From positions 5,885 through 69,884 of the forward strand of contig JACPZS010000034.1 in the NCBI GenBank assembly GCA_016195385.1: 64,000 nucleotides of DNA. The letters are read 5' to 3'. Below the pieces are notes generated by a model. That model saw only the letters and a list, made by a program, of their open reading frames with translations. It did not search any database and was not told the DNA's origin. Numbering within the stretch: the stretch's first letter is position 1; each line of letters starts with the position of its first letter. The position numbers and the translations under genes were made by a program. Origin of the DNA: Verrucomicrobiota bacterium (GTDB lineage Bacteria > Verrucomicrobiota > Verrucomicrobiia > Limisphaerales > JACPZS01). This document shows positions 1-64,000 of the stretch, piece by piece.

Positions 1-1473
1 GAGGCAGCATGTCTAACAGATGTGCTCCAGCGGGAGATTCACATTGAAGCTTTTGAGATACTCTTACCACGGGGAAAGCCCCCCGAAAGTGCTCAGTTGG
101 CTGCTCAACATTACTACAGTGTGCGAATGGGCACTCCAACCCTTCCGAAGGTGATCGGAGGCGCGAGTGCAAAAGTTGAAGCTTCGACCGACTACCATCC
201 CGAAAGTGGTGTTCGACTTGGACCGCCTCGTCCATTCAATTTGATGCTTCAAACTTGGGTCGGTCCGATTCAATCGGACGAAAACGTCGCCTATCTCCGC
301 CCCGAAACGGCGCAAGCCATTTTTGCACAGTTCAAGAACGTGCTCGAAACGTCACGCCAGAAAGTGCCGTTCGGCATCGCACAGGTCGGCAAAGCGTTTC
401 GCAACGAAGTCACGCCGCGCAATTTCACATTTCGCTCGCGCGAGTTCGAGCAGATGGAACTCGAATTTTTCATCAAACCCGACGAAGCGGTCGAAGCCAT
501 CAGCGGCAGTGTCACACCCGCCGCCGAACTCGACTCTCGCCCTTCGCCCCTCGACACTTCCTCGTGGGGTTGGGAAGCGTGGCACAAATACTGGGTCGAG
601 CAGCGGATTCAGTTCTACGAAAGCATCGGTCTGCCGCGCAAAGATTTCGTCGAGTACTGGCAGAAGCCCGACGAACTCGCGCATTACGCGCGCGCGACGG
701 TCGATATTCTCTACAAATTTCCGTTCAGCAAACGTGACGAAAAGGGCGAGTTGATGGGCGAAGAATTGGAAGGCATCGCCGCGCGCAGCGATTTTGACTT
801 GAGCCAGCACGCGCGTTTCTCTGGCAAGCCGATGGGCGTGTTCGACGAGGATCTTCGCACCGCGTGGGGCAAACTCGACGACGCGAAGAAGCAGACGCTT
901 TGGCAGCGTTATTACGAAAACCGCAAACGGTATCTGACCAAAACCGCCCGGCCGGATGAGACGCCGGAAAAAATTGAGAAAGCCGCGAAGGAAGACGCGG
1001 ACGGTCTGGCCAAGGGCCAATACATTCCGCACGTTATTGAGCCGTCGGCGGGCGTGGACCGTCTAATCCTCGCGTTGCTGTGCAACGCTTACACGGAAGT
1101 GAGGACGCCCGATGACAAAGGCAAAGCCGAAACGCGCGTGGTGATGAAATTTCATCCGCGCATTGCGCCGAACAAAGTCGGCGTGTTTCCGCTGCTCAAG
1201 AACAAACCCGAGTTGGTGAAGAAAGCGCAGGAAGTGCGCGACTTGTTGCGCCCGCATCTGACGGTTTTTTACGACGACGCGGGCGCGATTGGCCGGCGTT
1301 ACGCACGCCAGGACGAGGCCGGCACGCCTTTCGGCGTGACGATTGATTTTGACACACTCGGCGAAAAGCCGGAGTTGCTCGACACAGTGACGCTGCGCGA
1401 GCGCGACACGATGCAACAGACGCGCGTGCGCATCGCGGATCTCGCCGCGATGCTTTTGGAAAAAGTTCGTTGA
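1..1473 (+). CDS. glyQS: glycine--tRNA ligase (dimeric class II GlyRS), 5'-partial
   Basis: The frame is open back to nt 1, with no stop upstream of the GTG at 22, so the N-terminus lies outside the window. It carries the motifs 'YLRPETAQAIF' and 'GIAQVGKAFRNEVTPRNFTFRSREFEQMELEFF'. The C-terminal anticodon-binding region reads 'GAIGRRYARQDEAGTPFGVTID'. Confidence 0.9.
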   Translation, partial: EAACLTDVLQREIHIEAFEILLPRGKPPESAQLAAQHYYSVRMGTPTLPKVIGGASAKVEASTDYHPESGVRLGPPRPFNLMLQTWVGPIQSDENVAYLRPETAQAIFAQFKNVLETSRQKVPFGIAQVGKAFRNEVTPRNFTFRSREFEQMELEFFIKPDEAVEAISGSVTPAAELDSRPSPLDTSSWGWEAWHKYWVEQRIQFYESIGLPRKDFVEYWQKPDELAHYARATVDILYKFPFSKRDEKGELMGEELEGIAARSDFDLSQHARFSGKPMGVFDEDLRTAWGKLDDAKKQTLWQRYYENRKRYLTKTARPDETPEKIEKAAKEDADGLAKGQYIPHVIEPSAGVDRLILALLCNAYTEVRTPDDKGKAETRVVMKFHPRIAPNKVGVFPLLKNKPELVKKAQEVRDLLRPHLTVFYDDAGAIGRRYARQDEAGTPFGVTIDFDTLGEKPELLDTVTLRERDTMQQTRVRIADLAAMLLEKVR

Positions 1474-1968
1474 ATGAGTTCACCGATGCCTCACCAACGC
1501 GCGCCCACGCTCTACGCGATTATCGCGATGAAGCTGCTGAAGGGCGCAGCGTTCGTGACCTTGGCGATTGTCCTCTACACGCTTTCGGATAACAATCTGC
1601 CGTCGGATTTCCAGAAACTCCTGCATTGGCTGAAGATTAATCCGGAGCGGAAGTTCTTTCACGACCTGGCGCAGCAAGTCGCGAAATTTACCGAACCGGG
1701 ACTCCTCCTCGCCGGCGCGGGTTCATTTCTTTACAGCTTGTTTTCATGGGTCGAGGGCATCGGGTTGATTTTCCGCGTCCGCTGGGCTGGGTGGCTGGCG
1801 ATTGGCGAATCCGCGTTTTTCATTCCGATCGAAGTTTACGAACTGGTGCGAAACTTCTCGGCCTATGTCTTCGTGATCCTCGTGCTGAATGTCATCATCG
1901 TGGTTTACCTGTTTCAGAACCGGGATCGCTTGTTTCATCACCACTCGCATCGCCGGCATGTGGATTGA
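1474..1968 (+). CDS. DUF2127-like small integral membrane protein
   Basis: The 164-aa ORF starts directly after the glyQS stop (TGAATG). It has four hydrophobic segments, and 'YAIIAMKLLKGAAFVTLAI' and 'EGIGLIFRVRWAGWLAIGESAFFIPIEVYEL' resemble the DUF2127 family. Confidence 0.65.
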   Translation: MSSPMPHQRAPTLYAIIAMKLLKGAAFVTLAIVLYTLSDNNLPSDFQKLLHWLKINPERKFFHDLAQQVAKFTEPGLLLAGAGSFLYSLFSWVEGIGLIFRVRWAGWLAIGESAFFIPIEVYELVRNFSAYVFVILVLNVIIVVYLFQNRDRLFHHHSHRRHVD

Positions 1969-2049
1969 CCGTTGGCGGCCCGTAACGTCAATCCGGCTGC
2001 ATCCGGTTCAAAGTTGAATTTGCCGCGACGGAAGCGGATGCTCCGCGCG

Positions 2050-3462
2050 ATGAAATTGCATTGTTTCCTGGCCGGTAACTCGATCCGCTCCGATAAAACC
2101 CTTCTCATACGCAATCCTTACAACGGCAGCGAAGTTGGTTCCGTCGCACTGGCCGCTCGCGCGGACACTGAGGCCGCCATCGCTGCCACGAACGCATTTC
2201 GGGACACGCCCACTCGTCACTGTCGCTCAGTCATTCTCGAAAAGACGCGTGAGCTACTCGACGCGCGGCGCGAAGAATTTGCCCGGCTCATCACGAACGA
2301 GGCAGGTCTGGCCCTGCGCGAGACGCGCTACGAAGTCGGGCGCACACTCGACGTGCTGCGGTTCGCCGCGATGGAAGCTCTGCGCGATGATGGGCAGATT
2401 TTTTCCTGCGATATTTCGCCGCAGGGCAAGGCGCGGAAAATATTCACGACGCGCGAGCCGCTCAACTGCGCCGTCGCCATCACGCCGTTCAATCACCCGC
2501 TCAATCAGGTCGCGCACAAAGTCGCTCCCGCCATCGCCGCCGGCACGCCGATGATTCTCAAGCCGTCGGAAAAAGCGCCGCTCGTCGCGCTCAAGTTCGC
2601 CGAGTTGCTTTACGCCGCCGGACTGCCGGGGCCGATGTTGAGCGTGTTGCTCGGCCTGACGGGCGAAGTCGCCGAACCGCTCGTGCAAGACCCGCGTGTC
2701 GATGTGGTCGCCTTCACCGGCAGCGTGCCCGTGGGCAAACGCATCGCCGCCACCGCCGGCTACAAGAAGCTTGTGCTCGAACTCGGTGGCAACGATCCGC
2801 TTATCGTTCTTGATGACGCCGACCTCGACCTCGCCGTCACGCTCGCAGCGGAAGGGAGTTTCAGAAATTCCGGCCAGCGTTGCACGGCGGTGAAACGAAT
2901 CTTGGTCCAGGACGGCATCGTTTCCGAATTCACCCGCCGCCTCGTCGAAAAGACGCGCGATTACTTGTGTGGTGATCCGATGGACGAAGCGACGCGAGTT
3001 GGCACCGTCATCGATGAAGCCTCCGCGATTTATTTGGAAACCGTCGTGAAGGAAGCGGTCGCCGCCGGTGCGAAAGTGCTCATTGGTGGGAAGCGACGCG
3101 GCGCGTTGCTGCCGCCCACCGTCATCACCGACGTTCCGCGCGACTGTCGCATGGTCGTTTGCGAAAGCTTTGGCCCGCTCGCGCCGATAATGCGCGTGGG
3201 CGATTTGGACGACGCGCTCGCGCTGGCGAACTCGACCGCTTATGGACTCAGTTCCGGCGTGGTGACGACCAACTTGAACAGCGCGCTCAAAGCCATCAAG
3301 ACACTTCGTTGCGGCACGGTGAACGTAAACGAAGTGCCCGGCTTCCGCGTCGAAAACTCGCCATTCGGCGGCATCAAAGACAGTGGCTTGGGCGTCAAGG
3401 AAGGCGTCATCGAAGCGATCAAAGCTTACAGCTTCGTGAAGACATTTTCGCTGCCGTGGTAA
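2050..3462 (+). CDS. NAD(P)-dependent aldehyde dehydrogenase family protein
   Basis: It has the ALDH motifs 'ELGGNDP' (catalytic Glu), 'FRNSGQRCTAVKR' (catalytic Cys) and 'NEVPGFRVENSPFGGIKDSG'. I chose the ATG at 2050 (MKLHCFLAG...) because the ORF-track start at 1972 adds a non-homologous basic leader. Confidence 0.85.
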   Translation: MKLHCFLAGNSIRSDKTLLIRNPYNGSEVGSVALAARADTEAAIAATNAFRDTPTRHCRSVILEKTRELLDARREEFARLITNEAGLALRETRYEVGRTLDVLRFAAMEALRDDGQIFSCDISPQGKARKIFTTREPLNCAVAITPFNHPLNQVAHKVAPAIAAGTPMILKPSEKAPLVALKFAELLYAAGLPGPMLSVLLGLTGEVAEPLVQDPRVDVVAFTGSVPVGKRIAATAGYKKLVLELGGNDPLIVLDDADLDLAVTLAAEGSFRNSGQRCTAVKRILVQDGIVSEFTRRLVEKTRDYLCGDPMDEATRVGTVIDEASAIYLETVVKEAVAAGAKVLIGGKRRGALLPPTVITDVPRDCRMVVCESFGPLAPIMRVGDLDDALALANSTAYGLSSGVVTTNLNSALKAIKTLRCGTVNVNEVPGFRVENSPFGGIKDSGLGVKEGVIEAIKAYSFVKTFSLPW

Positions 3463-3486
3463 CAAGTCTGAATGGCGAACCTTGCG

Positions 3487-6400
3487 TTAATCGACGTAAA
3501 CTAACTCGTTCAAATTAAGCATCAGCAAGCAGAACGCTTGCAAGGCACGCTCGCGGCTGTCGTCTTGCGCTTTGGCTGGCGACGGGCTGGTGGTGGCGGC
3601 CAGAAAGTTTGCGCCGCTGCGGACAGTGAATGAATCCACGCTCAACGGCGCGCCCCAGGTTTTGACGCCGAGCAGACCGCTTTCCGCAAATCGCGCGTCA
3701 TCCGTGAAATCAATTCGCGGATCACCATCCGCACCGAACCAGACGCGCAGACGCGTGCCGGTCATTTCAATCTTCACTCGTTGAGATTGTCCGAGTCGAA
3801 TTGGCGCGTCAGCTTCGGTCAGCATCGTGAATTTTTCCGCGTGGCGGCGCAGAACCAGTTTTTGGCGGCGCGGATCCAGAGTCAGTTCGTAGCCGCGCAG
3901 ACTCTCGCTTTCCGCCCGGGCGCGAAAAAGCACGCCGGCAAATTCGCTGGCGCGGGCCAGCGTGAGATCGATTTCGAGGATGCCATCACGAAGCGGCTCG
4001 CTCTTCCAGAGCGCGAATGGGCCGCGCGGACGATCCACCGTGCGGATGCTTTCGTAGCCCTGCGACCACTCACCGCGGTAATAATTCCAGCCATCCCGTG
4101 GGCCGATCAGGTAGTCGGACGATTTCAAGCGTTCGGAGAAACCTTTCTCCAACGAGTCGGGCACGTCGGGGCTGAACGTGAGGCGGGAGCAAATTTGATC
4201 GAAGGCGACGCGCTGGCGTTCGAGATAATTTCGCGCAATTTCAAACTCGCGCCGACTGGGTTCGCGGCCTGTGGTAATCTGATACGCGCGGTGAATTTGC
4301 CGCCGCTGGTCATCGCCGGTTTCACGAATCAGCCGCGCGGCAAACGCCTTTGCCTGCTGGCGCAGGAACGAGTCGTTGAGCAGCAGCAACGATTGCGGAG
4401 CGACGGTGGTGACGGGTCGTTCGGCGAGCGGCGAGGTCGTGTTGTTGTAATCGAAATTTTCCAGCAGTGGCACCTGCATCGTGCGCTTGATGAACGTGTA
4501 AACGGCGCGGCGGGATTGTTCTTCTTCACTGGAAATTTCCCAATCGAGGCCGGGACGCGACGCGCCGGCGACGACTTCACCGGCAAGGTGTGGAAAAAAT
4601 CCGCGTCCGCCCATCGTCAAGTTGAGCCGGCCGCTGACATTGAGAATCGTGTCGTGAATAGCCTCGGCTTCGAGCCGCCGCAGATTTTGACGCCACAACA
4701 AATCATTGCCGGGATCGACCGCGAGTGCTGCTGCGTTTTCCGCGCGCGAGGAGCGGCGATACGTTTCCGAAAGCATGATGGTCTTGTGAAGACGCTTGAT
4801 CGACCAGCCGCCGTCGATGAATTCCGCCGCCAGCCAGTCGAGTAATTGCGGATGCGTGGGCGCTACGCCAGCGCGACCGAAATCCGAAGTCGTCTTCGCG
4901 ATACCTTTGCCGAAGTGATGCTGCCAGATGCGATTTGCCATCACGCGTGCCGTCAGCGGATTTTCGCGGCTCGCAATCCATTCGGCCAGCGCGCGGCGAC
5001 GCCCCGAAGAATTTGCTTCGGGTGAGTGTAAATTCAATTTCGGCTGGTGGCCGCCGAGCACCGTGAGAAACGCCGGTTGAACTTCAACTCCGGGAGTCGC
5101 CGCGTTGCCACGCACGAGCACGTGGGTCGGTTCCGATTGCGATCCTTTTTCGCGAACGCAGAGCGCCCACTCAAACGGCGGCTTCTCCTCCTTGAGTTTG
5201 TCGATTTGCGACTGAAGTTTTTTCTTCTCGTCGTCGGCTTTAGAGGCGGCGAGTTGTGCTGCGAGCGGATTCAGTTTGGCTTGTTGCGCCGCCTGCCATT
5301 GGTGGATGACGGCGGATTCGACCAACGGCATGTAGGCCGCCGAATCGAGCGTGTATTTCGGCGCCTCATAACTGCGCACACCGCGGATAAACGCGAGCAG
5401 CGAATAATAATCTTTTTGCGAAATCGGATCGAACTTATGGTCGTGGCAGCGCGCGCAGCCGAGCGTGAGGCCGAGAAACGCCGCGCCAGTCGTGACAATT
5501 ACGTCGTCCAGTTCATCAAACACCGCCATGCGTTTGTCGTCCGGTTCATCGTCGAAAACGCCCAACCGATAGAAGCCCGTTGCGATGAGTGAATCGTGCG
5601 TGACTCGATCCAGCTCGTCACCCGCGAGCTGTTCGCGGATGAATTGGTCGTAAGGCTTGTCATCGTTGAAGGCCTTGATCACGTAGTCGCGATAACGCCA
5701 TGTCAGCGGCTTCTCGCCGTCGCGCTCGTAGCCGGTCGTCTGCGCGAACCGCACCACGTCAAGCCAGTGCCGACCCCAGCGCTCGCCGTATTGGGGCAGC
5801 GAGAGCAAGTGATCAATCAACTTCTCGTACGCGCGCGGCGAAGCATCGTTTTCAAAAGCGCGGACTTCCTCGAAGCTGGGCGGCAGGCCAATCAAATCAA
5901 AATACGCGCGCCGGATGAGTTCACGTTTCGTGGCCGGCGGATTGGGCTTCAAATTCTTTGCCCCGAGCTTGGCGAGAACGAACGTGTCGATTGGGTTCGC
6001 GCGTCTGGCTTTTGAGGACAGCGCTGTCAGCGCTGGCTTTTGAATCGGTTGAAACGCCCAATAGGCGTGGTCTTTTTCGGTGATCTCGAACGCTGTCTTC
6101 GGCGCGCGCGTTGTGTTCGCCTTATCGCTCGCTGGCCACGGCGCGCCGGACTTCACCCACTGCGTCAAGTCGGCGATCTGACGGTCGAACAACTTTTTAT
6201 TCTTCGGCGGCATCTGCAAATCCTTGTCCGCATAGCGCACCGCCTTGATGAGCAGACTTTGCTCCGGCTCGCCGGGGACGATGGCCGGCCCAGTGTCGCC
6301 GCCCTTCAAAACCCCTTCGCGCGTGTCGAGCAGTAAGCTGCCTTTGAGCTTTTCACTCTCGGCGCTGTGGCACTGGTAGCAATTGTCTGCGAGCAACGGC

Positions 6401-6558
6401 CGAATTTTTCGCTCGAAGAAGGCGAGGTTGTCGGCGCTCGCGTCGTCGCAAAAGACGGACAAGGTACCGCCTAACAGTAACGCGAAAATGAAAGCCAAAG
6501 TCCGGCCGTGGTGAGTGGGCAGCTGATTTTCAAATCGCGATCTGGAAACAGGCATCAT
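3487..6558 (-). CDS. PSCyt/DUF1549/DUF1553 (Planctomycete cytochrome c + PSD) protein with C-terminal LamG/DUF1080-like domain
   Basis: It has a signal peptide and the haem-binding-type motif 'CYQCHS'. DUF1549-like ('RRAYFDLIGLPP') and DUF1553-like ('CARCHDHKFDPISQKDYY') motifs are present. An extra about 200-aa beta-rich C-terminus reads 'GYELTLDPRRQKLVLRR...RVKIEMTGTRLRVWF'. Confidence 0.85.
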   Translation of the reverse strand: MMPVSRSRFENQLPTHHGRTLAFIFALLLGGTLSVFCDDASADNLAFFERKIRPLLADNCYQCHSAESEKLKGSLLLDTREGVLKGGDTGPAIVPGEPEQSLLIKAVRYADKDLQMPPKNKKLFDRQIADLTQWVKSGAPWPASDKANTTRAPKTAFEITEKDHAYWAFQPIQKPALTALSSKARRANPIDTFVLAKLGAKNLKPNPPATKRELIRRAYFDLIGLPPSFEEVRAFENDASPRAYEKLIDHLLSLPQYGERWGRHWLDVVRFAQTTGYERDGEKPLTWRYRDYVIKAFNDDKPYDQFIREQLAGDELDRVTHDSLIATGFYRLGVFDDEPDDKRMAVFDELDDVIVTTGAAFLGLTLGCARCHDHKFDPISQKDYYSLLAFIRGVRSYEAPKYTLDSAAYMPLVESAVIHQWQAAQQAKLNPLAAQLAASKADDEKKKLQSQIDKLKEEKPPFEWALCVREKGSQSEPTHVLVRGNAATPGVEVQPAFLTVLGGHQPKLNLHSPEANSSGRRRALAEWIASRENPLTARVMANRIWQHHFGKGIAKTTSDFGRAGVAPTHPQLLDWLAAEFIDGGWSIKRLHKTIMLSETYRRSSRAENAAALAVDPGNDLLWRQNLRRLEAEAIHDTILNVSGRLNLTMGGRGFFPHLAGEVVAGASRPGLDWEISSEEEQSRRAVYTFIKRTMQVPLLENFDYNNTTSPLAERPVTTVAPQSLLLLNDSFLRQQAKAFAARLIRETGDDQRRQIHRAYQITTGREPSRREFEIARNYLERQRVAFDQICSRLTFSPDVPDSLEKGFSERLKSSDYLIGPRDGWNYYRGEWSQGYESIRTVDRPRGPFALWKSEPLRDGILEIDLTLARASEFAGVLFRARAESESLRGYELTLDPRRQKLVLRRHAEKFTMLTEADAPIRLGQSQRVKIEMTGTRLRVWFGADGDPRIDFTDDARFAESGLLGVKTWGAPLSVDSFTVRSGANFLAATTSPSPAKAQDDSRERALQAFCLLMLNLNELVYVD

Positions 6559-6621
6559 GTCTGTTTTAGCTCAAGGGAATTTAGTGCTAGTGTTTGTTCC
6601 ATCAAATACGACTCCGTTCAC

Positions 6622-7026
6622 TTAGCCCACGAAACCATGAATCAAGCACCGAAGAAACACTACATTCGTTTCCGATTCGACGACGCCCGGTGAAACAATC
6701 TGGTAACTGCTGTCGGCATCAGTCAGTGCGGACCAATTCGCAGCAAACCGTCGTGCATGATCCCCAGGGCACACTACAATCCGGAGATCGCTAACCTCAT
6801 TGCTCAGACACTGCCAGTTGGACGGAAACTTGCCTTCGTGGTCGGCCGCCCATAATTGTCCCCCTATTCCCAGAGAGTGCATCTGATTCACGCAACGTTG
6901 GAATTCGTCTCGTTTATCGACCCGCGCTTTCACTTCCGAGTAATGGAACGCCATCCAAGCGCCAAAACCAAAAATCACAACCAGAGACGCTACGGCGAAA
7001 AGCACGGTGTTTCCGAGTATCTTCAT
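6622..7026 (-). CDS. hypothetical membrane-anchored protein
   Basis: This 134-aa ORF runs from MKILGN and has one N-terminal TM (VLFAVASLVVIFGFGAWMAF). It contains 'KFPSNWQCLSNEV..LRIVVCPGD', a motif reminiscent of DUF1559-type PVC proteins. I recognised no enzyme motifs. Confidence 0.4.
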   Translation of the reverse strand: MKILGNTVLFAVASLVVIFGFGAWMAFHYSEVKARVDKRDEFQRCVNQMHSLGIGGQLWAADHEGKFPSNWQCLSNEVSDLRIVVCPGDHARRFAANWSALTDADSSYQIVSPGVVESETNVVFLRCLIHGFVG

Positions 7027-7140
7027 GAGCGCTTGATTATTTGTAACGCAAAACTTTGTCTTCCTAAATCGGTGGAGCAAGTCATTTTCCCGTACTCCCA
7101 CTTCGACGGTGGCGCTTAGTCATTTAATAGAGGTAAAGTT

Positions 7141-8397
7141 TCAAAACTTCAGAAAGATGCACTTCAGGTACTCCGCTTCTTTGAATCCCACCGGATGATC
7201 CGCCGGATGCCCGGCTCGGCGCAGTTCGGCAAAATTGCGGTGTGTACGCGCGGCGGCTTGCTGGACTGCGGCGAAAAATTCCTCTGCAGAGACGTGGGCC
7301 GAGCACGACGACGCGACGAGAATTCCGCCCGCTCGCAATCGCGCGATCGCTTGCTCGGCGAGGCGTCCGTAGGCTTGGATGGCAGCGGCGCGTTCGGTCT
7401 CCCGTTTGGCCAGCGACGGCGGATCGAGCACGATGAGATCGAATTTTCGTCCCGATTTTTTCGCGAGCCACTCGAAGACGTCGGTTTGCTCCGTTTCGTG
7501 ACGACACTGCGCCATGTTCGGAGCAGCGGCGTTCAACGCGAAGTTTCGTCGCGCGCTTTCGAGCGCGTACGCGCTGATATCGAGGTCGGTTACCGAGACG
7601 GCTCCGCCACGGGCGGCGTAGAGTGAGAAGCCGCCGGAGAAACTAAACGTATTCAAAACTTCGCGGCCCCGCGCGTGTGATTCGACCTCGCGGCGGTTCT
7701 CGCGTTGATCGAGGAAGAAGCCTGTTTTTTGCCCGCACAAAACGTCGGCTTCAAACCGCAGCCCGTTTTCCAGAAACACAACCGGCTCGACGATGGGCGG
7801 CCCAAGGAGAATCTGGCCGTCGGCGCAACTGAACTCTTTCGCCGCAATTTCCTGGATGTTCCGACTCAGACGCAGCACCAGTCGCAGCGGGTGGAGCGCG
7901 TTTTGGATCAAGCTCGTCACTTCCGAGAGGCGCGGCAGCCACGCGGCGGTGTAGAGTTTGAGAACCAGTGTCGTGTCGTAACGATCCAGCACCAAGCCAG
8001 GCCAGCCGTCGCTCTCGCCGTAAATCCAGCGAAAGCCCGTTGTGTCGGGTGCAAAAAGATTTTCGCGGCGAGCCAGTGCGGATTGCAACCGCGCACGCCA
8101 CCAGGCGTCGTGGAGCTTGGCCGGCTTGCCCGCATGCAAAATGCGCACGCGCAGCGGCGACTCCGGATCAAACAATCCCACCGCAAGGAACCGGTCGTTG
8201 CGGTCGTAGATCACCGCGAGTTCACCGCAGAGACCTTCACGATTTTGCTCCCGCACACTGGTGGCAAACAGCCACGGATGTCCGGCACGCAATTGCTGCT
8301 CCGCCGCAGTCGTGACGCGCAACCGAAGTGTGGCAGGCGCAGGCGGGGAAGATGTGGTTTTCACAATCTGCATCTGGCGAGTGGCACTCTGGCTCAT
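7141..8397 (-). CDS. class I SAM-dependent rRNA (cytosine-C5) methyltransferase, RlmI/RlmK-like (PUA + MTase)
   Basis: The N-terminus is PUA-like ('[10 protein letters not shown]'). It has the SAM-binding '[16 protein letters not shown]' and the motif IV-like '[13 protein letters not shown]'. Its length of 418 aa is typical of the family. Confidence 0.8.
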
Positions 8398-8647
8398 TTT
8401 CTTTATGCGCTCGCTTGACCAATTAGAAGATCGGCTGAAGTGGATTTGACACTGTTTCCTTCCTGGGCGGAGAGGTCGTTGAGCTGCGGCATCAACTCAG
8501 CCTCAGCTGCAAGTTCCGAAACCACAAATTGGGCGCTTGCGCGCGGCAAAGAGTTTCTGGTAGCTTGCGCGTCCTTGTTGGAAAACCGCAGGCTTGGTAA
8601 TGGCTGCTGGTTTGTCTGCAAGTGGTGGTAAAATGGCAATTTAGGTG

Positions 8648-8734
8648 GCCGATGTGGCGGAATTGGCAGACGCGCTAGACTCAAAATCTTGTGTCTTAAC
8701 AGACGTGTGGGTTCGACCCCCTCCATCGGCACCA
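8648..8734 (+). tRNA. tRNA-Leu (anticodon CAA), type II with long variable arm, CCA encoded
   Basis: I folded it by hand. The acceptor is GCCGATG/CATCGGC and the anticodon loop is CT-CAA-AA. The variable arm is GTCT-TAAC-AGAC, the T-loop is TTCGACC and the discriminator is A followed by CCA. The overall sequence parallels E. coli leuX. There are two U.U mismatches, at 28:42 and 50:64. Confidence 0.88.
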
Positions 8735-8864
8735 AAATTTGGAAACGATGCAAAGCCAAGGCCGCCCCGCTGCGGAATTTCTCCTGCAAGGCCAGATCCG
8801 GGACACTGACTTTGAAATCCTCACGACAGAAAGGATAAATGTCATTGAGCAAGCGGCTGATAAT

Positions 8865-9971
8865 TCACCTTTCGCGCCGAAACATTTTCCCGGGCAGTTG
8901 TTTCACCATCCGCTTCATCTCCAGACTCAACAGCGCCACCGAAACCGCCGAACTGGGCAGCCCGCTTTGGCGAATCACGTCGTCGATGGAAATTTCCTCT
9001 TCGCTCAAAGTCTCGTAAACTTTTTGCTCCGGCTCGGACAACACCAGCGCGGGCAGCACGCCGGTTTCGTTCGCTGAAGGCGGGCGGTTCGTAGCCGGGA
9101 AAAGATACTCGAACTCGCTTAACACATCCTCCGCGCTTTCGCAAAGTTTCGCGCCCTTCTTGATCAAATCGTGGCAGCCCTTGCTGCGTGGCGAGTCGAT
9201 GCGGCCTGGCACCGCGAAAGTTTGCCGGCCGTAATCGACCGCAAAATTTGCCGTGATGAGCGCGCCGCTCGTCAGATTTGCTTCGACGACCACGGTGCCG
9301 AGCGTCATGCCCGCGACGATGCGGTTGCGGATCGGGAACGACTGTTTGTCCGCGATGCGATTGAAAGGGAATTGCGTAATCAGCGCGCCATTGGCCGCGA
9401 TGCGCTCGAACAACTCAGCGTTCTCCGGTGGAAAAACGATGTTGATGCCGTTGCCCAGCACGGCGACGGTGCGGCCCTTCGCGCTCATCGCGCCTTGATG
9501 GGACGCGGTGTCGATGCCCCGCGCGCCGCCGCTGACCACGGTGACGCCGACGTAGGCGAGTTGATAAGCGAGCTTGCGCGCTGTCTCCAGACCGTAGCTC
9601 GTCGTCATGCGCGAACCGACCATCGCGACGGCGTTTTTATCCTTTTCGGTGAGCGCGCCCTTGACGTAGAGGACAACAGGCGGGTCGTAAATTTGGCGGA
9701 GCAACTCCGGATAGGCGTCGTCGCTTTGAATCAAAACGTGACAGCCGAATTCTTGAATGCGCTTCAATTCGCCCGCAAGATCGATCGATTTTTCCCAGTC
9801 CACAATCGCTTGCGCGGTCTCGTCGCCGATGCCACGCACTTGGAGGAGTTGCGCTTTGGAGGCACGGAGAATCGTTGGTGCTTCGCCAAAGTGATCAAGC
9901 AACTGTCGCACGCGCACTGGCCCGACATGCGAAATCATGTTCAAGGCGACAAATGCTTCCCGGGGATCCAT
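8865..9971 (-). CDS. dprA: DNA-processing protein DprA (Smf)
   Basis: It has an N-terminal HhH/SAM-like region ('LLQVRGIGDETAQAI'). The Rossmann-like core reads 'VAMVGSRMTTSYG', 'VVSGGARGIDTASHQGA' and 'AVLGNGINIVFPPEN'. The C-terminus is a winged helix. Confidence 0.9.
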   Translation of the reverse strand: MDPREAFVALNMISHVGPVRVRQLLDHFGEAPTILRASKAQLLQVRGIGDETAQAIVDWEKSIDLAGELKRIQEFGCHVLIQSDDAYPELLRQIYDPPVVLYVKGALTEKDKNAVAMVGSRMTTSYGLETARKLAYQLAYVGVTVVSGGARGIDTASHQGAMSAKGRTVAVLGNGINIVFPPENAELFERIAANGALITQFPFNRIADKQSFPIRNRIVAGMTLGTVVVEANLTSGALITANFAVDYGRQTFAVPGRIDSPRSKGCHDLIKKGAKLCESAEDVLSEFEYLFPATNRPPSANETGVLPALVLSEPEQKVYETLSEEEISIDDVIRQSGLPSSAVSVALLSLEMKRMVKQLPGKMFRRER

Positions 9972-10053
9972 GCGAGACGATTAGACGATCGGGCGTGGAG
10001 CGGCAAGCCGAGAAATTGCTGTCGAGAGATCCGATTTCAAAAAAAATCTCCGC

Positions 10054-11427
10054 CTAACGCTCCAGTGGCGCGGCGTTGATTTCCACAGGCGTGCTCTTGC
10101 CGAGTTGCGCCTGACCCTGAATTAAAAAGAAGGGAATTGGACTCATGCTATTCGCCGATTGTCCGGCCACCGCTTGAACGCCAAGTTTTTCATTCGCGGC
10201 CAGGGCATTCGTCGCGGTGAAATTTCCATTGAAGACCACCAATTGATTCAAGCTCCGGTTCGTGCCCGCGACGCGAAAGAAATAAACCTGGTTCGACACT
10301 GGCGCGGCGTACGCAAGATTTAGCTGCGTTCCCGCAGTGGTCTGGATTTGAGGAAGCGCCTCGGCACCCGACTTGCGCTTCTCGCGCAATAGTTTGTCTT
10401 TGCTTTCGCCAGCTTGTGCCACTCCGTTCGCGGCGAAAGTCTGGGAAACGTCCTTTTCCGTGCCGACCAACGCGCCGAGATAGATTGAACCGTCTTCATC
10501 GATGACGCGCAATTGATCGGCGGTTTGTTCGACCGTGAACGAGTTGAGAAAAGCTTGAGAGTTGTTGGCCGCCACTTGCGCGCTTTTTGCTGCTGGCGCC
10601 TGTGGCGCAGCTTTACGCGGCGAACTGTCTGCGACCTTGTCGCTGTCCGCCGGACTTGCCGCCGGGTCTTGCGCTTTGGCCTGAGCCGGTAAAATCAGTC
10701 CGTAGCGAGTCGCTGACTGAGAATTGAAATTCTGATTCTGATAGCGGTTGGCGAGGGAGAGCGCCGGCACCGCGATGGCCAGCGCGCGCGTCGTCGAATT
10801 CGTCGCAGCCAATCCCGCGCGTCGCGCCTCGAGCTTGCCGCCCGCGCCCGCAGCTTCGCCAAGTTCCACTGCGCCAGGCGCAGTTGCGGCGTCCGCGCGC
10901 GCCGCGCCCGGAGCGGCTTGCGAGCCTGGCTTTGCGGCGGTAGCGACGATGATGACGGACGGCGGGTTTGTGTTTGCGCTCGTCTTTTCCGCGAGCGAAC
11001 GAGCGAGCTTCAGATTCGCCGGCGTCTCGCTACCCGGGCGCTTGGCTCGTTGCTCTAACGCATCGGCCTTCTGATCCGAGAGCGACAGCTGGTTGAACTC
11101 CTTCAAGCTTTCGGATTCGGTCGCGGAATTTTTGGTGAGTTTGAACTCGGCGTTTGGCCGCGACGCCGACTGCATGCGGATGAAAATCGTCAAGACGAGC
11201 GCCACGACGAGCGCGCCGCCCACGGCGAATCGTGGCCAAAGCGCAAGCACGGCATTGAGCCACGAAGCTTTCGCGGCCGGCGATTCTTTGCGCAACCGCG
11301 CCACTTCAGCCTGGAGCAGATTGCGCGTGGCCGGATGCGGCTCGAACGGTGCGCCAGCTTCGGCGCGCCGCTTTTGTGCGGCGGCCTTGAGCAGCTCTTC
11401 CATTTTTTTGTTCGGTTCCGACGGCAT
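10054..11427 (-). CDS. putative anti-sigma factor / single-pass membrane protein
   Basis: It starts 6 nt downstream of the ECF sigma gene. It has a short cytoplasmic N-terminus, one TM ('FAVGGALVVALVLTIFI') and a long Ala/Pro-rich extracytoplasmic region. No HxxxCxxC zinc motif is present. The call rests on position and topology only. Confidence 0.5.
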   Translation of the reverse strand: MPSEPNKKMEELLKAAAQKRRAEAGAPFEPHPATRNLLQAEVARLRKESPAAKASWLNAVLALWPRFAVGGALVVALVLTIFIRMQSASRPNAEFKLTKNSATESESLKEFNQLSLSDQKADALEQRAKRPGSETPANLKLARSLAEKTSANTNPPSVIIVATAAKPGSQAAPGAARADAATAPGAVELGEAAGAGGKLEARRAGLAATNSTTRALAIAVPALSLANRYQNQNFNSQSATRYGLILPAQAKAQDPAASPADSDKVADSSPRKAAPQAPAAKSAQVAANNSQAFLNSFTVEQTADQLRVIDEDGSIYLGALVGTEKDVSQTFAANGVAQAGESKDKLLREKRKSGAEALPQIQTTAGTQLNLAYAAPVSNQVYFFRVAGTNRSLNQLVVFNGNFTATNALAANEKLGVQAVAGQSANSMSPIPFFLIQGQAQLGKSTPVEINAAPLER

Positions 11428-11433
11428 AACAAG

Positions 11434-12054
11434 TTAGACGGAGAACGGCGTGGATTTCTCCCGATCAAAATGCGGGCGCAAGATTTCTTCGAGCCGATCT
11501 AGGCAACGGCTCAAGCGCGAGCTGACAGTCTTCGGATTAAGTTGGAGCGTTCGGCCAATTTCTTCGTAGTCCAAATCGCCGAAGTAACGAAGCTCGATAA
11601 TCTCGCGGCAAGGATCGCCGAGCGTCTCGAGCGCATGATGCAACATCGTCGAGCGCTCGCCATTGACGAGTTGCGCGTCCGGTCCCGGCGCGTGGCTGGG
11701 CGGGTCGATGGTCAAGCCGCTTTGTTCGTCCTCGGCCTGCAATGAGATTGTGGTCTGACCGCCACCACGTTTGAGGGCGTACTGGCGTTCGCGGAAATCG
11801 CGCGCTTTGTTCGCCGCGACGCGGAACAGCCACGTTTGAAACTGACTCTGGCCTTGGAACGATTGGATGTTCTTGATGACGCTCAGGAAAGTTTCCTGGC
11901 AAATCTCCTCGGCGTCTTCGCGCGAAAAATCCGCGGCCAGTTGGAAAATGAAGCGCCCGGTGGCGTCATAATGGAGGGAAAAGATTTCATCCCACGCGGC
12001 GGACTCGCCGCGCCGGCAGCGTGACATCAGATCTGATTCCGTGTCGGGACTCAT
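11434..12054 (-). CDS. RNA polymerase ECF-type sigma-70 factor
   Basis: Region 2 reads 'EEICQETFLSVIKNIQSFQGQSQFQTWLFRVAANKARDFRER'. Region 4 reads 'CREIIELRYFGDLDYEEIGRTLQLNPKTVSSRLSRC'. Confidence 0.9.
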   Translation of the reverse strand: MSPDTESDLMSRCRRGESAAWDEIFSLHYDATGRFIFQLAADFSREDAEEICQETFLSVIKNIQSFQGQSQFQTWLFRVAANKARDFRERQYALKRGGGQTTISLQAEDEQSGLTIDPPSHAPGPDAQLVNGERSTMLHHALETLGDPCREIIELRYFGDLDYEEIGRTLQLNPKTVSSRLSRCLDRLEEILRPHFDREKSTPFSV

Positions 12055-12223
12055 CGCCGAAAACTGTACGCCGGGCGACTGCCTTTGGCGAGTGTTTGCT
12101 GCGGAGCTTACTTCGCCGCGTCCGGATTGATTGCTGGAAGAATCTCGACCGCAGCTAGGGGTTCGGTTCGGGGCGTCTTGTTTGCCGGCTCGATCTGAAA
12201 TGAATTCAGCAATCGGCCGAAGG

Positions 12224-12574
12224 TCAGGAAATGCTGGGGAAAAATTTCCGGCCGTGCGACGAGTTCAAGCGCGCCGCGCTGACATCGACTTTGGCGGGTT
12301 TGCCATCAGCGGCCCACAAAATTTTGAATGCGAATTGAACCGAACCGTCGCGCGGCGTGAAGAAAACTTTTTGCGCCTCATCCTCAACAGTGATTCGCCA
12401 ATCCTGCGGCGGGAGAAAATGAAACTCGTTGCGTTCGGTTTTGATGCTGTAGCGCGTGAGCGCGCCGCCTTCCTCCAACACTTGTGACTGCTTGGCCAGG
12501 CTCAGGTGCGGATCGGCCAAGGCAAGACGAGCGATGGTTAGGGCGGGCAGGATGAGTAGGAGTCGTTTGTTCAT
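12224..12574 (-). CDS. small secreted hypothetical protein (last gene of pseudopilin cassette A)
   Basis: This 116-aa ORF has a clear signal peptide, 'MNKRLLLILPALTIARLALA'. It lies 52 nt downstream of, and co-directional with, the 570-aa cassette protein. I recognised no domain. Confidence 0.45.
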   Translation of the reverse strand: MNKRLLLILPALTIARLALADPHLSLAKQSQVLEEGGALTRYSIKTERNEFHFLPPQDWRITVEDEAQKVFFTPRDGSVQFAFKILWAADGKPAKVDVSAARLNSSHGRKFFPSIS

Positions 12575-12626
12575 GGCGGTTAAATGGGATCGGGACTTGC
12601 CGGGAAGTCTGACAGCGAGGCGGGCT

Positions 12627-14339
12627 TCAACTTCCTCTGGTCAATGACCATTGGCCGCGAACGGTCTTGCGCAACTGCGGAGTTGCGGGCGGCAGTTTGG
12701 TCGGGTCCATGAAGTTGAGATCGAACGTCCAGTTCCGCGTCGGCGGGTTGTAAACGCCAATGGTCGATCCCGTTCCGAGCCACGGAGCAGTCGCGTACTG
12801 ACTGTAGTACATGACCACCATCGAGCCGTTGTAAGTGAAGGTGTAACCCGACCAGCTTTCGAGGAAACGCGGAAAATTCTCGACCCCGCCACTGTAATAA
12901 GTGCCATTGGAGGGCACGATCCCACCAAGAAAGGCCGCGTTGACGGTCGTGTTGCCGGCGGTGCGGCTGCCGAGTGCCAAGGCCGAATTTGCATCGCTCC
13001 AACTGGTGGAGAGCACATTGATGGAGTCACCGATCAGTGCTGCGGGCAGAGTGGTTGTAGTGTTTGTCGTGCCCAGGAATCCAGCGGGAGCGTTGTAATG
13101 TCCTTTGACATACATCGGATTCGGCGTGGCTACCGTCAAGCCGAGCGGTGGCAACGTCTGGCCATTGACGACGCGAACGCCGGATTCTGTGCTCCCGGTT
13201 TGAGTTCGCAGGTCCGCCACGTAAATCGAACTGACATCCCGCCCCAAAGACGAGCGCAGGACGGCGTTGGTCGCGCTCCACGTTCGCAATTTACTCACGT
13301 CGATTTCAGTCGTCTTGATGGTTTTGGCTTCGCGGCTGTTGTAAAATGAAACGTTGGTGTTGATAAAAAGGTTGTACTGCGCGGAAGGAATCGCCGTGGC
13401 AAAATTATTGAACAGCCCGCTCTTTACCGTCACGGCGCTATTGGAAACAACGACGATGAGGTCGCACTGATTGTAGAAGCGCTGCTGCCCCATCAGCGAA
13501 GTGGGGCTTTCACCGCTGGGCGGGATGTTGAGAATCGCCTGGACAGATGCGGGCGTGTTGTTGGTTCCGATGGGCAGATTGAGCGACGCGACGCCGGAGT
13601 CGTGTTCGCCGAGGAATGAAATAGTTCCCGGAGTGCGAGTCAACGGGTCCAACGGGCTTTTGCCTTGGATGATCGTGCCGGCGGCGGTCACGTCGGTCTG
13701 GAACGTGAGTGAGGCTTGCGGCTGCAGATAAATGTTGTTGTTGCCGTGGACGCGGCCGGTGACGGTCATGTTCGGGCCGGGGTTGATCTCCAAATCCATC
13801 GAGTAGAAAATCGCGAATTGGAAGATCGGGATGGAGGCGATCTGGAAATCCTGCTGCACGCCGGCGCTAATCGTGTAGGGCGAACCAACTGGGTGCGCGC
13901 TGCTGCTCACAGAATAGGTCGCCGCGTACGCCTGCAAGCCGCTGTATTGGGATTGCAGGGTCGCGAAACCCCACGCCACGGAGTTGTTCACCGTGGTGTG
14001 TCCCGCCGCACCGGAATTGTTCACAAAAGAAAAATTTGCCCAAGTGCTGCTTTCTGAAGTGGTGGGCACCAGGTCTCTGTAAACATTAATGTTGGCAGCC
14101 ACGGTGGCGGCGCCTTGGGTCATGTAATCGTAGTTCATGCGCGCCAGCACTTTTTCCGTGGCGGCTTCCGCGGCGGCAACACAACTGAAGTATTGGTTGT
14201 TACGGGCGGTTAGCTGCGCGCTGTTGGAAGTCCACGTCAGAGCGCCACCGACGATGAGCAGCCCCAGGCCAACGAATCCCATGACCATCATCAAGGCGTA
14301 ACCTTGGGCGGTGCGCGGTTGGGAAAGGAGAATTTTCAT
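12627..14339 (-). CDS. large PilX-N/GspK-like pilus-associated protein (cassette A, gene 3)
   Basis: The N-terminus 'QGYALMMVMGFVGLGLLIVGGALTWTSNSAQLTARNNQY...AEAATEKVL' looks like a PilX_N/GspK-type hydrophobic helix. The rest is an Asn/Thr/Ser-rich, beta-rich body with 'YYSGGVENFPRFLESWSG' near the C-terminus. It begins 3 nt after the upstream pseudopilin gene ends. Confidence 0.6.
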   Translation of the reverse strand: MKILLSQPRTAQGYALMMVMGFVGLGLLIVGGALTWTSNSAQLTARNNQYFSCVAAAEAATEKVLARMNYDYMTQGAATVAANINVYRDLVPTTSESSTWANFSFVNNSGAAGHTTVNNSVAWGFATLQSQYSGLQAYAATYSVSSSAHPVGSPYTISAGVQQDFQIASIPIFQFAIFYSMDLEINPGPNMTVTGRVHGNNNIYLQPQASLTFQTDVTAAGTIIQGKSPLDPLTRTPGTISFLGEHDSGVASLNLPIGTNNTPASVQAILNIPPSGESPTSLMGQQRFYNQCDLIVVVSNSAVTVKSGLFNNFATAIPSAQYNLFINTNVSFYNSREAKTIKTTEIDVSKLRTWSATNAVLRSSLGRDVSSIYVADLRTQTGSTESGVRVVNGQTLPPLGLTVATPNPMYVKGHYNAPAGFLGTTNTTTTLPAALIGDSINVLSTSWSDANSALALGSRTAGNTTVNAAFLGGIVPSNGTYYSGGVENFPRFLESWSGYTFTYNGSMVVMYYSQYATAPWLGTGSTIGVYNPPTRNWTFDLNFMDPTKLPPATPQLRKTVRGQWSLTRGS

Positions 14340-14342
14340 TGC

Positions 14343-14969
14343 TTATTCGAGAACCCGGCGCGTGATTTTGTTGCGTAGCTCATAATAATCGAAGTAGTTG
14401 CTCGGCCCGATGATGTAGATCGGGAACTCGATTTGATAGAACTGGAGATCCATGGCGATTACGCGGTTGTTCTGATCGTTGGTGGTAACACTGCCTCGGA
14501 AATCTTCGGCTCGAAAGACGAGGTTGTTGGTGATGAAGTGGGCGACCACGTTCACGGTGGAGGAACCGTTGGTGGTGCGTTTGAGCTTGCTGTCAGTCGA
14601 GTCCCAGAAATAGCGGATGAAGTTGTTTGTATTCGTGGTCGCATAGACCTGCAGCGAGTTGCCGATTTGTGCCGTATTGGTCGGAGTCGGCGTAAAAGAG
14701 CTTAGTCCGCCGGTGCCGACTTTCACAATTTTGGCGGTGCGAATTTCAGAGATAAGCAGGCTGATCGCCTGGCGCGCATCGTCGCTTGCGCCGAGCTTGG
14801 CCTTGGTGATTTCAAACATGCGCACGCCAAAGAGCTGGGCGTAAAGCAAGCCCGCGATGAACATGAACAGAATGGCCATCGAGACCATGATTTCCACCAG
14901 GGTGAAAGCGTGGGTAAACACCTTCCGATGCTCAATTAACCGGCAAGTGATTATGGCGTTCGTTTTCAT
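14343..14969 (-). CDS. prepilin-type N-terminal cleavage/methylation domain protein (PilW/GspJ-like pseudopilin; cassette A, gene 2)
   Basis: It has the class III signal motif 'HAFTLVEIMVSMAILFMFIAGLL'. I chose the ATG at 14969 (MKTNAI...), which overlaps the upstream stop as TAATG. 'ARQAISLLISEIRTA' parallels cassette B gene 2. Confidence 0.75.
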   Translation of the reverse strand: MKTNAIITCRLIEHRKVFTHAFTLVEIMVSMAILFMFIAGLLYAQLFGVRMFEITKAKLGASDDARQAISLLISEIRTAKIVKVGTGGLSSFTPTPTNTAQIGNSLQVYATTNTNNFIRYFWDSTDSKLKRTTNGSSTVNVVAHFITNNLVFRAEDFRGSVTTNDQNNRVIAMDLQFYQIEFPIYIIGPSNYFDYYELRNKITRRVLE

Positions 14970-15418
14970 TAGTCCACGCTGCGATAGGTGGCGACAGTGT
15001 TCGTGAACAATCCTCGGCTCATGAACTTCCACACGCAATCCACCTGCACCATCCTCAGCTGGGGCGCGGTCGAGATTGTGGTAATCGTGGTGAAGTTAGT
15101 GGCGTAAACGATGTTCGTGCCGGAACGCGGTATGTCGAGAGTGTTGATGGAGACCGGAAAATTTACACCGATCAATTCGTCCACGGCGGGACTCCCGTCC
15201 GGATCCCACTTGGTGGCGCGGGTTTGTTCGAGGCGTTGCATCGCCAGTGAGTGCGCGGCCAGCGAATAGGCCGACCACTCGGCTCGTTGAGCGGAAATAA
15301 CATAGCCGTTGACGATGGCTCCCATCGAAAGCGCGGCGATCGACATTGCGATCGTCACTTCCACCAACGTGAAAGCCTTTGTGCCGTGACCCGGCTTGCT
15401 GGATTTGAAAATGTTCAT
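14969..15418 (-). CDS. prepilin-type N-terminal cleavage/methylation domain protein (PilV/GspI-like pseudopilin; cassette A, gene 1)
   Basis: The motif 'GTKAFTLVEVTIAMSIAALSMGAIV' is followed by 'LAMQRLEQTRATKW' and a C-terminal 'MVQVDCVW' strand, which resembles GspI/PilV. Confidence 0.75.
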   Translation of the reverse strand: MNIFKSSKPGHGTKAFTLVEVTIAMSIAALSMGAIVNGYVISAQRAEWSAYSLAAHSLAMQRLEQTRATKWDPDGSPAVDELIGVNFPVSINTLDIPRSGTNIVYATNFTTITTISTAPQLRMVQVDCVWKFMSRGLFTNTVATYRSVD

Positions 15419-15476
15419 CGCGGCAGAAATCTGTTCTTCATCAATCGTGGCAAGCCCTTAGCCGACACAGTGCGTT

Positions 15477-15492
15477 AGCAACAAGTTTGCCA
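15477..15492 (-). promoter_or_regulatory. candidate sigma-54 (-24/-12) promoter for cassette A
   Basis: The minus strand reads TGGCAA-ACTTG-TTGCT, against the consensus TGGCAC-N5-TTGCW. GG and GC have the correct 10-nt spacing. The -12 element lies about 58 nt upstream of the cassette A ATG (15418). Confidence 0.4.
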
Positions 15493-15760
15493 GTGAGGAA
15501 TTACGGCTATGTGACATGCATGCTGGCCGTGAAGTGTAAAAGATTGGGACAGCGGGTGTCTCAAATCGGTACATCGCGGCCGAGCAACTTAGAAAAATTT
15601 CAGTGTTGAAATATCCGAAAGGTCATGAAGAGCACCGCGATCAGTCAGTTAGATTCCTATCGCATGCAGTCATTTTGCAGGTCAACTCACTCGCTGTGCT
15701 GTTGAAGTGGACCAGCTTAAATGTATTTCAGTTTGCATCCGTCCATTACGGCAAGAACTT

Positions 15761-15776
15761 CGGCATTCGATTTGCT
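15761..15776 (+). promoter_or_regulatory. candidate sigma-54 (-24/-12) promoter for cassette B
   Basis: The plus strand reads cGGCAT-TCGAT-TTGCT with correct GG-N10-GC spacing. It ends 15 nt before the ATG at 15792, which implies a very short leader. Confidence 0.35.
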
Positions 15777-15791
15777 AGGTCATTCGTTTGA

Positions 15792-16292
15792 ATGAAATTT
15801 AAGCACGGGGCAATTCGATGCGATGACGACAGTCCCGCTTTACGGTGCGGCTTCGTCCGCCAGCAGGCATTCACGCTTATCGATGTGATGATGGCGATGC
15901 TGGTCATTGGACTCGCGATCATCTCGCTGCAGGCGGGCATTTCCTGTGGCTTCATGACCGTGGACGCGTCGCGGGAAACATTGCGTGCGACGCAGGTCAT
16001 GCTGGAAAAGCTGGAGACCGTGCGTCTGTATTCGTGGAGCCAGCTTAACACCGCCGGCTTTATGCCGACCAATTTTACCGCCCCCTTTAATCCTTCTACC
16101 AACGCCACGGGCGGCTTCAATTATCAGGGAACGCTTTCGATCAACAATGCCTCGTCGGTTTCGGAAACCTACAGCAACGACCTTAAAGAAGTCATCGTCA
16201 CGGTCACATGGACGAATTTGAATATCCTCCGGACTCGCACGATGAGCACTTTCGTCTCTCAATATGGTCTTCAGAACTACATCTACTACTAA
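15792..16292 (+). CDS. prepilin-type N-terminal cleavage/methylation domain protein (PilV/GspI-like pseudopilin; cassette B, gene 1)
   Basis: It has 'QQAFTLIDVMMAMLVIGLAIISL', then 'MLEKLETVRLYSW' and the C-terminal 'VIVTVTWTN', which parallels cassette A gene 1. The 26-aa leader is long, so the start is uncertain. Confidence 0.7.
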   Translation: MKFKHGAIRCDDDSPALRCGFVRQQAFTLIDVMMAMLVIGLAIISLQAGISCGFMTVDASRETLRATQVMLEKLETVRLYSWSQLNTAGFMPTNFTAPFNPSTNATGGFNYQGTLSINNASSVSETYSNDLKEVIVTVTWTNLNILRTRTMSTFVSQYGLQNYIYY

Positions 16293-16809
16293 GAAGTCAG
16301 CTAAGGCGGGTTTCACGTTGGTGGAATTGATGACCGCCTCGGGTGTTGGCACGCTGGTTATCACCGCGACTGGCGCGCTCCTGTTCTTCTGTCTGCGAAG
16401 TTTTGTCGCGCTGACGAACTACGTCGATCTGGAAAATTCCAGTCGCAATGCTCTCGACACCATGTCCGCCGAAATTCGGCAGGCCAATAATCTGGCATCG
16501 TTCAATTCAACGAATTTGACGCTGACCGACTATGATGGGGTATTGTTACAATATAATTACAATCCCACAGCCGGAACTCTTTCGCGCATCAAGAATGGGC
16601 AAACCAAAGCATTGCTCTCCGGTTGCGATGCGCTCACGTTCGGTATTTTTCAGCGCAATCCGACCAACAACTATAATGTCGTGACGACGACGAATGCGTC
16701 GTTGTGCAAGCTCATTCAATTAAACTGGACATGTTCCCGGAGCATCTTTGCCGCAAAGGTGAACACGGAATGCGTTCAGTCGGCGAAAATTGTGATTCGC
16801 AAACAATAA
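16264..16809 (+). CDS. prepilin-type N-terminal cleavage/methylation domain protein (PilW/GspJ-like pseudopilin; cassette B, gene 2)
   Basis: The canonical 'KAGFTLVELMTASGVGTLVI' is followed by 'SRNALDTMSAEIRQA'. It overlaps the upstream gene by 29 nt. Confidence 0.75.
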   Translation: MVFRTTSTTKKSAKAGFTLVELMTASGVGTLVITATGALLFFCLRSFVALTNYVDLENSSRNALDTMSAEIRQANNLASFNSTNLTLTDYDGVLLQYNYNPTAGTLSRIKNGQTKALLSGCDALTFGIFQRNPTNNYNVVTTTNASLCKLIQLNWTCSRSIFAAKVNTECVQSAKIVIRKQ

Positions 16810-16813
16810 CCTT

Positions 16814-18118
16814 ATGAAAATATCGCACTCTCATCAGCGGGGCAACGTGCTCTTAACTGTGTTGGCCACGACCGGCATCATCGGCATAAGCTTGGCGAGC
16901 TATCTGACACTCACTTCGAGTCAGAATGCCAACCTGATGCGAGCGCAATCTTGGAATGCGGCGATTCCCTTGGCCGAGTCGGGCATTGAAGAGGCGCTGA
17001 CGCAACTCTATTACAACGGAGGATCGAATCTAGCCGTCAATGGCTGGTCCTATAGCTCCGGTGCTTATTCGAAGCGGCGAAGTTTTGGAGCGAACTACGT
17101 TGTTGCGCAAATCTCCTCCAATGCCAACCCGACCATCACTGTCCAGGGATTCGTTCAGATGCCGACGTCCACTAATTATATTTCCCGCCGCGTGCAAGTT
17201 GGCACGCTGGCGGACGGAATGTTCATGCGAGCGATGCTGGCGAAGAATTCCATCGATCTCAACGGGAACAACATCGCCACCGATAGTTTTGATTCGACTG
17301 ATCCGAATTACAGCACCGGCGGCATGTACGATCCCGCCAAAACTAAAGACAATGGTGATGTGGCGACCAACTCCGGGTTGGTGAATTCACTGAACGTCGG
17401 CAATGCCGATATTTATGGGCATGTCGCTACCGGCCCCGGTGGCAGCATTAGCGTTGGGCCGAATGGCGCCGTGGGTGCCGCCGCTTGGATCGCCGCAGGC
17501 AACCATGGGATCGAACCCGGCTGGTCGCGTAACGACATGAACATGAACTTTCCCGACGTCCAGGCACCGTTCGCGGGCGGAGCATTTACTCCCTCCGGTG
17601 GCAATTACACGGGCACAAATTATACCTATTTGCTTACCGCTGGAAACTATGCGATCGATTCGATCAGCATGAGTGGCACAAAAAAAATGCTGGTGACAGG
17701 AAACGCGATCCTCTGGATATACAGCAGTTTTTCGATGGCCGGTCAGACACAAATCATTCTGGCGCCAGGCGCCACTTTGAAAATGTACGTGGGAAATACG
17801 ACTGGTTCCGGTGCGAGCGCCAGTCTTGGTGGCAACGGCATCGTCAATCCTGGAAACGCAATGAATTTTCAGTACTTCGGCATGCCCAGCAACACCAGCC
17901 TTAGCTACAGCGGCAACGCCGCCTTTACGGGAACGGTGTACGCCCCCAATGCGAATTTCTCCCTCGGAGGCGGCGGAAACAACATTTATGATTTCGTCGG
18001 CGCGAGCGTTACCTCCACGGTCAGCATGAACGGACATTTCCATTTTCACTACGATGAAAATCTCGGGCGCATCGGCCCGCGACGAGGATACATCGTCACG
18101 TCGTGGAATGAGATTTAA
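16814..18118 (+). CDS. PilX-N-like large pilus-associated protein (cassette B, gene 3)
   Basis: The N-terminus 'RGNVLLTVLATTGIIGISLASYLTLTSSQNANLMRAQSW..AESGIEEALTQL' is PilX_N-like. The C-terminus has the Gly/Asn-rich repeat 'FTGTVYAPNANFSLGGGGN...GHFHFHYDENL', as seen in TadG/PilX-type tip proteins. Confidence 0.6.
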   Translation: MKISHSHQRGNVLLTVLATTGIIGISLASYLTLTSSQNANLMRAQSWNAAIPLAESGIEEALTQLYYNGGSNLAVNGWSYSSGAYSKRRSFGANYVVAQISSNANPTITVQGFVQMPTSTNYISRRVQVGTLADGMFMRAMLAKNSIDLNGNNIATDSFDSTDPNYSTGGMYDPAKTKDNGDVATNSGLVNSLNVGNADIYGHVATGPGGSISVGPNGAVGAAAWIAAGNHGIEPGWSRNDMNMNFPDVQAPFAGGAFTPSGGNYTGTNYTYLLTAGNYAIDSISMSGTKKMLVTGNAILWIYSSFSMAGQTQIILAPGATLKMYVGNTTGSGASASLGGNGIVNPGNAMNFQYFGMPSNTSLSYSGNAAFTGTVYAPNANFSLGGGGNNIYDFVGASVTSTVSMNGHFHFHYDENLGRIGPRRGYIVTSWNEI

Positions 18119-18450
18119 GTTCGAGAATTGTTGATCGGCACAGTGCCTCCCTTCCCGCGCACTTCGTCGTTTCGGCAAACATCTGCACCAGCTTGTAATG
18201 ATAGATGGCCGCTCCGTCTCGGGTGACTAGCTTTTGTCCGGCACCCGCCGCAGGAGCGCTTGCAGGAAACCTACCCTTTACGGCTTCTTGATCGAACCGG
18301 GCTGACCGCCGCGCCAAGGTCTGCGACCAATGCCGTTCGTTGCCGCGGGAATTCACCGAATACGGCAAGAAAATAGGGCTTGCATGTCTAAAAGCTTGCA
18401 TTAGCTTCCCTCCGCTTCTTAGCAACTCAACCATTTCTGGAGTCTTAAAT

Positions 18451-18891
18451 ATGCAGCGTCACTTTTTTACATGGCTGTTCTTGATTGTCCTCGCGCCCAG
18501 CGTCGTATCAGCGATGAGTTTGCGCGAATCGCTGGCGATGTTCGAATCCGGCGCACGGCAGCCGCAACGCTGCGCTGCCGACCGCGTGCGCGGCAGCAGC
18601 GGCGAAGTAAGCCGGTTTCAAATCATGCCGGAGGTCTGGCGTCGCTATACCCGCTCGCGCGATTACGAAAATCCTGACGTCGCCTGGGCGGTGGCGGAAC
18701 GCATTCTCCAGGACCGCCGGCAATGGTTCCTCGCGGCCACCAACCGCGAGCCAAGCGCCCTGGAACTATACCTTTTGTGGAACAAGCCCGGACACTTCAA
18801 CGCCGCTCACTTCTCATCGCAACGCGTGCATCCACACTTCAAAGAACGCGCCGAGCGCTTTGCGAACCTCGTTCGCGTGAATTCCGCTTGA
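18451..18891 (+). CDS. SLT-domain lytic transglycosylase-like protein (secreted)
   Basis: From the ATG at 18451 it has the signal peptide 'MQRHFFTWLFLIVLAPSVVSA'. The candidate catalytic 'FESG' (the E-S motif) is followed by 'GEVSRFQIMPEVW', which resembles GLMQ(I/L)MP, and 'LYLLWNKPG', which resembles AYNAG. Confidence 0.55.
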   Translation: MQRHFFTWLFLIVLAPSVVSAMSLRESLAMFESGARQPQRCAADRVRGSSGEVSRFQIMPEVWRRYTRSRDYENPDVAWAVAERILQDRRQWFLAATNREPSALELYLLWNKPGHFNAAHFSSQRVHPHFKERAERFANLVRVNSA

Positions 18892-19016
18892 GCGTTGGCA
18901 CAAACCACCTCCGTGTTTCACGAACAACGTTGCGATCCCGATTCGATTCGGGAGCGATATTACGCTGACTTCCGGCTTGCCGCGGTTTCGGCGTTATCCA
19001 CAAATTGCCGCGCGCA

Positions 19017-20177
19017 ATGACCAACGACCCATCTCCGACCAAATCCAGCAGCATCCGCCGGCGGTTGCGTGTCTTGATCATCCCTGACAAATTCAAAGGC
19101 ACGCTCACTGCGCGCCAAGCCGCCGCCGCCATCACGCGCGGCTGGAAGCAAATTCGGCGGGGCGATCAACTCGAGACGGTGGCGATGAGCGACGGTGGCG
19201 ATGGTTTCGGCGAAACATTGAGCGAGTTGCTCGGAGCAAAAAAACAGACGCTCGTTACCGTCGATGCGGCGCATCGTCCAGTGCGCGCCAACTGGTGGTG
19301 GGAGTCGAGCAGCCGCACTGCGATCATCGAATCCGCGCGTGTCGTCGGCTTGGCGCAATTGCCGTCCGGAAAATTTCATCCCTTCGAATTGGACACCTTC
19401 GGACTCGGCGCCGTCTTGCGGGCGGCTGCCCGGAAACACGCGCGATGCTGCTTCGTCGGCATCGGCGGCAGCGCCACGAACGACGGCGGGTTCGGGCTGG
19501 CGCGCTCGCTCGGTTGGAAATTTTTCGGACCGAACCACCGGCCGCTCGAGCACTGGACAGAGCTGGATGAGTTGCAAAAAATTGAACGCCCGGTGGCGCC
19601 TTTCGCGGCCGGCGAAATCATCGTCGCTGTTGATGTGCAGAATCCTTTGCTCGGGCGGTTGGGGGCGACGCGCATTTACGGACCGCAAAAAGGCATCCGG
19701 CCGCAGGATGTCGTGAAGGCCGAGGCTTGCCTGGGCCGGCTTGCCGCCGTTTGCAAAAAACATTTCCGCGACTACACCGCGAAAGAGCCGGGTACCGGGG
19801 CGGCGGGTGGACTTGGCTTTGGGCTGCGCTGTTTCCTCGACGCTCAACTGCGACCGGGATTTGAACTTTTTTCCGGGCACGCCGAGTTGGAACAACGATT
19901 AAACAATATCGATCTCGTCATCACCGGCGAAGGGGCGATCGACAAATCAAGCTTGATGGGCAAAGGCGTCGGTCAAATCGCGGCGCTCTGCCGGGCACGG
20001 CGAATTCCCTGTCTCGGATTGGCGGGCGTGGTCAAGGACGCCCGGCTCGCACGGCGGCATTTTGAAATGATGCTCGGTCTCACGCCTGAGCTAACCACTG
20101 AAGCCGAGGCGAAGAAAAATCCCGCGCATTGGCTGGCGCGCGCGGCGGCTGCCCTGGCGCGGAAATGGTCGGCTTAG
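19017..20177 (+). CDS. glycerate kinase
   Basis: It has the family N-terminus 'RVLIIPDKFKGTLTARQAAAAITRGW', then 'SDGGDGFGE' and the C-terminal 'DLVITGEGAIDKSSLMGKGVGQIA'. I preferred the ATG at 19017 over the TTG at 19005. Confidence 0.85.
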   Translation: MTNDPSPTKSSSIRRRLRVLIIPDKFKGTLTARQAAAAITRGWKQIRRGDQLETVAMSDGGDGFGETLSELLGAKKQTLVTVDAAHRPVRANWWWESSSRTAIIESARVVGLAQLPSGKFHPFELDTFGLGAVLRAAARKHARCCFVGIGGSATNDGGFGLARSLGWKFFGPNHRPLEHWTELDELQKIERPVAPFAAGEIIVAVDVQNPLLGRLGATRIYGPQKGIRPQDVVKAEACLGRLAAVCKKHFRDYTAKEPGTGAAGGLGFGLRCFLDAQLRPGFELFSGHAELEQRLNNIDLVITGEGAIDKSSLMGKGVGQIAALCRARRIPCLGLAGVVKDARLARRHFEMMLGLTPELTTEAEAKKNPAHWLARAAAALARKWSA

Positions 20178-20312
20178 TCCGCGCTCCGAAGAAGGCTGCC
20201 GCGCGTCCGTTTCCGGTGCTACTTTCGCCAAATCAAAATTCGAGTTCAAGCGAAGGCCGGGGCGGGACATTTTGCAGTTCAACCTTCACTGAGTGCGCCG
20301 TAAGCTGAACGT

Positions 20313-20876
20313 GTGAACGAGATCACCCGCCTACTCAGCGCCGCCGAATCTGGCGATCCCAAGGCCGCCGGAGAATTGTTGCCGCTCGTTTACACCGAAC
20401 TACGCCAGCTCGCCGCGCACAAAATGGCCGGCGAAATGCCGGGTCAGACGCTCCAGCCGACGGCCCTCGTTCACGAAGCCTGGCTGCGTCTGACGGGCGA
20501 TGACGCCGCAAAATTTCAGAATCGCTCTCACTTTTTCGCCGCCGCCGCCGAAGCCATGCGCCGCGTGCTCATCGACAACGCCCGCCGCAAACAATCCCAA
20601 AAGCGCGGCACAGGTCGCGAGCGCGTGGATCTCGACGACGTGGATATCGCCGCCCACGCGGACGACACGACGCTTCTGCTCATCGACGACGCCCTCGCGA
20701 AACTCGCCCGCGAAGATCCGCCGTCGGCCGAACTCGTGAAGTTGCGCTTCTTCGCCGGCCTCACCAACGAACAAGCGGCGCAGGCGCTCGGCATTTCGGA
20801 GCGCACGGCCAAGCGTTACTGGACATTTGCCCGCGCCTGGCTTTACGCCGAACTGCGGCGCGAGTTGGATGACTGA
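20313..20876 (+). CDS. ECF sigma factor, TIGR02999/Sigma70_ECF (kinase-associated) type
   Basis: It uses a GTG start. The diagnostic N-terminus is 'ITRLLSAAESGDPKAAGELLPLVYTELRQLAAHKM...QTLQPTALVHEAWLRL'. Region 4 reads 'VKLRFFAGLTNEQAAQALGISERTAKRYW'. Confidence 0.85.
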   Translation: MNEITRLLSAAESGDPKAAGELLPLVYTELRQLAAHKMAGEMPGQTLQPTALVHEAWLRLTGDDAAKFQNRSHFFAAAAEAMRRVLIDNARRKQSQKRGTGRERVDLDDVDIAAHADDTTLLLIDDALAKLAREDPPSAELVKLRFFAGLTNEQAAQALGISERTAKRYWTFARAWLYAELRRELDD

Positions 20877-20900
20877 TTCAATTCGTCTGAAACCCGATAG

Positions 20901-20971
20901 CCGAAACTCATAAACTCAGAAAATGCCACCGACGTGCCACATCATTTATTTTTTGAGTTTATGAGTTTTGG
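20901..20971 (+). other. long AU-rich RNA hairpin (23-bp stem, 25-nt loop) between the sigma and kinase genes
   Basis: CCGAAACTCATAAACTCAGAAAA (20901-20923) pairs with TTTTTTGAGTTTATGAGTTTTGG (20949-20971). The only non-Watson-Crick positions are two G.T pairs, which are G.U in a plus-strand RNA but C.A mismatches in a minus-strand RNA. Confidence 0.55.
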
Positions 20972-21068
20972 CTTCAATTGGCTGGGCAAACAAAAAAATG
21001 TCCAAGCCCTGGCCCTTTTCGCGCGCCGATTACGCATGTATGAATGAAACCCGAAACCGGTTTCGCCT

Positions 21069-24000
21069 ATGAACGAGCAAAACAAATCACTGCGAACCAT
21101 CTTCAACGAAGCGGCTGAGCTCGCCGACGCTGCCCGACGCGCCGAATATCTTCAACGCGCTTGCGGCACCGACGCCGATCTTCGGCGCAAACTCGAGGAC
21201 TTGCTTTCCGCGCACAGCGACGCCGGAGGGTTTCTCGGCGACGGTGGCGCGACTACCGTCCTCGCGCCCACGCCGATCACCGAACGTGCCGGCGACCGCA
21301 TCGGCCGCTACAAATTGCTCCAACAAATTGGCGAAGGCGGTTGCGGCGTTGTTTACATGGCCGAACAGGAGGAACCGATCCGCCGCCGCGTCGCGCTCAA
21401 GGTCATCAAGCTCGGCATGGACACCAAGAGCGTCATCGCCCGCTTCGAGGCCGAACGCCAGGCGCTCGCCTTGATGGACCATCCGAACATCGCCAAAGTG
21501 TTCGACGGCGGCGCGACCGACGCGGGCCGTCCGTTCTTTGTCATGGAACTCGTGCGTGGTGTGCGCATCACGGATTATTGCGACGAGGCGAAACTTTCCA
21601 CCCGCGAGCGGCTCGATCTCTTTATCAAAGTTTGTCAGGCGATTCAGCACGCGCATCAAAAGGGCATCATCCACCGCGACATCAAACCGTCGAACATCCT
21701 CGTCACGGTCAACGACGGCGTGGCCGTGCCCAAGGTGATCGACTTCGGCATCGCCAAGGCCACCGAAGCGCGGCTGACGGACAAGACGCTCTTCACGCAA
21801 TTCGAGGCGCTCATCGGCACGCCCGCCTACATGAGTCCGGAGCAGGCCGTGATGACGAGCCTGGACATCGACACGCGCAGTGACATCTACAGCCTGGGCG
21901 TGCTGCTCTACGAAATGCTCACCGGCAAAACACCGTTCGACGCGAAGGAGCTCCTGGCTTCTGGAATCGATGAAATGCGCCGCACGATTCGGGAGCAGGA
22001 ACCGGTGCGGCCTTCGACGCGGTTGAGCACGATGCTGGAGGGCGAACTGACGACCACGGCCAAGCACCGTCAATCCGAAGCGCTGAAGTTGATCAACCTG
22101 CTGCGCGGCGACGTGGACTGGATCGTGATGAAGTGCCTGGAGAAAGATCGCGCCCGGCGCTACGACACGGCCAACGGGCTCGCGAGTGACATTCAACGAC
22201 ACCTCAATAACGAAGCCGTCCTCGCCCGTCCACCGAGTGCGGCGTATCGGTTCCAGAAACTGGTTCGAAGGAACAAGCTCGCCTTCGCGGCAGCGACTGC
22301 TGTGGCAGCCGCATTGGTGATCGGCTTGGGGGCAGCCACCGTAATGTTCTTTCGCGAGCGCATGGCCCGGAAGGGTGAGCAGCAACAACGAGTCGAGGCT
22401 CAGTCGGCACAAAAAGTTGCCGAGACCGCGCAGCAGCATGCCGACACCCAGGCGCGCAAGACCTCCGAAAGTCAGGAGCAATCGCGGCGGTTGCTCTACG
22501 CGTCGGACATGAACCTCGCCCAGCAGTCGCTGAAGCTGAATAATCTCGGCCGGGCGCGCCGGTTGCTGGAACGGCATCGGCCGCAGCCCGGCGCGGAAGA
22601 CCTTCGTGGTTGGGAGTGGCGTTACCTCTGGCAACTGACCCGCAGCAGCGCCCTCGTCACTCTCACCAACCGGCCAACACGCGGATTCAATGTCAGCTTT
22701 TCCCCGGATGGCAGCCGCCTGGCCGTGGGTTGGTGGGACGGCCACGTGGACTTGTGGGATACGCCGGGTCGGCGATTCGTTAGGTCGCTAACGGACCGTG
22801 AGTATCTCCACAAGGGACGGGTGGCCTTCTCTCCGATTCGCAATCTTCTGGCGGCCACCTCCGAACCCAAGGTGGTTTCCCTGTATGACCTCGACTCCGG
22901 CCGTGAATCGACCCTCTGGCGGGCACCCGACCAAGGCGAGTGGCACGTCCGTGACCTGGCGTTTTCGCAGGATGGTTCCAAGGTGGTCATCTACGCCGGA
23001 TCACCCCCAAATTACATCGTCAGACTAACACCCGAACTGGGTGCCGCAGTCTGGGTGGTGAATGTGTCTTCCGCCACGATCGAAAGCCGCCACGCGACAT
23101 TTGGCAGCTATTCCCATGAGGAAGGAGGTGCCCGGCTATCCCCCGACAACCGTCGTCTGTATCTGGCCCGCTCTGAATTTCCAAATTACCGCTACAGCAT
23201 CCAGTGCGTTGACCTCAGCACCGGTCGGGAACTCTGGCAGACTGAGCCGCAACGGGACCAAGGGCTGACCGCGCTGGACATCTCGCCCGACGGGCGCGTG
23301 CTGGCTTCAGGCTCGGGATTTGAAGATCCCACGATCCACGTCTGGGAGGCCGCGACCGGCCGGCTCCTCGTTCGGCTCGACGGACACACCGGTTGGGTTT
23401 CCGATCTGACGTTCACCAGAGACGGACGGCGCTTGGTCTCAGCGGCGAGTGATCAATCCATCCGCTTTTGGGATACGAACACATGGGCTGAGACGCGCGT
23501 GCTTCACGGCCATACCGACGAGGTTCATGCCATTGCGATCTCGGAGCGCGCACAACTCGTCGCCAGCGCAGGCAAGGACGGGAATCTCATGTTGTGGAAG
23601 GAAGATGGCAAGAGCGTCATGGATGGATACAGCCGTCTGCCAGAAAACCTCCTGCTCGATGAGGTTCTGCCGCTGGACCGCTCACGCGTGTTGTTGCTGC
23701 CGCCGGGCAAACCGCCCGAGTTGGTCGATCTCAAACGCGACTCTCCCTCGGTGTCGCTGCCTCAGATTGGAACCTCCACCGATGTCCTGGGCTGGTTTGG
23801 CACCAACATTCTTTGCCACTGGAACGGAACCAACCAGATCCTTGTCCGCGAGTTGCGCGGCGCGGAGTTCATTCAGCGCGGGGCCATCACGTTGACTTCC
23901 GGCACGCGCCCGTCCGGGTTTGCCTACAGCGTCACGCGCCAGTTCCTGGCATGGAGCGAAGGGACGTCCTTGGCGTCGGTTTACCTGGCGAGCCTTGAGG

Positions 24001-24686
24001 TACCCGGTCGTCGAATCGAACTGACAAGCGATGTTCCCGGTCTCAGCCCTTACCGCTTCAGTGAAGATGGAAATCACCTGGCGGCCAGGACCAAGGGGAA
24101 AGAGATGATGAGGGTCTGGAACATCGCATCCGGGCAGATCGTGACGTCCATCGGCGAGCGCGTCGATCATGCAGTCTTTGCTGCCGCCGGGCAGGTGCTG
24201 GTCGCGGAAATCTGGCTAGGCAACGACCATGAAATCCGATTCTACGATTTGACCCACCCCGATCGGTCGCCCCGGCGTGTTCCCGGGAAAGAAATGTCCG
24301 TGTCGCTTGCGGTTTCGCCCGATGGCCGACTGGTGGCTTCGTCCACCTTGGGCGCGCTGGTGCGGCTGTTTGATCCCACCAAGGGCGAGTGGATCGAAGA
24401 CCTCCGCGGCCACCTGAACAATGCCGACTGCGTCGCCTTCTCCCCGGATGGGCGACGGTTGATTTCCAGCTCGATTGGGCGGGAGGCTGTCAAGCTCTGG
24501 GATATCGGGACGCGGCAGGAGCTGCTGACCTTGAGTGGCGCCGGTTCAGGTTTAGATGCCGCCAGTTGGAGTAACGATGGGGACATGATCCTCGCCGGCG
24601 CGCCCTGGCAAGCGTGGCGCGCGCCGTCGTGGGAGGAAATCGCCGCCGCCGAGGCGAAGGAGAAAATGGAGAACAAGCAGCCATGA
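21069..24686 (+). CDS. Ser/Thr protein kinase with transmembrane segment and C-terminal WD40 beta-propeller repeats
   Basis: The Hanks kinase motifs are 'GEGGCGVVY', 'VALKVIK', 'HRDIKPSNIL', 'DFGIAK' and 'GTPAYMSPEQ'. A TM reads 'AAATAVAAALVIGLGAATVMFF'. There are multiple WD40 units, for example 'GHTGWVSDLTFTRDGRRLVSAASDQSIRFWD'. Confidence 0.9.
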   Translation: MNEQNKSLRTIFNEAAELADAARRAEYLQRACGTDADLRRKLEDLLSAHSDAGGFLGDGGATTVLAPTPITERAGDRIGRYKLLQQIGEGGCGVVYMAEQEEPIRRRVALKVIKLGMDTKSVIARFEAERQALALMDHPNIAKVFDGGATDAGRPFFVMELVRGVRITDYCDEAKLSTRERLDLFIKVCQAIQHAHQKGIIHRDIKPSNILVTVNDGVAVPKVIDFGIAKATEARLTDKTLFTQFEALIGTPAYMSPEQAVMTSLDIDTRSDIYSLGVLLYEMLTGKTPFDAKELLASGIDEMRRTIREQEPVRPSTRLSTMLEGELTTTAKHRQSEALKLINLLRGDVDWIVMKCLEKDRARRYDTANGLASDIQRHLNNEAVLARPPSAAYRFQKLVRRNKLAFAAATAVAAALVIGLGAATVMFFRERMARKGEQQQRVEAQSAQKVAETAQQHADTQARKTSESQEQSRRLLYASDMNLAQQSLKLNNLGRARRLLERHRPQPGAEDLRGWEWRYLWQLTRSSALVTLTNRPTRGFNVSFSPDGSRLAVGWWDGHVDLWDTPGRRFVRSLTDREYLHKGRVAFSPIRNLLAATSEPKVVSLYDLDSGRESTLWRAPDQGEWHVRDLAFSQDGSKVVIYAGSPPNYIVRLTPELGAAVWVVNVSSATIESRHATFGSYSHEEGGARLSPDNRRLYLARSEFPNYRYSIQCVDLSTGRELWQTEPQRDQGLTALDISPDGRVLASGSGFEDPTIHVWEAATGRLLVRLDGHTGWVSDLTFTRDGRRLVSAASDQSIRFWDTNTWAETRVLHGHTDEVHAIAISERAQLVASAGKDGNLMLWKEDGKSVMDGYSRLPENLLLDEVLPLDRSRVLLLPPGKPPELVDLKRDSPSVSLPQIGTSTDVLGWFGTNILCHWNGTNQILVRELRGAEFIQRGAITLTSGTRPSGFAYSVTRQFLAWSEGTSLASVYLASLEVPGRRIELTSDVPGLSPYRFSEDGNHLAARTKGKEMMRVWNIASGQIVTSIGERVDHAVFAAAGQVLVAEIWLGNDHEIRFYDLTHPDRSPRRVPGKEMSVSLAVSPDGRLVASSTLGALVRLFDPTKGEWIEDLRGHLNNADCVAFSPDGRRLISSSIGREAVKLWDIGTRQELLTLSGAGSGLDAASWSNDGDMILAGAPWQAWRAPSWEEIAAAEAKEKMENKQP

Positions 24687-24770
24687 ACCCAAGACGGGAA
24701 GAACTGTTGTTTCCGCTGGCGCTGACAGAGATTGCGGCACCGTCAAATTGCGAGATGACTTCGCTGCCAT

Positions 24771-24896
24771 CCAAAGCGGCGACTTCCCCGAAACTCTGTC
24801 GCCGCAGTCCAAAACCTCGCGGCAATTCGTGGCGCGTTCGCCACGGCACCAGCGTCTTGGAGTGCGGTGACGGAGTCTGCGAAGTCACCGCTTTGG
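24771..24896. repeat. about 125-bp imperfect palindromic, multi-hairpin intergenic element (REP-like)
   Basis: There are three local hairpins: GCGGCGAC/GTCGCCGC (24776-24805), CGTGGCG/CGCCACG (24828-24845) and GCGGTGAC/GTCACCGC (24864-24891). The outer arms, ccaaagcggCgac and gtcAccgctttgg, also pair. It lies 85 nt after the kinase stop. Confidence 0.5.
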
Positions 24897-25142
24897 CTGC
24901 GCACGATCTCACTTCACTCAAGACAGCCAAGAGTCTTGAAGCGAATTCGGACGAGAAACAATTTCCCATGAAACGCGCAGTGTAAAAAAACAAATCCCTG
25001 TCGGCAGTTAAATCCTGATTGAAAGAGGCTGAAAACCTCAACGCATGAAGTGTCGTTTGAAACCGTGAATCTTCGCTGCCTACAGCAGCGGCCAAACAAA
25101 AACCAGGCGCTCGCCGCTTGAAAAAACAGAAAAGAAAAACCA

Positions 25143-27584
25143 ATGAAACCAACACCACTCCTACTTACCTGTTTAATCGGACTCGCTGTCCCCAGGTTCG
25201 GCTTGGCTCAACCCACCATCCAATTCACCACGACCAGCTACACCGTCACCGAGAACGCCGGGCAGGCGACTCTCACCGTGCAACGCACGGTGGACCTCAC
25301 CACGCTGGTGAGTGTGGACTTCGCCACTGCTGATGGGACGGCGACCAATGAATTCAAGTACACTGCGGTCTCCGGGACGTTGTCCTTCGGAGCAGGCGAA
25401 ACCAACAAGGTCATCGCCGTGCCGATCTTGAATGATGGTTTGGTCGGGGGCGCCAAGAACTTTCGCGTCAGCTTGAGCAATCCCACCGGCGGCGCAGTCC
25501 TCGGCACGCGCACGAACGTGCTGGTTTCCATCACCGACAACGACACGCCGCTCACGGTGGAGTTTGCCAAATACGAGGTGCGAGAGGACGAAGCGGCCGT
25601 CGTAATCGGAGTGCTGCGCGGCAACGACGGCAATCAGACGGTCACGGTGGACTACGCCACGGGGGGCCTCACGGCTACCGCAGGCACGGACTACACGGAG
25701 ACGACAGGCTCGTTGACCTTTGCCCTCGGCGAGAAACTCAAACTCGTGAGCATTCCGATTTTGAACGACGCGCTGAAAGAACCCAATGAGACCTTCCGCT
25801 TCACCTTGACCAATGCGGTCGGCACCAGTCTGGGCACCCAGAAATCCGCCACCATCACGATCCAGGACAACGATCCAGGCGCGGGATTCGTGACGGCAAA
25901 ATACTTCATCCACGAGGACGAAGGCGCGCTGCGGGTCACGGTGCGGCGCGGGAATGACCTCGCGCTCGGACCCTTCACGGTGGACTACGCCACGGTGGAC
26001 GGCACGGCGCTCGCCGGCCAGGATTATGTGGCGACGAGCGGCACGCTGGTTTTCGCCGCCGGTGAAATGAGCCGCTCCTTCGAAGTGCCGGTCATCAACG
26101 ACGGCATTCTCGAAGCCGACGAAAACTTCCGCGTGGCGTTGAGCAACGTCAGCGGCGACGCCAGCCTCGGCACGGTCACAAATCTGACAGTGATCCTGTG
26201 CGATGCCACGGGCATGACGCCGCACGGCTTCGCTGCGATTCAGCGCGATCCCGACGGATTCGTGAGGCTGACGTTCGCCGGTGAAGTGTCGCAACGCTTC
26301 GAACCGTTCTTCGATCTCTACCCGGTCGAGGTCTCGACCAATCTGGTGGATTGGGAACCGTTGGCATTGTTGCAGCGGACGAACAGCGCAACCAACGAAC
26401 TAACGTTCGTCGATACCGCCGCTGGAACGTTTGCGCGTTTCTACCGTGTTCCCACCAACCACTTCACCGCCGCCTATCCCAAGCCGACCGGCCCGTATCC
26501 TGTGGGCCGGATTGACCGGCTGGTCACGGACCCCACGCGGCGCAACCGGTATGGAATCTCGACCAACGGCACGTTTGCCGTGAGCGTCTGGTATCCGGCA
26601 GCGCCCACGGCCGGGCAGCGACCGGCGCGCTGGTTCGAGGAGGTGGTGGCCAGGGACACTTCTTCGGCGTCGTTCTGGGCGTGGGCGGGCAACACGAACT
26701 GGTTTGACCGCTTGCCCTACCTCTGGACCTACTCCTTCAGCGACGCACCTCTGGCGGAGGTTTCCGGCGCCTTCCCGGTCGTTCTCTTCAGCCCCGGGTT
26801 TCATGTGAATCGCCGGCACGACAGCGAAAAGCTCGAAGGATTAGCAAGCCACGGCTACGTGGTGGTGGCGGTGGATCATTACTATAACACCTGGGATATC
26901 GCGTGGCCGGACGGCTTCTACTATACCCGCTCCATTGACGAACCCGAGTCGGCGAACACCGATAAAGATCGCTTCCGCGATCTCGTGGTCGTCCTCGACG
27001 AACTGACGAACTGGAACCAGACCGACGCGCGATTCGCAGGGCGGCTTGGCCTCGACAAGATAGGTGCGATGGGGATGTCGTCGGGCGGCACCGCGGTCGC
27101 CAACCTGGGGCAGCAGGACGCCCGATGTAAAGCCGTCGTTCTGTTGGACTCCGGCTACGGGGGAGAGGATTTCCGAGGCTTTTCGAAACCATCCATGACT
27201 ATGATCGAGACCAAGGACCCGGCTTACTTTACCGCGGATCAGGAAGTGTTCGCCCCCTCAAAAACGAACGCGGTCTTGTTCCAGATCAGCAACACCGACC
27301 ACGCTACATTCTCCAGCGGCGTCATCTTCAGCAGCTATCCGCCGGCCACCAACCTAGAGGCCGTCCGGACGATCAACGCTTATGCGCTCTCGTTCTTTAA
27401 CAAGTGGCTCAAGGGACAGGACGATCATCTGCACGAAGGCCCGTCGACGAACTTCCCGCGCGTCATCAACTTTTGGCTTCCGCATCGCACCGTCCACGAA
27501 TCTCAAGCCGACTACGACCGCTCAATCGAAAGCGGCGACTGTGTCGTGTTGCGTCGCCGCCGTTCGGAATTCATTCGCGGGTGA
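25143..27584 (+). CDS. secreted Calx-beta (x4) repeat protein fused to PAF-acetylhydrolase-like alpha/beta hydrolase
   Basis: It has a signal peptide and four Calx-beta units ('V.V.DYATVDGTA.AG.DY...GTL.F..GE......VPI.ND'). The C-terminus has 'FPVVLFSPGFHVNRRHDSEKLEGLASHGYVVVAVDH' and the nucleophile elbow 'GAMGMSSGG'. Its 3' end overlaps the convergent gene by 14 nt. Confidence 0.8.
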   Translation: MKPTPLLLTCLIGLAVPRFGLAQPTIQFTTTSYTVTENAGQATLTVQRTVDLTTLVSVDFATADGTATNEFKYTAVSGTLSFGAGETNKVIAVPILNDGLVGGAKNFRVSLSNPTGGAVLGTRTNVLVSITDNDTPLTVEFAKYEVREDEAAVVIGVLRGNDGNQTVTVDYATGGLTATAGTDYTETTGSLTFALGEKLKLVSIPILNDALKEPNETFRFTLTNAVGTSLGTQKSATITIQDNDPGAGFVTAKYFIHEDEGALRVTVRRGNDLALGPFTVDYATVDGTALAGQDYVATSGTLVFAAGEMSRSFEVPVINDGILEADENFRVALSNVSGDASLGTVTNLTVILCDATGMTPHGFAAIQRDPDGFVRLTFAGEVSQRFEPFFDLYPVEVSTNLVDWEPLALLQRTNSATNELTFVDTAAGTFARFYRVPTNHFTAAYPKPTGPYPVGRIDRLVTDPTRRNRYGISTNGTFAVSVWYPAAPTAGQRPARWFEEVVARDTSSASFWAWAGNTNWFDRLPYLWTYSFSDAPLAEVSGAFPVVLFSPGFHVNRRHDSEKLEGLASHGYVVVAVDHYYNTWDIAWPDGFYYTRSIDEPESANTDKDRFRDLVVVLDELTNWNQTDARFAGRLGLDKIGAMGMSSGGTAVANLGQQDARCKAVVLLDSGYGGEDFRGFSKPSMTMIETKDPAYFTADQEVFAPSKTNAVLFQISNTDHATFSSGVIFSSYPPATNLEAVRTINAYALSFFNKWLKGQDDHLHEGPSTNFPRVINFWLPHRTVHESQADYDRSIESGDCVVLRRRRSEFIRG

Positions 27585-30500
27585 TGACTTCGTCCAGATT
27601 CAAAATCGTGCGGGCCAGCACGGTCCAGGCGGCGAATTCGGGCGACGAAGTGTTTTCGACTTTTATTGCACCGGCAATTTTTTCGGCAAGCTGCGGCTCT
27701 GCTTCGTACGCGCGGTGAAGCTGGTGGAGCAGGGCGGCTAAATCCGCAAGTTCATCCGTGGTCGGAGAACGCGCCGTGCAGAGCTGAAAGGCGTGCGCGA
27801 TGCGATTGGTGTTGTCGCCGGCGGTTTCGCGAAGCGCGCGTTGGGCGAGCGCCTGCGCGCATTGGAAGAAAAGTTTGTCATTGAGCAGCGTGAGCGCCTG
27901 CAACGGTGTGTTCGAACGTTCGCGCATGGGGCAGGCTTGCGTTGAGGCGGGCGCGTCGAAGGTCGTGAGCATGTACTCGGGAAAAGCGCGGATGAATTTG
28001 AGGTAAAGTCCGCGCCGCTTGGAAGCAACATCGACGCTGCCGCCGCCGATGCGCTCGTCCAGCAGACCGCTGGCGGCGAGGTATTGATCGCGCGCGTTCT
28101 CCGCGGAGAGCCGGAAGCGATTTTGCCGCGCCAGCAATTTGTTCTTCGCGTCGTGGGCAAGTAAATCTTCTCGTTGGTCGGAAGCCTGTCGATATGCGGC
28201 GGAGGTCACGATGAGTTTGATCATGGCCTTGCGACTCCATTTTTGTTTGATGAACTCAGTCGCCAGCCAGTCGAGCAACTCCGGATGCGTCGGTTTGTCG
28301 CCTTGCGAGCCGAAGTCAGCCATCGTCGCGACGAGGCCTTGTCCGAAAAGTTGCCGCCACAAGTGATTCACCGTGACGCGCGCGGTGAGCGGATTTTCCG
28401 GCGAAGTCAGCCAGTTCGCGAGATCGACGCGGTCAGCGCCCGTGGCCGCGTTGCGAGGTTTGAAGGCGTGCAGCGCGGTGAGAACGCCAGCTTTCACTTC
28501 CGGTCCGTGGTCGAGAAAATTTCCGCGGACATGGATGTGCGTCGCGCGCAGCGTGCGTCGCTCGGCCAAAGTCTGCGTCTGCACTTCGCCTTTGACGCCC
28601 GGCGATTCGGTCATCGCCGCCGTGTATTCGGCGAGCGCCGGCGAATCCGCGCGAAACGTCGCATCGTAGTAGCGCTTGAGCGTGACGCGTTGATCGAGCG
28701 TGCGGCTTTGTTCTGGAATCTTTGCCAAGTCACGAATGCGCTGTGGCACGGCTTGGGCGGCGAGCGATTCGCGTGGCGCGGTCGTGTACGTCACGCGCAC
28801 CCGTCCGAGCGTGTGGCTCTGGCCGCGATTTTGGACGAGGCTCACTTTGAGGCGCGTGCCCGCGTCGTAGCCGATGTCGCCCTGGGTCGTAAAAACCGCG
28901 CAACGATCAACCGCGTGCATCGGCAGGCCGGGCATATCGACGGCCCAGCCGCCGTTGGTCAACACGCCGTCGATGGTTTCGTTGATCGGAAAGCCCGGCT
29001 GCGAATAATCCGCGACGGCGCTTTGCAGCGCATTTGACTTCAAGTTGCTCATGTCCTTCAACGACGCCGACTCGACATAGACTTCGGTCAGCACAAAATT
29101 TCCATTCGCCGACCAGCCGGGGCCGAGCTGGGGTAACATTTCGTCGGTCATCGCTTCCACTCGGATGCCGGTGATGCCTTTGAGCCGCGTGTTCAGCATC
29201 ATGATGTAGTGCGTCTTGTTCTCGATCATTCCGGTGACAAGAAACGAGCCGTCCTCTTGCGGATAAAGATTCGCGCCGTTGTTTGCGCCGAACGTGGGCA
29301 AATCGTAATCCGCCTGCGCGGGCGTGAACCAAATCTCCGGCAGCGCGGCGATCTGCTTCGCCCATTCATTGACTTCGGGAGTGAGGGTGGCGGCGTATTT
29401 TTTCTTGGCAACGTCGAGTTTGGATTCTTGCTGGCGCACGTTGTCGAGTTGCTCCGGCAGGGGCGCGCGGATGTCGCGGTCGTCGGTCGAGTTGAAAAAC
29501 GCGTAGAGCTGGTAAAATTCTTTTTGCGAAATGGGATCGTATTTGTGCGAGTGACATTCCGCGCAGCCAACTGTGAGGCCGAGCCACGTCGCGCCGACGG
29601 TACTCACGCGATCGACAACGATTTTGCAACGATCTTCCTCGATGTCCACGCCGCCCTCGCGGTTGAGCAACGTGTTGCGATGAAAGCCGGTGGCGACGCG
29701 TTGATCGAGGCTCGCGTTTGGCAGCAGATCGCCAGCGATTTGATCGCGAGTGAATTCATCGAACGGTTGATCGTGATTGATTGAATTGATAACCCAATCG
29801 CGCCAACGCCAGGCGTGCGGACGATAATAATCTTTTTCGTAGCCGTCGGTGTCGGCGTAGCGTGCAAGGTCGAGCCAGTGCCGCGCCCATTGCTCGCCGA
29901 AATGTGGCGACGCCAGCAAACGATCCACCAGCCGCTCGTAAACGTCGGGGCGCGGGTCGTTCAAGAATGCCTTCACTTCGGCAGGCGTCGGCGGCAGGCC
30001 GGTGAGATCGAGCGAGAGCCGGCGAATCAACGTCGTGCGCGCGGCTTCGGGCGAAGGTTTGATTTTCTCGTTCTCCAAACGAGCGAGCACGAATTGATCA
30101 ATGGCGTTGCGAACCCAGGCAGAGTTTTTAACTGGCTGCGGTTCGCGGCGCAGGGGCGCTTGGAACGCCCAATGTTGATTCGTTGAAGCCGGGGTGGAAA
30201 TTACGGCCAAGCTGTCGGGCCAATTCGCGCCTTGATCGATCCACGCGCGTAGCAAACCGATTTGTAGCGGCGTCAGGCGTTCGCCTTTGGGCGGCATGAT
30301 TTTGTCGGCGTCAAGTCCGGCGACGAGATGGATGAGCGCGCTCTCGGCGCTCTTGCCAGGCACAATCACCAAACCCGAATCGCCGCCGCGTAGTGCGTCC
30401 GTTTTCACATCCAGCCGCAACCCGGACTTTTGTTTTTCCGGGCCGTGACATTTGAGACAGTTTTCGATGAACAGCGGCTGGATGTCGCGCGCGAAATCGA

Positions 30501-30633
30501 TGGTGAGCTTGGCGGCGGGTGGAAGCTGGGCGAGTTGCGCCGGCGTTGGCGGCGCAGACTTCTCGGCGGCGAGCATTTTCAACACACCGAGCACGGCTAA
30601 CCCGCTAATCCATTGGCGCGAAAACGACAGCAT
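27571..30633 (-). CDS. PSCyt/DUF1549/DUF1553 protein (paralog of 3487..6558) with internal beta-sandwich insertion
   Basis: It has a signal peptide and '[17 protein letters not shown]'. The DUF1549-like motif is '[13 protein letters not shown]' and the DUF1553-like motif is '[18 protein letters not shown]'. An inserted module carries '[11 protein letters not shown]' and '[11 protein letters not shown]'. Confidence 0.85.
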
Positions 30634-30828
30634 GATTTTGCCTGAAAAATATGTTCAACGCCGGATCAGGCCGCAAGCCCAAAGCCGCACGCGCGACCGA
30701 GGGCCAAGCAGAACGTGGGGTGAAGGCGGCAAAAAGTGCAGGCTGAAATTGCCGGGAGCGGGCAGGCTTTGCCAGCTTTCCGGCGGCGCATGGCGCGAAA
30801 TATGGCGAATCCCGCGATTTTTCGGTGG

Positions 30829-30844
30829 TGGCATAGGCATTGCT
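30829..30844 (+). promoter_or_regulatory. candidate sigma-54 (-24/-12) promoter for the flgF operon
   Basis: TGGCAT-AGGCA-TTGCT matches TGGCAC-N5-TTGCW at all positions of the TGGCA/TTGC core. It ends 12 nt before the flgF ATG (30857). Confidence 0.45.
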
Positions 30845-30856
30845 AAGTTTGCCTCG

Positions 30857-31597
30857 ATGAATGTCAGTCTTTTCCAAGCCGCTGCTGCGTTGAACGCGAA
30901 TTCGCGCTGGCAGGAGGCGATTGCCGAGAACCTCGCGTCGAGCGGGATTCCTGGCTTTAAGAAGCAGGAGCTTTCGTTTGGCGCAATTCAAGGTGGGCTG
31001 ATGAAATCCACTTCGGCGGAAACCCGTTACTCGCTGCCGTCGGCCAAGGTGATGACGAATTTTCGCGCGGGCGAGATGAAGAGCACCGGAAATCCGACCG
31101 ACGTTGCGATTGAAGGGCCGGGTTTTTTCGAAGTGCAACTGCCTAACGGCACACGCGCGCTGACGCGCGATGGCGAGTTCCAGCAAAACGCCCAAGGACA
31201 GTTGACGACCAAGCAAGGTTATCTCGTGATGAGCAGTAATGGGCCGGTGCAATTTGATCCTGGCAAAGGCGGTCCCATTTCGATTTCCAGCACGGGCGCG
31301 ATCAGCCAGGGCAGCGATTTCCTGGGGCAGATCAAAGTTGTCGATGTGGACGACCCGCAGGCGCTGACTTCGCTGGGAAGCGGGTTCTTTTTGTCCGAAA
31401 GCCCCAAGGCGAAAGTTACCGAAGTGCCATTCCCCAGCCTGCGCGCGGGCTACCTTGAAAACGCGAACACTTCCACCAGCGCGGAGATGGTGAATTTGAT
31501 TTCCGCCATGCGGCAGTACGAGGCGAATCAACGCCTCATCCAGAATCAGGATGAACGCATGGGCCGCGTGATCAGCGAGCTGGGCAATCCGAGCTGA
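30857..31597 (+). CDS. flgF: flagellar basal-body rod protein FlgF
   Basis: From the ATG at 30857 the N-terminus reads 'MNVSLFQAAAALNANSRWQEAIAENLASSGIPGFKKQ', a rod-protein N-terminal motif. The C-terminus reads 'LENANTSTSAEMVNLISAMRQYEANQRLI'. The ORF-track start at 30452 adds 135 non-homologous residues that overlap the neighbouring gene. Confidence 0.85.
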   Translation: MNVSLFQAAAALNANSRWQEAIAENLASSGIPGFKKQELSFGAIQGGLMKSTSAETRYSLPSAKVMTNFRAGEMKSTGNPTDVAIEGPGFFEVQLPNGTRALTRDGEFQQNAQGQLTTKQGYLVMSSNGPVQFDPGKGGPISISSTGAISQGSDFLGQIKVVDVDDPQALTSLGSGFFLSESPKAKVTEVPFPSLRAGYLENANTSTSAEMVNLISAMRQYEANQRLIQNQDERMGRVISELGNPS

Positions 31598-31602
31598 CCA
31601 TT

Positions 31603-32391
31603 ATGTTGCGCGCACTTTATTCCGCCGCCGGGGGCATGCAGGCCCAGCAGTCCAACCTCGACGTCATCGCGAACAACCTGGCGAACGTCAACACCACCGG
31701 GTTCAAAAAATCCAAGACCGAGTTTCAGGATATTCTTTACGAAACCACACGCGCCGCCGGCGCGGATCAGGGCGGGGGCAACCAGGTGCCGACGAGTTTG
31801 CAAATTGGTCATGGGACGAATCTGGTGGCGACGCCCAAGGTTTTTACCAATGGCGAGTTTTACTCGACTGGCGAAGAGAAGGATATGTCCATCCAGGGAG
31901 ACGGATTTTTCAAGATTCAGTTGCCCAACGGACAGGGCGAGGCTTACACGCGCGACGGTGGATTCAAGTTATCCAAGGACGGCGCGCTTATCACGACGGA
32001 CGGCTATCCGTTGCTCGGCGGCATCGGCGCGATTCAGCCCGGCACCAGTCTGACGATTTCATCGAGCGGTGAAGTGACGGCCAAAAACGCCTCGGGCACG
32101 ACGAGCCCCGGCCGGTTGCAATTGTATCGTTTTTCCAATCCCGGCGGCCTCGACAGTTTGGGCGGCAACCTCTACAAGGAATCGCTTGCTTCCGGCCAGG
32201 CGCTTTCCGGCAATCCCAACGAAAATGGTTTTGGTTCGATTCGGCAGGGCTATCTCGAACGCTCCAATGTCAAAGTCGTCGAGGAAATGATCAACCTCAT
32301 CGTCGCGCAGCGGGCCTACGAAGTGAACTCCAAGGCCGTCCAGTCCGCTGATGAAATGATGGCGATGGCTGACAATCTCAAGCGCTCCTGA
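31603..32391 (+). CDS. flgG: flagellar basal-body distal rod protein FlgG
   Basis: It has 'MLRALYSAAGGMQAQQSNLDVIANNLANVNTTGFKK', 'IQGDGFFKIQLPNG' and the C-terminal 'LERSNVKVVEEMINLIVAQRAYEVNSKAVQSADEM'. Confidence 0.92.
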   Translation: MLRALYSAAGGMQAQQSNLDVIANNLANVNTTGFKKSKTEFQDILYETTRAAGADQGGGNQVPTSLQIGHGTNLVATPKVFTNGEFYSTGEEKDMSIQGDGFFKIQLPNGQGEAYTRDGGFKLSKDGALITTDGYPLLGGIGAIQPGTSLTISSSGEVTAKNASGTTSPGRLQLYRFSNPGGLDSLGGNLYKESLASGQALSGNPNENGFGSIRQGYLERSNVKVVEEMINLIVAQRAYEVNSKAVQSADEMMAMADNLKRS

Positions 32392-32403
32392 GCGACGTTC
32401 ATC

Positions 32404-33420
32404 ATGATTGTTCCGACTCAATCTCACTCAAGCGCCGTCAACGAAATGGCTGGCTGGCGGTGGGCGTTTACTTTCTGCTCCATACTCCTAATTCCCACCT
32501 ACATTGGCGGAGGGTTCGCCCGTCCCTGCTTTGCGGCTGAACCCTCCGCTTTTCTTCTGCGCACCAACACCACGGTCAACGCGGAAGGGATTTTTTTGTC
32601 GCAAGTATTGGCGGCGGAAGTTGCGCCGGAACTGCCTGTCCTCCGGCTGGCTGACGCGCCGGCATTCGGCCAGGCCGTTACACTAACGGTGACGGAAATT
32701 CAGGCGTTATTGCGCAAGAGTTCTTTGGAATCGCCGGCCATTCGATGGACAGGCGCCGATCGTGTGCGAGTCACGCGCCGGGCGCGAACGCTGGACGAAG
32801 CGGAAATCAAACAGCTTCTGACCGTGGCGTTACAAAAGGAGGTCACGCGTGACAAAGGCGAAGTGGAATTGCGCTTTGCGCGTCCGTGGCCCACGGCGAC
32901 GATTGCCGATGATTCGTTCGTTCTGAATTTTCTCGATCTTCCAACCAGTGGCCCGACTCCGAGCATGACGCTTCGGTTTGAACTCCGGCATGGGCGCGAA
33001 TTGCTGGGCACCTGGCAGGTAGCGGCGCATGTTTACATTTGGCGTGAAGTCTGGGTGGCGCAAACCGTGTTGAAACGCGGCGAGCTTTTGAGCGAATCGA
33101 ACCTCACGCGCCAGCGGCGCGACGTGCTGGTATTGCGCGACGCGCTCGGAGCGCTGCCGGCGAGTGTCTCGCTGGAACTCGCCGAAAATATCCAGGAGGG
33201 CGCGCCATTGTTGACGCGCTCCGTGCGGCCGCGCCCGGTCATCCGCCGGGGCGATCTCATCGAAGCTTCATTGCAGGATGGCCTGCTCGAAGTTTCGTTG
33301 CGCGTTGAAGTGCTGGAAGACGGCGTCGCGGGGCAAATCATTCGAGTGCGCAATCCACAATCCAAACGCGAATTCCGCGGCAAGGTCCAAAATGAACAAT
33401 CCATTCTCATCGCTCTATAA
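32404..33420 (+). CDS. flgA: flagellar basal-body P-ring formation chaperone FlgA
   Basis: The C-terminal SAF/FlgA domain reads 'VIRRGDLIEASLQDGLLEVSLRVEVLEDGVAGQIIRVRNPQSKREFRGKV'. It sits between flgG and flgH. It is longer than usual, and the start could be 32404 or 32446. Confidence 0.7.
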   Translation: MIVPTQSHSSAVNEMAGWRWAFTFCSILLIPTYIGGGFARPCFAAEPSAFLLRTNTTVNAEGIFLSQVLAAEVAPELPVLRLADAPAFGQAVTLTVTEIQALLRKSSLESPAIRWTGADRVRVTRRARTLDEAEIKQLLTVALQKEVTRDKGEVELRFARPWPTATIADDSFVLNFLDLPTSGPTPSMTLRFELRHGRELLGTWQVAAHVYIWREVWVAQTVLKRGELLSESNLTRQRRDVLVLRDALGALPASVSLELAENIQEGAPLLTRSVRPRPVIRRGDLIEASLQDGLLEVSLRVEVLEDGVAGQIIRVRNPQSKREFRGKVQNEQSILIAL

Positions 33421-34027
33421 AATCGGGGGCGCGGCCATTCTCGCGCAACTGGTCACCGCCACTTCACTCCAAGCCGACACATTGTGGCGGGAGGATTCGT
33501 CCAGGCCCCTCATCGCCGACAAGCGCGCGACCGGCGTGGGGGACATCCTCACGATCATCGTGCAGGAGAATAATTCGACGACCAAGGACAACACGACCAA
33601 GACTTCCAAAACGTCCGGCGTGGACGCGAGCATCGCGAGTTTTTTGTTCGGTCCAACGGCCAGCGGTTTGTTGACCAAGGGCGGGAAATATCCAGCGCTC
33701 AAGTTCGACTCGAAGAATGATTTCAGCGGCGGCGGACAAATTAACAACTCGGAGAAGATCATCGCCAAAATCGCTGTGCGCGTGATCGACCGATTGCCCA
33801 AGGGCAATCTCGTGATCGAAGGCACGCGGCGCAGTGCGTTCAGCGGCGAGACGCAAGACATCATCCTGCGCGGAGTCGTGCGGCAGGAGGACATCGCGGG
33901 GAACAATACGATCTACAGTTACAACGTCGCCGATGCGACCATCAGCTTCGTTTCCAAGGGTGCCGTGACCTCGACACAAAAAAAGGGCTGGTTCAGTCGC
34001 ATCTGGGACAAAGCCACTCCGTTTTGA
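33392..34027 (+). CDS. flgH: flagellar L-ring protein FlgH
   Basis: From the ATG at 33392 it has a signal peptide and then 'LIADKRATGVGDILTIIVQENNSTTKDNTTKTSK', 'FSGGGQINNSEKIIAKIAVRV' and 'NLVIEGTRRSAFSGETQDIILRGVVRQEDI'. It overlaps the flgA 3' end by 29 nt. There is no Cys lipobox. Confidence 0.85.
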   Translation: MNNPFSSLYKIGGAAILAQLVTATSLQADTLWREDSSRPLIADKRATGVGDILTIIVQENNSTTKDNTTKTSKTSGVDASIASFLFGPTASGLLTKGGKYPALKFDSKNDFSGGGQINNSEKIIAKIAVRVIDRLPKGNLVIEGTRRSAFSGETQDIILRGVVRQEDIAGNNTIYSYNVADATISFVSKGAVTSTQKKGWFSRIWDKATPF

Positions 34028-35283
34028 ATTCATCCAGAATTCTCGAAACCGTTTTTCACATGGTCGTCGTGACTCATAAAAGAAATTGGCTTCCGCTTGC
34101 CGGATTCAGGGCTTCCACTCCCGTCGCGAAGCTTCCGCCAAGAATTGCCGCGCTTAATTTCGTCCCAATTCGCGTCCTGCTGCTAGGAGCTTGGCTGCTC
34201 GGCGGCACGCAAAGTGTTCAACCGTTAAGCGCTGCGGGCAGTGGCGCACGCATCAAGGACTTGGTGGACATCGCGGGGGCGGATGCGAATCAATTGTTTG
34301 GCACCGGATTGGTGACGGGTCTGGCGGGCGACGGCGACAAGGATCCGACGTACACGGTTCAGGCCGCCGCAAATTTGCTCCAAGCCAACGGCATCACGCT
34401 TCCCGGCGGCACGCTTTCGTCCAAGAACATTGCCTTCGTCACTGTGACGGCGAAAATTCCGCCGTTTGCCAAGATTGGCAGCGTGATTGATGTGACAGTG
34501 GCATCACTTGGGGACGCGAAAAGTTTGAACGGCGGGGTGCTCATGCAAACGGAGCTGCGGGGAGTCAATGGCAAAACCTATGCGCTCGCGCAAGGGCCGC
34601 TATACGTTGGGGGATTTTCCGCGGGGACCGGCGGTGGCGGTGGCGCTACCGTGCAGAAGAATCATCCAACGGCGGCGCAAATTGTCAACGGCGCCACCGT
34701 CGTGAAGGAAATTCCCGCGACGATTGTGCATGACAACTTTTTGGAGTTGCTGCTGCGCCAGCCGGACTTCACCTCAGCGTCGGTGATCGCGTCGGCCATC
34801 AACGCAAAATTTGCCGCCAGCGCGCAGGCGCTCGACAAAACCTCGGTGCGCGTGCGTCTCCCGGAAGGACACGCGGCGATGCCAGTGGATTTCATCGCGC
34901 GGCTCGAAGCCATCGAAGTCACGACCGACACGCCGGCGCGCGTGATCTTCAACGAGCGCACGGGCACGATCGTGGCCACTGCCGGCGTGCGCATTTCGCA
35001 CTGCGCCGTGGCGCATGGCAATCTTACGATCACCGTCGCATCCTCACTGGATGTTTCGCAGCCCGCCCCACTCAGTCAAACCGGCGCAACCGTCGTGACG
35101 CCGCGCACAGATACCAAGGCCGATGAAAAAAAATCGAAGCTGGTGGCGATTCCCGAACTGCCGACTGTCGAGAAAGTGGCCTCGGCTTTGAACGCGCTGG
35201 GGGTTTCGCCGCGCGACATGATGTCGATTTTCCAGGCGATGAAACAAGCCGGCGCTTTGCAGGCCGAACTGATCCCGCAATAG
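34024..35283 (+). CDS. flgI: flagellar P-ring protein FlgI
   Basis: It has 'RIKDLVDIAGADANQLFGTGLVTGLAGDGD', 'NGGVLMQTELRGVNGKTYALAQGPLYVGGF' and the C-terminal 'LNALGVSPRDMMSIFQAMKQAGALQAELI'. The start is ambiguous, either the TTG at 34024 or the ATG at 34060. Confidence 0.9.
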   Translation: MNSSRILETVFHMVVVTHKRNWLPLAGFRASTPVAKLPPRIAALNFVPIRVLLLGAWLLGGTQSVQPLSAAGSGARIKDLVDIAGADANQLFGTGLVTGLAGDGDKDPTYTVQAAANLLQANGITLPGGTLSSKNIAFVTVTAKIPPFAKIGSVIDVTVASLGDAKSLNGGVLMQTELRGVNGKTYALAQGPLYVGGFSAGTGGGGGATVQKNHPTAAQIVNGATVVKEIPATIVHDNFLELLLRQPDFTSASVIASAINAKFAASAQALDKTSVRVRLPEGHAAMPVDFIARLEAIEVTTDTPARVIFNERTGTIVATAGVRISHCAVAHGNLTITVASSLDVSQPAPLSQTGATVVTPRTDTKADEKKSKLVAIPELPTVEKVASALNALGVSPRDMMSIFQAMKQAGALQAELIPQ

Positions 35284-35284
35284 C

Positions 35285-35638
35285 ATGGAAATTGCCTCTC
35301 CCATCCGCGTGGTGAAAGCCAGCGAACTTTCGTTGGATCAGTTGGCGCGCGATGGGCAGGTGAACGAGACGGCGAAAATCGAGGAAGTAAGCCGACAGTT
35401 CGAGGCGCTGCTGTTGCGGCAAATCCTGCAGAGCGCCCACGCCGTTTCCGGCGCGGTCACTGACAAAAAGAGTTCCACGGTGAATGGCATTTACGAAGAC
35501 CTCGCCACGGCCCAGCTCGCCGACGCGATGACGAGCAAGGGCGCGGGTGGACTTGGCCTGGGCCAGTCACTGGCGCGCCAATTGGGAGCCCAACTGGCGG
35601 GGACAAAAGCGTTGGCTGAAAGTGTTTCCGATGATTAG
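35285..35638 (+). CDS. flgJ: rod-binding protein (FlgJ N-terminal domain only; no muramidase domain)
   Basis: This 117-aa ORF has the Rod_binding-type motif 'EEVSRQFEALLLRQILQSA' and the C-terminal 'GGLGLGQSLARQL'. It sits between flgI and flgN/flgK. Confidence 0.65.
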   Translation: MEIASPIRVVKASELSLDQLARDGQVNETAKIEEVSRQFEALLLRQILQSAHAVSGAVTDKKSSTVNGIYEDLATAQLADAMTSKGAGGLGLGQSLARQLGAQLAGTKALAESVSDD

Positions 35639-36158
35639 CGAAACTCGAATCTCTTATCCCATGACAGGTGAACTAAACGAATTGATCGATGCATTGCGTG
35701 ACGAATTGAAGCAATACGGCGAGATGCTGGCGTTGCTGGACCACCAGCAGGAATTGGTCGTGTCACGCGCGCCGGATGAACTTTTGCGGACGGTTGCGGC
35801 CATCAACACGCAGAGCGGCGTCATCCAGGCCGCGCGCGCTCAGCGAGAGCGCCACCTGCAGGAGCTGGCGCGAGCCGTTGCCCTCCCGGCGGGGGTGGCG
35901 TTTGCGGATTTGTTTCGCGCCCTGCCGGCAGACTACCGGCCGCTGCTCAAGGCGCTGGTGGACGAGAACAACGAACTGCTCGCGCGCGTGCGCCAGCGGG
36001 CGCGGCAGAATCACCTGTTGCTCAGTCGTTCGATGGATCTGCTGCAACGGCTCATCGCAACGCTCGTGCCAATGGGACGCACCACGACTTACAACGAAAC
36101 CGGCGGTTTGCTTGCGCCACCGCTGCCCAGCCGGATTCTTTACGAAGCGGTTGGTTGA
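35631..36158 (+). CDS. FlgN-like flagellar export chaperone
   Basis: It is all-helical with a heptad-like N-terminus, 'LNELIDALRDELKQYGEMLALLDHQQELVVSRAPDELL'. It lies immediately upstream of flgK-flgL, and its start overlaps the flgJ-like stop (ATGATTAG). The call rests on position and composition. Confidence 0.5.
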   Translation: MISETRISYPMTGELNELIDALRDELKQYGEMLALLDHQQELVVSRAPDELLRTVAAINTQSGVIQAARAQRERHLQELARAVALPAGVAFADLFRALPADYRPLLKALVDENNELLARVRQRARQNHLLLSRSMDLLQRLIATLVPMGRTTTYNETGGLLAPPLPSRILYEAVG

Positions 36159-36192
36159 AACTGCGGCCTAATCTTTCAACGCCCAATTTATC

Positions 36193-37626
36193 ATGCTCGG
36201 CCTTTTTGGAACTTTGAGTCTCGGTCAGCGCTCCTTGCAGACTCAGCAGCAGGGGATTGAAGTCGCGGGGCATAATCTGGCCAATGTCAACAACCCCGCC
36301 TACTCGCGCCAGCGCGTGGTCATCGAAACCGGGAGCACAGTATCCACGGCCATCGGGCCGCAGGGCAATGGTGCGGATGTTTCGGGCATCGAGCAGATGC
36401 GCAATGTGCTGATGGACCAGCAGATTCAATCCGAATTGAGCGTGATGGGCTTCCAGGAGAAGAAGCAGGCCGCGCTACAGTACGCGGAGTCGAACCTCGG
36501 GCAGCAGATTGACCGCAATTACGCCGGGGCGAACAGCGCGAATGCGGCGCAAGGCGTCGGCGCCCAGCAAACGATTGACGAAGGGCTGTCGGATTTGTTC
36601 GCCAGTTTTCAAAGTGTCGCCACCAGTCCCACTTCTCTGGCGGAACGGCAGGTCTTGACGCAAAAAGCGCAGGGGCTGGCCAACGAATTCAATCAAGTGA
36701 ATCAGCGGCTGACTCAATTGCGCACTTACCTCGATGACACCCTGCGCAGTGACGTGGGCGCGGCCAATCAACTCATTGGACAAATTGCCAACCTGAACGA
36801 CAAAATCATCACCACGGAATCCGGCGCGACGGGGCAGGCCAACGATTTGCGCGATGAACGTCAGGCGAAGATTGAAGCGCTCTCCAAATTGGTTCCCATG
36901 CAGACCACTCCTACTGCCGCGGGCGACGTTGATATCACCATCGGCGGCGTGGCGATGGTGACCGGCGGCAAGGTGTTGGATCAACTCGAAGCGTACGATG
37001 CCGGCGGAGGCAGCTTTATGGTGCGCTCACAAACGAGCCAGAGCGCATTGTCGCTTTCAGGCAATGGCGGTCTGGCGGGAACCATCGACGCGCGGGATGG
37101 CACGGTCGCCAACATGCAAAAGGATCTCAATACCCTCGCGACGACGATCATTAGCCAGGTCAACGCCATCCATCAAGGCGGCTTCAGCTTGACCGGCTCG
37201 ACGGGAGCAAATTTTTTCGTCGGCACGGACGCCGGGAGCATCCAGGTCAACAACGCGCTCGTTGTCGATCCATCGTTGATCCAGGCCAGCGGCACGACCG
37301 GAGTCGTGGGGGACAACACCGTCGCACTCAAGCTGGCCCAGCTCGCCGACGCAAGTCAGGCTGCACTGAATAACCAGACCTTCAGTCAAAGCTACCAAAA
37401 AACCGTGGCCGCGATGGGTGAGGATTTGGCGCGCGCGAACAGCGACGTGGGCAGCCAGCAGGCCGTGCAAAGCCTTCTCCTCCGGCAACGCGATTCCTTG
37501 AGCGGCGTTTCTTTGGACGACGAGATGACCGATTTGATGAAGTATCAGAAAGCCTTTGCCGCGTCGGCGAAATTGATCACCACCATCGACCAAATGTTGG
37601 ACACCGTGCTGATGATGAAACAATAA
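36193..37626 (+). CDS. flgK: flagellar hook-associated protein 1 FlgK
   Basis: The N-terminus reads 'GLFGTLSLGQRSLQTQQQGIEVAGHNLANVNNPAYSRQR'. The C-terminus reads 'SGVSLDDEMTDLMKYQKAFAASAKLITTIDQMLDTVL'. Confidence 0.87.
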   Translation: MLGLFGTLSLGQRSLQTQQQGIEVAGHNLANVNNPAYSRQRVVIETGSTVSTAIGPQGNGADVSGIEQMRNVLMDQQIQSELSVMGFQEKKQAALQYAESNLGQQIDRNYAGANSANAAQGVGAQQTIDEGLSDLFASFQSVATSPTSLAERQVLTQKAQGLANEFNQVNQRLTQLRTYLDDTLRSDVGAANQLIGQIANLNDKIITTESGATGQANDLRDERQAKIEALSKLVPMQTTPTAAGDVDITIGGVAMVTGGKVLDQLEAYDAGGGSFMVRSQTSQSALSLSGNGGLAGTIDARDGTVANMQKDLNTLATTIISQVNAIHQGGFSLTGSTGANFFVGTDAGSIQVNNALVVDPSLIQASGTTGVVGDNTVALKLAQLADASQAALNNQTFSQSYQKTVAAMGEDLARANSDVGSQQAVQSLLLRQRDSLSGVSLDDEMTDLMKYQKAFAASAKLITTIDQMLDTVLMMKQ

Positions 37627-37665
37627 CCGGCGCGCGAGCGCGCCCAACCGAATGAGGAACTTGCC

Positions 37666-38601
37666 ATGCGTGTAACTGCCAACACTTTTCCGGACAGCTT
37701 GGTCACTCAATTGAACAACCTGGCCACCCAACAGAACCGCTTGCAAAACCAGGCGGCGACCGGCCAGCGCATCCAGTTGCCCGAGGACGATCCTTCGGCG
37801 ATGCGGCGCGTCATGGATTTGCAGACGGAGAGCAAGGCGCTCCAACAATACCGCAGCAACATCGCTACGCTGCAAGAGCAGAGCAATGCCTCGTTCGCGG
37901 TCATCAAACAGCTCAAACAAGTTTCCGATCGCGCCGGGGAAATCGCCACCTTGGCGGATGGCATTAAGTCGCCGCTCGAACTCAAAACTTACGCCACCGA
38001 AATTTCGCAATTGATTCAAGCCGCTGTGCAATACGCCAACTCGCAGCACCACGGCGATTACATGTTTGCGGGCACCAAGAGCAACACGCCGCCGTTCGCG
38101 GCGACCATGGATTCGAGTGGCCAGATCACGGGCGTCACCTATCAGGGCAACGATCAGCTAGCCCACGCGGAAATCGCCAAAGGAGTCACCGTCGCCGCGT
38201 TTACCGTCGGCGCCAACACCACTGGCAGCGGGCCGCGCGGGTTGATTTCCGACAGCCGCACCGGGGCGGACTTTTTCCAACACTTGATCGATTTGCAAAA
38301 GCACCTGCAAGCGGGCGACACCAAATCCATCTCCGCGCAAGACCAGGCGCAGTTGGCCAAGGACGAGGATAACTTCCTATACCACGTCGGTGAGACCGGG
38401 GCTACCCAAAGCCGGCTCAATGACTCGGCGACCATCCACCAAAACCGCGGGCAGTCCATTGAAACGCTGGTTTCCAAGGAAGTGGACGCGGACATGGCGC
38501 AGACGCTGGTTCGGCTCAACGAAAGCCAGACCGCCTATAAAGCTGCTCTCCAAAGCGGCAGCACCATGCTGCAAATCTCGCTGCTGGATTTCCTCAGGTG
38601 A
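37666..38601 (+). CDS. flgL: flagellar hook-associated protein 3 FlgL
   Basis: It has the flagellin-type N-terminus 'MRVTANTFPDSLVTQLNNLATQQNRLQNQAATGQRI' and the C-terminus 'DADMAQTLVRLNESQTAYKAALQSGSTMLQISLLDFL'. It follows flgK. Confidence 0.8.
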   Translation: MRVTANTFPDSLVTQLNNLATQQNRLQNQAATGQRIQLPEDDPSAMRRVMDLQTESKALQQYRSNIATLQEQSNASFAVIKQLKQVSDRAGEIATLADGIKSPLELKTYATEISQLIQAAVQYANSQHHGDYMFAGTKSNTPPFAATMDSSGQITGVTYQGNDQLAHAEIAKGVTVAAFTVGANTTGSGPRGLISDSRTGADFFQHLIDLQKHLQAGDTKSISAQDQAQLAKDEDNFLYHVGETGATQSRLNDSATIHQNRGQSIETLVSKEVDADMAQTLVRLNESQTAYKAALQSGSTMLQISLLDFLR

Positions 38602-38758
38602 TGTCCATCACGGCGCAATTCTCAGGTTAATTGGTGAAACTCTCAACCGCTCTCATCCGCTGGGAGGACTGGCGTGAGCGTTCCCTAAAACATTCACACT
38701 GAACCTTTGAATCGATCCGCGGCGGAGACAGCGACGGCGCGTTCCTGGTCGTCGGCCG

Positions 38759-39397
38759 TCATGTGAAAACCCAATCATTCGCCTCGAGCACGTCGCGCAG
38801 TTCCTCGAGATGTGCCACCATCAGATCAGGCCCGCTCGTTTGCAATTGTTCCCGCCGCGAGTAACCGGTGAGCACCGCGCACGAAAACACGCCGCCATGT
38901 TTTGCGGTTTCGATGTCATGCTGCATGTCACCGATGAAGAGCGTCTCCACCGGTGCCAGTTGATTCTCCTTGAGCAGCTCCAGGATGGCGGGCCGTTTGT
39001 CCGGCACGCCGAGATACGGACGCCCGATGAACGCTCCGAAACCGGTCCGCTCCGCCTGCGGCTCGTAGTGAACTGCGGGAAGCGCGCTCAACAGAAACGT
39101 CCTGATCTTCCGCTCACGACAGAGTTCCAGAAACGGCCGTGCGTGCGGCAGCGGCTCCACCTCGTCCTGCACCTGTCGGAAGCGCTCATGGAACCATTCC
39201 TGCACCTGCGCCATCGAAACGCCCGGCGGATGCTGATCGAAAAATTTCTGAATCGGGAGACAGATTTCCTGGCGAAAATTTTCGAGTGTGAACGGCTCCT
39301 TCCCGGAGCGCACGAAGACATGATTGATCGCTTTCCAGACGGCCGGCAAATCATCCACCAACGTCCCCGACCAATCGAAGATAATGTTCCGAATCAT
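38759..39397 (-). CDS. HAD-superfamily hydrolase (phosphoglycolate phosphatase-like, subfamily IA)
   Basis: Motif I is 'IIFDWSGTLVDD', motif III is 'GVPDKRP' and motif IV is 'FIGDMQHDIETAKHGG'. Confidence 0.8.
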   Translation of the reverse strand: MIRNIIFDWSGTLVDDLPAVWKAINHVFVRSGKEPFTLENFRQEICLPIQKFFDQHPPGVSMAQVQEWFHERFRQVQDEVEPLPHARPFLELCRERKIRTFLLSALPAVHYEPQAERTGFGAFIGRPYLGVPDKRPAILELLKENQLAPVETLFIGDMQHDIETAKHGGVFSCAVLTGYSRREQLQTSGPDLMVAHLEELRDVLEANDWVFT

Positions 39398-39422
39398 CGG
39401 TCCGCAGCTTAGTCACTCGCCG

Positions 39423-41162
39423 TTACTTTTTCTCCGCTATCGCTGATTTCAAGACCTTCAAATCAAAGTCTTCCCAAGGAAGCATGCCGAGGTTGCCCTC
39501 GAATTCTCCCGCCACCGGCGCGCCCTCGGCCATGCCGGTTTGCTTCAGATTCAAGTTGCCGGTGCTGGAAAATGCCAGGAGCCGGAAATCATCCTGCTCG
39601 AAATGCCCGGCGAGCAACGTGACGCCGGTTTCATTGGGTTTGAATGCTTGAGTGCCGCTCCGAAACAACTTGGCGGGTGTGCTGATCGCCAGATGGATCG
39701 GCACTGACACTCCGGTGAAAGAACCGGTCAGCACGACGCTGGCGTTGCCCGGAGTTCTCATGTCCGGACCCGCTCTGAGTTCGGTAAATGTCCCAGAATA
39801 GTGGCGACCATAAAAATCGAGCTCGACTTGCGCCGTGCCGTAATTTCCGGGCGGGCGGAAAAAATTCGTCGTCCAGGTGGTCGAGAAACTTACTTTGGCC
39901 TTGGCCACGTCTTCAAAAACAACGGCCCGCCTCAAAGGATAATTCCAGGCTTGGGCTGGTTGAGCGAGCTCCGCTTCGATGGCTGACCGGCGGCTCGCGA
40001 TAAATTTCCTCACCCCGGCGAGAGATCTTTTCACCATCGGTTCGGGCAAGGATACACTTCCGCGCAGCAGGTTTTCCATGCGATCCACTTCGGCCTGCAG
40101 TTTCTTCTCGTTCCAGACCGTCGTCAGCAGCTCTTTCATGCGCCGGCGATAACGCTCTTGGGTCTCGGGATGGTTGTAGAGGCGGCGCGTCAGGGTGCTG
40201 ACCGCCAGGACCAAAGCGGGCGGTTGGAAAGGCACGAAAGAGTGCGTGCTGCCAAACGTCGCGTCCGGCCCCCACGGGATGAAGCGCAGCTTCCCGGACT
40301 TCGGGTCATGATAAATGAAAGTGTTGTTCTGATGCCCCGCGAAGCCATCCCAATGATTGATAAGGCTCTCCACCGCCCAGAAGTTGATGAATGCGTCCAC
40401 GTCCAGCGCGCGGCCCAGCTTCTCCAGCAGTTCGGCATCCTTGCTCTGCAACGCCTCCGCCACGGCGGTCAACTCCGCCCGGCTTGCCTGCCCGTTCTCG
40501 TTCTTCTTCTGGAAAGTTTCGATCCAGCCGGGGCGAAAATCGCTCAAAGCCGCTTCGTAAAGATTTCCTTTGTGATTGTCGAAGTGCCGGTCGAGAAACT
40601 CATCGTCGATGCGGTCGATGTGCGAGTAGGTGCCGAGATCGTGGCCGTTGATTTTCACTCGCGCAAAGTTGCAGCGCGGCGCGGGCACGCCGGCCGCCGT
40701 GAATACTTGATAGGCGAGCGCCTGCCGAACCTGCGATGGATCCTGTTGGTTGTTATGGAGCTTGAGGCGCTTCACTCCGCCGAACTGGTTCTTCTTCTTA
40801 AAATGGGCCAGATCGATGTTAAGCGCCGGACGATCCTTGCTGCTCGATCCGAAGAATCCCCGTTTGCGCACGCCGACTTTGGCGAAACGCACGCCGTCGA
40901 TGGTGACCTCGCCTTCGAACCACGAGTAAGGCCGTTCCGCAGTGTGTTCGAGTCGATCCTTGCTGAACTCCAGGGCCGGATCCCGCGCTTGGTTGCGCAT
41001 GCGTTCCCATTCAGCAGCCGGCAGAGTGATGGAAATGTCCAGGACATGATCCGGGGCAAACGGATCAACCGTCGTCGGCTCGGCGGCCTGGCTACCAACA
41101 ACCAGAGTCAGGAGGCCGGCAAGTGCCAGCCAGATTCGTTTTGCTTCGCGAAGTGGATACAT
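39423..41162 (-). CDS. secreted CotH kinase-family protein
   Basis: From MYPLRE it has a signal peptide. The CotH-type core reads 'LKLHNNQQDPSQVRQALAYQVFTAAGVPAPRCNFARVKINGHDLGTYSHIDRIDDEFLDRHF...GNLYE' and 'NHWDGFAGHQNNTFIYHDPKSGKLRFIPWGPD'. Confidence 0.8.
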   Translation of the reverse strand: MYPLREAKRIWLALAGLLTLVVGSQAAEPTTVDPFAPDHVLDISITLPAAEWERMRNQARDPALEFSKDRLEHTAERPYSWFEGEVTIDGVRFAKVGVRKRGFFGSSSKDRPALNIDLAHFKKKNQFGGVKRLKLHNNQQDPSQVRQALAYQVFTAAGVPAPRCNFARVKINGHDLGTYSHIDRIDDEFLDRHFDNHKGNLYEAALSDFRPGWIETFQKKNENGQASRAELTAVAEALQSKDAELLEKLGRALDVDAFINFWAVESLINHWDGFAGHQNNTFIYHDPKSGKLRFIPWGPDATFGSTHSFVPFQPPALVLAVSTLTRRLYNHPETQERYRRRMKELLTTVWNEKKLQAEVDRMENLLRGSVSLPEPMVKRSLAGVRKFIASRRSAIEAELAQPAQAWNYPLRRAVVFEDVAKAKVSFSTTWTTNFFRPPGNYGTAQVELDFYGRHYSGTFTELRAGPDMRTPGNASVVLTGSFTGVSVPIHLAISTPAKLFRSGTQAFKPNETGVTLLAGHFEQDDFRLLAFSSTGNLNLKQTGMAEGAPVAGEFEGNLGMLPWEDFDLKVLKSAIAEKK

Positions 41163-41266
41163 CGCGGCATCTTCTTGGATGCCAAACTCAATTGCCAGAA
41201 AATTGAAACAATGAGACTTGCTCAGGCGCACATCGGGTTTTGCATCGTGGTCGGTTCAGGCAACTG

Positions 41267-41482
41267 AGTCCCGCAGGGACGATCGAGAATAGCCCAGCGA
41301 TTTATCGCTGTGGGGCGCGACCCCAGCCACATCAGTCCCGCAGGGACGAACGAGCTTTTTCTTCAAACGCCCGCGTTCTGTCGTCCCTCCGGGACTTGCA
41401 TTTTTTCGGTCTCGTCATCCCAGCGATGATTCGCTGGGTTATTTTCTTTCGCCCTTCGGGCTGGTCGCCTCCGGCCCGAAAG
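41267..41482. repeat. hairpin-rich composite intergenic repeat element
   Basis: Motif X, aGTCCCgcaGGGACga, occurs at 41267-41282 and 41334-41349, with an inverted variant tcGTCCCtccGGGAC at 41381-41395. Motif Y, CCCAGCGA-nnnn-TCGCTG(n)GG, occurs at 41293-41314 and 41419-41438. There are also GCCCttcGGGC (41451-41461) and TTCGGGC/GCCCGAA pairing. Confidence 0.55.
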
Positions 41483-41579
41483 TCTGCAAAAAACTAATTT
41501 GCGCACGTGGCCCAATCCGCTCCCGGCGAATGGACCAAACCTGTTGAGTGCCTCCGACGATTCCGCTTAAATTCCGCGC

Positions 41580-42968
41580 ATGAAATTTCACTGCCTGCTT
41601 TTTGCCGCGTTCATCAGCATCGCCTGTGCGGCGGAATCGCTCGATGTAAAACAGACCGACACCTTCCGCCGCATTAAATCGCACCTCGACCGCGTGCCGG
41701 CCATCGACACGCACGACCACCTGAAGCCCTTCGCCATCCTGCAAGGCTCGGTGCGCACGGAGGCAGGCGTCGGGATGACGCTGTTCTCGCTTTGGAACAG
41801 CAGCTACTTTACCTGGATCAATCCGGTCACGAGCTGGCCGGCGAACGGGCGGTTCGACGATTGGTGGCCCAAGGCAAAAAACGATTTCGTCAACGCCCGC
41901 GCCACCAGTTTCTATCGCTACCAACTGCCCGCGTTCACCGATCTATACGGCGTGGACTTCGAGGCCATCACGGATGCGCAGGCGCGCGACTTGAACCGCC
42001 GCATCTTCGCCAACTACCAGAGTGAGGATTGGATTTACGAAGTGGTCACCGAGCGCGCCAACATCGAGCTGATGTTCAACGATCCGTATTGGGACCGGCT
42101 TGCGCGCACGAACTATTATTCTTTCGGGGTCGCGGTCCTGAATGTGACCCGCCTGCTGCGCGGTTTTCATCCGTCGGAATACGCGGCGGAAGTGGACTCG
42201 CCTTTCCGCTACGCGCGGGAAGAAAAGTTGCCGACCGAGACGCTGGATGACTATCTGGCCGTCATCGAACACTTCCTGAAAGCCGGCAAGGCGGCGGGAG
42301 CGGTGTGCCTCAAGACCACGACCGCTTACGAGCGCACGCTGCAATTTGATCGCGTGCCGAAGGAACGTGCGGCGCTCGTTTATGGCCGTCCCAAGTCGAA
42401 GCTCACCGACGCCGAAGTGAAGGAGTTCGAGGACTTCGTTATGTGGCAGCTTGCGGAGTTGAGTGCGAAACTTGAGTTGCCGTTTCAAATCCACACCGGC
42501 CACGCGCGCATCCAAGGCTCGAATCCGATGAACTTGTTGGACCTCATCGAGGCCAATCCGCGCACAAAGTTCATCATGTTCCACGGCGGTTATCCGTGGG
42601 TTGGGGAAACCGGCGCGATCATGCAGCGGCACAGCAAGCACGTCTGGATCGATTCCGTGTGGCTGCCGACGATCAGCTACACGATGGCGAAGCGGGCTTA
42701 TCAAGAGTGGCTCGAAGTCATGCCGAGCAACCACATCATGTGGGGTGCCGACGCGCATCACGTCGAGGGCATTTACGGCGCCACCGAGTTCACTCGCCGT
42801 TGTCTGGCCGAAGCGCTCGCCGAGAAAGTGGAACGCGACGAGTTGCGCGAATCCGACGCGCTGCGCATCGGCCAGCAAGTCATGCGCGATAATGCGCTGG
42901 AATTATTTCCGCAGTTGCAAGACCGCCTGTGGAAGCACAAGGGCAAATTGAAGCCGCCGTCGAAATAA
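41580..42968 (+). CDS. secreted amidohydrolase-family (TIM-barrel metallo-hydrolase) protein
   Basis: It has the signal peptide 'MKFHCLLFAAFISIACAAE', the metal-binding-type 'AIDTHDHL' near the N-terminus, then 'FQIHTGH' and 'IMWGADAHH'. Confidence 0.7.
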   Translation: MKFHCLLFAAFISIACAAESLDVKQTDTFRRIKSHLDRVPAIDTHDHLKPFAILQGSVRTEAGVGMTLFSLWNSSYFTWINPVTSWPANGRFDDWWPKAKNDFVNARATSFYRYQLPAFTDLYGVDFEAITDAQARDLNRRIFANYQSEDWIYEVVTERANIELMFNDPYWDRLARTNYYSFGVAVLNVTRLLRGFHPSEYAAEVDSPFRYAREEKLPTETLDDYLAVIEHFLKAGKAAGAVCLKTTTAYERTLQFDRVPKERAALVYGRPKSKLTDAEVKEFEDFVMWQLAELSAKLELPFQIHTGHARIQGSNPMNLLDLIEANPRTKFIMFHGGYPWVGETGAIMQRHSKHVWIDSVWLPTISYTMAKRAYQEWLEVMPSNHIMWGADAHHVEGIYGATEFTRRCLAEALAEKVERDELRESDALRIGQQVMRDNALELFPQLQDRLWKHKGKLKPPSK

Positions 42969-42980
42969 CCCCGGCGGACC

Positions 42981-44195
42981 TCACTGGAACGTGAGGACGA
43001 CCGCCGCGGCTTTGACTTCGACTTGAGTGATCTTCAGCGCCACCGTCGATTGGAGCCGCCAGAAGGTCGCGGCGGAGGGCAGGGGAAACGTGACGGTTTG
43101 ATTGGGGTAACTTACGACCGCGTTCGTCGAGGGGAGATACGGGCCGTCCACTTTGGCGGCTTGCTCGGCCAGGACGGGATCGAGCACGCGGATTTGGCCG
43201 ATCATGCCCGTGGGATTGGCGCCGCCGCTCGAATGGAACAGGCAACGGTACGGGAACAGTCCGGCCGTGTTGAAAGTCACGCGGCAGGCGGTTGGGATCG
43301 CGTTGTTGCCACAGAAGGGATCGGCTCCGGTGCCGGTCGCGGTGTGGGTTCCTCCGATGATTTGAAAATTAACGATGTCGCCTTTCTGGACGGTTAATGA
43401 AGCGGGATTGAAGCTGAAGTCGGACACCAGCACGGTGTGCTGGTTCGCGAATGTCGGAATGACCCGAACGTCAACTTCGAAGGTATTATCGGCCTCGTTG
43501 GACTCATCGATTACCCCGGTATGATCAGTCACGAGTTGGAATTGGTGCGTGCCCACCGGGAGTTTGCCGGCGTTGAAATCTTCAATCTTGTTGAAAGTGT
43601 CCGGCGTCAGCCCATCGTGAAACCAGGACGATTTCGATACACCATCGATGACCAACTCGGTGAAAAAGCGCGGGGTGATCCCGGCGGTCAAGGAGGTGTT
43701 CGCAATCGCCCAATCGACCCAGATGTCTTGATCGTCGAAAAAATCGGGGTCGGAAATATTATTTCCGGGAGCGCGGGAGACTACCAAGGGAGCAGTCCAG
43801 CCGTTCAGGCGAAACGGCACCAAGTTTGGTTTGTCCGCAGGCACCGTGGCGACCACGGTCACCGAGCCGACCATCCCCGCCGGATTGGCCCCGCCGCTCG
43901 AATGAAACAGGCAGCGATACGGGAAAGTGCCCGGCGTGTTAAACGTGACACTGCAAGAAGTCGAGATTGCCCCATTGCCGCAAAACGGATCGGTGCCCGT
44001 GCCCGTCACCGTATGCGAGCCGCCCTGATTTTTAAAGATCACGGTATCGCCGACGTTCACAGTCAGGCTCGACGGGGTAAAAGAGTTGCTTTTAAAAATG
44101 ACAGTTTGCGTCGCTCCGAGCGTTTTGGACGCGGAGCCGAGCAGGCCCGCAAGAGTGATCATGATGACCGGCAAAGTGGCAATAGTGAGTCGCAT
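42981..44195 (-). CDS. secreted tandem cupredoxin (plastocyanin/azurin-like) protein with central CARDB-like domain
   Basis: It has a signal peptide and two near-identical modules. Module 1 reads 'GGSHTVTGTGTDPFCGN..C.VTFNTPGTFPYRCLFHSSGGANPAGM'. Module 2 reads 'GGTHTATGTGADPFCGN..C.VTFNTAGLFPYRCLFHSSGGANPTGM'. A middle domain ends in 'VIDESNEADNTFEVDV'. Confidence 0.75.
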   Translation of the reverse strand: MRLTIATLPVIMITLAGLLGSASKTLGATQTVIFKSNSFTPSSLTVNVGDTVIFKNQGGSHTVTGTGTDPFCGNGAISTSCSVTFNTPGTFPYRCLFHSSGGANPAGMVGSVTVVATVPADKPNLVPFRLNGWTAPLVVSRAPGNNISDPDFFDDQDIWVDWAIANTSLTAGITPRFFTELVIDGVSKSSWFHDGLTPDTFNKIEDFNAGKLPVGTHQFQLVTDHTGVIDESNEADNTFEVDVRVIPTFANQHTVLVSDFSFNPASLTVQKGDIVNFQIIGGTHTATGTGADPFCGNNAIPTACRVTFNTAGLFPYRCLFHSSGGANPTGMIGQIRVLDPVLAEQAAKVDGPYLPSTNAVVSYPNQTVTFPLPSAATFWRLQSTVALKITQVEVKAAAVVLTFQ

Positions 44196-44337
44196 AAATT
44201 GTTCCTAAGTGTGGATCGAATCCTAAAGTCACGGAATAATCCAGCAAGCTGAAACAGCGGCCATCAAATGCAAGTGAAAGGAAGAGGCGAAAATTTACGT
44301 TCGCAGTTTGGCGGGAGTGATGGAAGGATGCGGCCCG

Positions 44338-46845
44338 ATGTCGTTGGCGACGATTATTTTTTCGGGACGCGACTGGCTCTTGCCAGCAGCGGGATTGCTT
44401 GTCGCCGCGCTGGTCATTCTCTTTTTCGCGTATCGAAGTGGCGGCGCGGGCCGCGCGATTCACAGCCTTTGCATCGCGCTGAAAATCCTCGGTTTGATCG
44501 CGTTGTTGATTTGTCTGTTGGAGCCGCGCTGGCTGCGGCAGCGGGCGCGACCGGGCGCGAATTTTTTCGCCGTCGTCGCCGATAATAGCCAGGGACTTCA
44601 GATCAAAGATCGTGGTGAGCCAAAGAGCCGCGGCGAACAGTTGCGCGAGACGTTAACGCTCGACAAAGCCGGTTGGTTCGCGCGGCTCAATGACGATTTC
44701 CAGGTTCGTCGTTACGCGTTCGATTCGCGCCTGCAAGCCACGCGCGATTTTTCCGAACTTCAATTCGATGGCCGCTCGACGGCGCTCGGCGGCGCGTTGC
44801 GCTCGCTAGCGGAGCGATTTCAAAATCAGCCCATCGCCGGCGTGCTGCTGTTCACCGACGGCAACGCGACGGATTTGCCCGACGGCTCGCTGGATGTGAA
44901 AGGGCTGCCGCCGGTTTATCCGATCGTGATCGGTCGCGACGACGCCATCAAAGACGTTGCTGTCCAAAAAGTGGCGGTGACGCAATCAGCGTTTGAGGAC
45001 GCGCCAGTTTCTGTTCAAGCCGACGTGCAGACGGCCGGATACGCAGGCGAAAAAATCGTGGCGCAACTTTTGGAAGTGGCCGCAAATTCTGCTGTCAGCG
45101 AAGTCGAGGCTAAGTCCGGCGATCTCAAGAAGAAATCCAGCAAGCCGGAAGCAAAATTGTCCACGAAGCCAGGCGCAGCGAGTGCAATATCTGAAAATAA
45201 AGTTGTCATCGAACAAACGCTTACCGCGCCGCGCAACGGCGACCCGTTGAGTTTTCATTTGCAGTTTCGGCCCGAGCACAGTGGCGTTTCGTTTTATCGG
45301 CTCCGGGTTTCGGCGCAAGCGGAGTTGGAGCAATTCAAGAAGCCGGAGCTTTCGACGGAAGCGACGCTGGCGAACAACCAGCGCGTGCTGGTGGTGGATC
45401 GCGGGCGCGGCCCGTATCGCGTGTTGTACGTCGCGGGCCGGCCGAATTGGGAATACAAGTTCCTGCATCGCGCAGTGGAGGAGGATGATCAGATCGAGCT
45501 GCCGGCGATCATTCGCATCGCGAAGCGCGAGCCAAAATTTGAATTTCGCGGACGCGTCGGCGAATCGAGCAACCCGCTCTTTCGCGGCTTCGGCAACCAG
45601 TCGAAGGAGGAAATCGAACGTTATGATCAACCCGTGCTCAAACGGCTGAACACGCAGGATGATCTTGAACTGCGCGGCGGTTTTCCCAAGACGGCCGAGG
45701 AACTCTACGCCTATCACGCCATCATCCTCGACGACCTCGAGGCGGAATTTTTTACGCACGAGCAGATGACGCTCGTGCAGAAATTCGTCTCCGAACGCGG
45801 CGGCGGCTTTCTCATGCTGGGCGGCGCGGAGTCTTTGCACGAAGGCAAGTACGAGCGCACGCCGATCGGCGACATGCTGCCGGTGTACGTGGATCGCGTT
45901 CCCGAAGCCAAGCCGCCGGAATTAGTGCGGCTCTCACTCACGCGCGAAGGCTGGCTGCAGCCGTGGGCGCGCCTGCGCAACAACGAATCGGACGAGAAAA
46001 CCAGAATCGATGAGATGCCACCATTTCTGGTCATGAACGCAGTGCGCGAGTTGAAGCCGGGCGCGAGCGTGATCGCAAACGTGGCCGACCGGGATGGGAA
46101 AAATTTTCCGGCCCTGGCAGTGCAGCGGTTCGGTCGCGGCCGTTCCGCGGCGATGATGATCGGCGATTTGTGGCATTGGGGTTTGCACGACGCCGAGTCG
46201 CATCGCGACATGGACAAGGCGTGGCGGCAGATGGTGCGCTGGCTCGTCGCGGACGTGCCTCGGCGCATCGAGATGCAAGTCGAGCCGACTCCCGGCGACG
46301 CGAATCAGGCGATGCGATTGCAAGTACGCGTGCGCGATAAAACTTTTCAGCCGCTCGACAACGCCGCTGTGTCGTTGAGCGTGCGGATTCTTGGTCTGGC
46401 CGAAGGCGTGGCTACGAATCGCGTCGCGGGCGCGGCGAGCGCAATTCGCCTCAACGCGGATGCGTCGCCGAGCGAGCCAGGGCTTTATGAGGCGACGTTC
46501 ATTCCGCGCGAAACGGGCGGCTACCACGTGGAGGCGACGGTGACGAATTCCGTCGGCGCGGAACTTGGCAGCGCGGAGGCGGGGTGGAGTTCCGATCCGG
46601 CGGCGGAAGAATTTCGCAGCCTCAGGCCGAACCGCGCGTTGCTTGAATCGCTCGCGAAGAAAACAGGCGGCGAAGTTATCGCGCTGAACCGCCTCGCCGA
46701 GTTCACGCAAAGCCTGCCGAAACGCAGCGCGCCAATCACGGAAAGCTGGAGCGAGCCTATCTGGCATCGCGCCGATGTGTTTTTGTTCGCGCTGGGTTGT
46801 TTCATCTGCGAATGGGGCTTGCGCCGCTGGAAAGGAATGGCGTGA
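44338..46845 (+). CDS. membrane protein with N-terminal double-TM (BatA-N-like), vWA-like and class-I-glutamine-amidotransferase-like domains
   Basis: It has two N-terminal TMs. The vWA-like region has 'FFAVVADNSQG' (a degenerate DxSxS) and 'IAGVLLFTDGNATD'. The GATase1-like block reads 'YRVLYVAGRPNWEYKFLHRAV...YHAIILDDLEAEFF...GGGFLMLGG', and there is a C-terminal TM. The start is uncertain (44308, 44320 or 44338). Confidence 0.65.
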   Translation: MSLATIIFSGRDWLLPAAGLLVAALVILFFAYRSGGAGRAIHSLCIALKILGLIALLICLLEPRWLRQRARPGANFFAVVADNSQGLQIKDRGEPKSRGEQLRETLTLDKAGWFARLNDDFQVRRYAFDSRLQATRDFSELQFDGRSTALGGALRSLAERFQNQPIAGVLLFTDGNATDLPDGSLDVKGLPPVYPIVIGRDDAIKDVAVQKVAVTQSAFEDAPVSVQADVQTAGYAGEKIVAQLLEVAANSAVSEVEAKSGDLKKKSSKPEAKLSTKPGAASAISENKVVIEQTLTAPRNGDPLSFHLQFRPEHSGVSFYRLRVSAQAELEQFKKPELSTEATLANNQRVLVVDRGRGPYRVLYVAGRPNWEYKFLHRAVEEDDQIELPAIIRIAKREPKFEFRGRVGESSNPLFRGFGNQSKEEIERYDQPVLKRLNTQDDLELRGGFPKTAEELYAYHAIILDDLEAEFFTHEQMTLVQKFVSERGGGFLMLGGAESLHEGKYERTPIGDMLPVYVDRVPEAKPPELVRLSLTREGWLQPWARLRNNESDEKTRIDEMPPFLVMNAVRELKPGASVIANVADRDGKNFPALAVQRFGRGRSAAMMIGDLWHWGLHDAESHRDMDKAWRQMVRWLVADVPRRIEMQVEPTPGDANQAMRLQVRVRDKTFQPLDNAAVSLSVRILGLAEGVATNRVAGAASAIRLNADASPSEPGLYEATFIPRETGGYHVEATVTNSVGAELGSAEAGWSSDPAAEEFRSLRPNRALLESLAKKTGGEVIALNRLAEFTQSLPKRSAPITESWSEPIWHRADVFLFALGCFICEWGLRRWKGMA

Positions 46846-46904
46846 AGTTCGATTGGCGCGTGCAGCGTGACAGGGGAGGAAGCGCGGATTTTCCATCCGC
46901 GCGA

Positions 46905-47987
46905 ATGCCATGCTGCCGCAGAAAAACATCGTTCATATCTTCGCTCCAATGCCTGACTCGCGCGGATATCAAATCCGCGCTCCACAACTTCGCGGCGACA
47001 ACGAAGTCCGTCAGTGCCGTTTTGCTGATGGTGATTATGGTGGTTTGCAATTTGTTCGTTGCGACGATTTGCGCGTCGGAAATTGTCGTTCAACCGACCG
47101 TGATTGCCGTCACTGGCGCGCCGGGCGAGGAGGAGTTTGGAAAACAGTTTGAGGAACAAGCGGCGCTTTGGGAGAAGGCGGCGCGCGGCGCAAGCGCCCG
47201 CAGCGTCATCTTGCGCGCCAAGGATGCCGCCGAAACCAATCAGCTTGCACAACTTGAAAAGACGTTGCGCGACGAGCCGAAGGACGGGGCAGGGGGGTTG
47301 TGGTTGGTGCTGCTCGGGCACGGCACGTTCGATGGCAAGGAGGCGCGCTTCAATCTGCGCGGCCCGGATTTGACGTCGTCGGATCTCGCCGAATGGCTGA
47401 AATCGTTTCGTCGTCCGCTCGTCGTGATCAACACGGCTTCGAGCAGCGCGCCGTTTCTCGCCAAGCTGGCTGGCACCAACCGCGTCGTCCTGAGCTCGAC
47501 CCGCAGCGGCTACGAACAGAACTACGCGCGCTTTGGCCAATACCTCTCGGAGGCCATCGGCGACGCTCAGGCGGACATCGACAAGGACGGACAAGTTTCA
47601 TTGCTCGAAGCGTTTCTCACCGCGTCGCATCGTGTCGCGGAGTTTTATCAGCGCGAAGGCCGGCTGGCGACGGAGCATCCATTAATTGACGACAACGGCG
47701 ATGGCCAGGGCACGCCGGCGGATTGGTTTCGTGGCGTGCGCGCCGTGAAAAAATCCGCCACTGGCGCGGCGCTCGACGGCGTGCGCGCACATCAAGTTCA
47801 TTTGATTCGCAGCCAGGCGGAGCAGGCACTTTCGCCAACGGAGCGTGCGCGGCGCGATGAATTGGAACTCGCCATCGCCACGCTGCGCGACGCCAAGGCC
47901 ACGCTGCCGGAGGCCGAGTATTTTCAGCGGCTGGAAATTTTGTTGCTCGAACTCGGCCGGCTTTACGAGCCCAAGTCCGCACCGTAA
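46905..47987 (+). CDS. caspase/legumain-fold (clan CD, C13-like) protein with Ser at the expected nucleophile position
   Basis: It has an N-terminal hydrophobic segment. The strand 'LWLVLLGHGTFDG' carries the His-Gly dyad, and about 40 aa later comes 'PLVVINTASSSAPFL'. This parallels legumain 'VFIYFTDHGS...MVFYIEACESGSM'. The start is uncertain (46905 or 47028). Confidence 0.45.
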   Translation: MPCCRRKTSFISSLQCLTRADIKSALHNFAATTKSVSAVLLMVIMVVCNLFVATICASEIVVQPTVIAVTGAPGEEEFGKQFEEQAALWEKAARGASARSVILRAKDAAETNQLAQLEKTLRDEPKDGAGGLWLVLLGHGTFDGKEARFNLRGPDLTSSDLAEWLKSFRRPLVVINTASSSAPFLAKLAGTNRVVLSSTRSGYEQNYARFGQYLSEAIGDAQADIDKDGQVSLLEAFLTASHRVAEFYQREGRLATEHPLIDDNGDGQGTPADWFRGVRAVKKSATGAALDGVRAHQVHLIRSQAEQALSPTERARRDELELAIATLRDAKATLPEAEYFQRLEILLLELGRLYEPKSAP

Positions 47988-48031
47988 CCGAGAGAAGTTT
48001 GTTTTCCCTGTCGGCTTCCTCGTTGAATTCC

Positions 48032-51000
48032 TCACGCTTTCAAATTCTCCCGTCGCGCATCGGCGGCGAAGAACCGTTGGTAGAGCACGGAGGCGAGGAT
48101 GGAAAGAATCGCCACGCCGATGAACGCGCCGATGCGATAGAGCGGATCGAGTTGCACAAGATCGTGCGCGAAGAGTTTGAGCAGCGTCACGCTGAGGAGC
48201 GCGATGCTGGCATAGCGCGCGGGGCGGGCGGATTTCCAAATGCCGATGCTCAACAGCGAGAGAGCAAACATCGCCCAGCCGATCGAGAACGCCATGTCGC
48301 GCTGGAAATTTCCCCAGAAACGGAAACTCAACGCCGCATCCGGCGCGGTGAAGTAGTCTGCGATTTCGATGTTGAGCAATAGGAATGCGAGCAGGCCGGC
48401 CATGCCGTCAAGCAGCGGCGGCGTGTGCGTGCCCATGAGTTCGTGCTTTGGCGTGGCCAACAGTCGCGCGCCAGCGAGCAGGCACACGATGACGAGGCCG
48501 TAAGTGTAGAGATACCAGTTCCAAATCGGATACGCGCCGCGCGTGTGATAAACGAGCACCGCGGCGTTCAGCGCGAGCCGCGCGAAAGAGACGGCGAGCA
48601 GCGCGAAGCCGGTCGCGCGCAAACCGGCGTGCGGCACGCGACGGAAAAGCCAGACGAGCGCGACACCTTCGAGCGCCCACGAAATCGTGAGCCACTGGCG
48701 TTCGAACTGAATTGGAAAAATCAGCGTGATGAAGAACAGCGCGCAACCACCGAACCAGGCGAGCAGACGGCTGCGTTGCGCGTGGTCAACCGGGATCACG
48801 CGCGTTAAATACGCGAGGCACACGAGCAGCGGACACGCAAGCACGGCTGGCAGCAAGCCCATGTAGTCATTGGAGAAACCGAAGCTGACTGTTCGGTAAA
48901 TCAAAAAGAAATGCAATGGCGCGGCCAGTGCGGCAGTTGCCCAGATCAAGGGGCGATCCATAAACCCTGCCCGGAACAAAAATGGAAAAATGAGGAATGC
49001 CGCCGGGAAAGCCAGATGCCACGCGAGAGGAATCGCTGCGGCGCTGACCGCGAAGTGCGCGCCGTGCCAGACGTGCTGGAGGCCCAGCGCGCACGCCAGC
49101 GCGACCGGCGCGAGCAGATCCAACTTCACCACGCGGACGAGGACAAGCAGCAATGCCACGAGGAAGAACGCAAGGCCGAAGACCGGCGAAGGGTTGGCCA
49201 ACGGCAATCGCGCCGTCGCCATCATCAACAGGAAGAAAGGCAAGATCGCGGACAGAGCGCTTATTTGAGCGAGCGTCGCCGAAAGGCTGGCGCTGGCGTT
49301 TCCGAAAAAGGCGGACACGCCGGAGCCGTCTTGATTTGAGCCGCCTTCGTCAGCGGCAATTTTATTCGCAAGAATTTTTTCTGCAACCATGCCGACGGCG
49401 AAGAAGAACACGGCGAAGCCACCGACAATCGTCAGCAACGGCGCGACGCTGTCCAACTGCGCGGGGACTTTGAAAATCCACAGCGTCGTGAGCACGCCCG
49501 TGAGCAGCAAAACTCCCACGACCGAGAGCAGCGACGCGGTGAACAGCGCGAGTCCGACCGCCAACGCATCGACGAGCAGCACGATGGGCCAAATCGCCCA
49601 GTTCACGGCGAGATGCTTGAGCAGCGGAAGCATGATGAGCAGCAGCGTCGCGGACGGAAACAAGTGGCCAAATTGTTGTCCGGGAATTTCCGGGCGGAAG
49701 CGTTTGAGAAGAATTGGAAACGCCGAGTGAATCGCCGCGAAGATTAAATAAGCGGCGAGCGCCCAGTTCAATGTGGCTGGTGTCAGGTAGGCGCTCGTCC
49801 AGTTGGCGAGGAGCAGGAATGAAACGCCGCCGGCCGCGAGGTGCGCGGGATGGAGTGTGCTTCGCAAGAGCACGAGGGCGAGGACGCAAAGATCGGCCAG
49901 CAGCATGAATGAGAAGAGGGTGCCCGGCTGCGCGCCAAGCGCGGGATGATTCAGCAGGTAGCCGATAAACGCGAGAGTGACGAAGGGCAGAGCAATGGCC
50001 GAGGACGTGAGCGATTGATTCGCCTGCCGTAACTTCTCGCCGACGAAAAACGCGAGCACGAACAGCGCGTCGAAGCTGAGGAAGATCATCATCGCCGGGC
50101 CGATTTTCTCCGGCGCAAAAAAATTGGCTACCCAGCCGATTTGGATGAGCACCGTGCCCGCCGCGCCCATCGCGACGAGAAAGTGCCAGCGTTTTTTGAA
50201 TGCCAGCGCGAGGAGGCCGACATCCAGCAACGCCACGTAGGTGAATAAACTGCCCGGACGATCTTCGCCGGTCGAAAGCATTGGCGGCGTCAGAAAGGCG
50301 GCGACCAACCCGAGCACGGCCACGACGATGGCATCAAGCCGCGCCGCCAGCGTGAACGCGACGATGGTGATCGCGCTCATCAACGCAAAGGCCGTCGCGT
50401 TTCCGATGAAGTGGTAGTAGGCGTGACAAGCAAAACTCACCGCGTACAAAATCACGACGCCGGTTGCGCATAACGTCTGCGCGGCGACAGTGTACTCCTT
50501 TCGTTTCGTCACAACGCCGGCGACAACAAGGCTGATGCCGGTGAGGAAGCCGAGCGCGACGCGAATCTCCGGCCGAATCAAATTGTGCTCGAAGGAGTAT
50601 TTGATAAAGAACGCGACGCCGAGGAACAATGCGAGGCCGCCGATCCAGGCGAACATCTTAACGCCGAGAAATTGTTCCCAATCGATGGAGGCGTCGGGTG
50701 TCTCCACGAACGTCTTATTGCCTGTCGCTGAATAAGACGGCGGCTCAGGCTGGGCGGGCCGCGGCGTTTCGATCAACGGTGGCAACACGGGCGGATTTCC
50801 GGCAGAAGCGAACGCGATGATCGTAGCGACCGGTTCTGTTTTCTGAAGCGGAGCAGGGAACGGCGGCGTTGTGACCGGGGAAACGGTCGCTGGACGACTG
50901 TGTTCATTGGTTGGAGCGCGTGTGGACGACGCTTCTTTCGCTGCGGTGTCCTCGTCCGCAAAGCACCGTTCCAAGTTTCGCAACTTGTGTTCGAGAGTGA

Positions 51001-51103
51001 CGATGCGCCCGGTGAGCGCGGAGGTTTCTGCGTCCGATTTCGCGCTTCTGCGGATCAACCAGATCAGCGCGCCGAAACAAAGCAGCAGCGGGAATAAATT
51101 CAT
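48032..51103 (-). CDS. DUF2339-like large polytopic membrane protein
   Basis: This 1023-aa ORF has an N-terminal TM, a coiled segment ('RIVTLEHKLRNLERCF') and a Pro-rich linker, followed by more than 25 hydrophobic helices. This architecture is typical of DUF2339. Confidence 0.75.
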   Translation of the reverse strand: MNLFPLLLCFGALIWLIRRSAKSDAETSALTGRIVTLEHKLRNLERCFADEDTAAKEASSTRAPTNEHSRPATVSPVTTPPFPAPLQKTEPVATIIAFASAGNPPVLPPLIETPRPAQPEPPSYSATGNKTFVETPDASIDWEQFLGVKMFAWIGGLALFLGVAFFIKYSFEHNLIRPEIRVALGFLTGISLVVAGVVTKRKEYTVAAQTLCATGVVILYAVSFACHAYYHFIGNATAFALMSAITIVAFTLAARLDAIVVAVLGLVAAFLTPPMLSTGEDRPGSLFTYVALLDVGLLALAFKKRWHFLVAMGAAGTVLIQIGWVANFFAPEKIGPAMMIFLSFDALFVLAFFVGEKLRQANQSLTSSAIALPFVTLAFIGYLLNHPALGAQPGTLFSFMLLADLCVLALVLLRSTLHPAHLAAGGVSFLLLANWTSAYLTPATLNWALAAYLIFAAIHSAFPILLKRFRPEIPGQQFGHLFPSATLLLIMLPLLKHLAVNWAIWPIVLLVDALAVGLALFTASLLSVVGVLLLTGVLTTLWIFKVPAQLDSVAPLLTIVGGFAVFFFAVGMVAEKILANKIAADEGGSNQDGSGVSAFFGNASASLSATLAQISALSAILPFFLLMMATARLPLANPSPVFGLAFFLVALLLVLVRVVKLDLLAPVALACALGLQHVWHGAHFAVSAAAIPLAWHLAFPAAFLIFPFLFRAGFMDRPLIWATAALAAPLHFFLIYRTVSFGFSNDYMGLLPAVLACPLLVCLAYLTRVIPVDHAQRSRLLAWFGGCALFFITLIFPIQFERQWLTISWALEGVALVWLFRRVPHAGLRATGFALLAVSFARLALNAAVLVYHTRGAYPIWNWYLYTYGLVIVCLLAGARLLATPKHELMGTHTPPLLDGMAGLLAFLLLNIEIADYFTAPDAALSFRFWGNFQRDMAFSIGWAMFALSLLSIGIWKSARPARYASIALLSVTLLKLFAHDLVQLDPLYRIGAFIGVAILSILASVLYQRFFAADARRENLKA

Positions 51104-51481
51104 AGTGGTTTGCGTGTTGTTACCACGGTTTTACGCCGAGAAGCTGACGCGGACAAGTTCCGCACGGCCGCTTGCGCGACGGGTTTTAAATTCGTTTTCA
51201 TGGCATGACCGTAGTCGAGACGGGATTGTCACGGTTAATTGAAAAACTTGCGGGGCATTGGCGCAAGCAATCCGCAGCCATGGCGGAGCAGTGGGGCAAA
51301 TGCAAAAATTCGACAAGCGTGCGCGAATTTATTTGGCTGGCCTGCGTCGAAGCGGTGCTCTTTTTGACGGAACCGTTTGCGCTCTTTGAAAACAACGCGG
51401 CGGTTCCGAAACCCTTTGACCAATCGGGAGCGTGACGTTACACCCATTGGCCAGCGGTGCGGCAATGGCAACTTGATTGAG

Positions 51482-52216
51482 ATGATGATTCCCTTTGGTT
51501 TATTGGCGGCGGCGCCAGCGCGGGCGGATGTGAACCTGGTTCAGATCTGGAGCATGTCCACAATCGAAGGTAAAGCGGTGATTGTCTTGCTCGTGAGTTT
51601 TTCGATGATCGCCTGGTCGGTGATGATTTCAAAATTTCTCTCGATGCGCCGCGCAAAAAAATTGAACGAATACTTCGACGCCGAGTTCCGCTCGCAGCAA
51701 AATGTGCTGGCGGTTTACGATCGCCGTGTGCAGGTCGATGGCTGTCCGCTGTTCGGCGTGTATCAGGCGGGCTGCCTCGAATTGGACACACGGTTGCGAT
51801 CCGCCAGCAGCGAAGGGAGGAAGCAATTCATCACCCTGAAATCCATGGAGCACGTCAAGCGCACGCTGGAGCGCGCCGTGGCGCAAGAGTCATTGAAGCT
51901 CGAATCGGGGTTGATCTTGCTGGCGATCGCGGTGAGCGGCGCGCCTTTTCTGGGACTGCTGGGGACAGTTTGGGGCGTGATGAGCGCCTTCGGCCAGGTG
52001 GCGGAGAAGGGAAACGCCGATCTGATTACGATGGCGCCCGGCGTGGCAGGCGCGCTGATCACCACCGTGGCCGGCTTGCTCGTCGCCATCCCTTCGATGT
52101 TTGGTTACAACTGGCTCGTGCATAATCTGCGCGTGCTGACGGTGGAGCTGGACAACTTCGCGCAGGAACTGGCGTCGAAAATGGAAACGGAGTTTTTGAA
52201 AGATGACGAAGGATAG
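51482..52216 (+). CDS. tolQ: MotA/TolQ/ExbB proton-channel protein (TolQ by context)
   Basis: From the ATG at 51482 it has 'GAPFLGLLGTVWGVMSAFGQV' and 'MAPGVAGALITTVAGLLVAIPSMFGYNWL'. Downstream lie exbD/tolR, tolA-like, tolB and pal. Confidence 0.85.
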   Translation: MMIPFGLLAAAPARADVNLVQIWSMSTIEGKAVIVLLVSFSMIAWSVMISKFLSMRRAKKLNEYFDAEFRSQQNVLAVYDRRVQVDGCPLFGVYQAGCLELDTRLRSASSEGRKQFITLKSMEHVKRTLERAVAQESLKLESGLILLAIAVSGAPFLGLLGTVWGVMSAFGQVAEKGNADLITMAPGVAGALITTVAGLLVAIPSMFGYNWLVHNLRVLTVELDNFAQELASKMETEFLKDDEG

Positions 52217-52568
52217 CCGCCCGGCGGAAACGCCACCATCGGCAAAAAGAACATCTGCCAGCGCGCCGGCGACGTGCGGCAAGTGCGGACACGAGAACAA
52301 ACCGCACTCCAGCCGCTGCGTCGAATGCGGCTCGCATTTGCACATCGTCTGTCACCAGTGCGGCCATCGGAATCTGCGCGCGGCAAGCGCGTGTGTCGAA
52401 TGCGGCAAGCGTTTGCATCGGAGTTTTTGGCAGCGATGGTCGAAGCGGCTGTTCAGGCGCAGCCCGGATCTGGCACCGTTCCAAATTGGCTTTCTCGTTG
52501 TTGCAGTTTATGTGGGTTACAAGGTGATTATCTGGCTGTCTCGCTATAATCCTCCTTCCCCTGAATAA
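52203..52568 (+). CDS. double zinc-ribbon protein with C-terminal transmembrane anchor
   Basis: This 121-aa ORF has two identical-spacing ribbons, 'CGKCGHENKPHSSRCVECG' and 'CHQCGHRNLRAASACVECG' (C-x2-C-x11-C-x2-C). These are followed by a basic stretch and the TM 'FQIGFLVVAVYVGYKVIIWL'. It overlaps the tolQ 3' end by 14 nt and ends 3 nt before tolR. Confidence 0.6.
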   Translation: MTKDSRPAETPPSAKRTSASAPATCGKCGHENKPHSSRCVECGSHLHIVCHQCGHRNLRAASACVECGKRLHRSFWQRWSKRLFRRSPDLAPFQIGFLVVAVYVGYKVIIWLSRYNPPSPE

Positions 52569-52571
52569 TAC

Positions 52572-52994
52572 ATGCGCCGCTTTTCTCAACGCAATCCGCT
52601 GGTGACGCTGAGTGACATTAACATCACACCGCTGCTGGATCTGGCCTTCGTGCTGCTGATCATTTTCGTCATCACCACGCCCATGCTGCAAAACAGCATG
52701 AAAATGGATCTGCCGAGCGGCGGCCAGCCCAACCAGCCCAAACTCGACAAGAACGATATCCGCACAGTCGAAATCAGCGTGGGCGGAGAATATCGGTTGA
52801 ACAAGAGGACGATGACATTGAGCAGCCTCGAAGCCGAACTCGTCGCTGCCCATCGACGCAATCCGCGGCTGATCGTCGATGTCCGCGCTGACAAGCGGGC
52901 CAGTTGGGAGTTGGTCGCCGCAGTATTCGACGCCTGCACACGCAACGGCATCACCGAGATTTCGCCAATGACCGCGCCGCCTTCACGCAGATGA
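52572..52994 (+). CDS. tolR: ExbD/TolR biopolymer transport protein
   Basis: It has 'INITPLLDLAFVLLIIFVITTPML' and 'VRADKRASWELVAAVFDACTRNGI'. Confidence 0.85.
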   Translation: MRRFSQRNPLVTLSDINITPLLDLAFVLLIIFVITTPMLQNSMKMDLPSGGQPNQPKLDKNDIRTVEISVGGEYRLNKRTMTLSSLEAELVAAHRRNPRLIVDVRADKRASWELVAAVFDACTRNGITEISPMTAPPSRR

Positions 52995-53953
52995 GCCGCT
53001 TGCAAAAAAAGTGCTTCCTCGCTTCAGCGGCGCTCCACGGCCTGCTGCTGGCGATTTTGCTTTTGGGACCAGCGTTCCTGCAACTGGAGAAACCCGGCAC
53101 CGAGAGCCGGCCACTGCTCACAGTGATTCCTCGGAAGCTGATTGATGACGCGCTATCGGGCGGCGGCGAGCCGGCGACCAAACCGCAGGAAATTGCTCAA
53201 CCCACTGCGCCTGCGCCGCCCGTCACGAAGCCACTGTCATCCGAAGTCAGCCCAGTCGCCGAAGTGAAACCGGAGCCGCCGCCCAAGGTCGAAAAACAAA
53301 TTGAAACGGTTGAGCATCCTGTTGAAACAACGCCGAAACAAAATTTGCGAGTCAAACCGAAGTCGAAGCCCAAGTCGGAAAAAGTTGAGCCAATCGACGA
53401 AGCACCGCCAAAAGTCACCGAACGCACCGCGCCGTTAAAAAAGAAGCCCGACGTTGTCATCGACTTGAAACCGGGAACTCGCAACAACGAGCAGGCGGTC
53501 GCCCAGAAGGCCAAGGCCGAAGCGAAAGCTCAAGCTGAAGCGCAAGCGCGCTCCGAGAAAGCCGCCCGTGAGGCCTGGCAGGGAACCCTCGGCTCGCTCC
53601 GCAAAAATCTGACCGGCCCTTCGACGACGATTCAGACGCTGGGCGGCACCGGCGGTGAGGCTTACGCAGATTATGGCCAGGCCATCAAGACGCTTTACAC
53701 GGAGGCCTGGACAACGCCAAACGATGTCACGGACGAAAAAGCGACCGTCAAAGTGGAGATCACCGTCGCGCGCGATGGGCGGATAATCTCGTCGCGCATC
53801 ACTGGCTTCACGAAAATTTCATCGCTGGATAATTCGGTCCAGCGCGTGCTGGATCGCGTGCGCCGCCTGCCGCCATTTCCCGACGGTGCGAAAGATTTAC
53901 AACGCTCGTTCGAACTTAACTTTAACCTCAAAGCAAAACGCTCACTTGGATGA
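52991..53953 (+). CDS. TolA/TonB-like energy-transducer protein
   Basis: The ATG at 52991 overlaps the tolR stop (ATGA). It has an N-terminal TM ('FLASAALHGLLLAILLLGPAF'), a Pro/Lys/Glu-rich spacer, an 'AKAEAKAQAEAQA' helix and a TonB_C-like end ('ATVKVEITVARDGRIISSRI...LPPFP'). Confidence 0.7.
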   Translation: MSRLQKKCFLASAALHGLLLAILLLGPAFLQLEKPGTESRPLLTVIPRKLIDDALSGGGEPATKPQEIAQPTAPAPPVTKPLSSEVSPVAEVKPEPPPKVEKQIETVEHPVETTPKQNLRVKPKSKPKSEKVEPIDEAPPKVTERTAPLKKKPDVVIDLKPGTRNNEQAVAQKAKAEAKAQAEAQARSEKAAREAWQGTLGSLRKNLTGPSTTIQTLGGTGGEAYADYGQAIKTLYTEAWTTPNDVTDEKATVKVEITVARDGRIISSRITGFTKISSLDNSVQRVLDRVRRLPPFPDGAKDLQRSFELNFNLKAKRSLG

Positions 53954-55143
53954 ATAACAAATTCTCAATTCAACTTCTCTCGCAAATCGGATTCTTGCTT
54001 GGCTTGCTGCTGACTTCCAATTCCTCCACGACTACGTGGGCGGCGACTGCGATTGACATCGACAAGGAAACAGACGGCAAACCGCTGATTCCAATTTCAC
54101 TCTCCGGCTTCACCGGCGAACCGGATCAAGTTCTGCGCTTCGATCTCGAAGTCGCGGGATTCAAATTCGTCGCGCCTGAGCAGGCGCAATTCAACGTCAC
54201 CGGCAGCAACAACCCAAACGTGCAGGGGCAGGTGACGGATCGCATCAGCAAAGCTTCGTTGCTCTCGGTCGGCTACACCACGGCGTCGCCGCGCACGCAG
54301 GCGCACGCGCTGGCGGACGCCATCGTTCTGGCGATCACTAAAACCAAAGGCATCGCGCAGACGAAAATTGCCTTCAAGATCGACTTCGGCAAAACGAGCG
54401 AGATTTACGTGGCTGACTACGACGGTCACAATCCGCACGCGGCGACGGAAGACGGTTCCATCGTTGCCGCGCCGTGCTGGGTGCCCGGCCGACAGATGCT
54501 CTGCTACACTTCGTACAAGCTGGGCAACCCGGACATCTACTCACAGGATCTTCCTTCGGGCACTCGTAAAATCGTCGCGCGCTACTCGGGCCTCAACACC
54601 AGCGCGGCGGTTTCGCCGGACGGTACGCGCGTTGCGATGATTCTGAGCAAAGGCGGCAGCCCGGATGTTTACGTGGCGAATCTCGACGGCAGCAATTTGA
54701 AGCAACTCACGCGCACGCGCGAAGACGAGTCCTCGCCGTGTTGGTCGCCGGATGGAAAAATGATTTGCTTCGTGTCGCGCGTGAATGGCTCGCGCGCACT
54801 CTGCCGCGTCGGTGCCGACGGCGGCGAAATCCGCCGACTGCGCGCTGATGGCGTCAGCAATCCGAGCGAACCGGATTGGTCGCCGGACGGCAAAACCATC
54901 GTGTTCACCGCGCAGATGGGCGGGTTTGAAATCTGCACCATCCCGGCGGATGGCGGCACGGCGTCGCTGCTTGTTTCCGGCGAAGATCCATCGTGGGCGG
55001 CGAATTCGCGGACGGTTATTTTCACCAAACGCAGCAAAAACAGCCGGCGCAGTCTGTCTTTGCTTGACGTGCCCACCAAACACGTCAAGGATATTTCGAC
55101 GCTTGTTTCGGGAAGTTGTTCGCAGCCAAGTTGGGCTAAATAG
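53950..55143 (+). CDS. tolB: Tol-Pal system beta-propeller protein TolB
   Basis: Its ATG overlaps the upstream stop (ATGA) and it has a signal peptide. It has the repeated 'SPDG..(V/I)AF' propeller blades, for example 'SPCWSPDGKMICFVS' and 'EPDWSPDGKTIVFTA'. Confidence 0.85.
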   Translation: MNNKFSIQLLSQIGFLLGLLLTSNSSTTTWAATAIDIDKETDGKPLIPISLSGFTGEPDQVLRFDLEVAGFKFVAPEQAQFNVTGSNNPNVQGQVTDRISKASLLSVGYTTASPRTQAHALADAIVLAITKTKGIAQTKIAFKIDFGKTSEIYVADYDGHNPHAATEDGSIVAAPCWVPGRQMLCYTSYKLGNPDIYSQDLPSGTRKIVARYSGLNTSAAVSPDGTRVAMILSKGGSPDVYVANLDGSNLKQLTRTREDESSPCWSPDGKMICFVSRVNGSRALCRVGADGGEIRRLRADGVSNPSEPDWSPDGKTIVFTAQMGGFEICTIPADGGTASLLVSGEDPSWAANSRTVIFTKRSKNSRRSLSLLDVPTKHVKDISTLVSGSCSQPSWAK

Positions 55144-55173
55144 CAAACCATTCCCCAATCGAATTTAACCAAA

Positions 55174-55824
55174 ATGAAACGTTCGCAATTATTCAGAGTC
55201 TTGATTCTCGCCGTGACAGTCATGGTGGGTGCCGTTGGTTGCAAAAGACCCCAGAGCCCAATCACTCCAATTCCGCTGTCGGGATCAAGACCAGCTAATC
55301 CAGAGCTTGGTGGTCCAATCACGCCGGGCGGCGGGAAGAATGGTCCCGGCGGAGACAACGGGAGCGTGCCTAAAATCATAGATGTTCCACCTCCGATTTC
55401 AAAACCAGGCACCTCAAAAACTGATGATGGAAACACTCCATTACCGGGGCGTGAAATCATTGACGGCATGACCGCCGATCGCGAAGCCTTCCGAAACGAG
55501 ACTGTTTATTTTGAATTTGATCGTTACGCTATCAAAGCGAGCGAAGCCGGCAAACTCGAGAACATCGCCACCCAGTTGAAGCAAACTCCAGCCAACAAGC
55601 TGCGCATTGAAGGCAATTGCGACGAACGGGGTACGGAAGAATACAATCGTTCCCTCGGTGAACGCCGTGCTTTGTCCGCGCGGGAATTTCTGATCAAGCT
55701 GGGCGTCGGCGGTGATCGAATCACGACTATGAGCTATGGCGAAGACAAGCCGGCGGATCCCAGCCACGATGAAGCGGCCTGGGCAAAAAACCGCCGCGAC
55801 GAATTCGTCCTGCTAAAGCCCTAA
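55174..55824 (+). CDS. pal: peptidoglycan-associated lipoprotein Pal (OmpA-family)
   Basis: The lipobox is 'MVGAVGC'. The OmpA-like domain reads 'VYFEFDRYAIK', 'LRIEGNCDERGTEEYNRSLGERRA' and 'AKNRRDEFVL'. Confidence 0.85.
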   Translation: MKRSQLFRVLILAVTVMVGAVGCKRPQSPITPIPLSGSRPANPELGGPITPGGGKNGPGGDNGSVPKIIDVPPPISKPGTSKTDDGNTPLPGREIIDGMTADREAFRNETVYFEFDRYAIKASEAGKLENIATQLKQTPANKLRIEGNCDERGTEEYNRSLGERRALSAREFLIKLGVGGDRITTMSYGEDKPADPSHDEAAWAKNRRDEFVLLKP

Positions 55825-55917
55825 AAGCCCATTCGTGCGCTGCGGTCTTAATCTGGCAGGGTTTTGACCCTTTACTAATGACGGCCGCCGACATACGTTC
55901 AGCCACATAAGAAAACT

Positions 55918-56202
55918 ATGAATACAACACTCGCGTTATTTAACCTCGGTGGCGGGGAAGTGATTTTGATTTTTGCGGTCATCCTGTTGCTGTTCGGCGC
56001 GCGGAAATTGCCAGAGCTTGCGAAAGGCTTGGGGCAGGGCATCAAAGAGTTCAAGAAAGCCACGAGCGATGTCACGAACGAGATGCAGCGCGCGATGGAG
56101 GAGGATCACACGCCGCCTCCACCGAAGCCGATTCAAGCCGCCCACACCGAGCCGTCCAGCAGCGCTTCTTCCAGCCCGGCCACACCCGCCGCAAAGGTTT
56201 AA
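55918..56202 (+). CDS. tatA: twin-arginine translocase subunit TatA/E
   Basis: It has '[38 protein letters not shown]'. Confidence 0.87.
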
Positions 56203-56225
56203 GTTGTTTTCCAGCGGGCTGATTC

Positions 56226-57230
56226 ATGGCAACTGATCCCGAAGAGGATCGGCCGTACTTTGAGGACGAAGAAGGCGGGCCGGTAAAATCCTTTCTCGAA
56301 CATCTCGAAGACCTGCGCTGGACGCTGATGAAGTGCGTCTCCGCTGTGGGTATCGGTTGCGTCATCTGTCTGCTGGGTTCGCCGTATCTCGTTAAAATTC
56401 TCAAGTGGCCGCTGGAGCGCTCGGAGGTCAATCTGACGGCCCGCCAAGCCTCCGTCGCGGTGCGCTTCGGCACAAACTGGATCGGTAACTTCCATCCCGG
56501 ACCGGGGCAGCTTGGCTCGCTGCCATTCAGCACCAACGGAGCATCGGCGATTGAAATCGTGCCGATTCTGGTCGGGACGAATCACTTCTTGAGCGCGCGC
56601 ATCATTCCGAGTGATTCTGTCGAGATTCCTTTTTCGAGCGCCGTAAAAATTTTGAACATGGGACCGGCGAGCAGTTTTTACGTCGCGTTCCAGCTCGCGA
56701 TCTACGGCGGCATCGTGCTGGCCTCGCCGTTTCTGATCTACTTCATCGCACAATTCGTGCTGCCGGCGCTTCGCTTGCACGAAAAGAAATATTTGCGGCA
56801 AGGATTCGGCATCGGGACGGTGCTCTTTCTCGCTGGCGTTTCGTTCTGCTATTTCGCCCTGATGCCGGTGGCGCTGGCGGCGGCGGTTCGTTACTCGGAG
56901 TGGATGGGTTTTGAATCGTTCCAATGGACGGCGGAGCTCTACACCGGCTTCATCGGCAAATTCATGCTCGGCATGGGGCTGGGTTTTGAAATGCCGCTCG
57001 TCATCCTGATGCTCGTGCGCATCGGCATTTTGACTTACGCGCAACTGGCGAGTTTCCGTCGCTACATGATCGTTTTGAACTTGGTTCTGGGCGCGGTGTT
57101 GACCACGCCGGAAGTGCTGACGCAGGTGATGATGGCGATTCCGCTGCAGTTTCTTTACGAAGTCAGCGTCTGGGTCGCGTGGTACTGGGAGCGACAGGAC
57201 AAGAAACGCCAGGCTGCGACGGAAGTCTAG
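56226..57230 (+). CDS. tatC: twin-arginine translocase subunit TatC (with enlarged first periplasmic loop)
   Basis: It has 'FLEHLEDLRWTLMKC', 'LPALRLHEKKY', 'GFEMPLVILMLVRIGIL' and 'VLGAVLTTPEVLTQVMMAIPL'. It is about 75 aa longer than E. coli TatC, and the extra sequence lies between TM1 and TM2. Confidence 0.85.
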   Translation: MATDPEEDRPYFEDEEGGPVKSFLEHLEDLRWTLMKCVSAVGIGCVICLLGSPYLVKILKWPLERSEVNLTARQASVAVRFGTNWIGNFHPGPGQLGSLPFSTNGASAIEIVPILVGTNHFLSARIIPSDSVEIPFSSAVKILNMGPASSFYVAFQLAIYGGIVLASPFLIYFIAQFVLPALRLHEKKYLRQGFGIGTVLFLAGVSFCYFALMPVALAAAVRYSEWMGFESFQWTAELYTGFIGKFMLGMGLGFEMPLVILMLVRIGILTYAQLASFRRYMIVLNLVLGAVLTTPEVLTQVMMAIPLQFLYEVSVWVAWYWERQDKKRQAATEV

Positions 57231-57239
57231 GCGACTTGT

Positions 57240-58040
57240 TCAACGGTTGTCGCCGTCGATCAACCGCCCAAGCCCGCCGAGTATCGAGCCTTCCTCACGT
57301 CCACCGTGCCCAGTCTGAGGTGCGGCGGCGTAGATGCGTCCAGCCAATCGACTCAGCGGCAAAGATTGCAGCCAGATTCGCCCCGGCCCGCGCAGCGTGG
57401 CGAAGAAAAGTCCTTCGCCGCCGAAGAGCGCGGATTTGATCTTGCCAACGTATTGGATGTCGTAATCGACCGTGGGCTGAAACGCCACGATGCAACCTGT
57501 ATCCACGCGAATGATTTCACCCACGGCGAGGTCGCGTTGATAGATCGTGCCGCCGGCGTGGACAAAGGCCAGCCCGTCGCCCTGTAATCTTTCCAGGATG
57601 AAACCTTCGCCACCGAAGAGACCGGCCCCGAACCTTTTTGTGAAAGCGATGCCGAGGCTGACGCCTTTGGCGGCACAAAGGAACGCATCTTTTTGCGCAA
57701 GCAACTCGCCGCCGATTTCATTGAGCTTGATGGGAATGATTTTGCCAGGGTAGGGCGCTCCGAATGCGACATGCTTTTTCCCGGCGCCGTGATTTTGGAA
57801 AACAGTCATGAAGAGCGACTCACCCGTGAGCAACCGTTTGCCGGCGCCGAGGAGCGCGCCGAGAAAGCCGCTGTTTTGTTGGGAGCCGTCGCCAAAAATG
57901 GTTTCCATTTCAATCCCATCGTCCATGTACATCATGCCGCCCGCCTCGGCGACGGCGGCTTCCATCGGGTCTAGTTCGAGTTCCACGAACTGCATGTCAT
58001 CACCGAAAATCTTGTAATCCACTTCGTGCATCGTTGGCAT
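57240..58040 (-). CDS. TIGR00266/AIM24-family (DUF124) protein
   Basis: It has '[44 protein letters not shown]' and '[23 protein letters not shown]', which are characteristic of the family. The start is 58040 or 58031. Confidence 0.75.
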
Positions 58041-58151
58041 ATATGTTTGCTCCGGATTTGAGGTTAATTTGTTGTCACTTCGTTCGCGCAAGATTCAGCC
58101 TGCGCTGGCGCGGGCAGCAATTACAAAAAAAGACGCTGGCTCTACCCGGAC

Positions 58152-59255
58152 TCAAAGATGGCAGCCTGCCATTACGTCCGATTCTGGTAACGCGACCGGA
58201 AACGGCTCCAGCCGCATCGGGTCGTCGTGATCGAGATAGCGGGCGCAGATGGCAAAGAATTCATTCTCCGTTTCAGCGCGCCGGATCGAATGAAGAAAAG
58301 TGCCGGTTGGATCAATTCCCAACCCAATAAAGTTCATGTACTTTTTCATCTTCTGTACGTGGGCCGGTGATTTGATGCCTGGCGGCCGGGCTGCGTGAAA
58401 GAGATCGCTGACGTATTGAAGCACGTCGCGGCCAGTCGGAACAAATGGGGTGGCACCCGACGCGAGTTCGCGGATTTGCCGGAATATCCAGGGATTGCGG
58501 ATCGCCCCGCGACCGATCATCAAGCCGCGCGCGCCAGTTGTGGCGAGAATCTCAGCCGCCTTGCGAGCCGAGGACACGTTGCCATTGGCGAGCACCGGAC
58601 ACGGCATCTGCTCGACCGCCCGCGCGATGACATCGTAGTGAACGTCGCCGCGGTACATTTCTGCCACCGTACGTCCATGCACCGTGAGTAGATCCAGCGA
58701 ATGGCGGGCAAAAATCTCCAGCAAGTCGGCGAATTTATCGACCGATTCAAAACCGATCCGCGTCTTCACGGTAAACTTCGTCGTTACTACGTTCCGCAAT
58801 GCGCCGAGGATTGCGTCCACGCGGGCCGGCTCACGCAACAAACCGCCGCCGGCACACTTGCGGTAAACAATCGGGGCCGGGCAGCCCAAGTTCAAATCGA
58901 TGCCCGCCACTGGATAATGCTGCAATTCGCGCGCGGTTCGCACCAGGGACGGAATGTCATTCCCAATCATTTGAGCGAAGATCGGTCGCCCGGTTGGATT
59001 CTTCTCGATCGATTCGAGAATCCACGGCTCTAAATGCGAAGTCGCGTGAACGCGGAAAAATTCTGTGAAATACAAATCAGCCCCGCCATAGTGGGCCATC
59101 AGTCTCATGAACGGGAGATCGGTCACATCTTGCATCGGGGCCAGCGCGAGGGTTGGCTCCGTTTTCTGCCGGCAGGTGTGAAACGAGTCCACGACTTGAG
59201 GCGCAATACATTTGGTCACAAATAAAGTTCGATTTAGCGCCATCATTTGGCGCAT
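58152..59255 (-). CDS. tRNA-dihydrouridine synthase (Dus family)
   Basis: It has 'LAPMQDVTDLPFMRL', 'GIDLNLGCPAPIV' (catalytic Cys), 'TVKTRIG', 'LTVHGRT' and 'ANGNV...GLMIGRGAIRNPWIF'. I trimmed the start to the Met at 59255. The ORF-track N-terminal 186 aa are low-complexity and run antisense into grpE. Confidence 0.8.
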   Translation of the reverse strand: MRQMMALNRTLFVTKCIAPQVVDSFHTCRQKTEPTLALAPMQDVTDLPFMRLMAHYGGADLYFTEFFRVHATSHLEPWILESIEKNPTGRPIFAQMIGNDIPSLVRTARELQHYPVAGIDLNLGCPAPIVYRKCAGGGLLREPARVDAILGALRNVVTTKFTVKTRIGFESVDKFADLLEIFARHSLDLLTVHGRTVAEMYRGDVHYDVIARAVEQMPCPVLANGNVSSARKAAEILATTGARGLMIGRGAIRNPWIFRQIRELASGATPFVPTGRDVLQYVSDLFHAARPPGIKSPAHVQKMKKYMNFIGLGIDPTGTFLHSIRRAETENEFFAICARYLDHDDPMRLEPFPVALPESDVMAGCHL

Positions 59256-59463
59256 ATCCGCATGAACAGAGTGATTAACATTTCCAGCACCTCCCTGACA
59301 ACTCGTTCCGTCGGAGGTTGCTGGTGAACCGCGCGATAAAACATCTTCTTTTGAATGAGCGGCTGGAAATGGCTTGATTACCTGTCCAAATTTGACGGGG
59401 TAGCTAACGCTGTTGCTCAACCGGACTCCTTGTTGTAATCTTGCCGTCGCTTTCAAAATAAAA

Positions 59464-60045
59464 ATGAGCAAAGATAAAATTGAAATTGATAAAGAAACTT
59501 CCGAACTGAGTGACGTGGAAGCGTCGCCAGGCCCGGACGAAACCGTGCCCGCTTTGACTGCCGAACAAGTCGAGGGACTAAAGATCGGAGCCGCGAAGGC
59601 CACCGAGCATTGGGAGCGCTTCGTGAGATTAACGGCGGACTTTGAGAATTTTAAAAAGCGCGCTACTCGCGAACGCGATGAGGCGAGGAAATTTGCCAAC
59701 GAAAGCTTGCTCGAAAAACTCATTCCCGTGCTCGACAATTTTGACATGGCACTCGCCGCGGCGTCGGCGACGAAAGAAGCAGCCAACGAGTCTCTGCAAG
59801 CTGGCATCGGCATGATTTACAACCAGCTTCGCGGCGCGCTAAAAGACGCCGGCCTCGAAGAAGTGGATGCGAGTGGCAAGCCCTTCGATCCGAACTGGCA
59901 CGAGGCCGTCGCGGAACAGGAGTCGGCGGACGTGGCCGAGGGACAGGTATTGCAGCAGTTGCGCAAAGGCTATAAGCTGCGCGAACGGTTGCTGCGACCG
60001 GCGACAGTCGTCGTCGCAAAAAAAACCACTACCGCGAGCAAATGA
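59464..60045 (+). CDS. grpE: nucleotide exchange factor GrpE
   Basis: From the ATG at 59464 it has 'RLTADFENFKKRATRERDEARKFANESLLEKLIPVLDNFDMAL' and the C-terminal 'FDPNWHEAVAEQES....GQVLQQLRKGYKLRERLLRPATVVV'. Confidence 0.87.
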   Translation: MSKDKIEIDKETSELSDVEASPGPDETVPALTAEQVEGLKIGAAKATEHWERFVRLTADFENFKKRATRERDEARKFANESLLEKLIPVLDNFDMALAAASATKEAANESLQAGIGMIYNQLRGALKDAGLEEVDASGKPFDPNWHEAVAEQESADVAEGQVLQQLRKGYKLRERLLRPATVVVAKKTTTASK

Positions 60046-60135
60046 GCGCCGCCCACGCCGGACGGTTAATCGCTCATTTGCACAAACTCACCGTTTAGCG
60101 CGATTCACTGGCACGAAACGATTTTCAACCAGGCC

Positions 60136-61269
60136 ATGGCCAAACGAGATTATTACGAAGTTCTCAGTGTCGCTCGCGATGCCAGCGACGAGGAGATCAA
60201 AAAATCCTATCGCAAGCTCGCGATCAAATACCATCCCGACAAAAATCCCGGTGACAAAGCCGCCGAAGAAAAGTTCAAAGAACTCAGTGAAGCCTACGAA
60301 GCTCTCAGCGACCAGCAGAAGCGTGCCGCGTACGATCAATACGGCCATGCGGCGTTTGACCCGCGTGCGCGGTCCCGAGGCGGCGGCGGCTTTCACGATC
60401 CGTTTGATATTTTCCGCGAAGTCTTTGGCGGTGGTGGCGGCAGCAGCATTTTCGGTGACATTTTTGGCGAGAGTCGGCGCGACCCTGCCGGGCCGGAGCG
60501 CGGCGCGGATTTGCGCTACGACATGGAGTTGTCTTTCGAAGAAGCTGCGCTGGGTTGCGAACGGGAAATCTCTGTTACAAAGATGGATTCGTGCGAACGC
60601 TGCCACGGCTCCGGCGCGGAAGCTGGTTCCACGCATAAAAATTGTCCGCCATGTGGCGGGCGCGGCCAGGTGATCAGTTCACGCGGCATTTTCAGCATCG
60701 CGCAGACGTGCCCGCGCTGCCAGGGGGCGGGGCGCATCATCGAGAAACCGTGCCGGGTTTGTGAAGGTTCGGGCCGGCAGGAGCGCGGCTCAAAAATCAA
60801 AATCAAAGTGCCGCCGGGGGTCGATACCGGCACGCGCCTGCGGTCCAACGGCAATGGCGAGGGCGGTTCGCGGGGCGGGCCGCCAGGCGATTTGTATGTG
60901 GTGTTGCACGTCAAAGCGCACGAAATTTTCGAGCGTGAAGGCGACGATTTGATTTGCGAAGTGCCGGTTCAATTCGTGCAGGCCGCGCTCGGAGCGGAGA
61001 TCGAAGTGCCGACGCTTACCGGTAAAGCGAGCATTCGCGTGCCGGAGGGGACGCAACCAGGCACGGTCTTTCGCTTGAAAGGCAAAGGCGTGAAAAACAT
61101 CCAAGGCTACGGCTGGGGCGATTTGCATGTGCGCGTGAGCGTGGAAGTGCCGACGCGTCTGAATCACGCGCAGCGGACGAAACTTCAGGAGTTCGCCGGA
61201 CTTTGCGATGCCAGCGTCAATCCACTGAGCCGCGGCTTCTTTGAAAAAGCCAAACGGTTTTTTGGATGA
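60136..61269 (+). CDS. dnaJ: molecular chaperone DnaJ
   Basis: The J-domain reads '[36 protein letters not shown]'. It has a G/F region and four CxxCxGxG zinc-finger repeats ([32 protein letters not shown]). Confidence 0.93.
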
Positions 61270-61296
61270 GGAATCGTTCCTTTCAGTTGCCGAACA

Positions 61297-62070
61297 ATGC
61301 GCCGTTTTTTTCTTCCGCCTGAGCAGTGCCGATCCAAGACCCTGACACTGTCCGATCGCGAAGCGCACCACGCGCTGCACGTGCTGCGGTTGCGACTAGA
61401 CGAGCGACTGGCGGTGCTTGATGGGCGCGGACATGAATTCCACTGCCGAGTGAGCGCGGTGCAACGGCATGACGTCGTGCTCGAAGTCTTGCAGAAGAAT
61501 TATTCGCCGCCCCTCCCGTGTTCCATCTCTTTGATGCAAGCGATTCCGAAAGGAAAAACGATGGACACCATCGTGCAAAAAGCGACCGAACTTGGCGTCG
61601 CGCGCATCGTGCCGATACTGTCGGAACGAACGACGGTGCAGTTGGACGAAGAAGACGCGGCGACCAAATCTGTGAAATGGCGAGCGACGGCAATTGAATC
61701 CATCAAACAATGCGGCTCAACCTGGCTGCCCGCGTTGGAGCCGGCACTCTCGCCAAAGGAATTTCTGGCGCGCGGTGAAAGATTCGACTTGCACCTGATC
61801 GCGTCACTCCAAAATGACAGCCAGCATTTACGCCGGCACCTCGAACGATTTCGCACGGATGGAGGAACACTGCCCAAAACTATCGCCGTGTGGGTCGGGC
61901 CTGAAGGCGATTTCACTCCCGCCGAACTAAGTGCCACAAAGTCCGCCGGCGCATTGCCCATCACGCTCGGCCCATTGATTCTGCGCTGCGACACCGCCGC
62001 GCTCTATTGCCTTTCCATTCTAAACTACGAACTACAGTCGCCTGTGGACTTTGAAAAACAACTCAACTAG
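61297..62070 (+). CDS. rsmE: 16S rRNA (uracil1498-N3)-methyltransferase RsmE
   Basis: It has 'MRRFFLPPEQ...LSDREAHHALHVLRLRLDERLAVLDGRG', 'QAIPKGKTMDTIVQKATELGV' and the SPOUT knot 'VGPEGDFTPAEL'. Confidence 0.85.
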   Translation: MRRFFLPPEQCRSKTLTLSDREAHHALHVLRLRLDERLAVLDGRGHEFHCRVSAVQRHDVVLEVLQKNYSPPLPCSISLMQAIPKGKTMDTIVQKATELGVARIVPILSERTTVQLDEEDAATKSVKWRATAIESIKQCGSTWLPALEPALSPKEFLARGERFDLHLIASLQNDSQHLRRHLERFRTDGGTLPKTIAVWVGPEGDFTPAELSATKSAGALPITLGPLILRCDTAALYCLSILNYELQSPVDFEKQLN

Positions 62071-62210
62071 AAAATCCATGTCTCGATGCACTCACCCAGC
62101 ACCTGTCCACCAAATCGGGGCAAGGCCAGTTGCCAATGTTCACAGCGTGCGTCGGGAATTTTTCTTGATCCAAATTTTGCGGCATCGATAGTCTCTGATT
62201 CAGGCGTGCA

Positions 62211-62285
<75 letters not shown>

Positions 62286-62484
62286 GTTTGCATCCTCCCG
62301 GAAGTGAACCGCTCCGCGTCCGACTTCGCGAGGACACGCACGACCGCTGCGAACGCAGTTTCCTCTTTTCTTCGCGGCAGACGCCGTTATCTTCACGCCC
62401 GTACGAAATCGGTTGAAGGTTTGACGGTGCGGCGGCCACGGAACCCGCTGAAGACTCGGTCAACGCCCACCGCTCAATTTACAA

Positions 62485-64000
62485 ATGGATTTAGCGCACA
62501 TTCGGAATTTTAGCATTATCGCCCATATCGACCACGGGAAAACCACCCTGTCCGACCGCCTGCTTCACCGCACTGGCACTATTGCCACCCGCGACATGGA
62601 GAATCAGATGCTCGACTCGATGGACCTTGAACGCGAACGAGGCATCACCATCAAGGCGCATCCAGTGACGATGCTGTACGAGGCCAAGAACGGCGAGACG
62701 TACGAGTTGAATTTGATCGACACGCCGGGGCACGTGGATTTCGCGTATGAAGTTTCGCGCAGTTTGAGCGCGTGCGAGGGCGCGCTGCTCATCATCGACG
62801 CGGCGCAAGGCGTCGAGGCACAGACGGTGGCAAATCTGCATCTGGCGATGAAGCAGGAACTGGCCATCATCCCGGTTATCAACAAAATCGATCTACCGCA
62901 CGCCAACGTGGCGCTGACGAAGACGCAGTTGGAAGATATTCTGGCGATTCCCGCGGACACTGCGGTGTTGGCCAGCGCCAAAGAAGGAATCGGCATTGAG
63001 GATATTTTGGAAGCCATCGTGGCGCGTGTCCCGCCGCCGAAGCGCACCGATGCGCCGTCTCTGCAAGCGCTCGTGTTTGATTCGTATTTTGACACGTACA
63101 AAGGCGTCGTCTCGCACGTGCGGGTTTTTAATGGAGAACTGCGCGCCGGGCAGATGGTGAAGTTGCTTCATTCGGGCAAGACCGTCGAAGTGAAGGAAGT
63201 CGGGAGTTTCAATCCCAAGCCATACATCCGTGAAAAATTGGAAATCGGCGAAACCGGTTACATCACGGCGAACATCAAAAGCCCCAAGGATGTGAAAATG
63301 GGCGACACGCTTACGGATGCGCGCCACCCATCCGGAGTGTTGCCAGGTTTTAAGGAAATTCATCCGATGGTGTTCAGCGGGATTTATCCGATTAACACTG
63401 CGGATTACGAGCATTTGAAGGCCAACCTCGCCAAGCTTCAATTAAACGACTCGGCCTTCGCGTATCAGTCGGAAAGTTCGGTCGCGCTCGGCTTCGGTTT
63501 TCGTTGCGGCTTCCTCGGCTTGCTTCACTTGGAGATCGTGCAGGAGCGTCTGCGGCGCGAGTACGGCATGGACATTATCGCCACGTATCCGAGTGTGGTT
63601 TATCGGGTGACGATGTCGGATGGCGTCTTGAAGGAAATCGACAATCCCGCGTTCTTGCCGGAGCCGAACTACATCCAGAAGATCGAAGAGCCGATGGTGA
63701 AGTCGTTTGTGATCTGCCCCAACGAATACATCGGAGACATGATGGCGCTCATTTCCGAAAAACGCGGCGTGGTTGATCACACAGAAACGCTGGACGCCAA
63801 ACGCGTGATGCTTACCAGCATGTTGCCGTTGAACGAAATTTTGATCGATTTCCATGATCGCATCAAAAGCATCACGCGCGGCTTTGGCTCGATGGATTAC
63901 GAGCACGACGAATACATGGAGTCGGATCTGGTGAAACTGGACATGCTCGTGAATGGCGAGTCCGTCGATGCTTTTTCGTGCATTGTGCATCGCTCCAAAG
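62485..64000 (+). CDS. lepA: translation elongation factor 4 (LepA), 3'-partial
   Basis: It is absent from the ORF track because no stop falls inside the window. The translation from the ATG at 62485 reads 'MDLAHIRNFSIIAHIDHGKTTLSDRLL...LIDTPGHVDFAYEVSRS...INKIDLP' and runs in-frame to nt 64000 ('...VDAFSCIVHRSK'). Confidence 0.93.
   Translation, partial: MDLAHIRNFSIIAHIDHGKTTLSDRLLHRTGTIATRDMENQMLDSMDLERERGITIKAHPVTMLYEAKNGETYELNLIDTPGHVDFAYEVSRSLSACEGALLIIDAAQGVEAQTVANLHLAMKQELAIIPVINKIDLPHANVALTKTQLEDILAIPADTAVLASAKEGIGIEDILEAIVARVPPPKRTDAPSLQALVFDSYFDTYKGVVSHVRVFNGELRAGQMVKLLHSGKTVEVKEVGSFNPKPYIREKLEIGETGYITANIKSPKDVKMGDTLTDARHPSGVLPGFKEIHPMVFSGIYPINTADYEHLKANLAKLQLNDSAFAYQSESSVALGFGFRCGFLGLLHLEIVQERLRREYGMDIIATYPSVVYRVTMSDGVLKEIDNPAFLPEPNYIQKIEEPMVKSFVICPNEYIGDMMALISEKRGVVDHTETLDAKRVMLTSMLPLNEILIDFHDRIKSITRGFGSMDYEHDEYMESDLVKLDMLVNGESVDAFSCIVHRSK

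Follow-up and report, generated by a model that had tools for sequence, protein, structure and literature searches.

Probable sigma-54 promoters of two divergent pseudopilin operons in a Verrucomicrobiota bacterium, one of them abutting its start codon

Sigma-54 promoters that precede type IV pilin genes, or flagellar rod and hook operons, are textbook cases. For the rod and hook genes, known examples are the flgFGHIJKL operon of Pseudomonas aeruginosa (FleR) and the systems of Vibrio (FlrC), Caulobacter (FlbD) and Helicobacter and Campylobacter (FlgR). The -12 element is defined such that transcription begins some 12 nt past the C of its GC. The minor-pilin operon of Pseudomonas is not known to be RpoN-dependent, and the only sigma-54 regulon known to have been studied within the PVC superphylum is that of Chlamydia.

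In Chlamydia trachomatis, which belongs to the same superphylum as the bacterium considered here, sigma-54 controls cell-envelope and secretion genes, and its targets differ from the pseudopilin cassettes and flgF described below (PMC7482065). In E. coli, the mRNAs made with sigma-54 have been noted for long 5' UTRs, and sigma-54 occupies many sites that are no productive promoters (PMC4591121). Promoters of Verrucomicrobia are essentially uncharacterised. The main text of Francke et al. 2011 does not mention the phylum, and sigma-54 in Pedosphaera or Limisphaerales was the subject of no paper that literature searches turned up. Within the library searched, no paper tied sigma-54 promoters to leaderless mRNAs, which is no proof of novelty.

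The window analysed here is a stretch of 64,000 nucleotides of a metagenome-assembled Verrucomicrobia genome whose nearest relatives are Limisphaerales/Pedosphaera MAGs. Two elements in it can be compared with the RpoN/PilR pilin promoters of P. aeruginosa, Myxococcus and Geobacter (pilA) and with the RpoN2-PilRX system of Xanthomonas (PMC7170775). As in those systems, a -24/-12 element precedes a prepilin-type gene, and the expected activator would be a two-component AAA+ protein. Unlike in those systems, the targets are repeated three-gene minor-pseudopilin cassettes instead of the major pilin, no pilR/pilS pair adjoins, and one of the two promoters abuts a start codon. A third element resembles the sigma-54 promoters of flagellar rod and hook genes, in that a near-consensus TGGCA-N7-TGC precedes a rod/ring operon led by flgF. 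It differs from the known ones in the position of its -12 box, which lies so close to the ATG in every lineage (12-15 nt) that almost no 5' UTR is predicted. Specialists would expect sigma-54 before pilin-like and flagellar genes. As a type the promoters are therefore ordinary, though new for a phylum that has not been studied in this respect, and the predicted near-leaderless arrangement is the unusual variant.

The two pseudopilin operons, of three genes each, diverge from a spacer of 373 nt (15419-15791), cassette A lying on the minus strand and cassette B on the plus strand. They are distant paralogues with an identical layout, and the first two genes of each carry the prepilin N-terminal methylation motif (Pfam N_methyl). 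Cassette A begins with a prepilin-type pseudopilin of 149 aa (14969-15418, 861 homologues). It is followed by a second pseudopilin of about 208 aa, counted from an internal ATG (14343-14969), which adjoins the first gene in nearly all of 80 genome loci. The third gene encodes a 570-aa protein with an N-terminal membrane anchor (12627-14339) and is likewise third in nearly all of these loci. The order A1-A2-A3 is thus kept as an operon in nearly all 80, and the exceptions are truncated by contig ends.

Cassette B begins with a 166-aa pseudopilin that has a leader peptide of 25 aa and a weak N_methyl match (15792-16292). Next come a 181-aa pseudopilin with an N_methyl match (16264-16809) and a DUF7305 protein of 434 aa (16814-18118; Pfam PF23981). 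The cassettes also recall the Verru_Chthon cassettes (NCBIfam TIGR02596-TIGR02600), which are repeated multi-gene prepilin-type cassettes of Verrucomicrobia. Cassette A gene 2 scored 17.2 bits against TIGR02599, for which the cutoff is 256.5, and the other genes gave no match to these families, so the genes of the two cassettes do not belong to them.

The divergent arrangement of A and B is rare among relatives, being found in L163/L164, in L053 and probably in L162, so each cassette has an upstream region of its own. Rfam, terminator and consensus scans of the spacer detected no Rfam family, no terminator and no sigma-70-like promoter. A 62-aa open reading frame in the spacer (15603-15791) was taken as spurious; the sequence there is poorly conserved.

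The element of cassette A is TGGCAAACTTGTTGCT on the minus strand (15477-15492), with 58 nt from its last base (15477) to the A (15418) of the ATG. The element of cassette B is CGGCATTCGATTTGCT on the plus strand (15761-15776), 15 nt from the ATG at 15792. An in-frame TGA stands directly before this ATG, so the start of cassette B cannot lie further upstream. The third element, TGGCATAGGCATTGCT, lies on the plus strand (30829-30844), 12 nt before the ATG of flgF at 30857. The flgF gene, which encodes a flagellar rod protein (30857-31597, plus strand; Pfam), heads the operon flgF-flgG-flgA-flgH-flgI...flgN-flgK-flgL, and its start codon is fixed by the N-terminus MNVSL..., which is conserved in orthologues. 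A consensus scan found no sigma-70-like promoter before it.

An earlier note, made from the letters of the window, had described the two spacer elements, and its sequences, coordinates and distances of 58 and 15 nt proved exact on direct reading. It had also put the chance expectation of the nine-base core below one per window. Counted on both strands, the exact core GGCA-N6-TTGCT is expected 0.55 times and occurs three times, a number reached in none of 100 shuffles of the window. The orientation claimed for the matches holds as well, since each of the three cores points towards the start of a gene, namely the first genes of cassettes A and B and flgF. Less stringent forms of the consensus are not enriched in the window. 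GGC-N7-TTGC is found 20 times against 20.6 expected and the consensus with up to two mismatches 36 times against 36.0. Thus, only the stringent form carries information. As a spacing control, GGC-N8-TTGC gave 25 matches against 20 expected.

A position weight matrix built from relatives alone ranks the three sites first to third in the window, that of cassette A at the top, with scores of 20.7, 19.1 and 15.9 bits; the next match has 13.1. The lowest of the three, that of cassette B, is equalled somewhere in 10 of 20 shuffled windows. Judged by the window alone, the sites of cassette A and flgF are exceptional, and that of cassette B is not significant. Its position and its conservation in orthologues rescue it.

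Conservation was assessed in 80 genome loci round homologues of cassette A gene 1 and in 80 metagenome loci round homologues of cassette B gene 1, the latter gathered with an alignment (A3) tighter than A2, whose diversity did not suit such a scan. The contigs of three close cassette B relatives and of seven flgF orthologues were added. For each non-redundant homologue, the 300 nt upstream were scanned with an approximate matrix after the consensus of Barrios et al. 1999, and scores of at least 12 were counted. Before cassette A homologues, a forward match was found in 41 of 82 regions and a reverse match in none, and the other GG-to-GC spacings (N7-N9 and N11-N13) gave 0-2. The figures for cassette B gene 1 were 38 of 76 forward, two reverse and 0-1 at other spacings. 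For flgF they were 12 of 12 forward, none reverse and 0-3 at other spacings. By these scans, roughly 100 non-redundant relatives keep the signature before their homologous cassettes, and only on the strand that faces the gene and only at the canonical spacing. About a third of the homologous loci have no match even at a score of at least 10; these may have other promoters, degenerate sites or misplaced gene starts.

The motif of the clade is YGGCA-N6-YTGCT. A logo of 102 unique sites, which were chosen with the same matrix, reads T (66%)-G-G-C-A, six uninformative bases and Y-T-G-C-T, with GGCA and TGCT nearly invariant. The GG and the C at -12 are conserved at 100% and the G at -13 at 99%. 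The GG-N10-GC spacing named in the earlier note holds in the window as well. The T at -11 reaches 95%, though the scoring matrix gave T no preference there. Positions -21/-20 and everything upstream of -26 are uninformative. Two further canonical-looking matches in the window, both on the minus strand, are probably no sites, since each breaks a position that is 95-99% fixed in the logo. One lies antisense within flgN and has G at -11 (36056-36071); the other has G at -14 (20924-20939).

Ten cassette A upstream regions, from relatives with 63-86% protein identity, were also aligned directly. No column is free of variation except those of the TGG, of T.CT in the -12 box and of the ATG, and no block other than the element is conserved. 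The seven distinct orthologous flgF promoters score 14.3-18.1, and one of them is the perfect consensus, TGGCACGGGCATTGCA. The earlier note had proposed comparing match frequencies in coding and intergenic DNA, and the outcome was favourable. The 1.1 Mb of related DNA contain 144 matches scoring at least 12, of which 91 are no more than 400 nt upstream of a cassette gene 1 and share its orientation.

Among the sigma classes, only sigma-54 has promoters that combine two short blocks with a rigid 10-nt GG-to-GC distance and strand specificity. It is likely, with a probability of roughly four in five, that both spacer elements are sigma-54 promoters, one for each three-gene pseudopilin operon, as judged from sequence comparison.

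Evidence for the matching machinery comes from relatives. Pfam searches of essentially all open reading frames of at least 140 aa and a motif search found no rpoN or activator gene in the 64-kb window, and a regular expression for the RpoN box had no match in 1.1 Mb of related loci. A GAFTGA search over the related loci picked out one activator. This protein, in the relative L021, joins a REC domain to a Sigma54_activat domain (PF00158, 237 bits, with GAFTGA). Its gene lies downstream of the cassette A orthologue, at a distance of 0.5 kb. Activators of this kind work only with sigma-54. No further activator was found among the roughly 160 loci, where tblastn with the L021 protein matched only receiver domains. 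RpoN (COG1508) was present in all seven Verrucomicrobia genomes then in IMG (PMC3372290, Table 1). The sigma-54 machinery thus exists in the clade, which is evidence at clade level and not proof for this genome.

The proposed mechanism starts with RNA polymerase carrying sigma-54, which would bind each YGGCA-N6-YTGCT as a closed complex. The complex would wait for an AAA+ enhancer-binding activator, which would use ATP to open the DNA. A two-component protein of the REC-AAA+ type, with its gene outside the window, would probably serve as the activator. For cassette A, transcription would then begin near 15466 and leave a leader of about 48 nt. Cassette B would be transcribed from about 15787-15792, so that its ATG would lie no more than 5 nt from the 5' end of the RNA, and its mRNA would be translated as a leaderless or near-leaderless one. 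The flgF operon, 15 kb off, would be of like design. The comparisons show the motif with its strand, exact spacing, conservation and fixed distance to the ATG; sigma-54 as its reader, the need for an activator, the points at which transcription starts and the translation of the short-leader mRNAs are inferred.

For cassette A the geometry is ordinary. The distance from motif to ATG, 58 nt in the window, is 54-65 nt in close relatives and 13-240 nt further away.

For cassette B the predicted leader is 0-5 nt long, and the ATG falls at +6 if transcription starts 12 nt after the C. By the same measure, the ATG of flgF falls at +3. Over all loci with such short distances, the short class, the predicted ATG lies at +3 to +7, which corresponds to leaders of 2-6 nt. 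The cassette B family is bimodal in this respect: the distance from motif to ATG is 14-16 nt in eight non-redundant loci (the window, L165, L162, L164, L083, L084, L085 and L118) and 27-46 nt in most, with none at 17-26 nt. The closest cassette B relatives, at 58-74% protein identity, keep the motif and the 14-16 nt to the first in-frame ATG, and the bases in between vary. Likewise, in all seven flgF promoters 12-15 nt separate the motif from an ATG, the product has the N-terminus MNVSL(F/Y/V), and the intervening bases are unrelated between lineages.

A conserved distance from the -12 box to the ATG, across bases that vary, implies leaderless or near-leaderless mRNAs. The earlier note had left two readings of the cassette B site, a near-leaderless mRNA with a leader of about 5 nt or a coincidental match. 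The second is excluded by the closest relatives, and the first is the one that survives, as a prediction from the geometry. On the predicted starts, the mRNAs of cassette B and flgF are somewhat more probably leaderless, or nearly so, than leadered.

The two classes of cassette B also differ in a way that suggests how the short one arose. Measured from the motif, the prepilin cleavage site is equally far in both, at 80-93 nt for the short class and at a median of 86 nt for the long one. Short-class leader peptides have 22-26 aa, those of the long class 17 aa. With the cleavage distance equal and the leader peptide longer, the short class looks as if the ATG had moved up to the transcription start, so that the former 5' UTR became extra leader peptide.

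A wider version of this idea concerns the Limisphaerales/Pedosphaerales as a whole. In it, a conserved class of sigma-54 promoters would have been fused directly to start codons, and the flagellar rod operon and some pseudopilin cassettes would be expressed as activator-dependent leaderless mRNAs. Lineages would have switched between a leadered state, with a UTR of some 20-25 nt and a 17-aa leader peptide, and a leaderless one, with a leader peptide of 22-26 aa, by moving the ATG to the transcription start, with about 86 nt kept from promoter to cleavage site. The odds on this wider version appear evenly balanced.

PMC3616915 reports 171 leaderless mRNAs mapped by dRNA-seq in Sinorhizobium meliloti, all with AUG starts, and gives the AUG start as a requirement of leaderless translation. 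As in those mRNAs, the ATG of the short class would lie at or next to the 5' end, which here is a predicted one. The start codon of the short class is ATG throughout, in a sample too small for significance. Shine-Dalgarno motifs are nearly absent from the genome, with two of 42 genes having one against three of 42 in a control window. A missing ribosome-binding site is therefore normal here and is in itself no evidence for leaderless translation.

If the predicted starts are true, sigma-54 transcription, which usually yields ordinary or long 5' UTRs, feeds leaderless translation in this clade. It would be a compact case of transcription and translation signals packed together, in a genome almost without Shine-Dalgarno motifs. 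The clade-specific motif YGGCA-N6-YTGCT, in addition, assigns two widespread pseudopilin cassette families and the flagellar rod operon to a sigma-54 regulon and provides some 100 predicted sites for tests in cultured relatives.

The alternative that survives best accepts the sigma-54 promoters and gives the short-class mRNAs a leader after all, either from a second promoter further upstream or through translation from a downstream codon. For instance, L162 and L164 have a second in-frame ATG 41-57 nt after the motif, which the gene callers chose, in addition to an in-frame ATG 14-15 nt past the motif (MRLIS.../MNLAF...). The window has no such codon, as no in-frame ATG, GTG or TTG occurs between 15792 and the cleavage motif. 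The MK.. N-terminus of cassette B gene 1 is conserved within its subclade (alignment A2), and the N-terminus MNVSL of flgF is fixed in all lineages; both argue against translation from further downstream. In some relatives motB and a small open reading frame precede flgF on the same strand, which would allow read-through. In the window the gene before flgF is divergent, so that read-through does not apply.

A second promoter for cassette B could be sought in a conserved two-block element upstream in the spacer. One block, GAAGTGTA (15531-15538), is identical in the window, L162 and L163/L164. Together with the left half of a dyad at 15557-15573, it reads on the minus strand as TTGAGACA-N18-TACACTTC, and in four lineages its distance to the promoter is fixed. 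A similar TAGAGACA-N18-TACACC lies at an equal distance from the GG in L002. The element could be a weak second promoter or the site of another regulator, and is a candidate for either role. With the evidence on both sides, leadered short-class mRNAs are unlikely, with perhaps one chance in five left to them.

The reading of the two elements as sigma-54 promoters must also be weighed against a promoter of the sigma-70 family. In that case the TGC-T would be part of an extended -10 element (TGnTAnnnT) with a -35 element upstream, and for flgF transcription would again start at the ATG. In the window, TGcTAAGTT is indeed found at the flgF site, at a distance of 7 nt from the ATG. Among the cassette A relatives, a few carry TTGACA directly next to the TGG, with TATAG following the TGC. 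Such features are scarce over the whole set. TAnnnT at -11 to -6 occurs in only 10 of 104 unique sites, TTGACA (at least five of six bases) at 16-18 nt in only seven, and both hexamers together in one. The region from -34 to -27 is uninformative in the logo. Four of the seven flgF promoters lack a TA..T hexamer and have TTGAGA, TGAGAG, TCAGCA or AAAGCG there, whereas all seven keep TGGCA-N7-TGC. A sigma-70-family promoter is thus very improbable.

The motif could instead be the site of another protein, or a translational operator that acts at the level of RNA. Its position 12-16 nt from the ATG in the short class would suit an operator, and a gene for a NarL/LuxR-type response regulator lies directly upstream of many cassette B homologues. 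In most loci, though, the motif lies at a variable 27-150 nt from the ATG, which does not suit a translational operator. Two short invariant blocks, rigidly spaced about an uninformative middle, are like a promoter and not like an RNA structure, and no Rfam family was matched. As to another protein, the flgF site is found with no NarL/LuxR-type regulator gene nearby on the contigs of the orthologues. Either form of this explanation has a very small probability, comparable with that of the sigma-70 reading.

A chance resemblance to the RpoN consensus in AT-richer intergenic DNA would fit the loose consensus, which occurs at chance frequency, and the cassette B score, which shuffled windows reach half the time, but it conflicts with the excess of gene-facing exact cores and is already refuted by the strand-specific and spacing-specific conservation of the motif (forward strand and GG-N10-GC only) in about 100 non-redundant orthologous and paralogous upstream regions, so its probability is negligible.

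If the elements are sigma-54 promoters, a site for the activator may be expected some 80-150 bp upstream of the promoter, and the dyad offers a candidate. It is imperfect in the window, where it reads TGTCTCAAATCGGTACA (15557-15573), and is conserved in L162 and L163/L164 (alignment A4); L162 has it as the perfect palindrome TGTCTCAAATTGAGACA. From its centre it is about 99 nt downstream to the predicted start of cassette A and about 221 nt to that of cassette B. The dyad may be where the activator (enhancer-binding protein) binds, possibly for both promoters in common, or may belong to a second promoter. Of about 104 loci, 11 have the form TGTC-N9-GACA at 73-151 nt on the upstream side of the GG, where fewer than one is obtained from shuffles, and this position suits a candidate enhancer for a sigma-54 activator.

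Many relatives carry a gene for a NarL/LuxR-type response regulator (REC plus GerE domains) directly 5' of the cassette B homologues, and sometimes of cassette A, in the same orientation. An example is found in L110 (L-numbers denote fetched loci of relatives), where the gene occupies 1922-2581 on the same strand as the cassette. It recurs in at least 25 others, such as L113, L116, L151, L105, L120, L106 and L094, with further examples in L159, L061, L037, L082 and L086. The regulator is 60-95% identical from locus to locus, and gene 1, the promoter-proximal gene of the cassette, begins about 170-270 nt after its end. The window contains no gene for this regulator. To our knowledge, response regulators of this type are not normally sigma-54 activators.

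In one subclade of cassette A upstream regions (L003, L004, L005/L006, L009 and L013), a TTGACA hexamer immediately adjoins the TGG of the -24 box, and TATAG comes after the TGC of the -12 box. In L004, L005/L006 and L009 the -24 box itself has decayed to TGGTCA or TGGTAA. These promoters may be dual sigma-70/sigma-54 promoters, either overlapping or still evolving.

In 11-12 loci (L112, L114, L119, L133, L156, L157 and related B1 loci), which may be close relatives of one another, the cassette B promoter is preceded by a GC-rich inverted repeat, GGCCCTAG..CTAGGGCC. This may be either a repeat element or a transcription terminator for the gene that lies before it.

In some relatives the cassettes are tandemly duplicated (L068, L030, L069). 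For instance, L068 has two A cassettes (6001-12140), and L030 has two B cassettes and one A (99-8854). Each duplicated copy in these three loci has its own upstream region. Cassettes of the Limisphaerales type also occur on contigs titled Akkermansia muciniphila, Bifidobacterium sp., Klebsiella pneumoniae, Chitinophaga pinensis and others (L006, L017, L040, L041, L045, L080), which are probably mislabelled MAG records.

Two other near-consensus RpoN-like matches lie on the minus strand of the window. The first, TGGCACGAGCGTTGCG (36056-36071), is antisense within flgN; the second, TGGCACGTCGGTGGCA (20924-20939), faces the wrong way in the gap that separates an ECF sigma gene from a kinase gene. 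Both violate fixed positions of the clade logo, built from 102 unique sites, and are probably chance matches.

Each cassette is accompanied by an ECF sigma factor gene. Just 3' of cassette A, on the same (minus) strand, such a gene is followed by a 457-residue ORF that has no Pfam match (10054-12054 for the pair). Downstream of cassette B, on the plus strand, a second ECF sigma gene is followed by a 1205-residue ORF (20313-24686 for the pair), which, judged by its sequence, seems to combine a kinase with a beta-propeller. The window also encodes two PSCyt1/PSCyt2/PSD1 (DUF1549/DUF1553) proteins of about 1020 residues, both on the minus strand, at 3487-6558 and at 27571-30633, the latter being the divergent neighbour of the flagellar gene flgF. 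Proteins with these domains are typical of Planctomycetes and Verrucomicrobia.

Translation initiation in the window seems to be largely independent of Shine-Dalgarno signals: tetramers of this kind (GGAG, GAGG or AGGA) occur at -18 to -4 in 2 of 42 gene starts, compared with 3 of 42 in a control interval.
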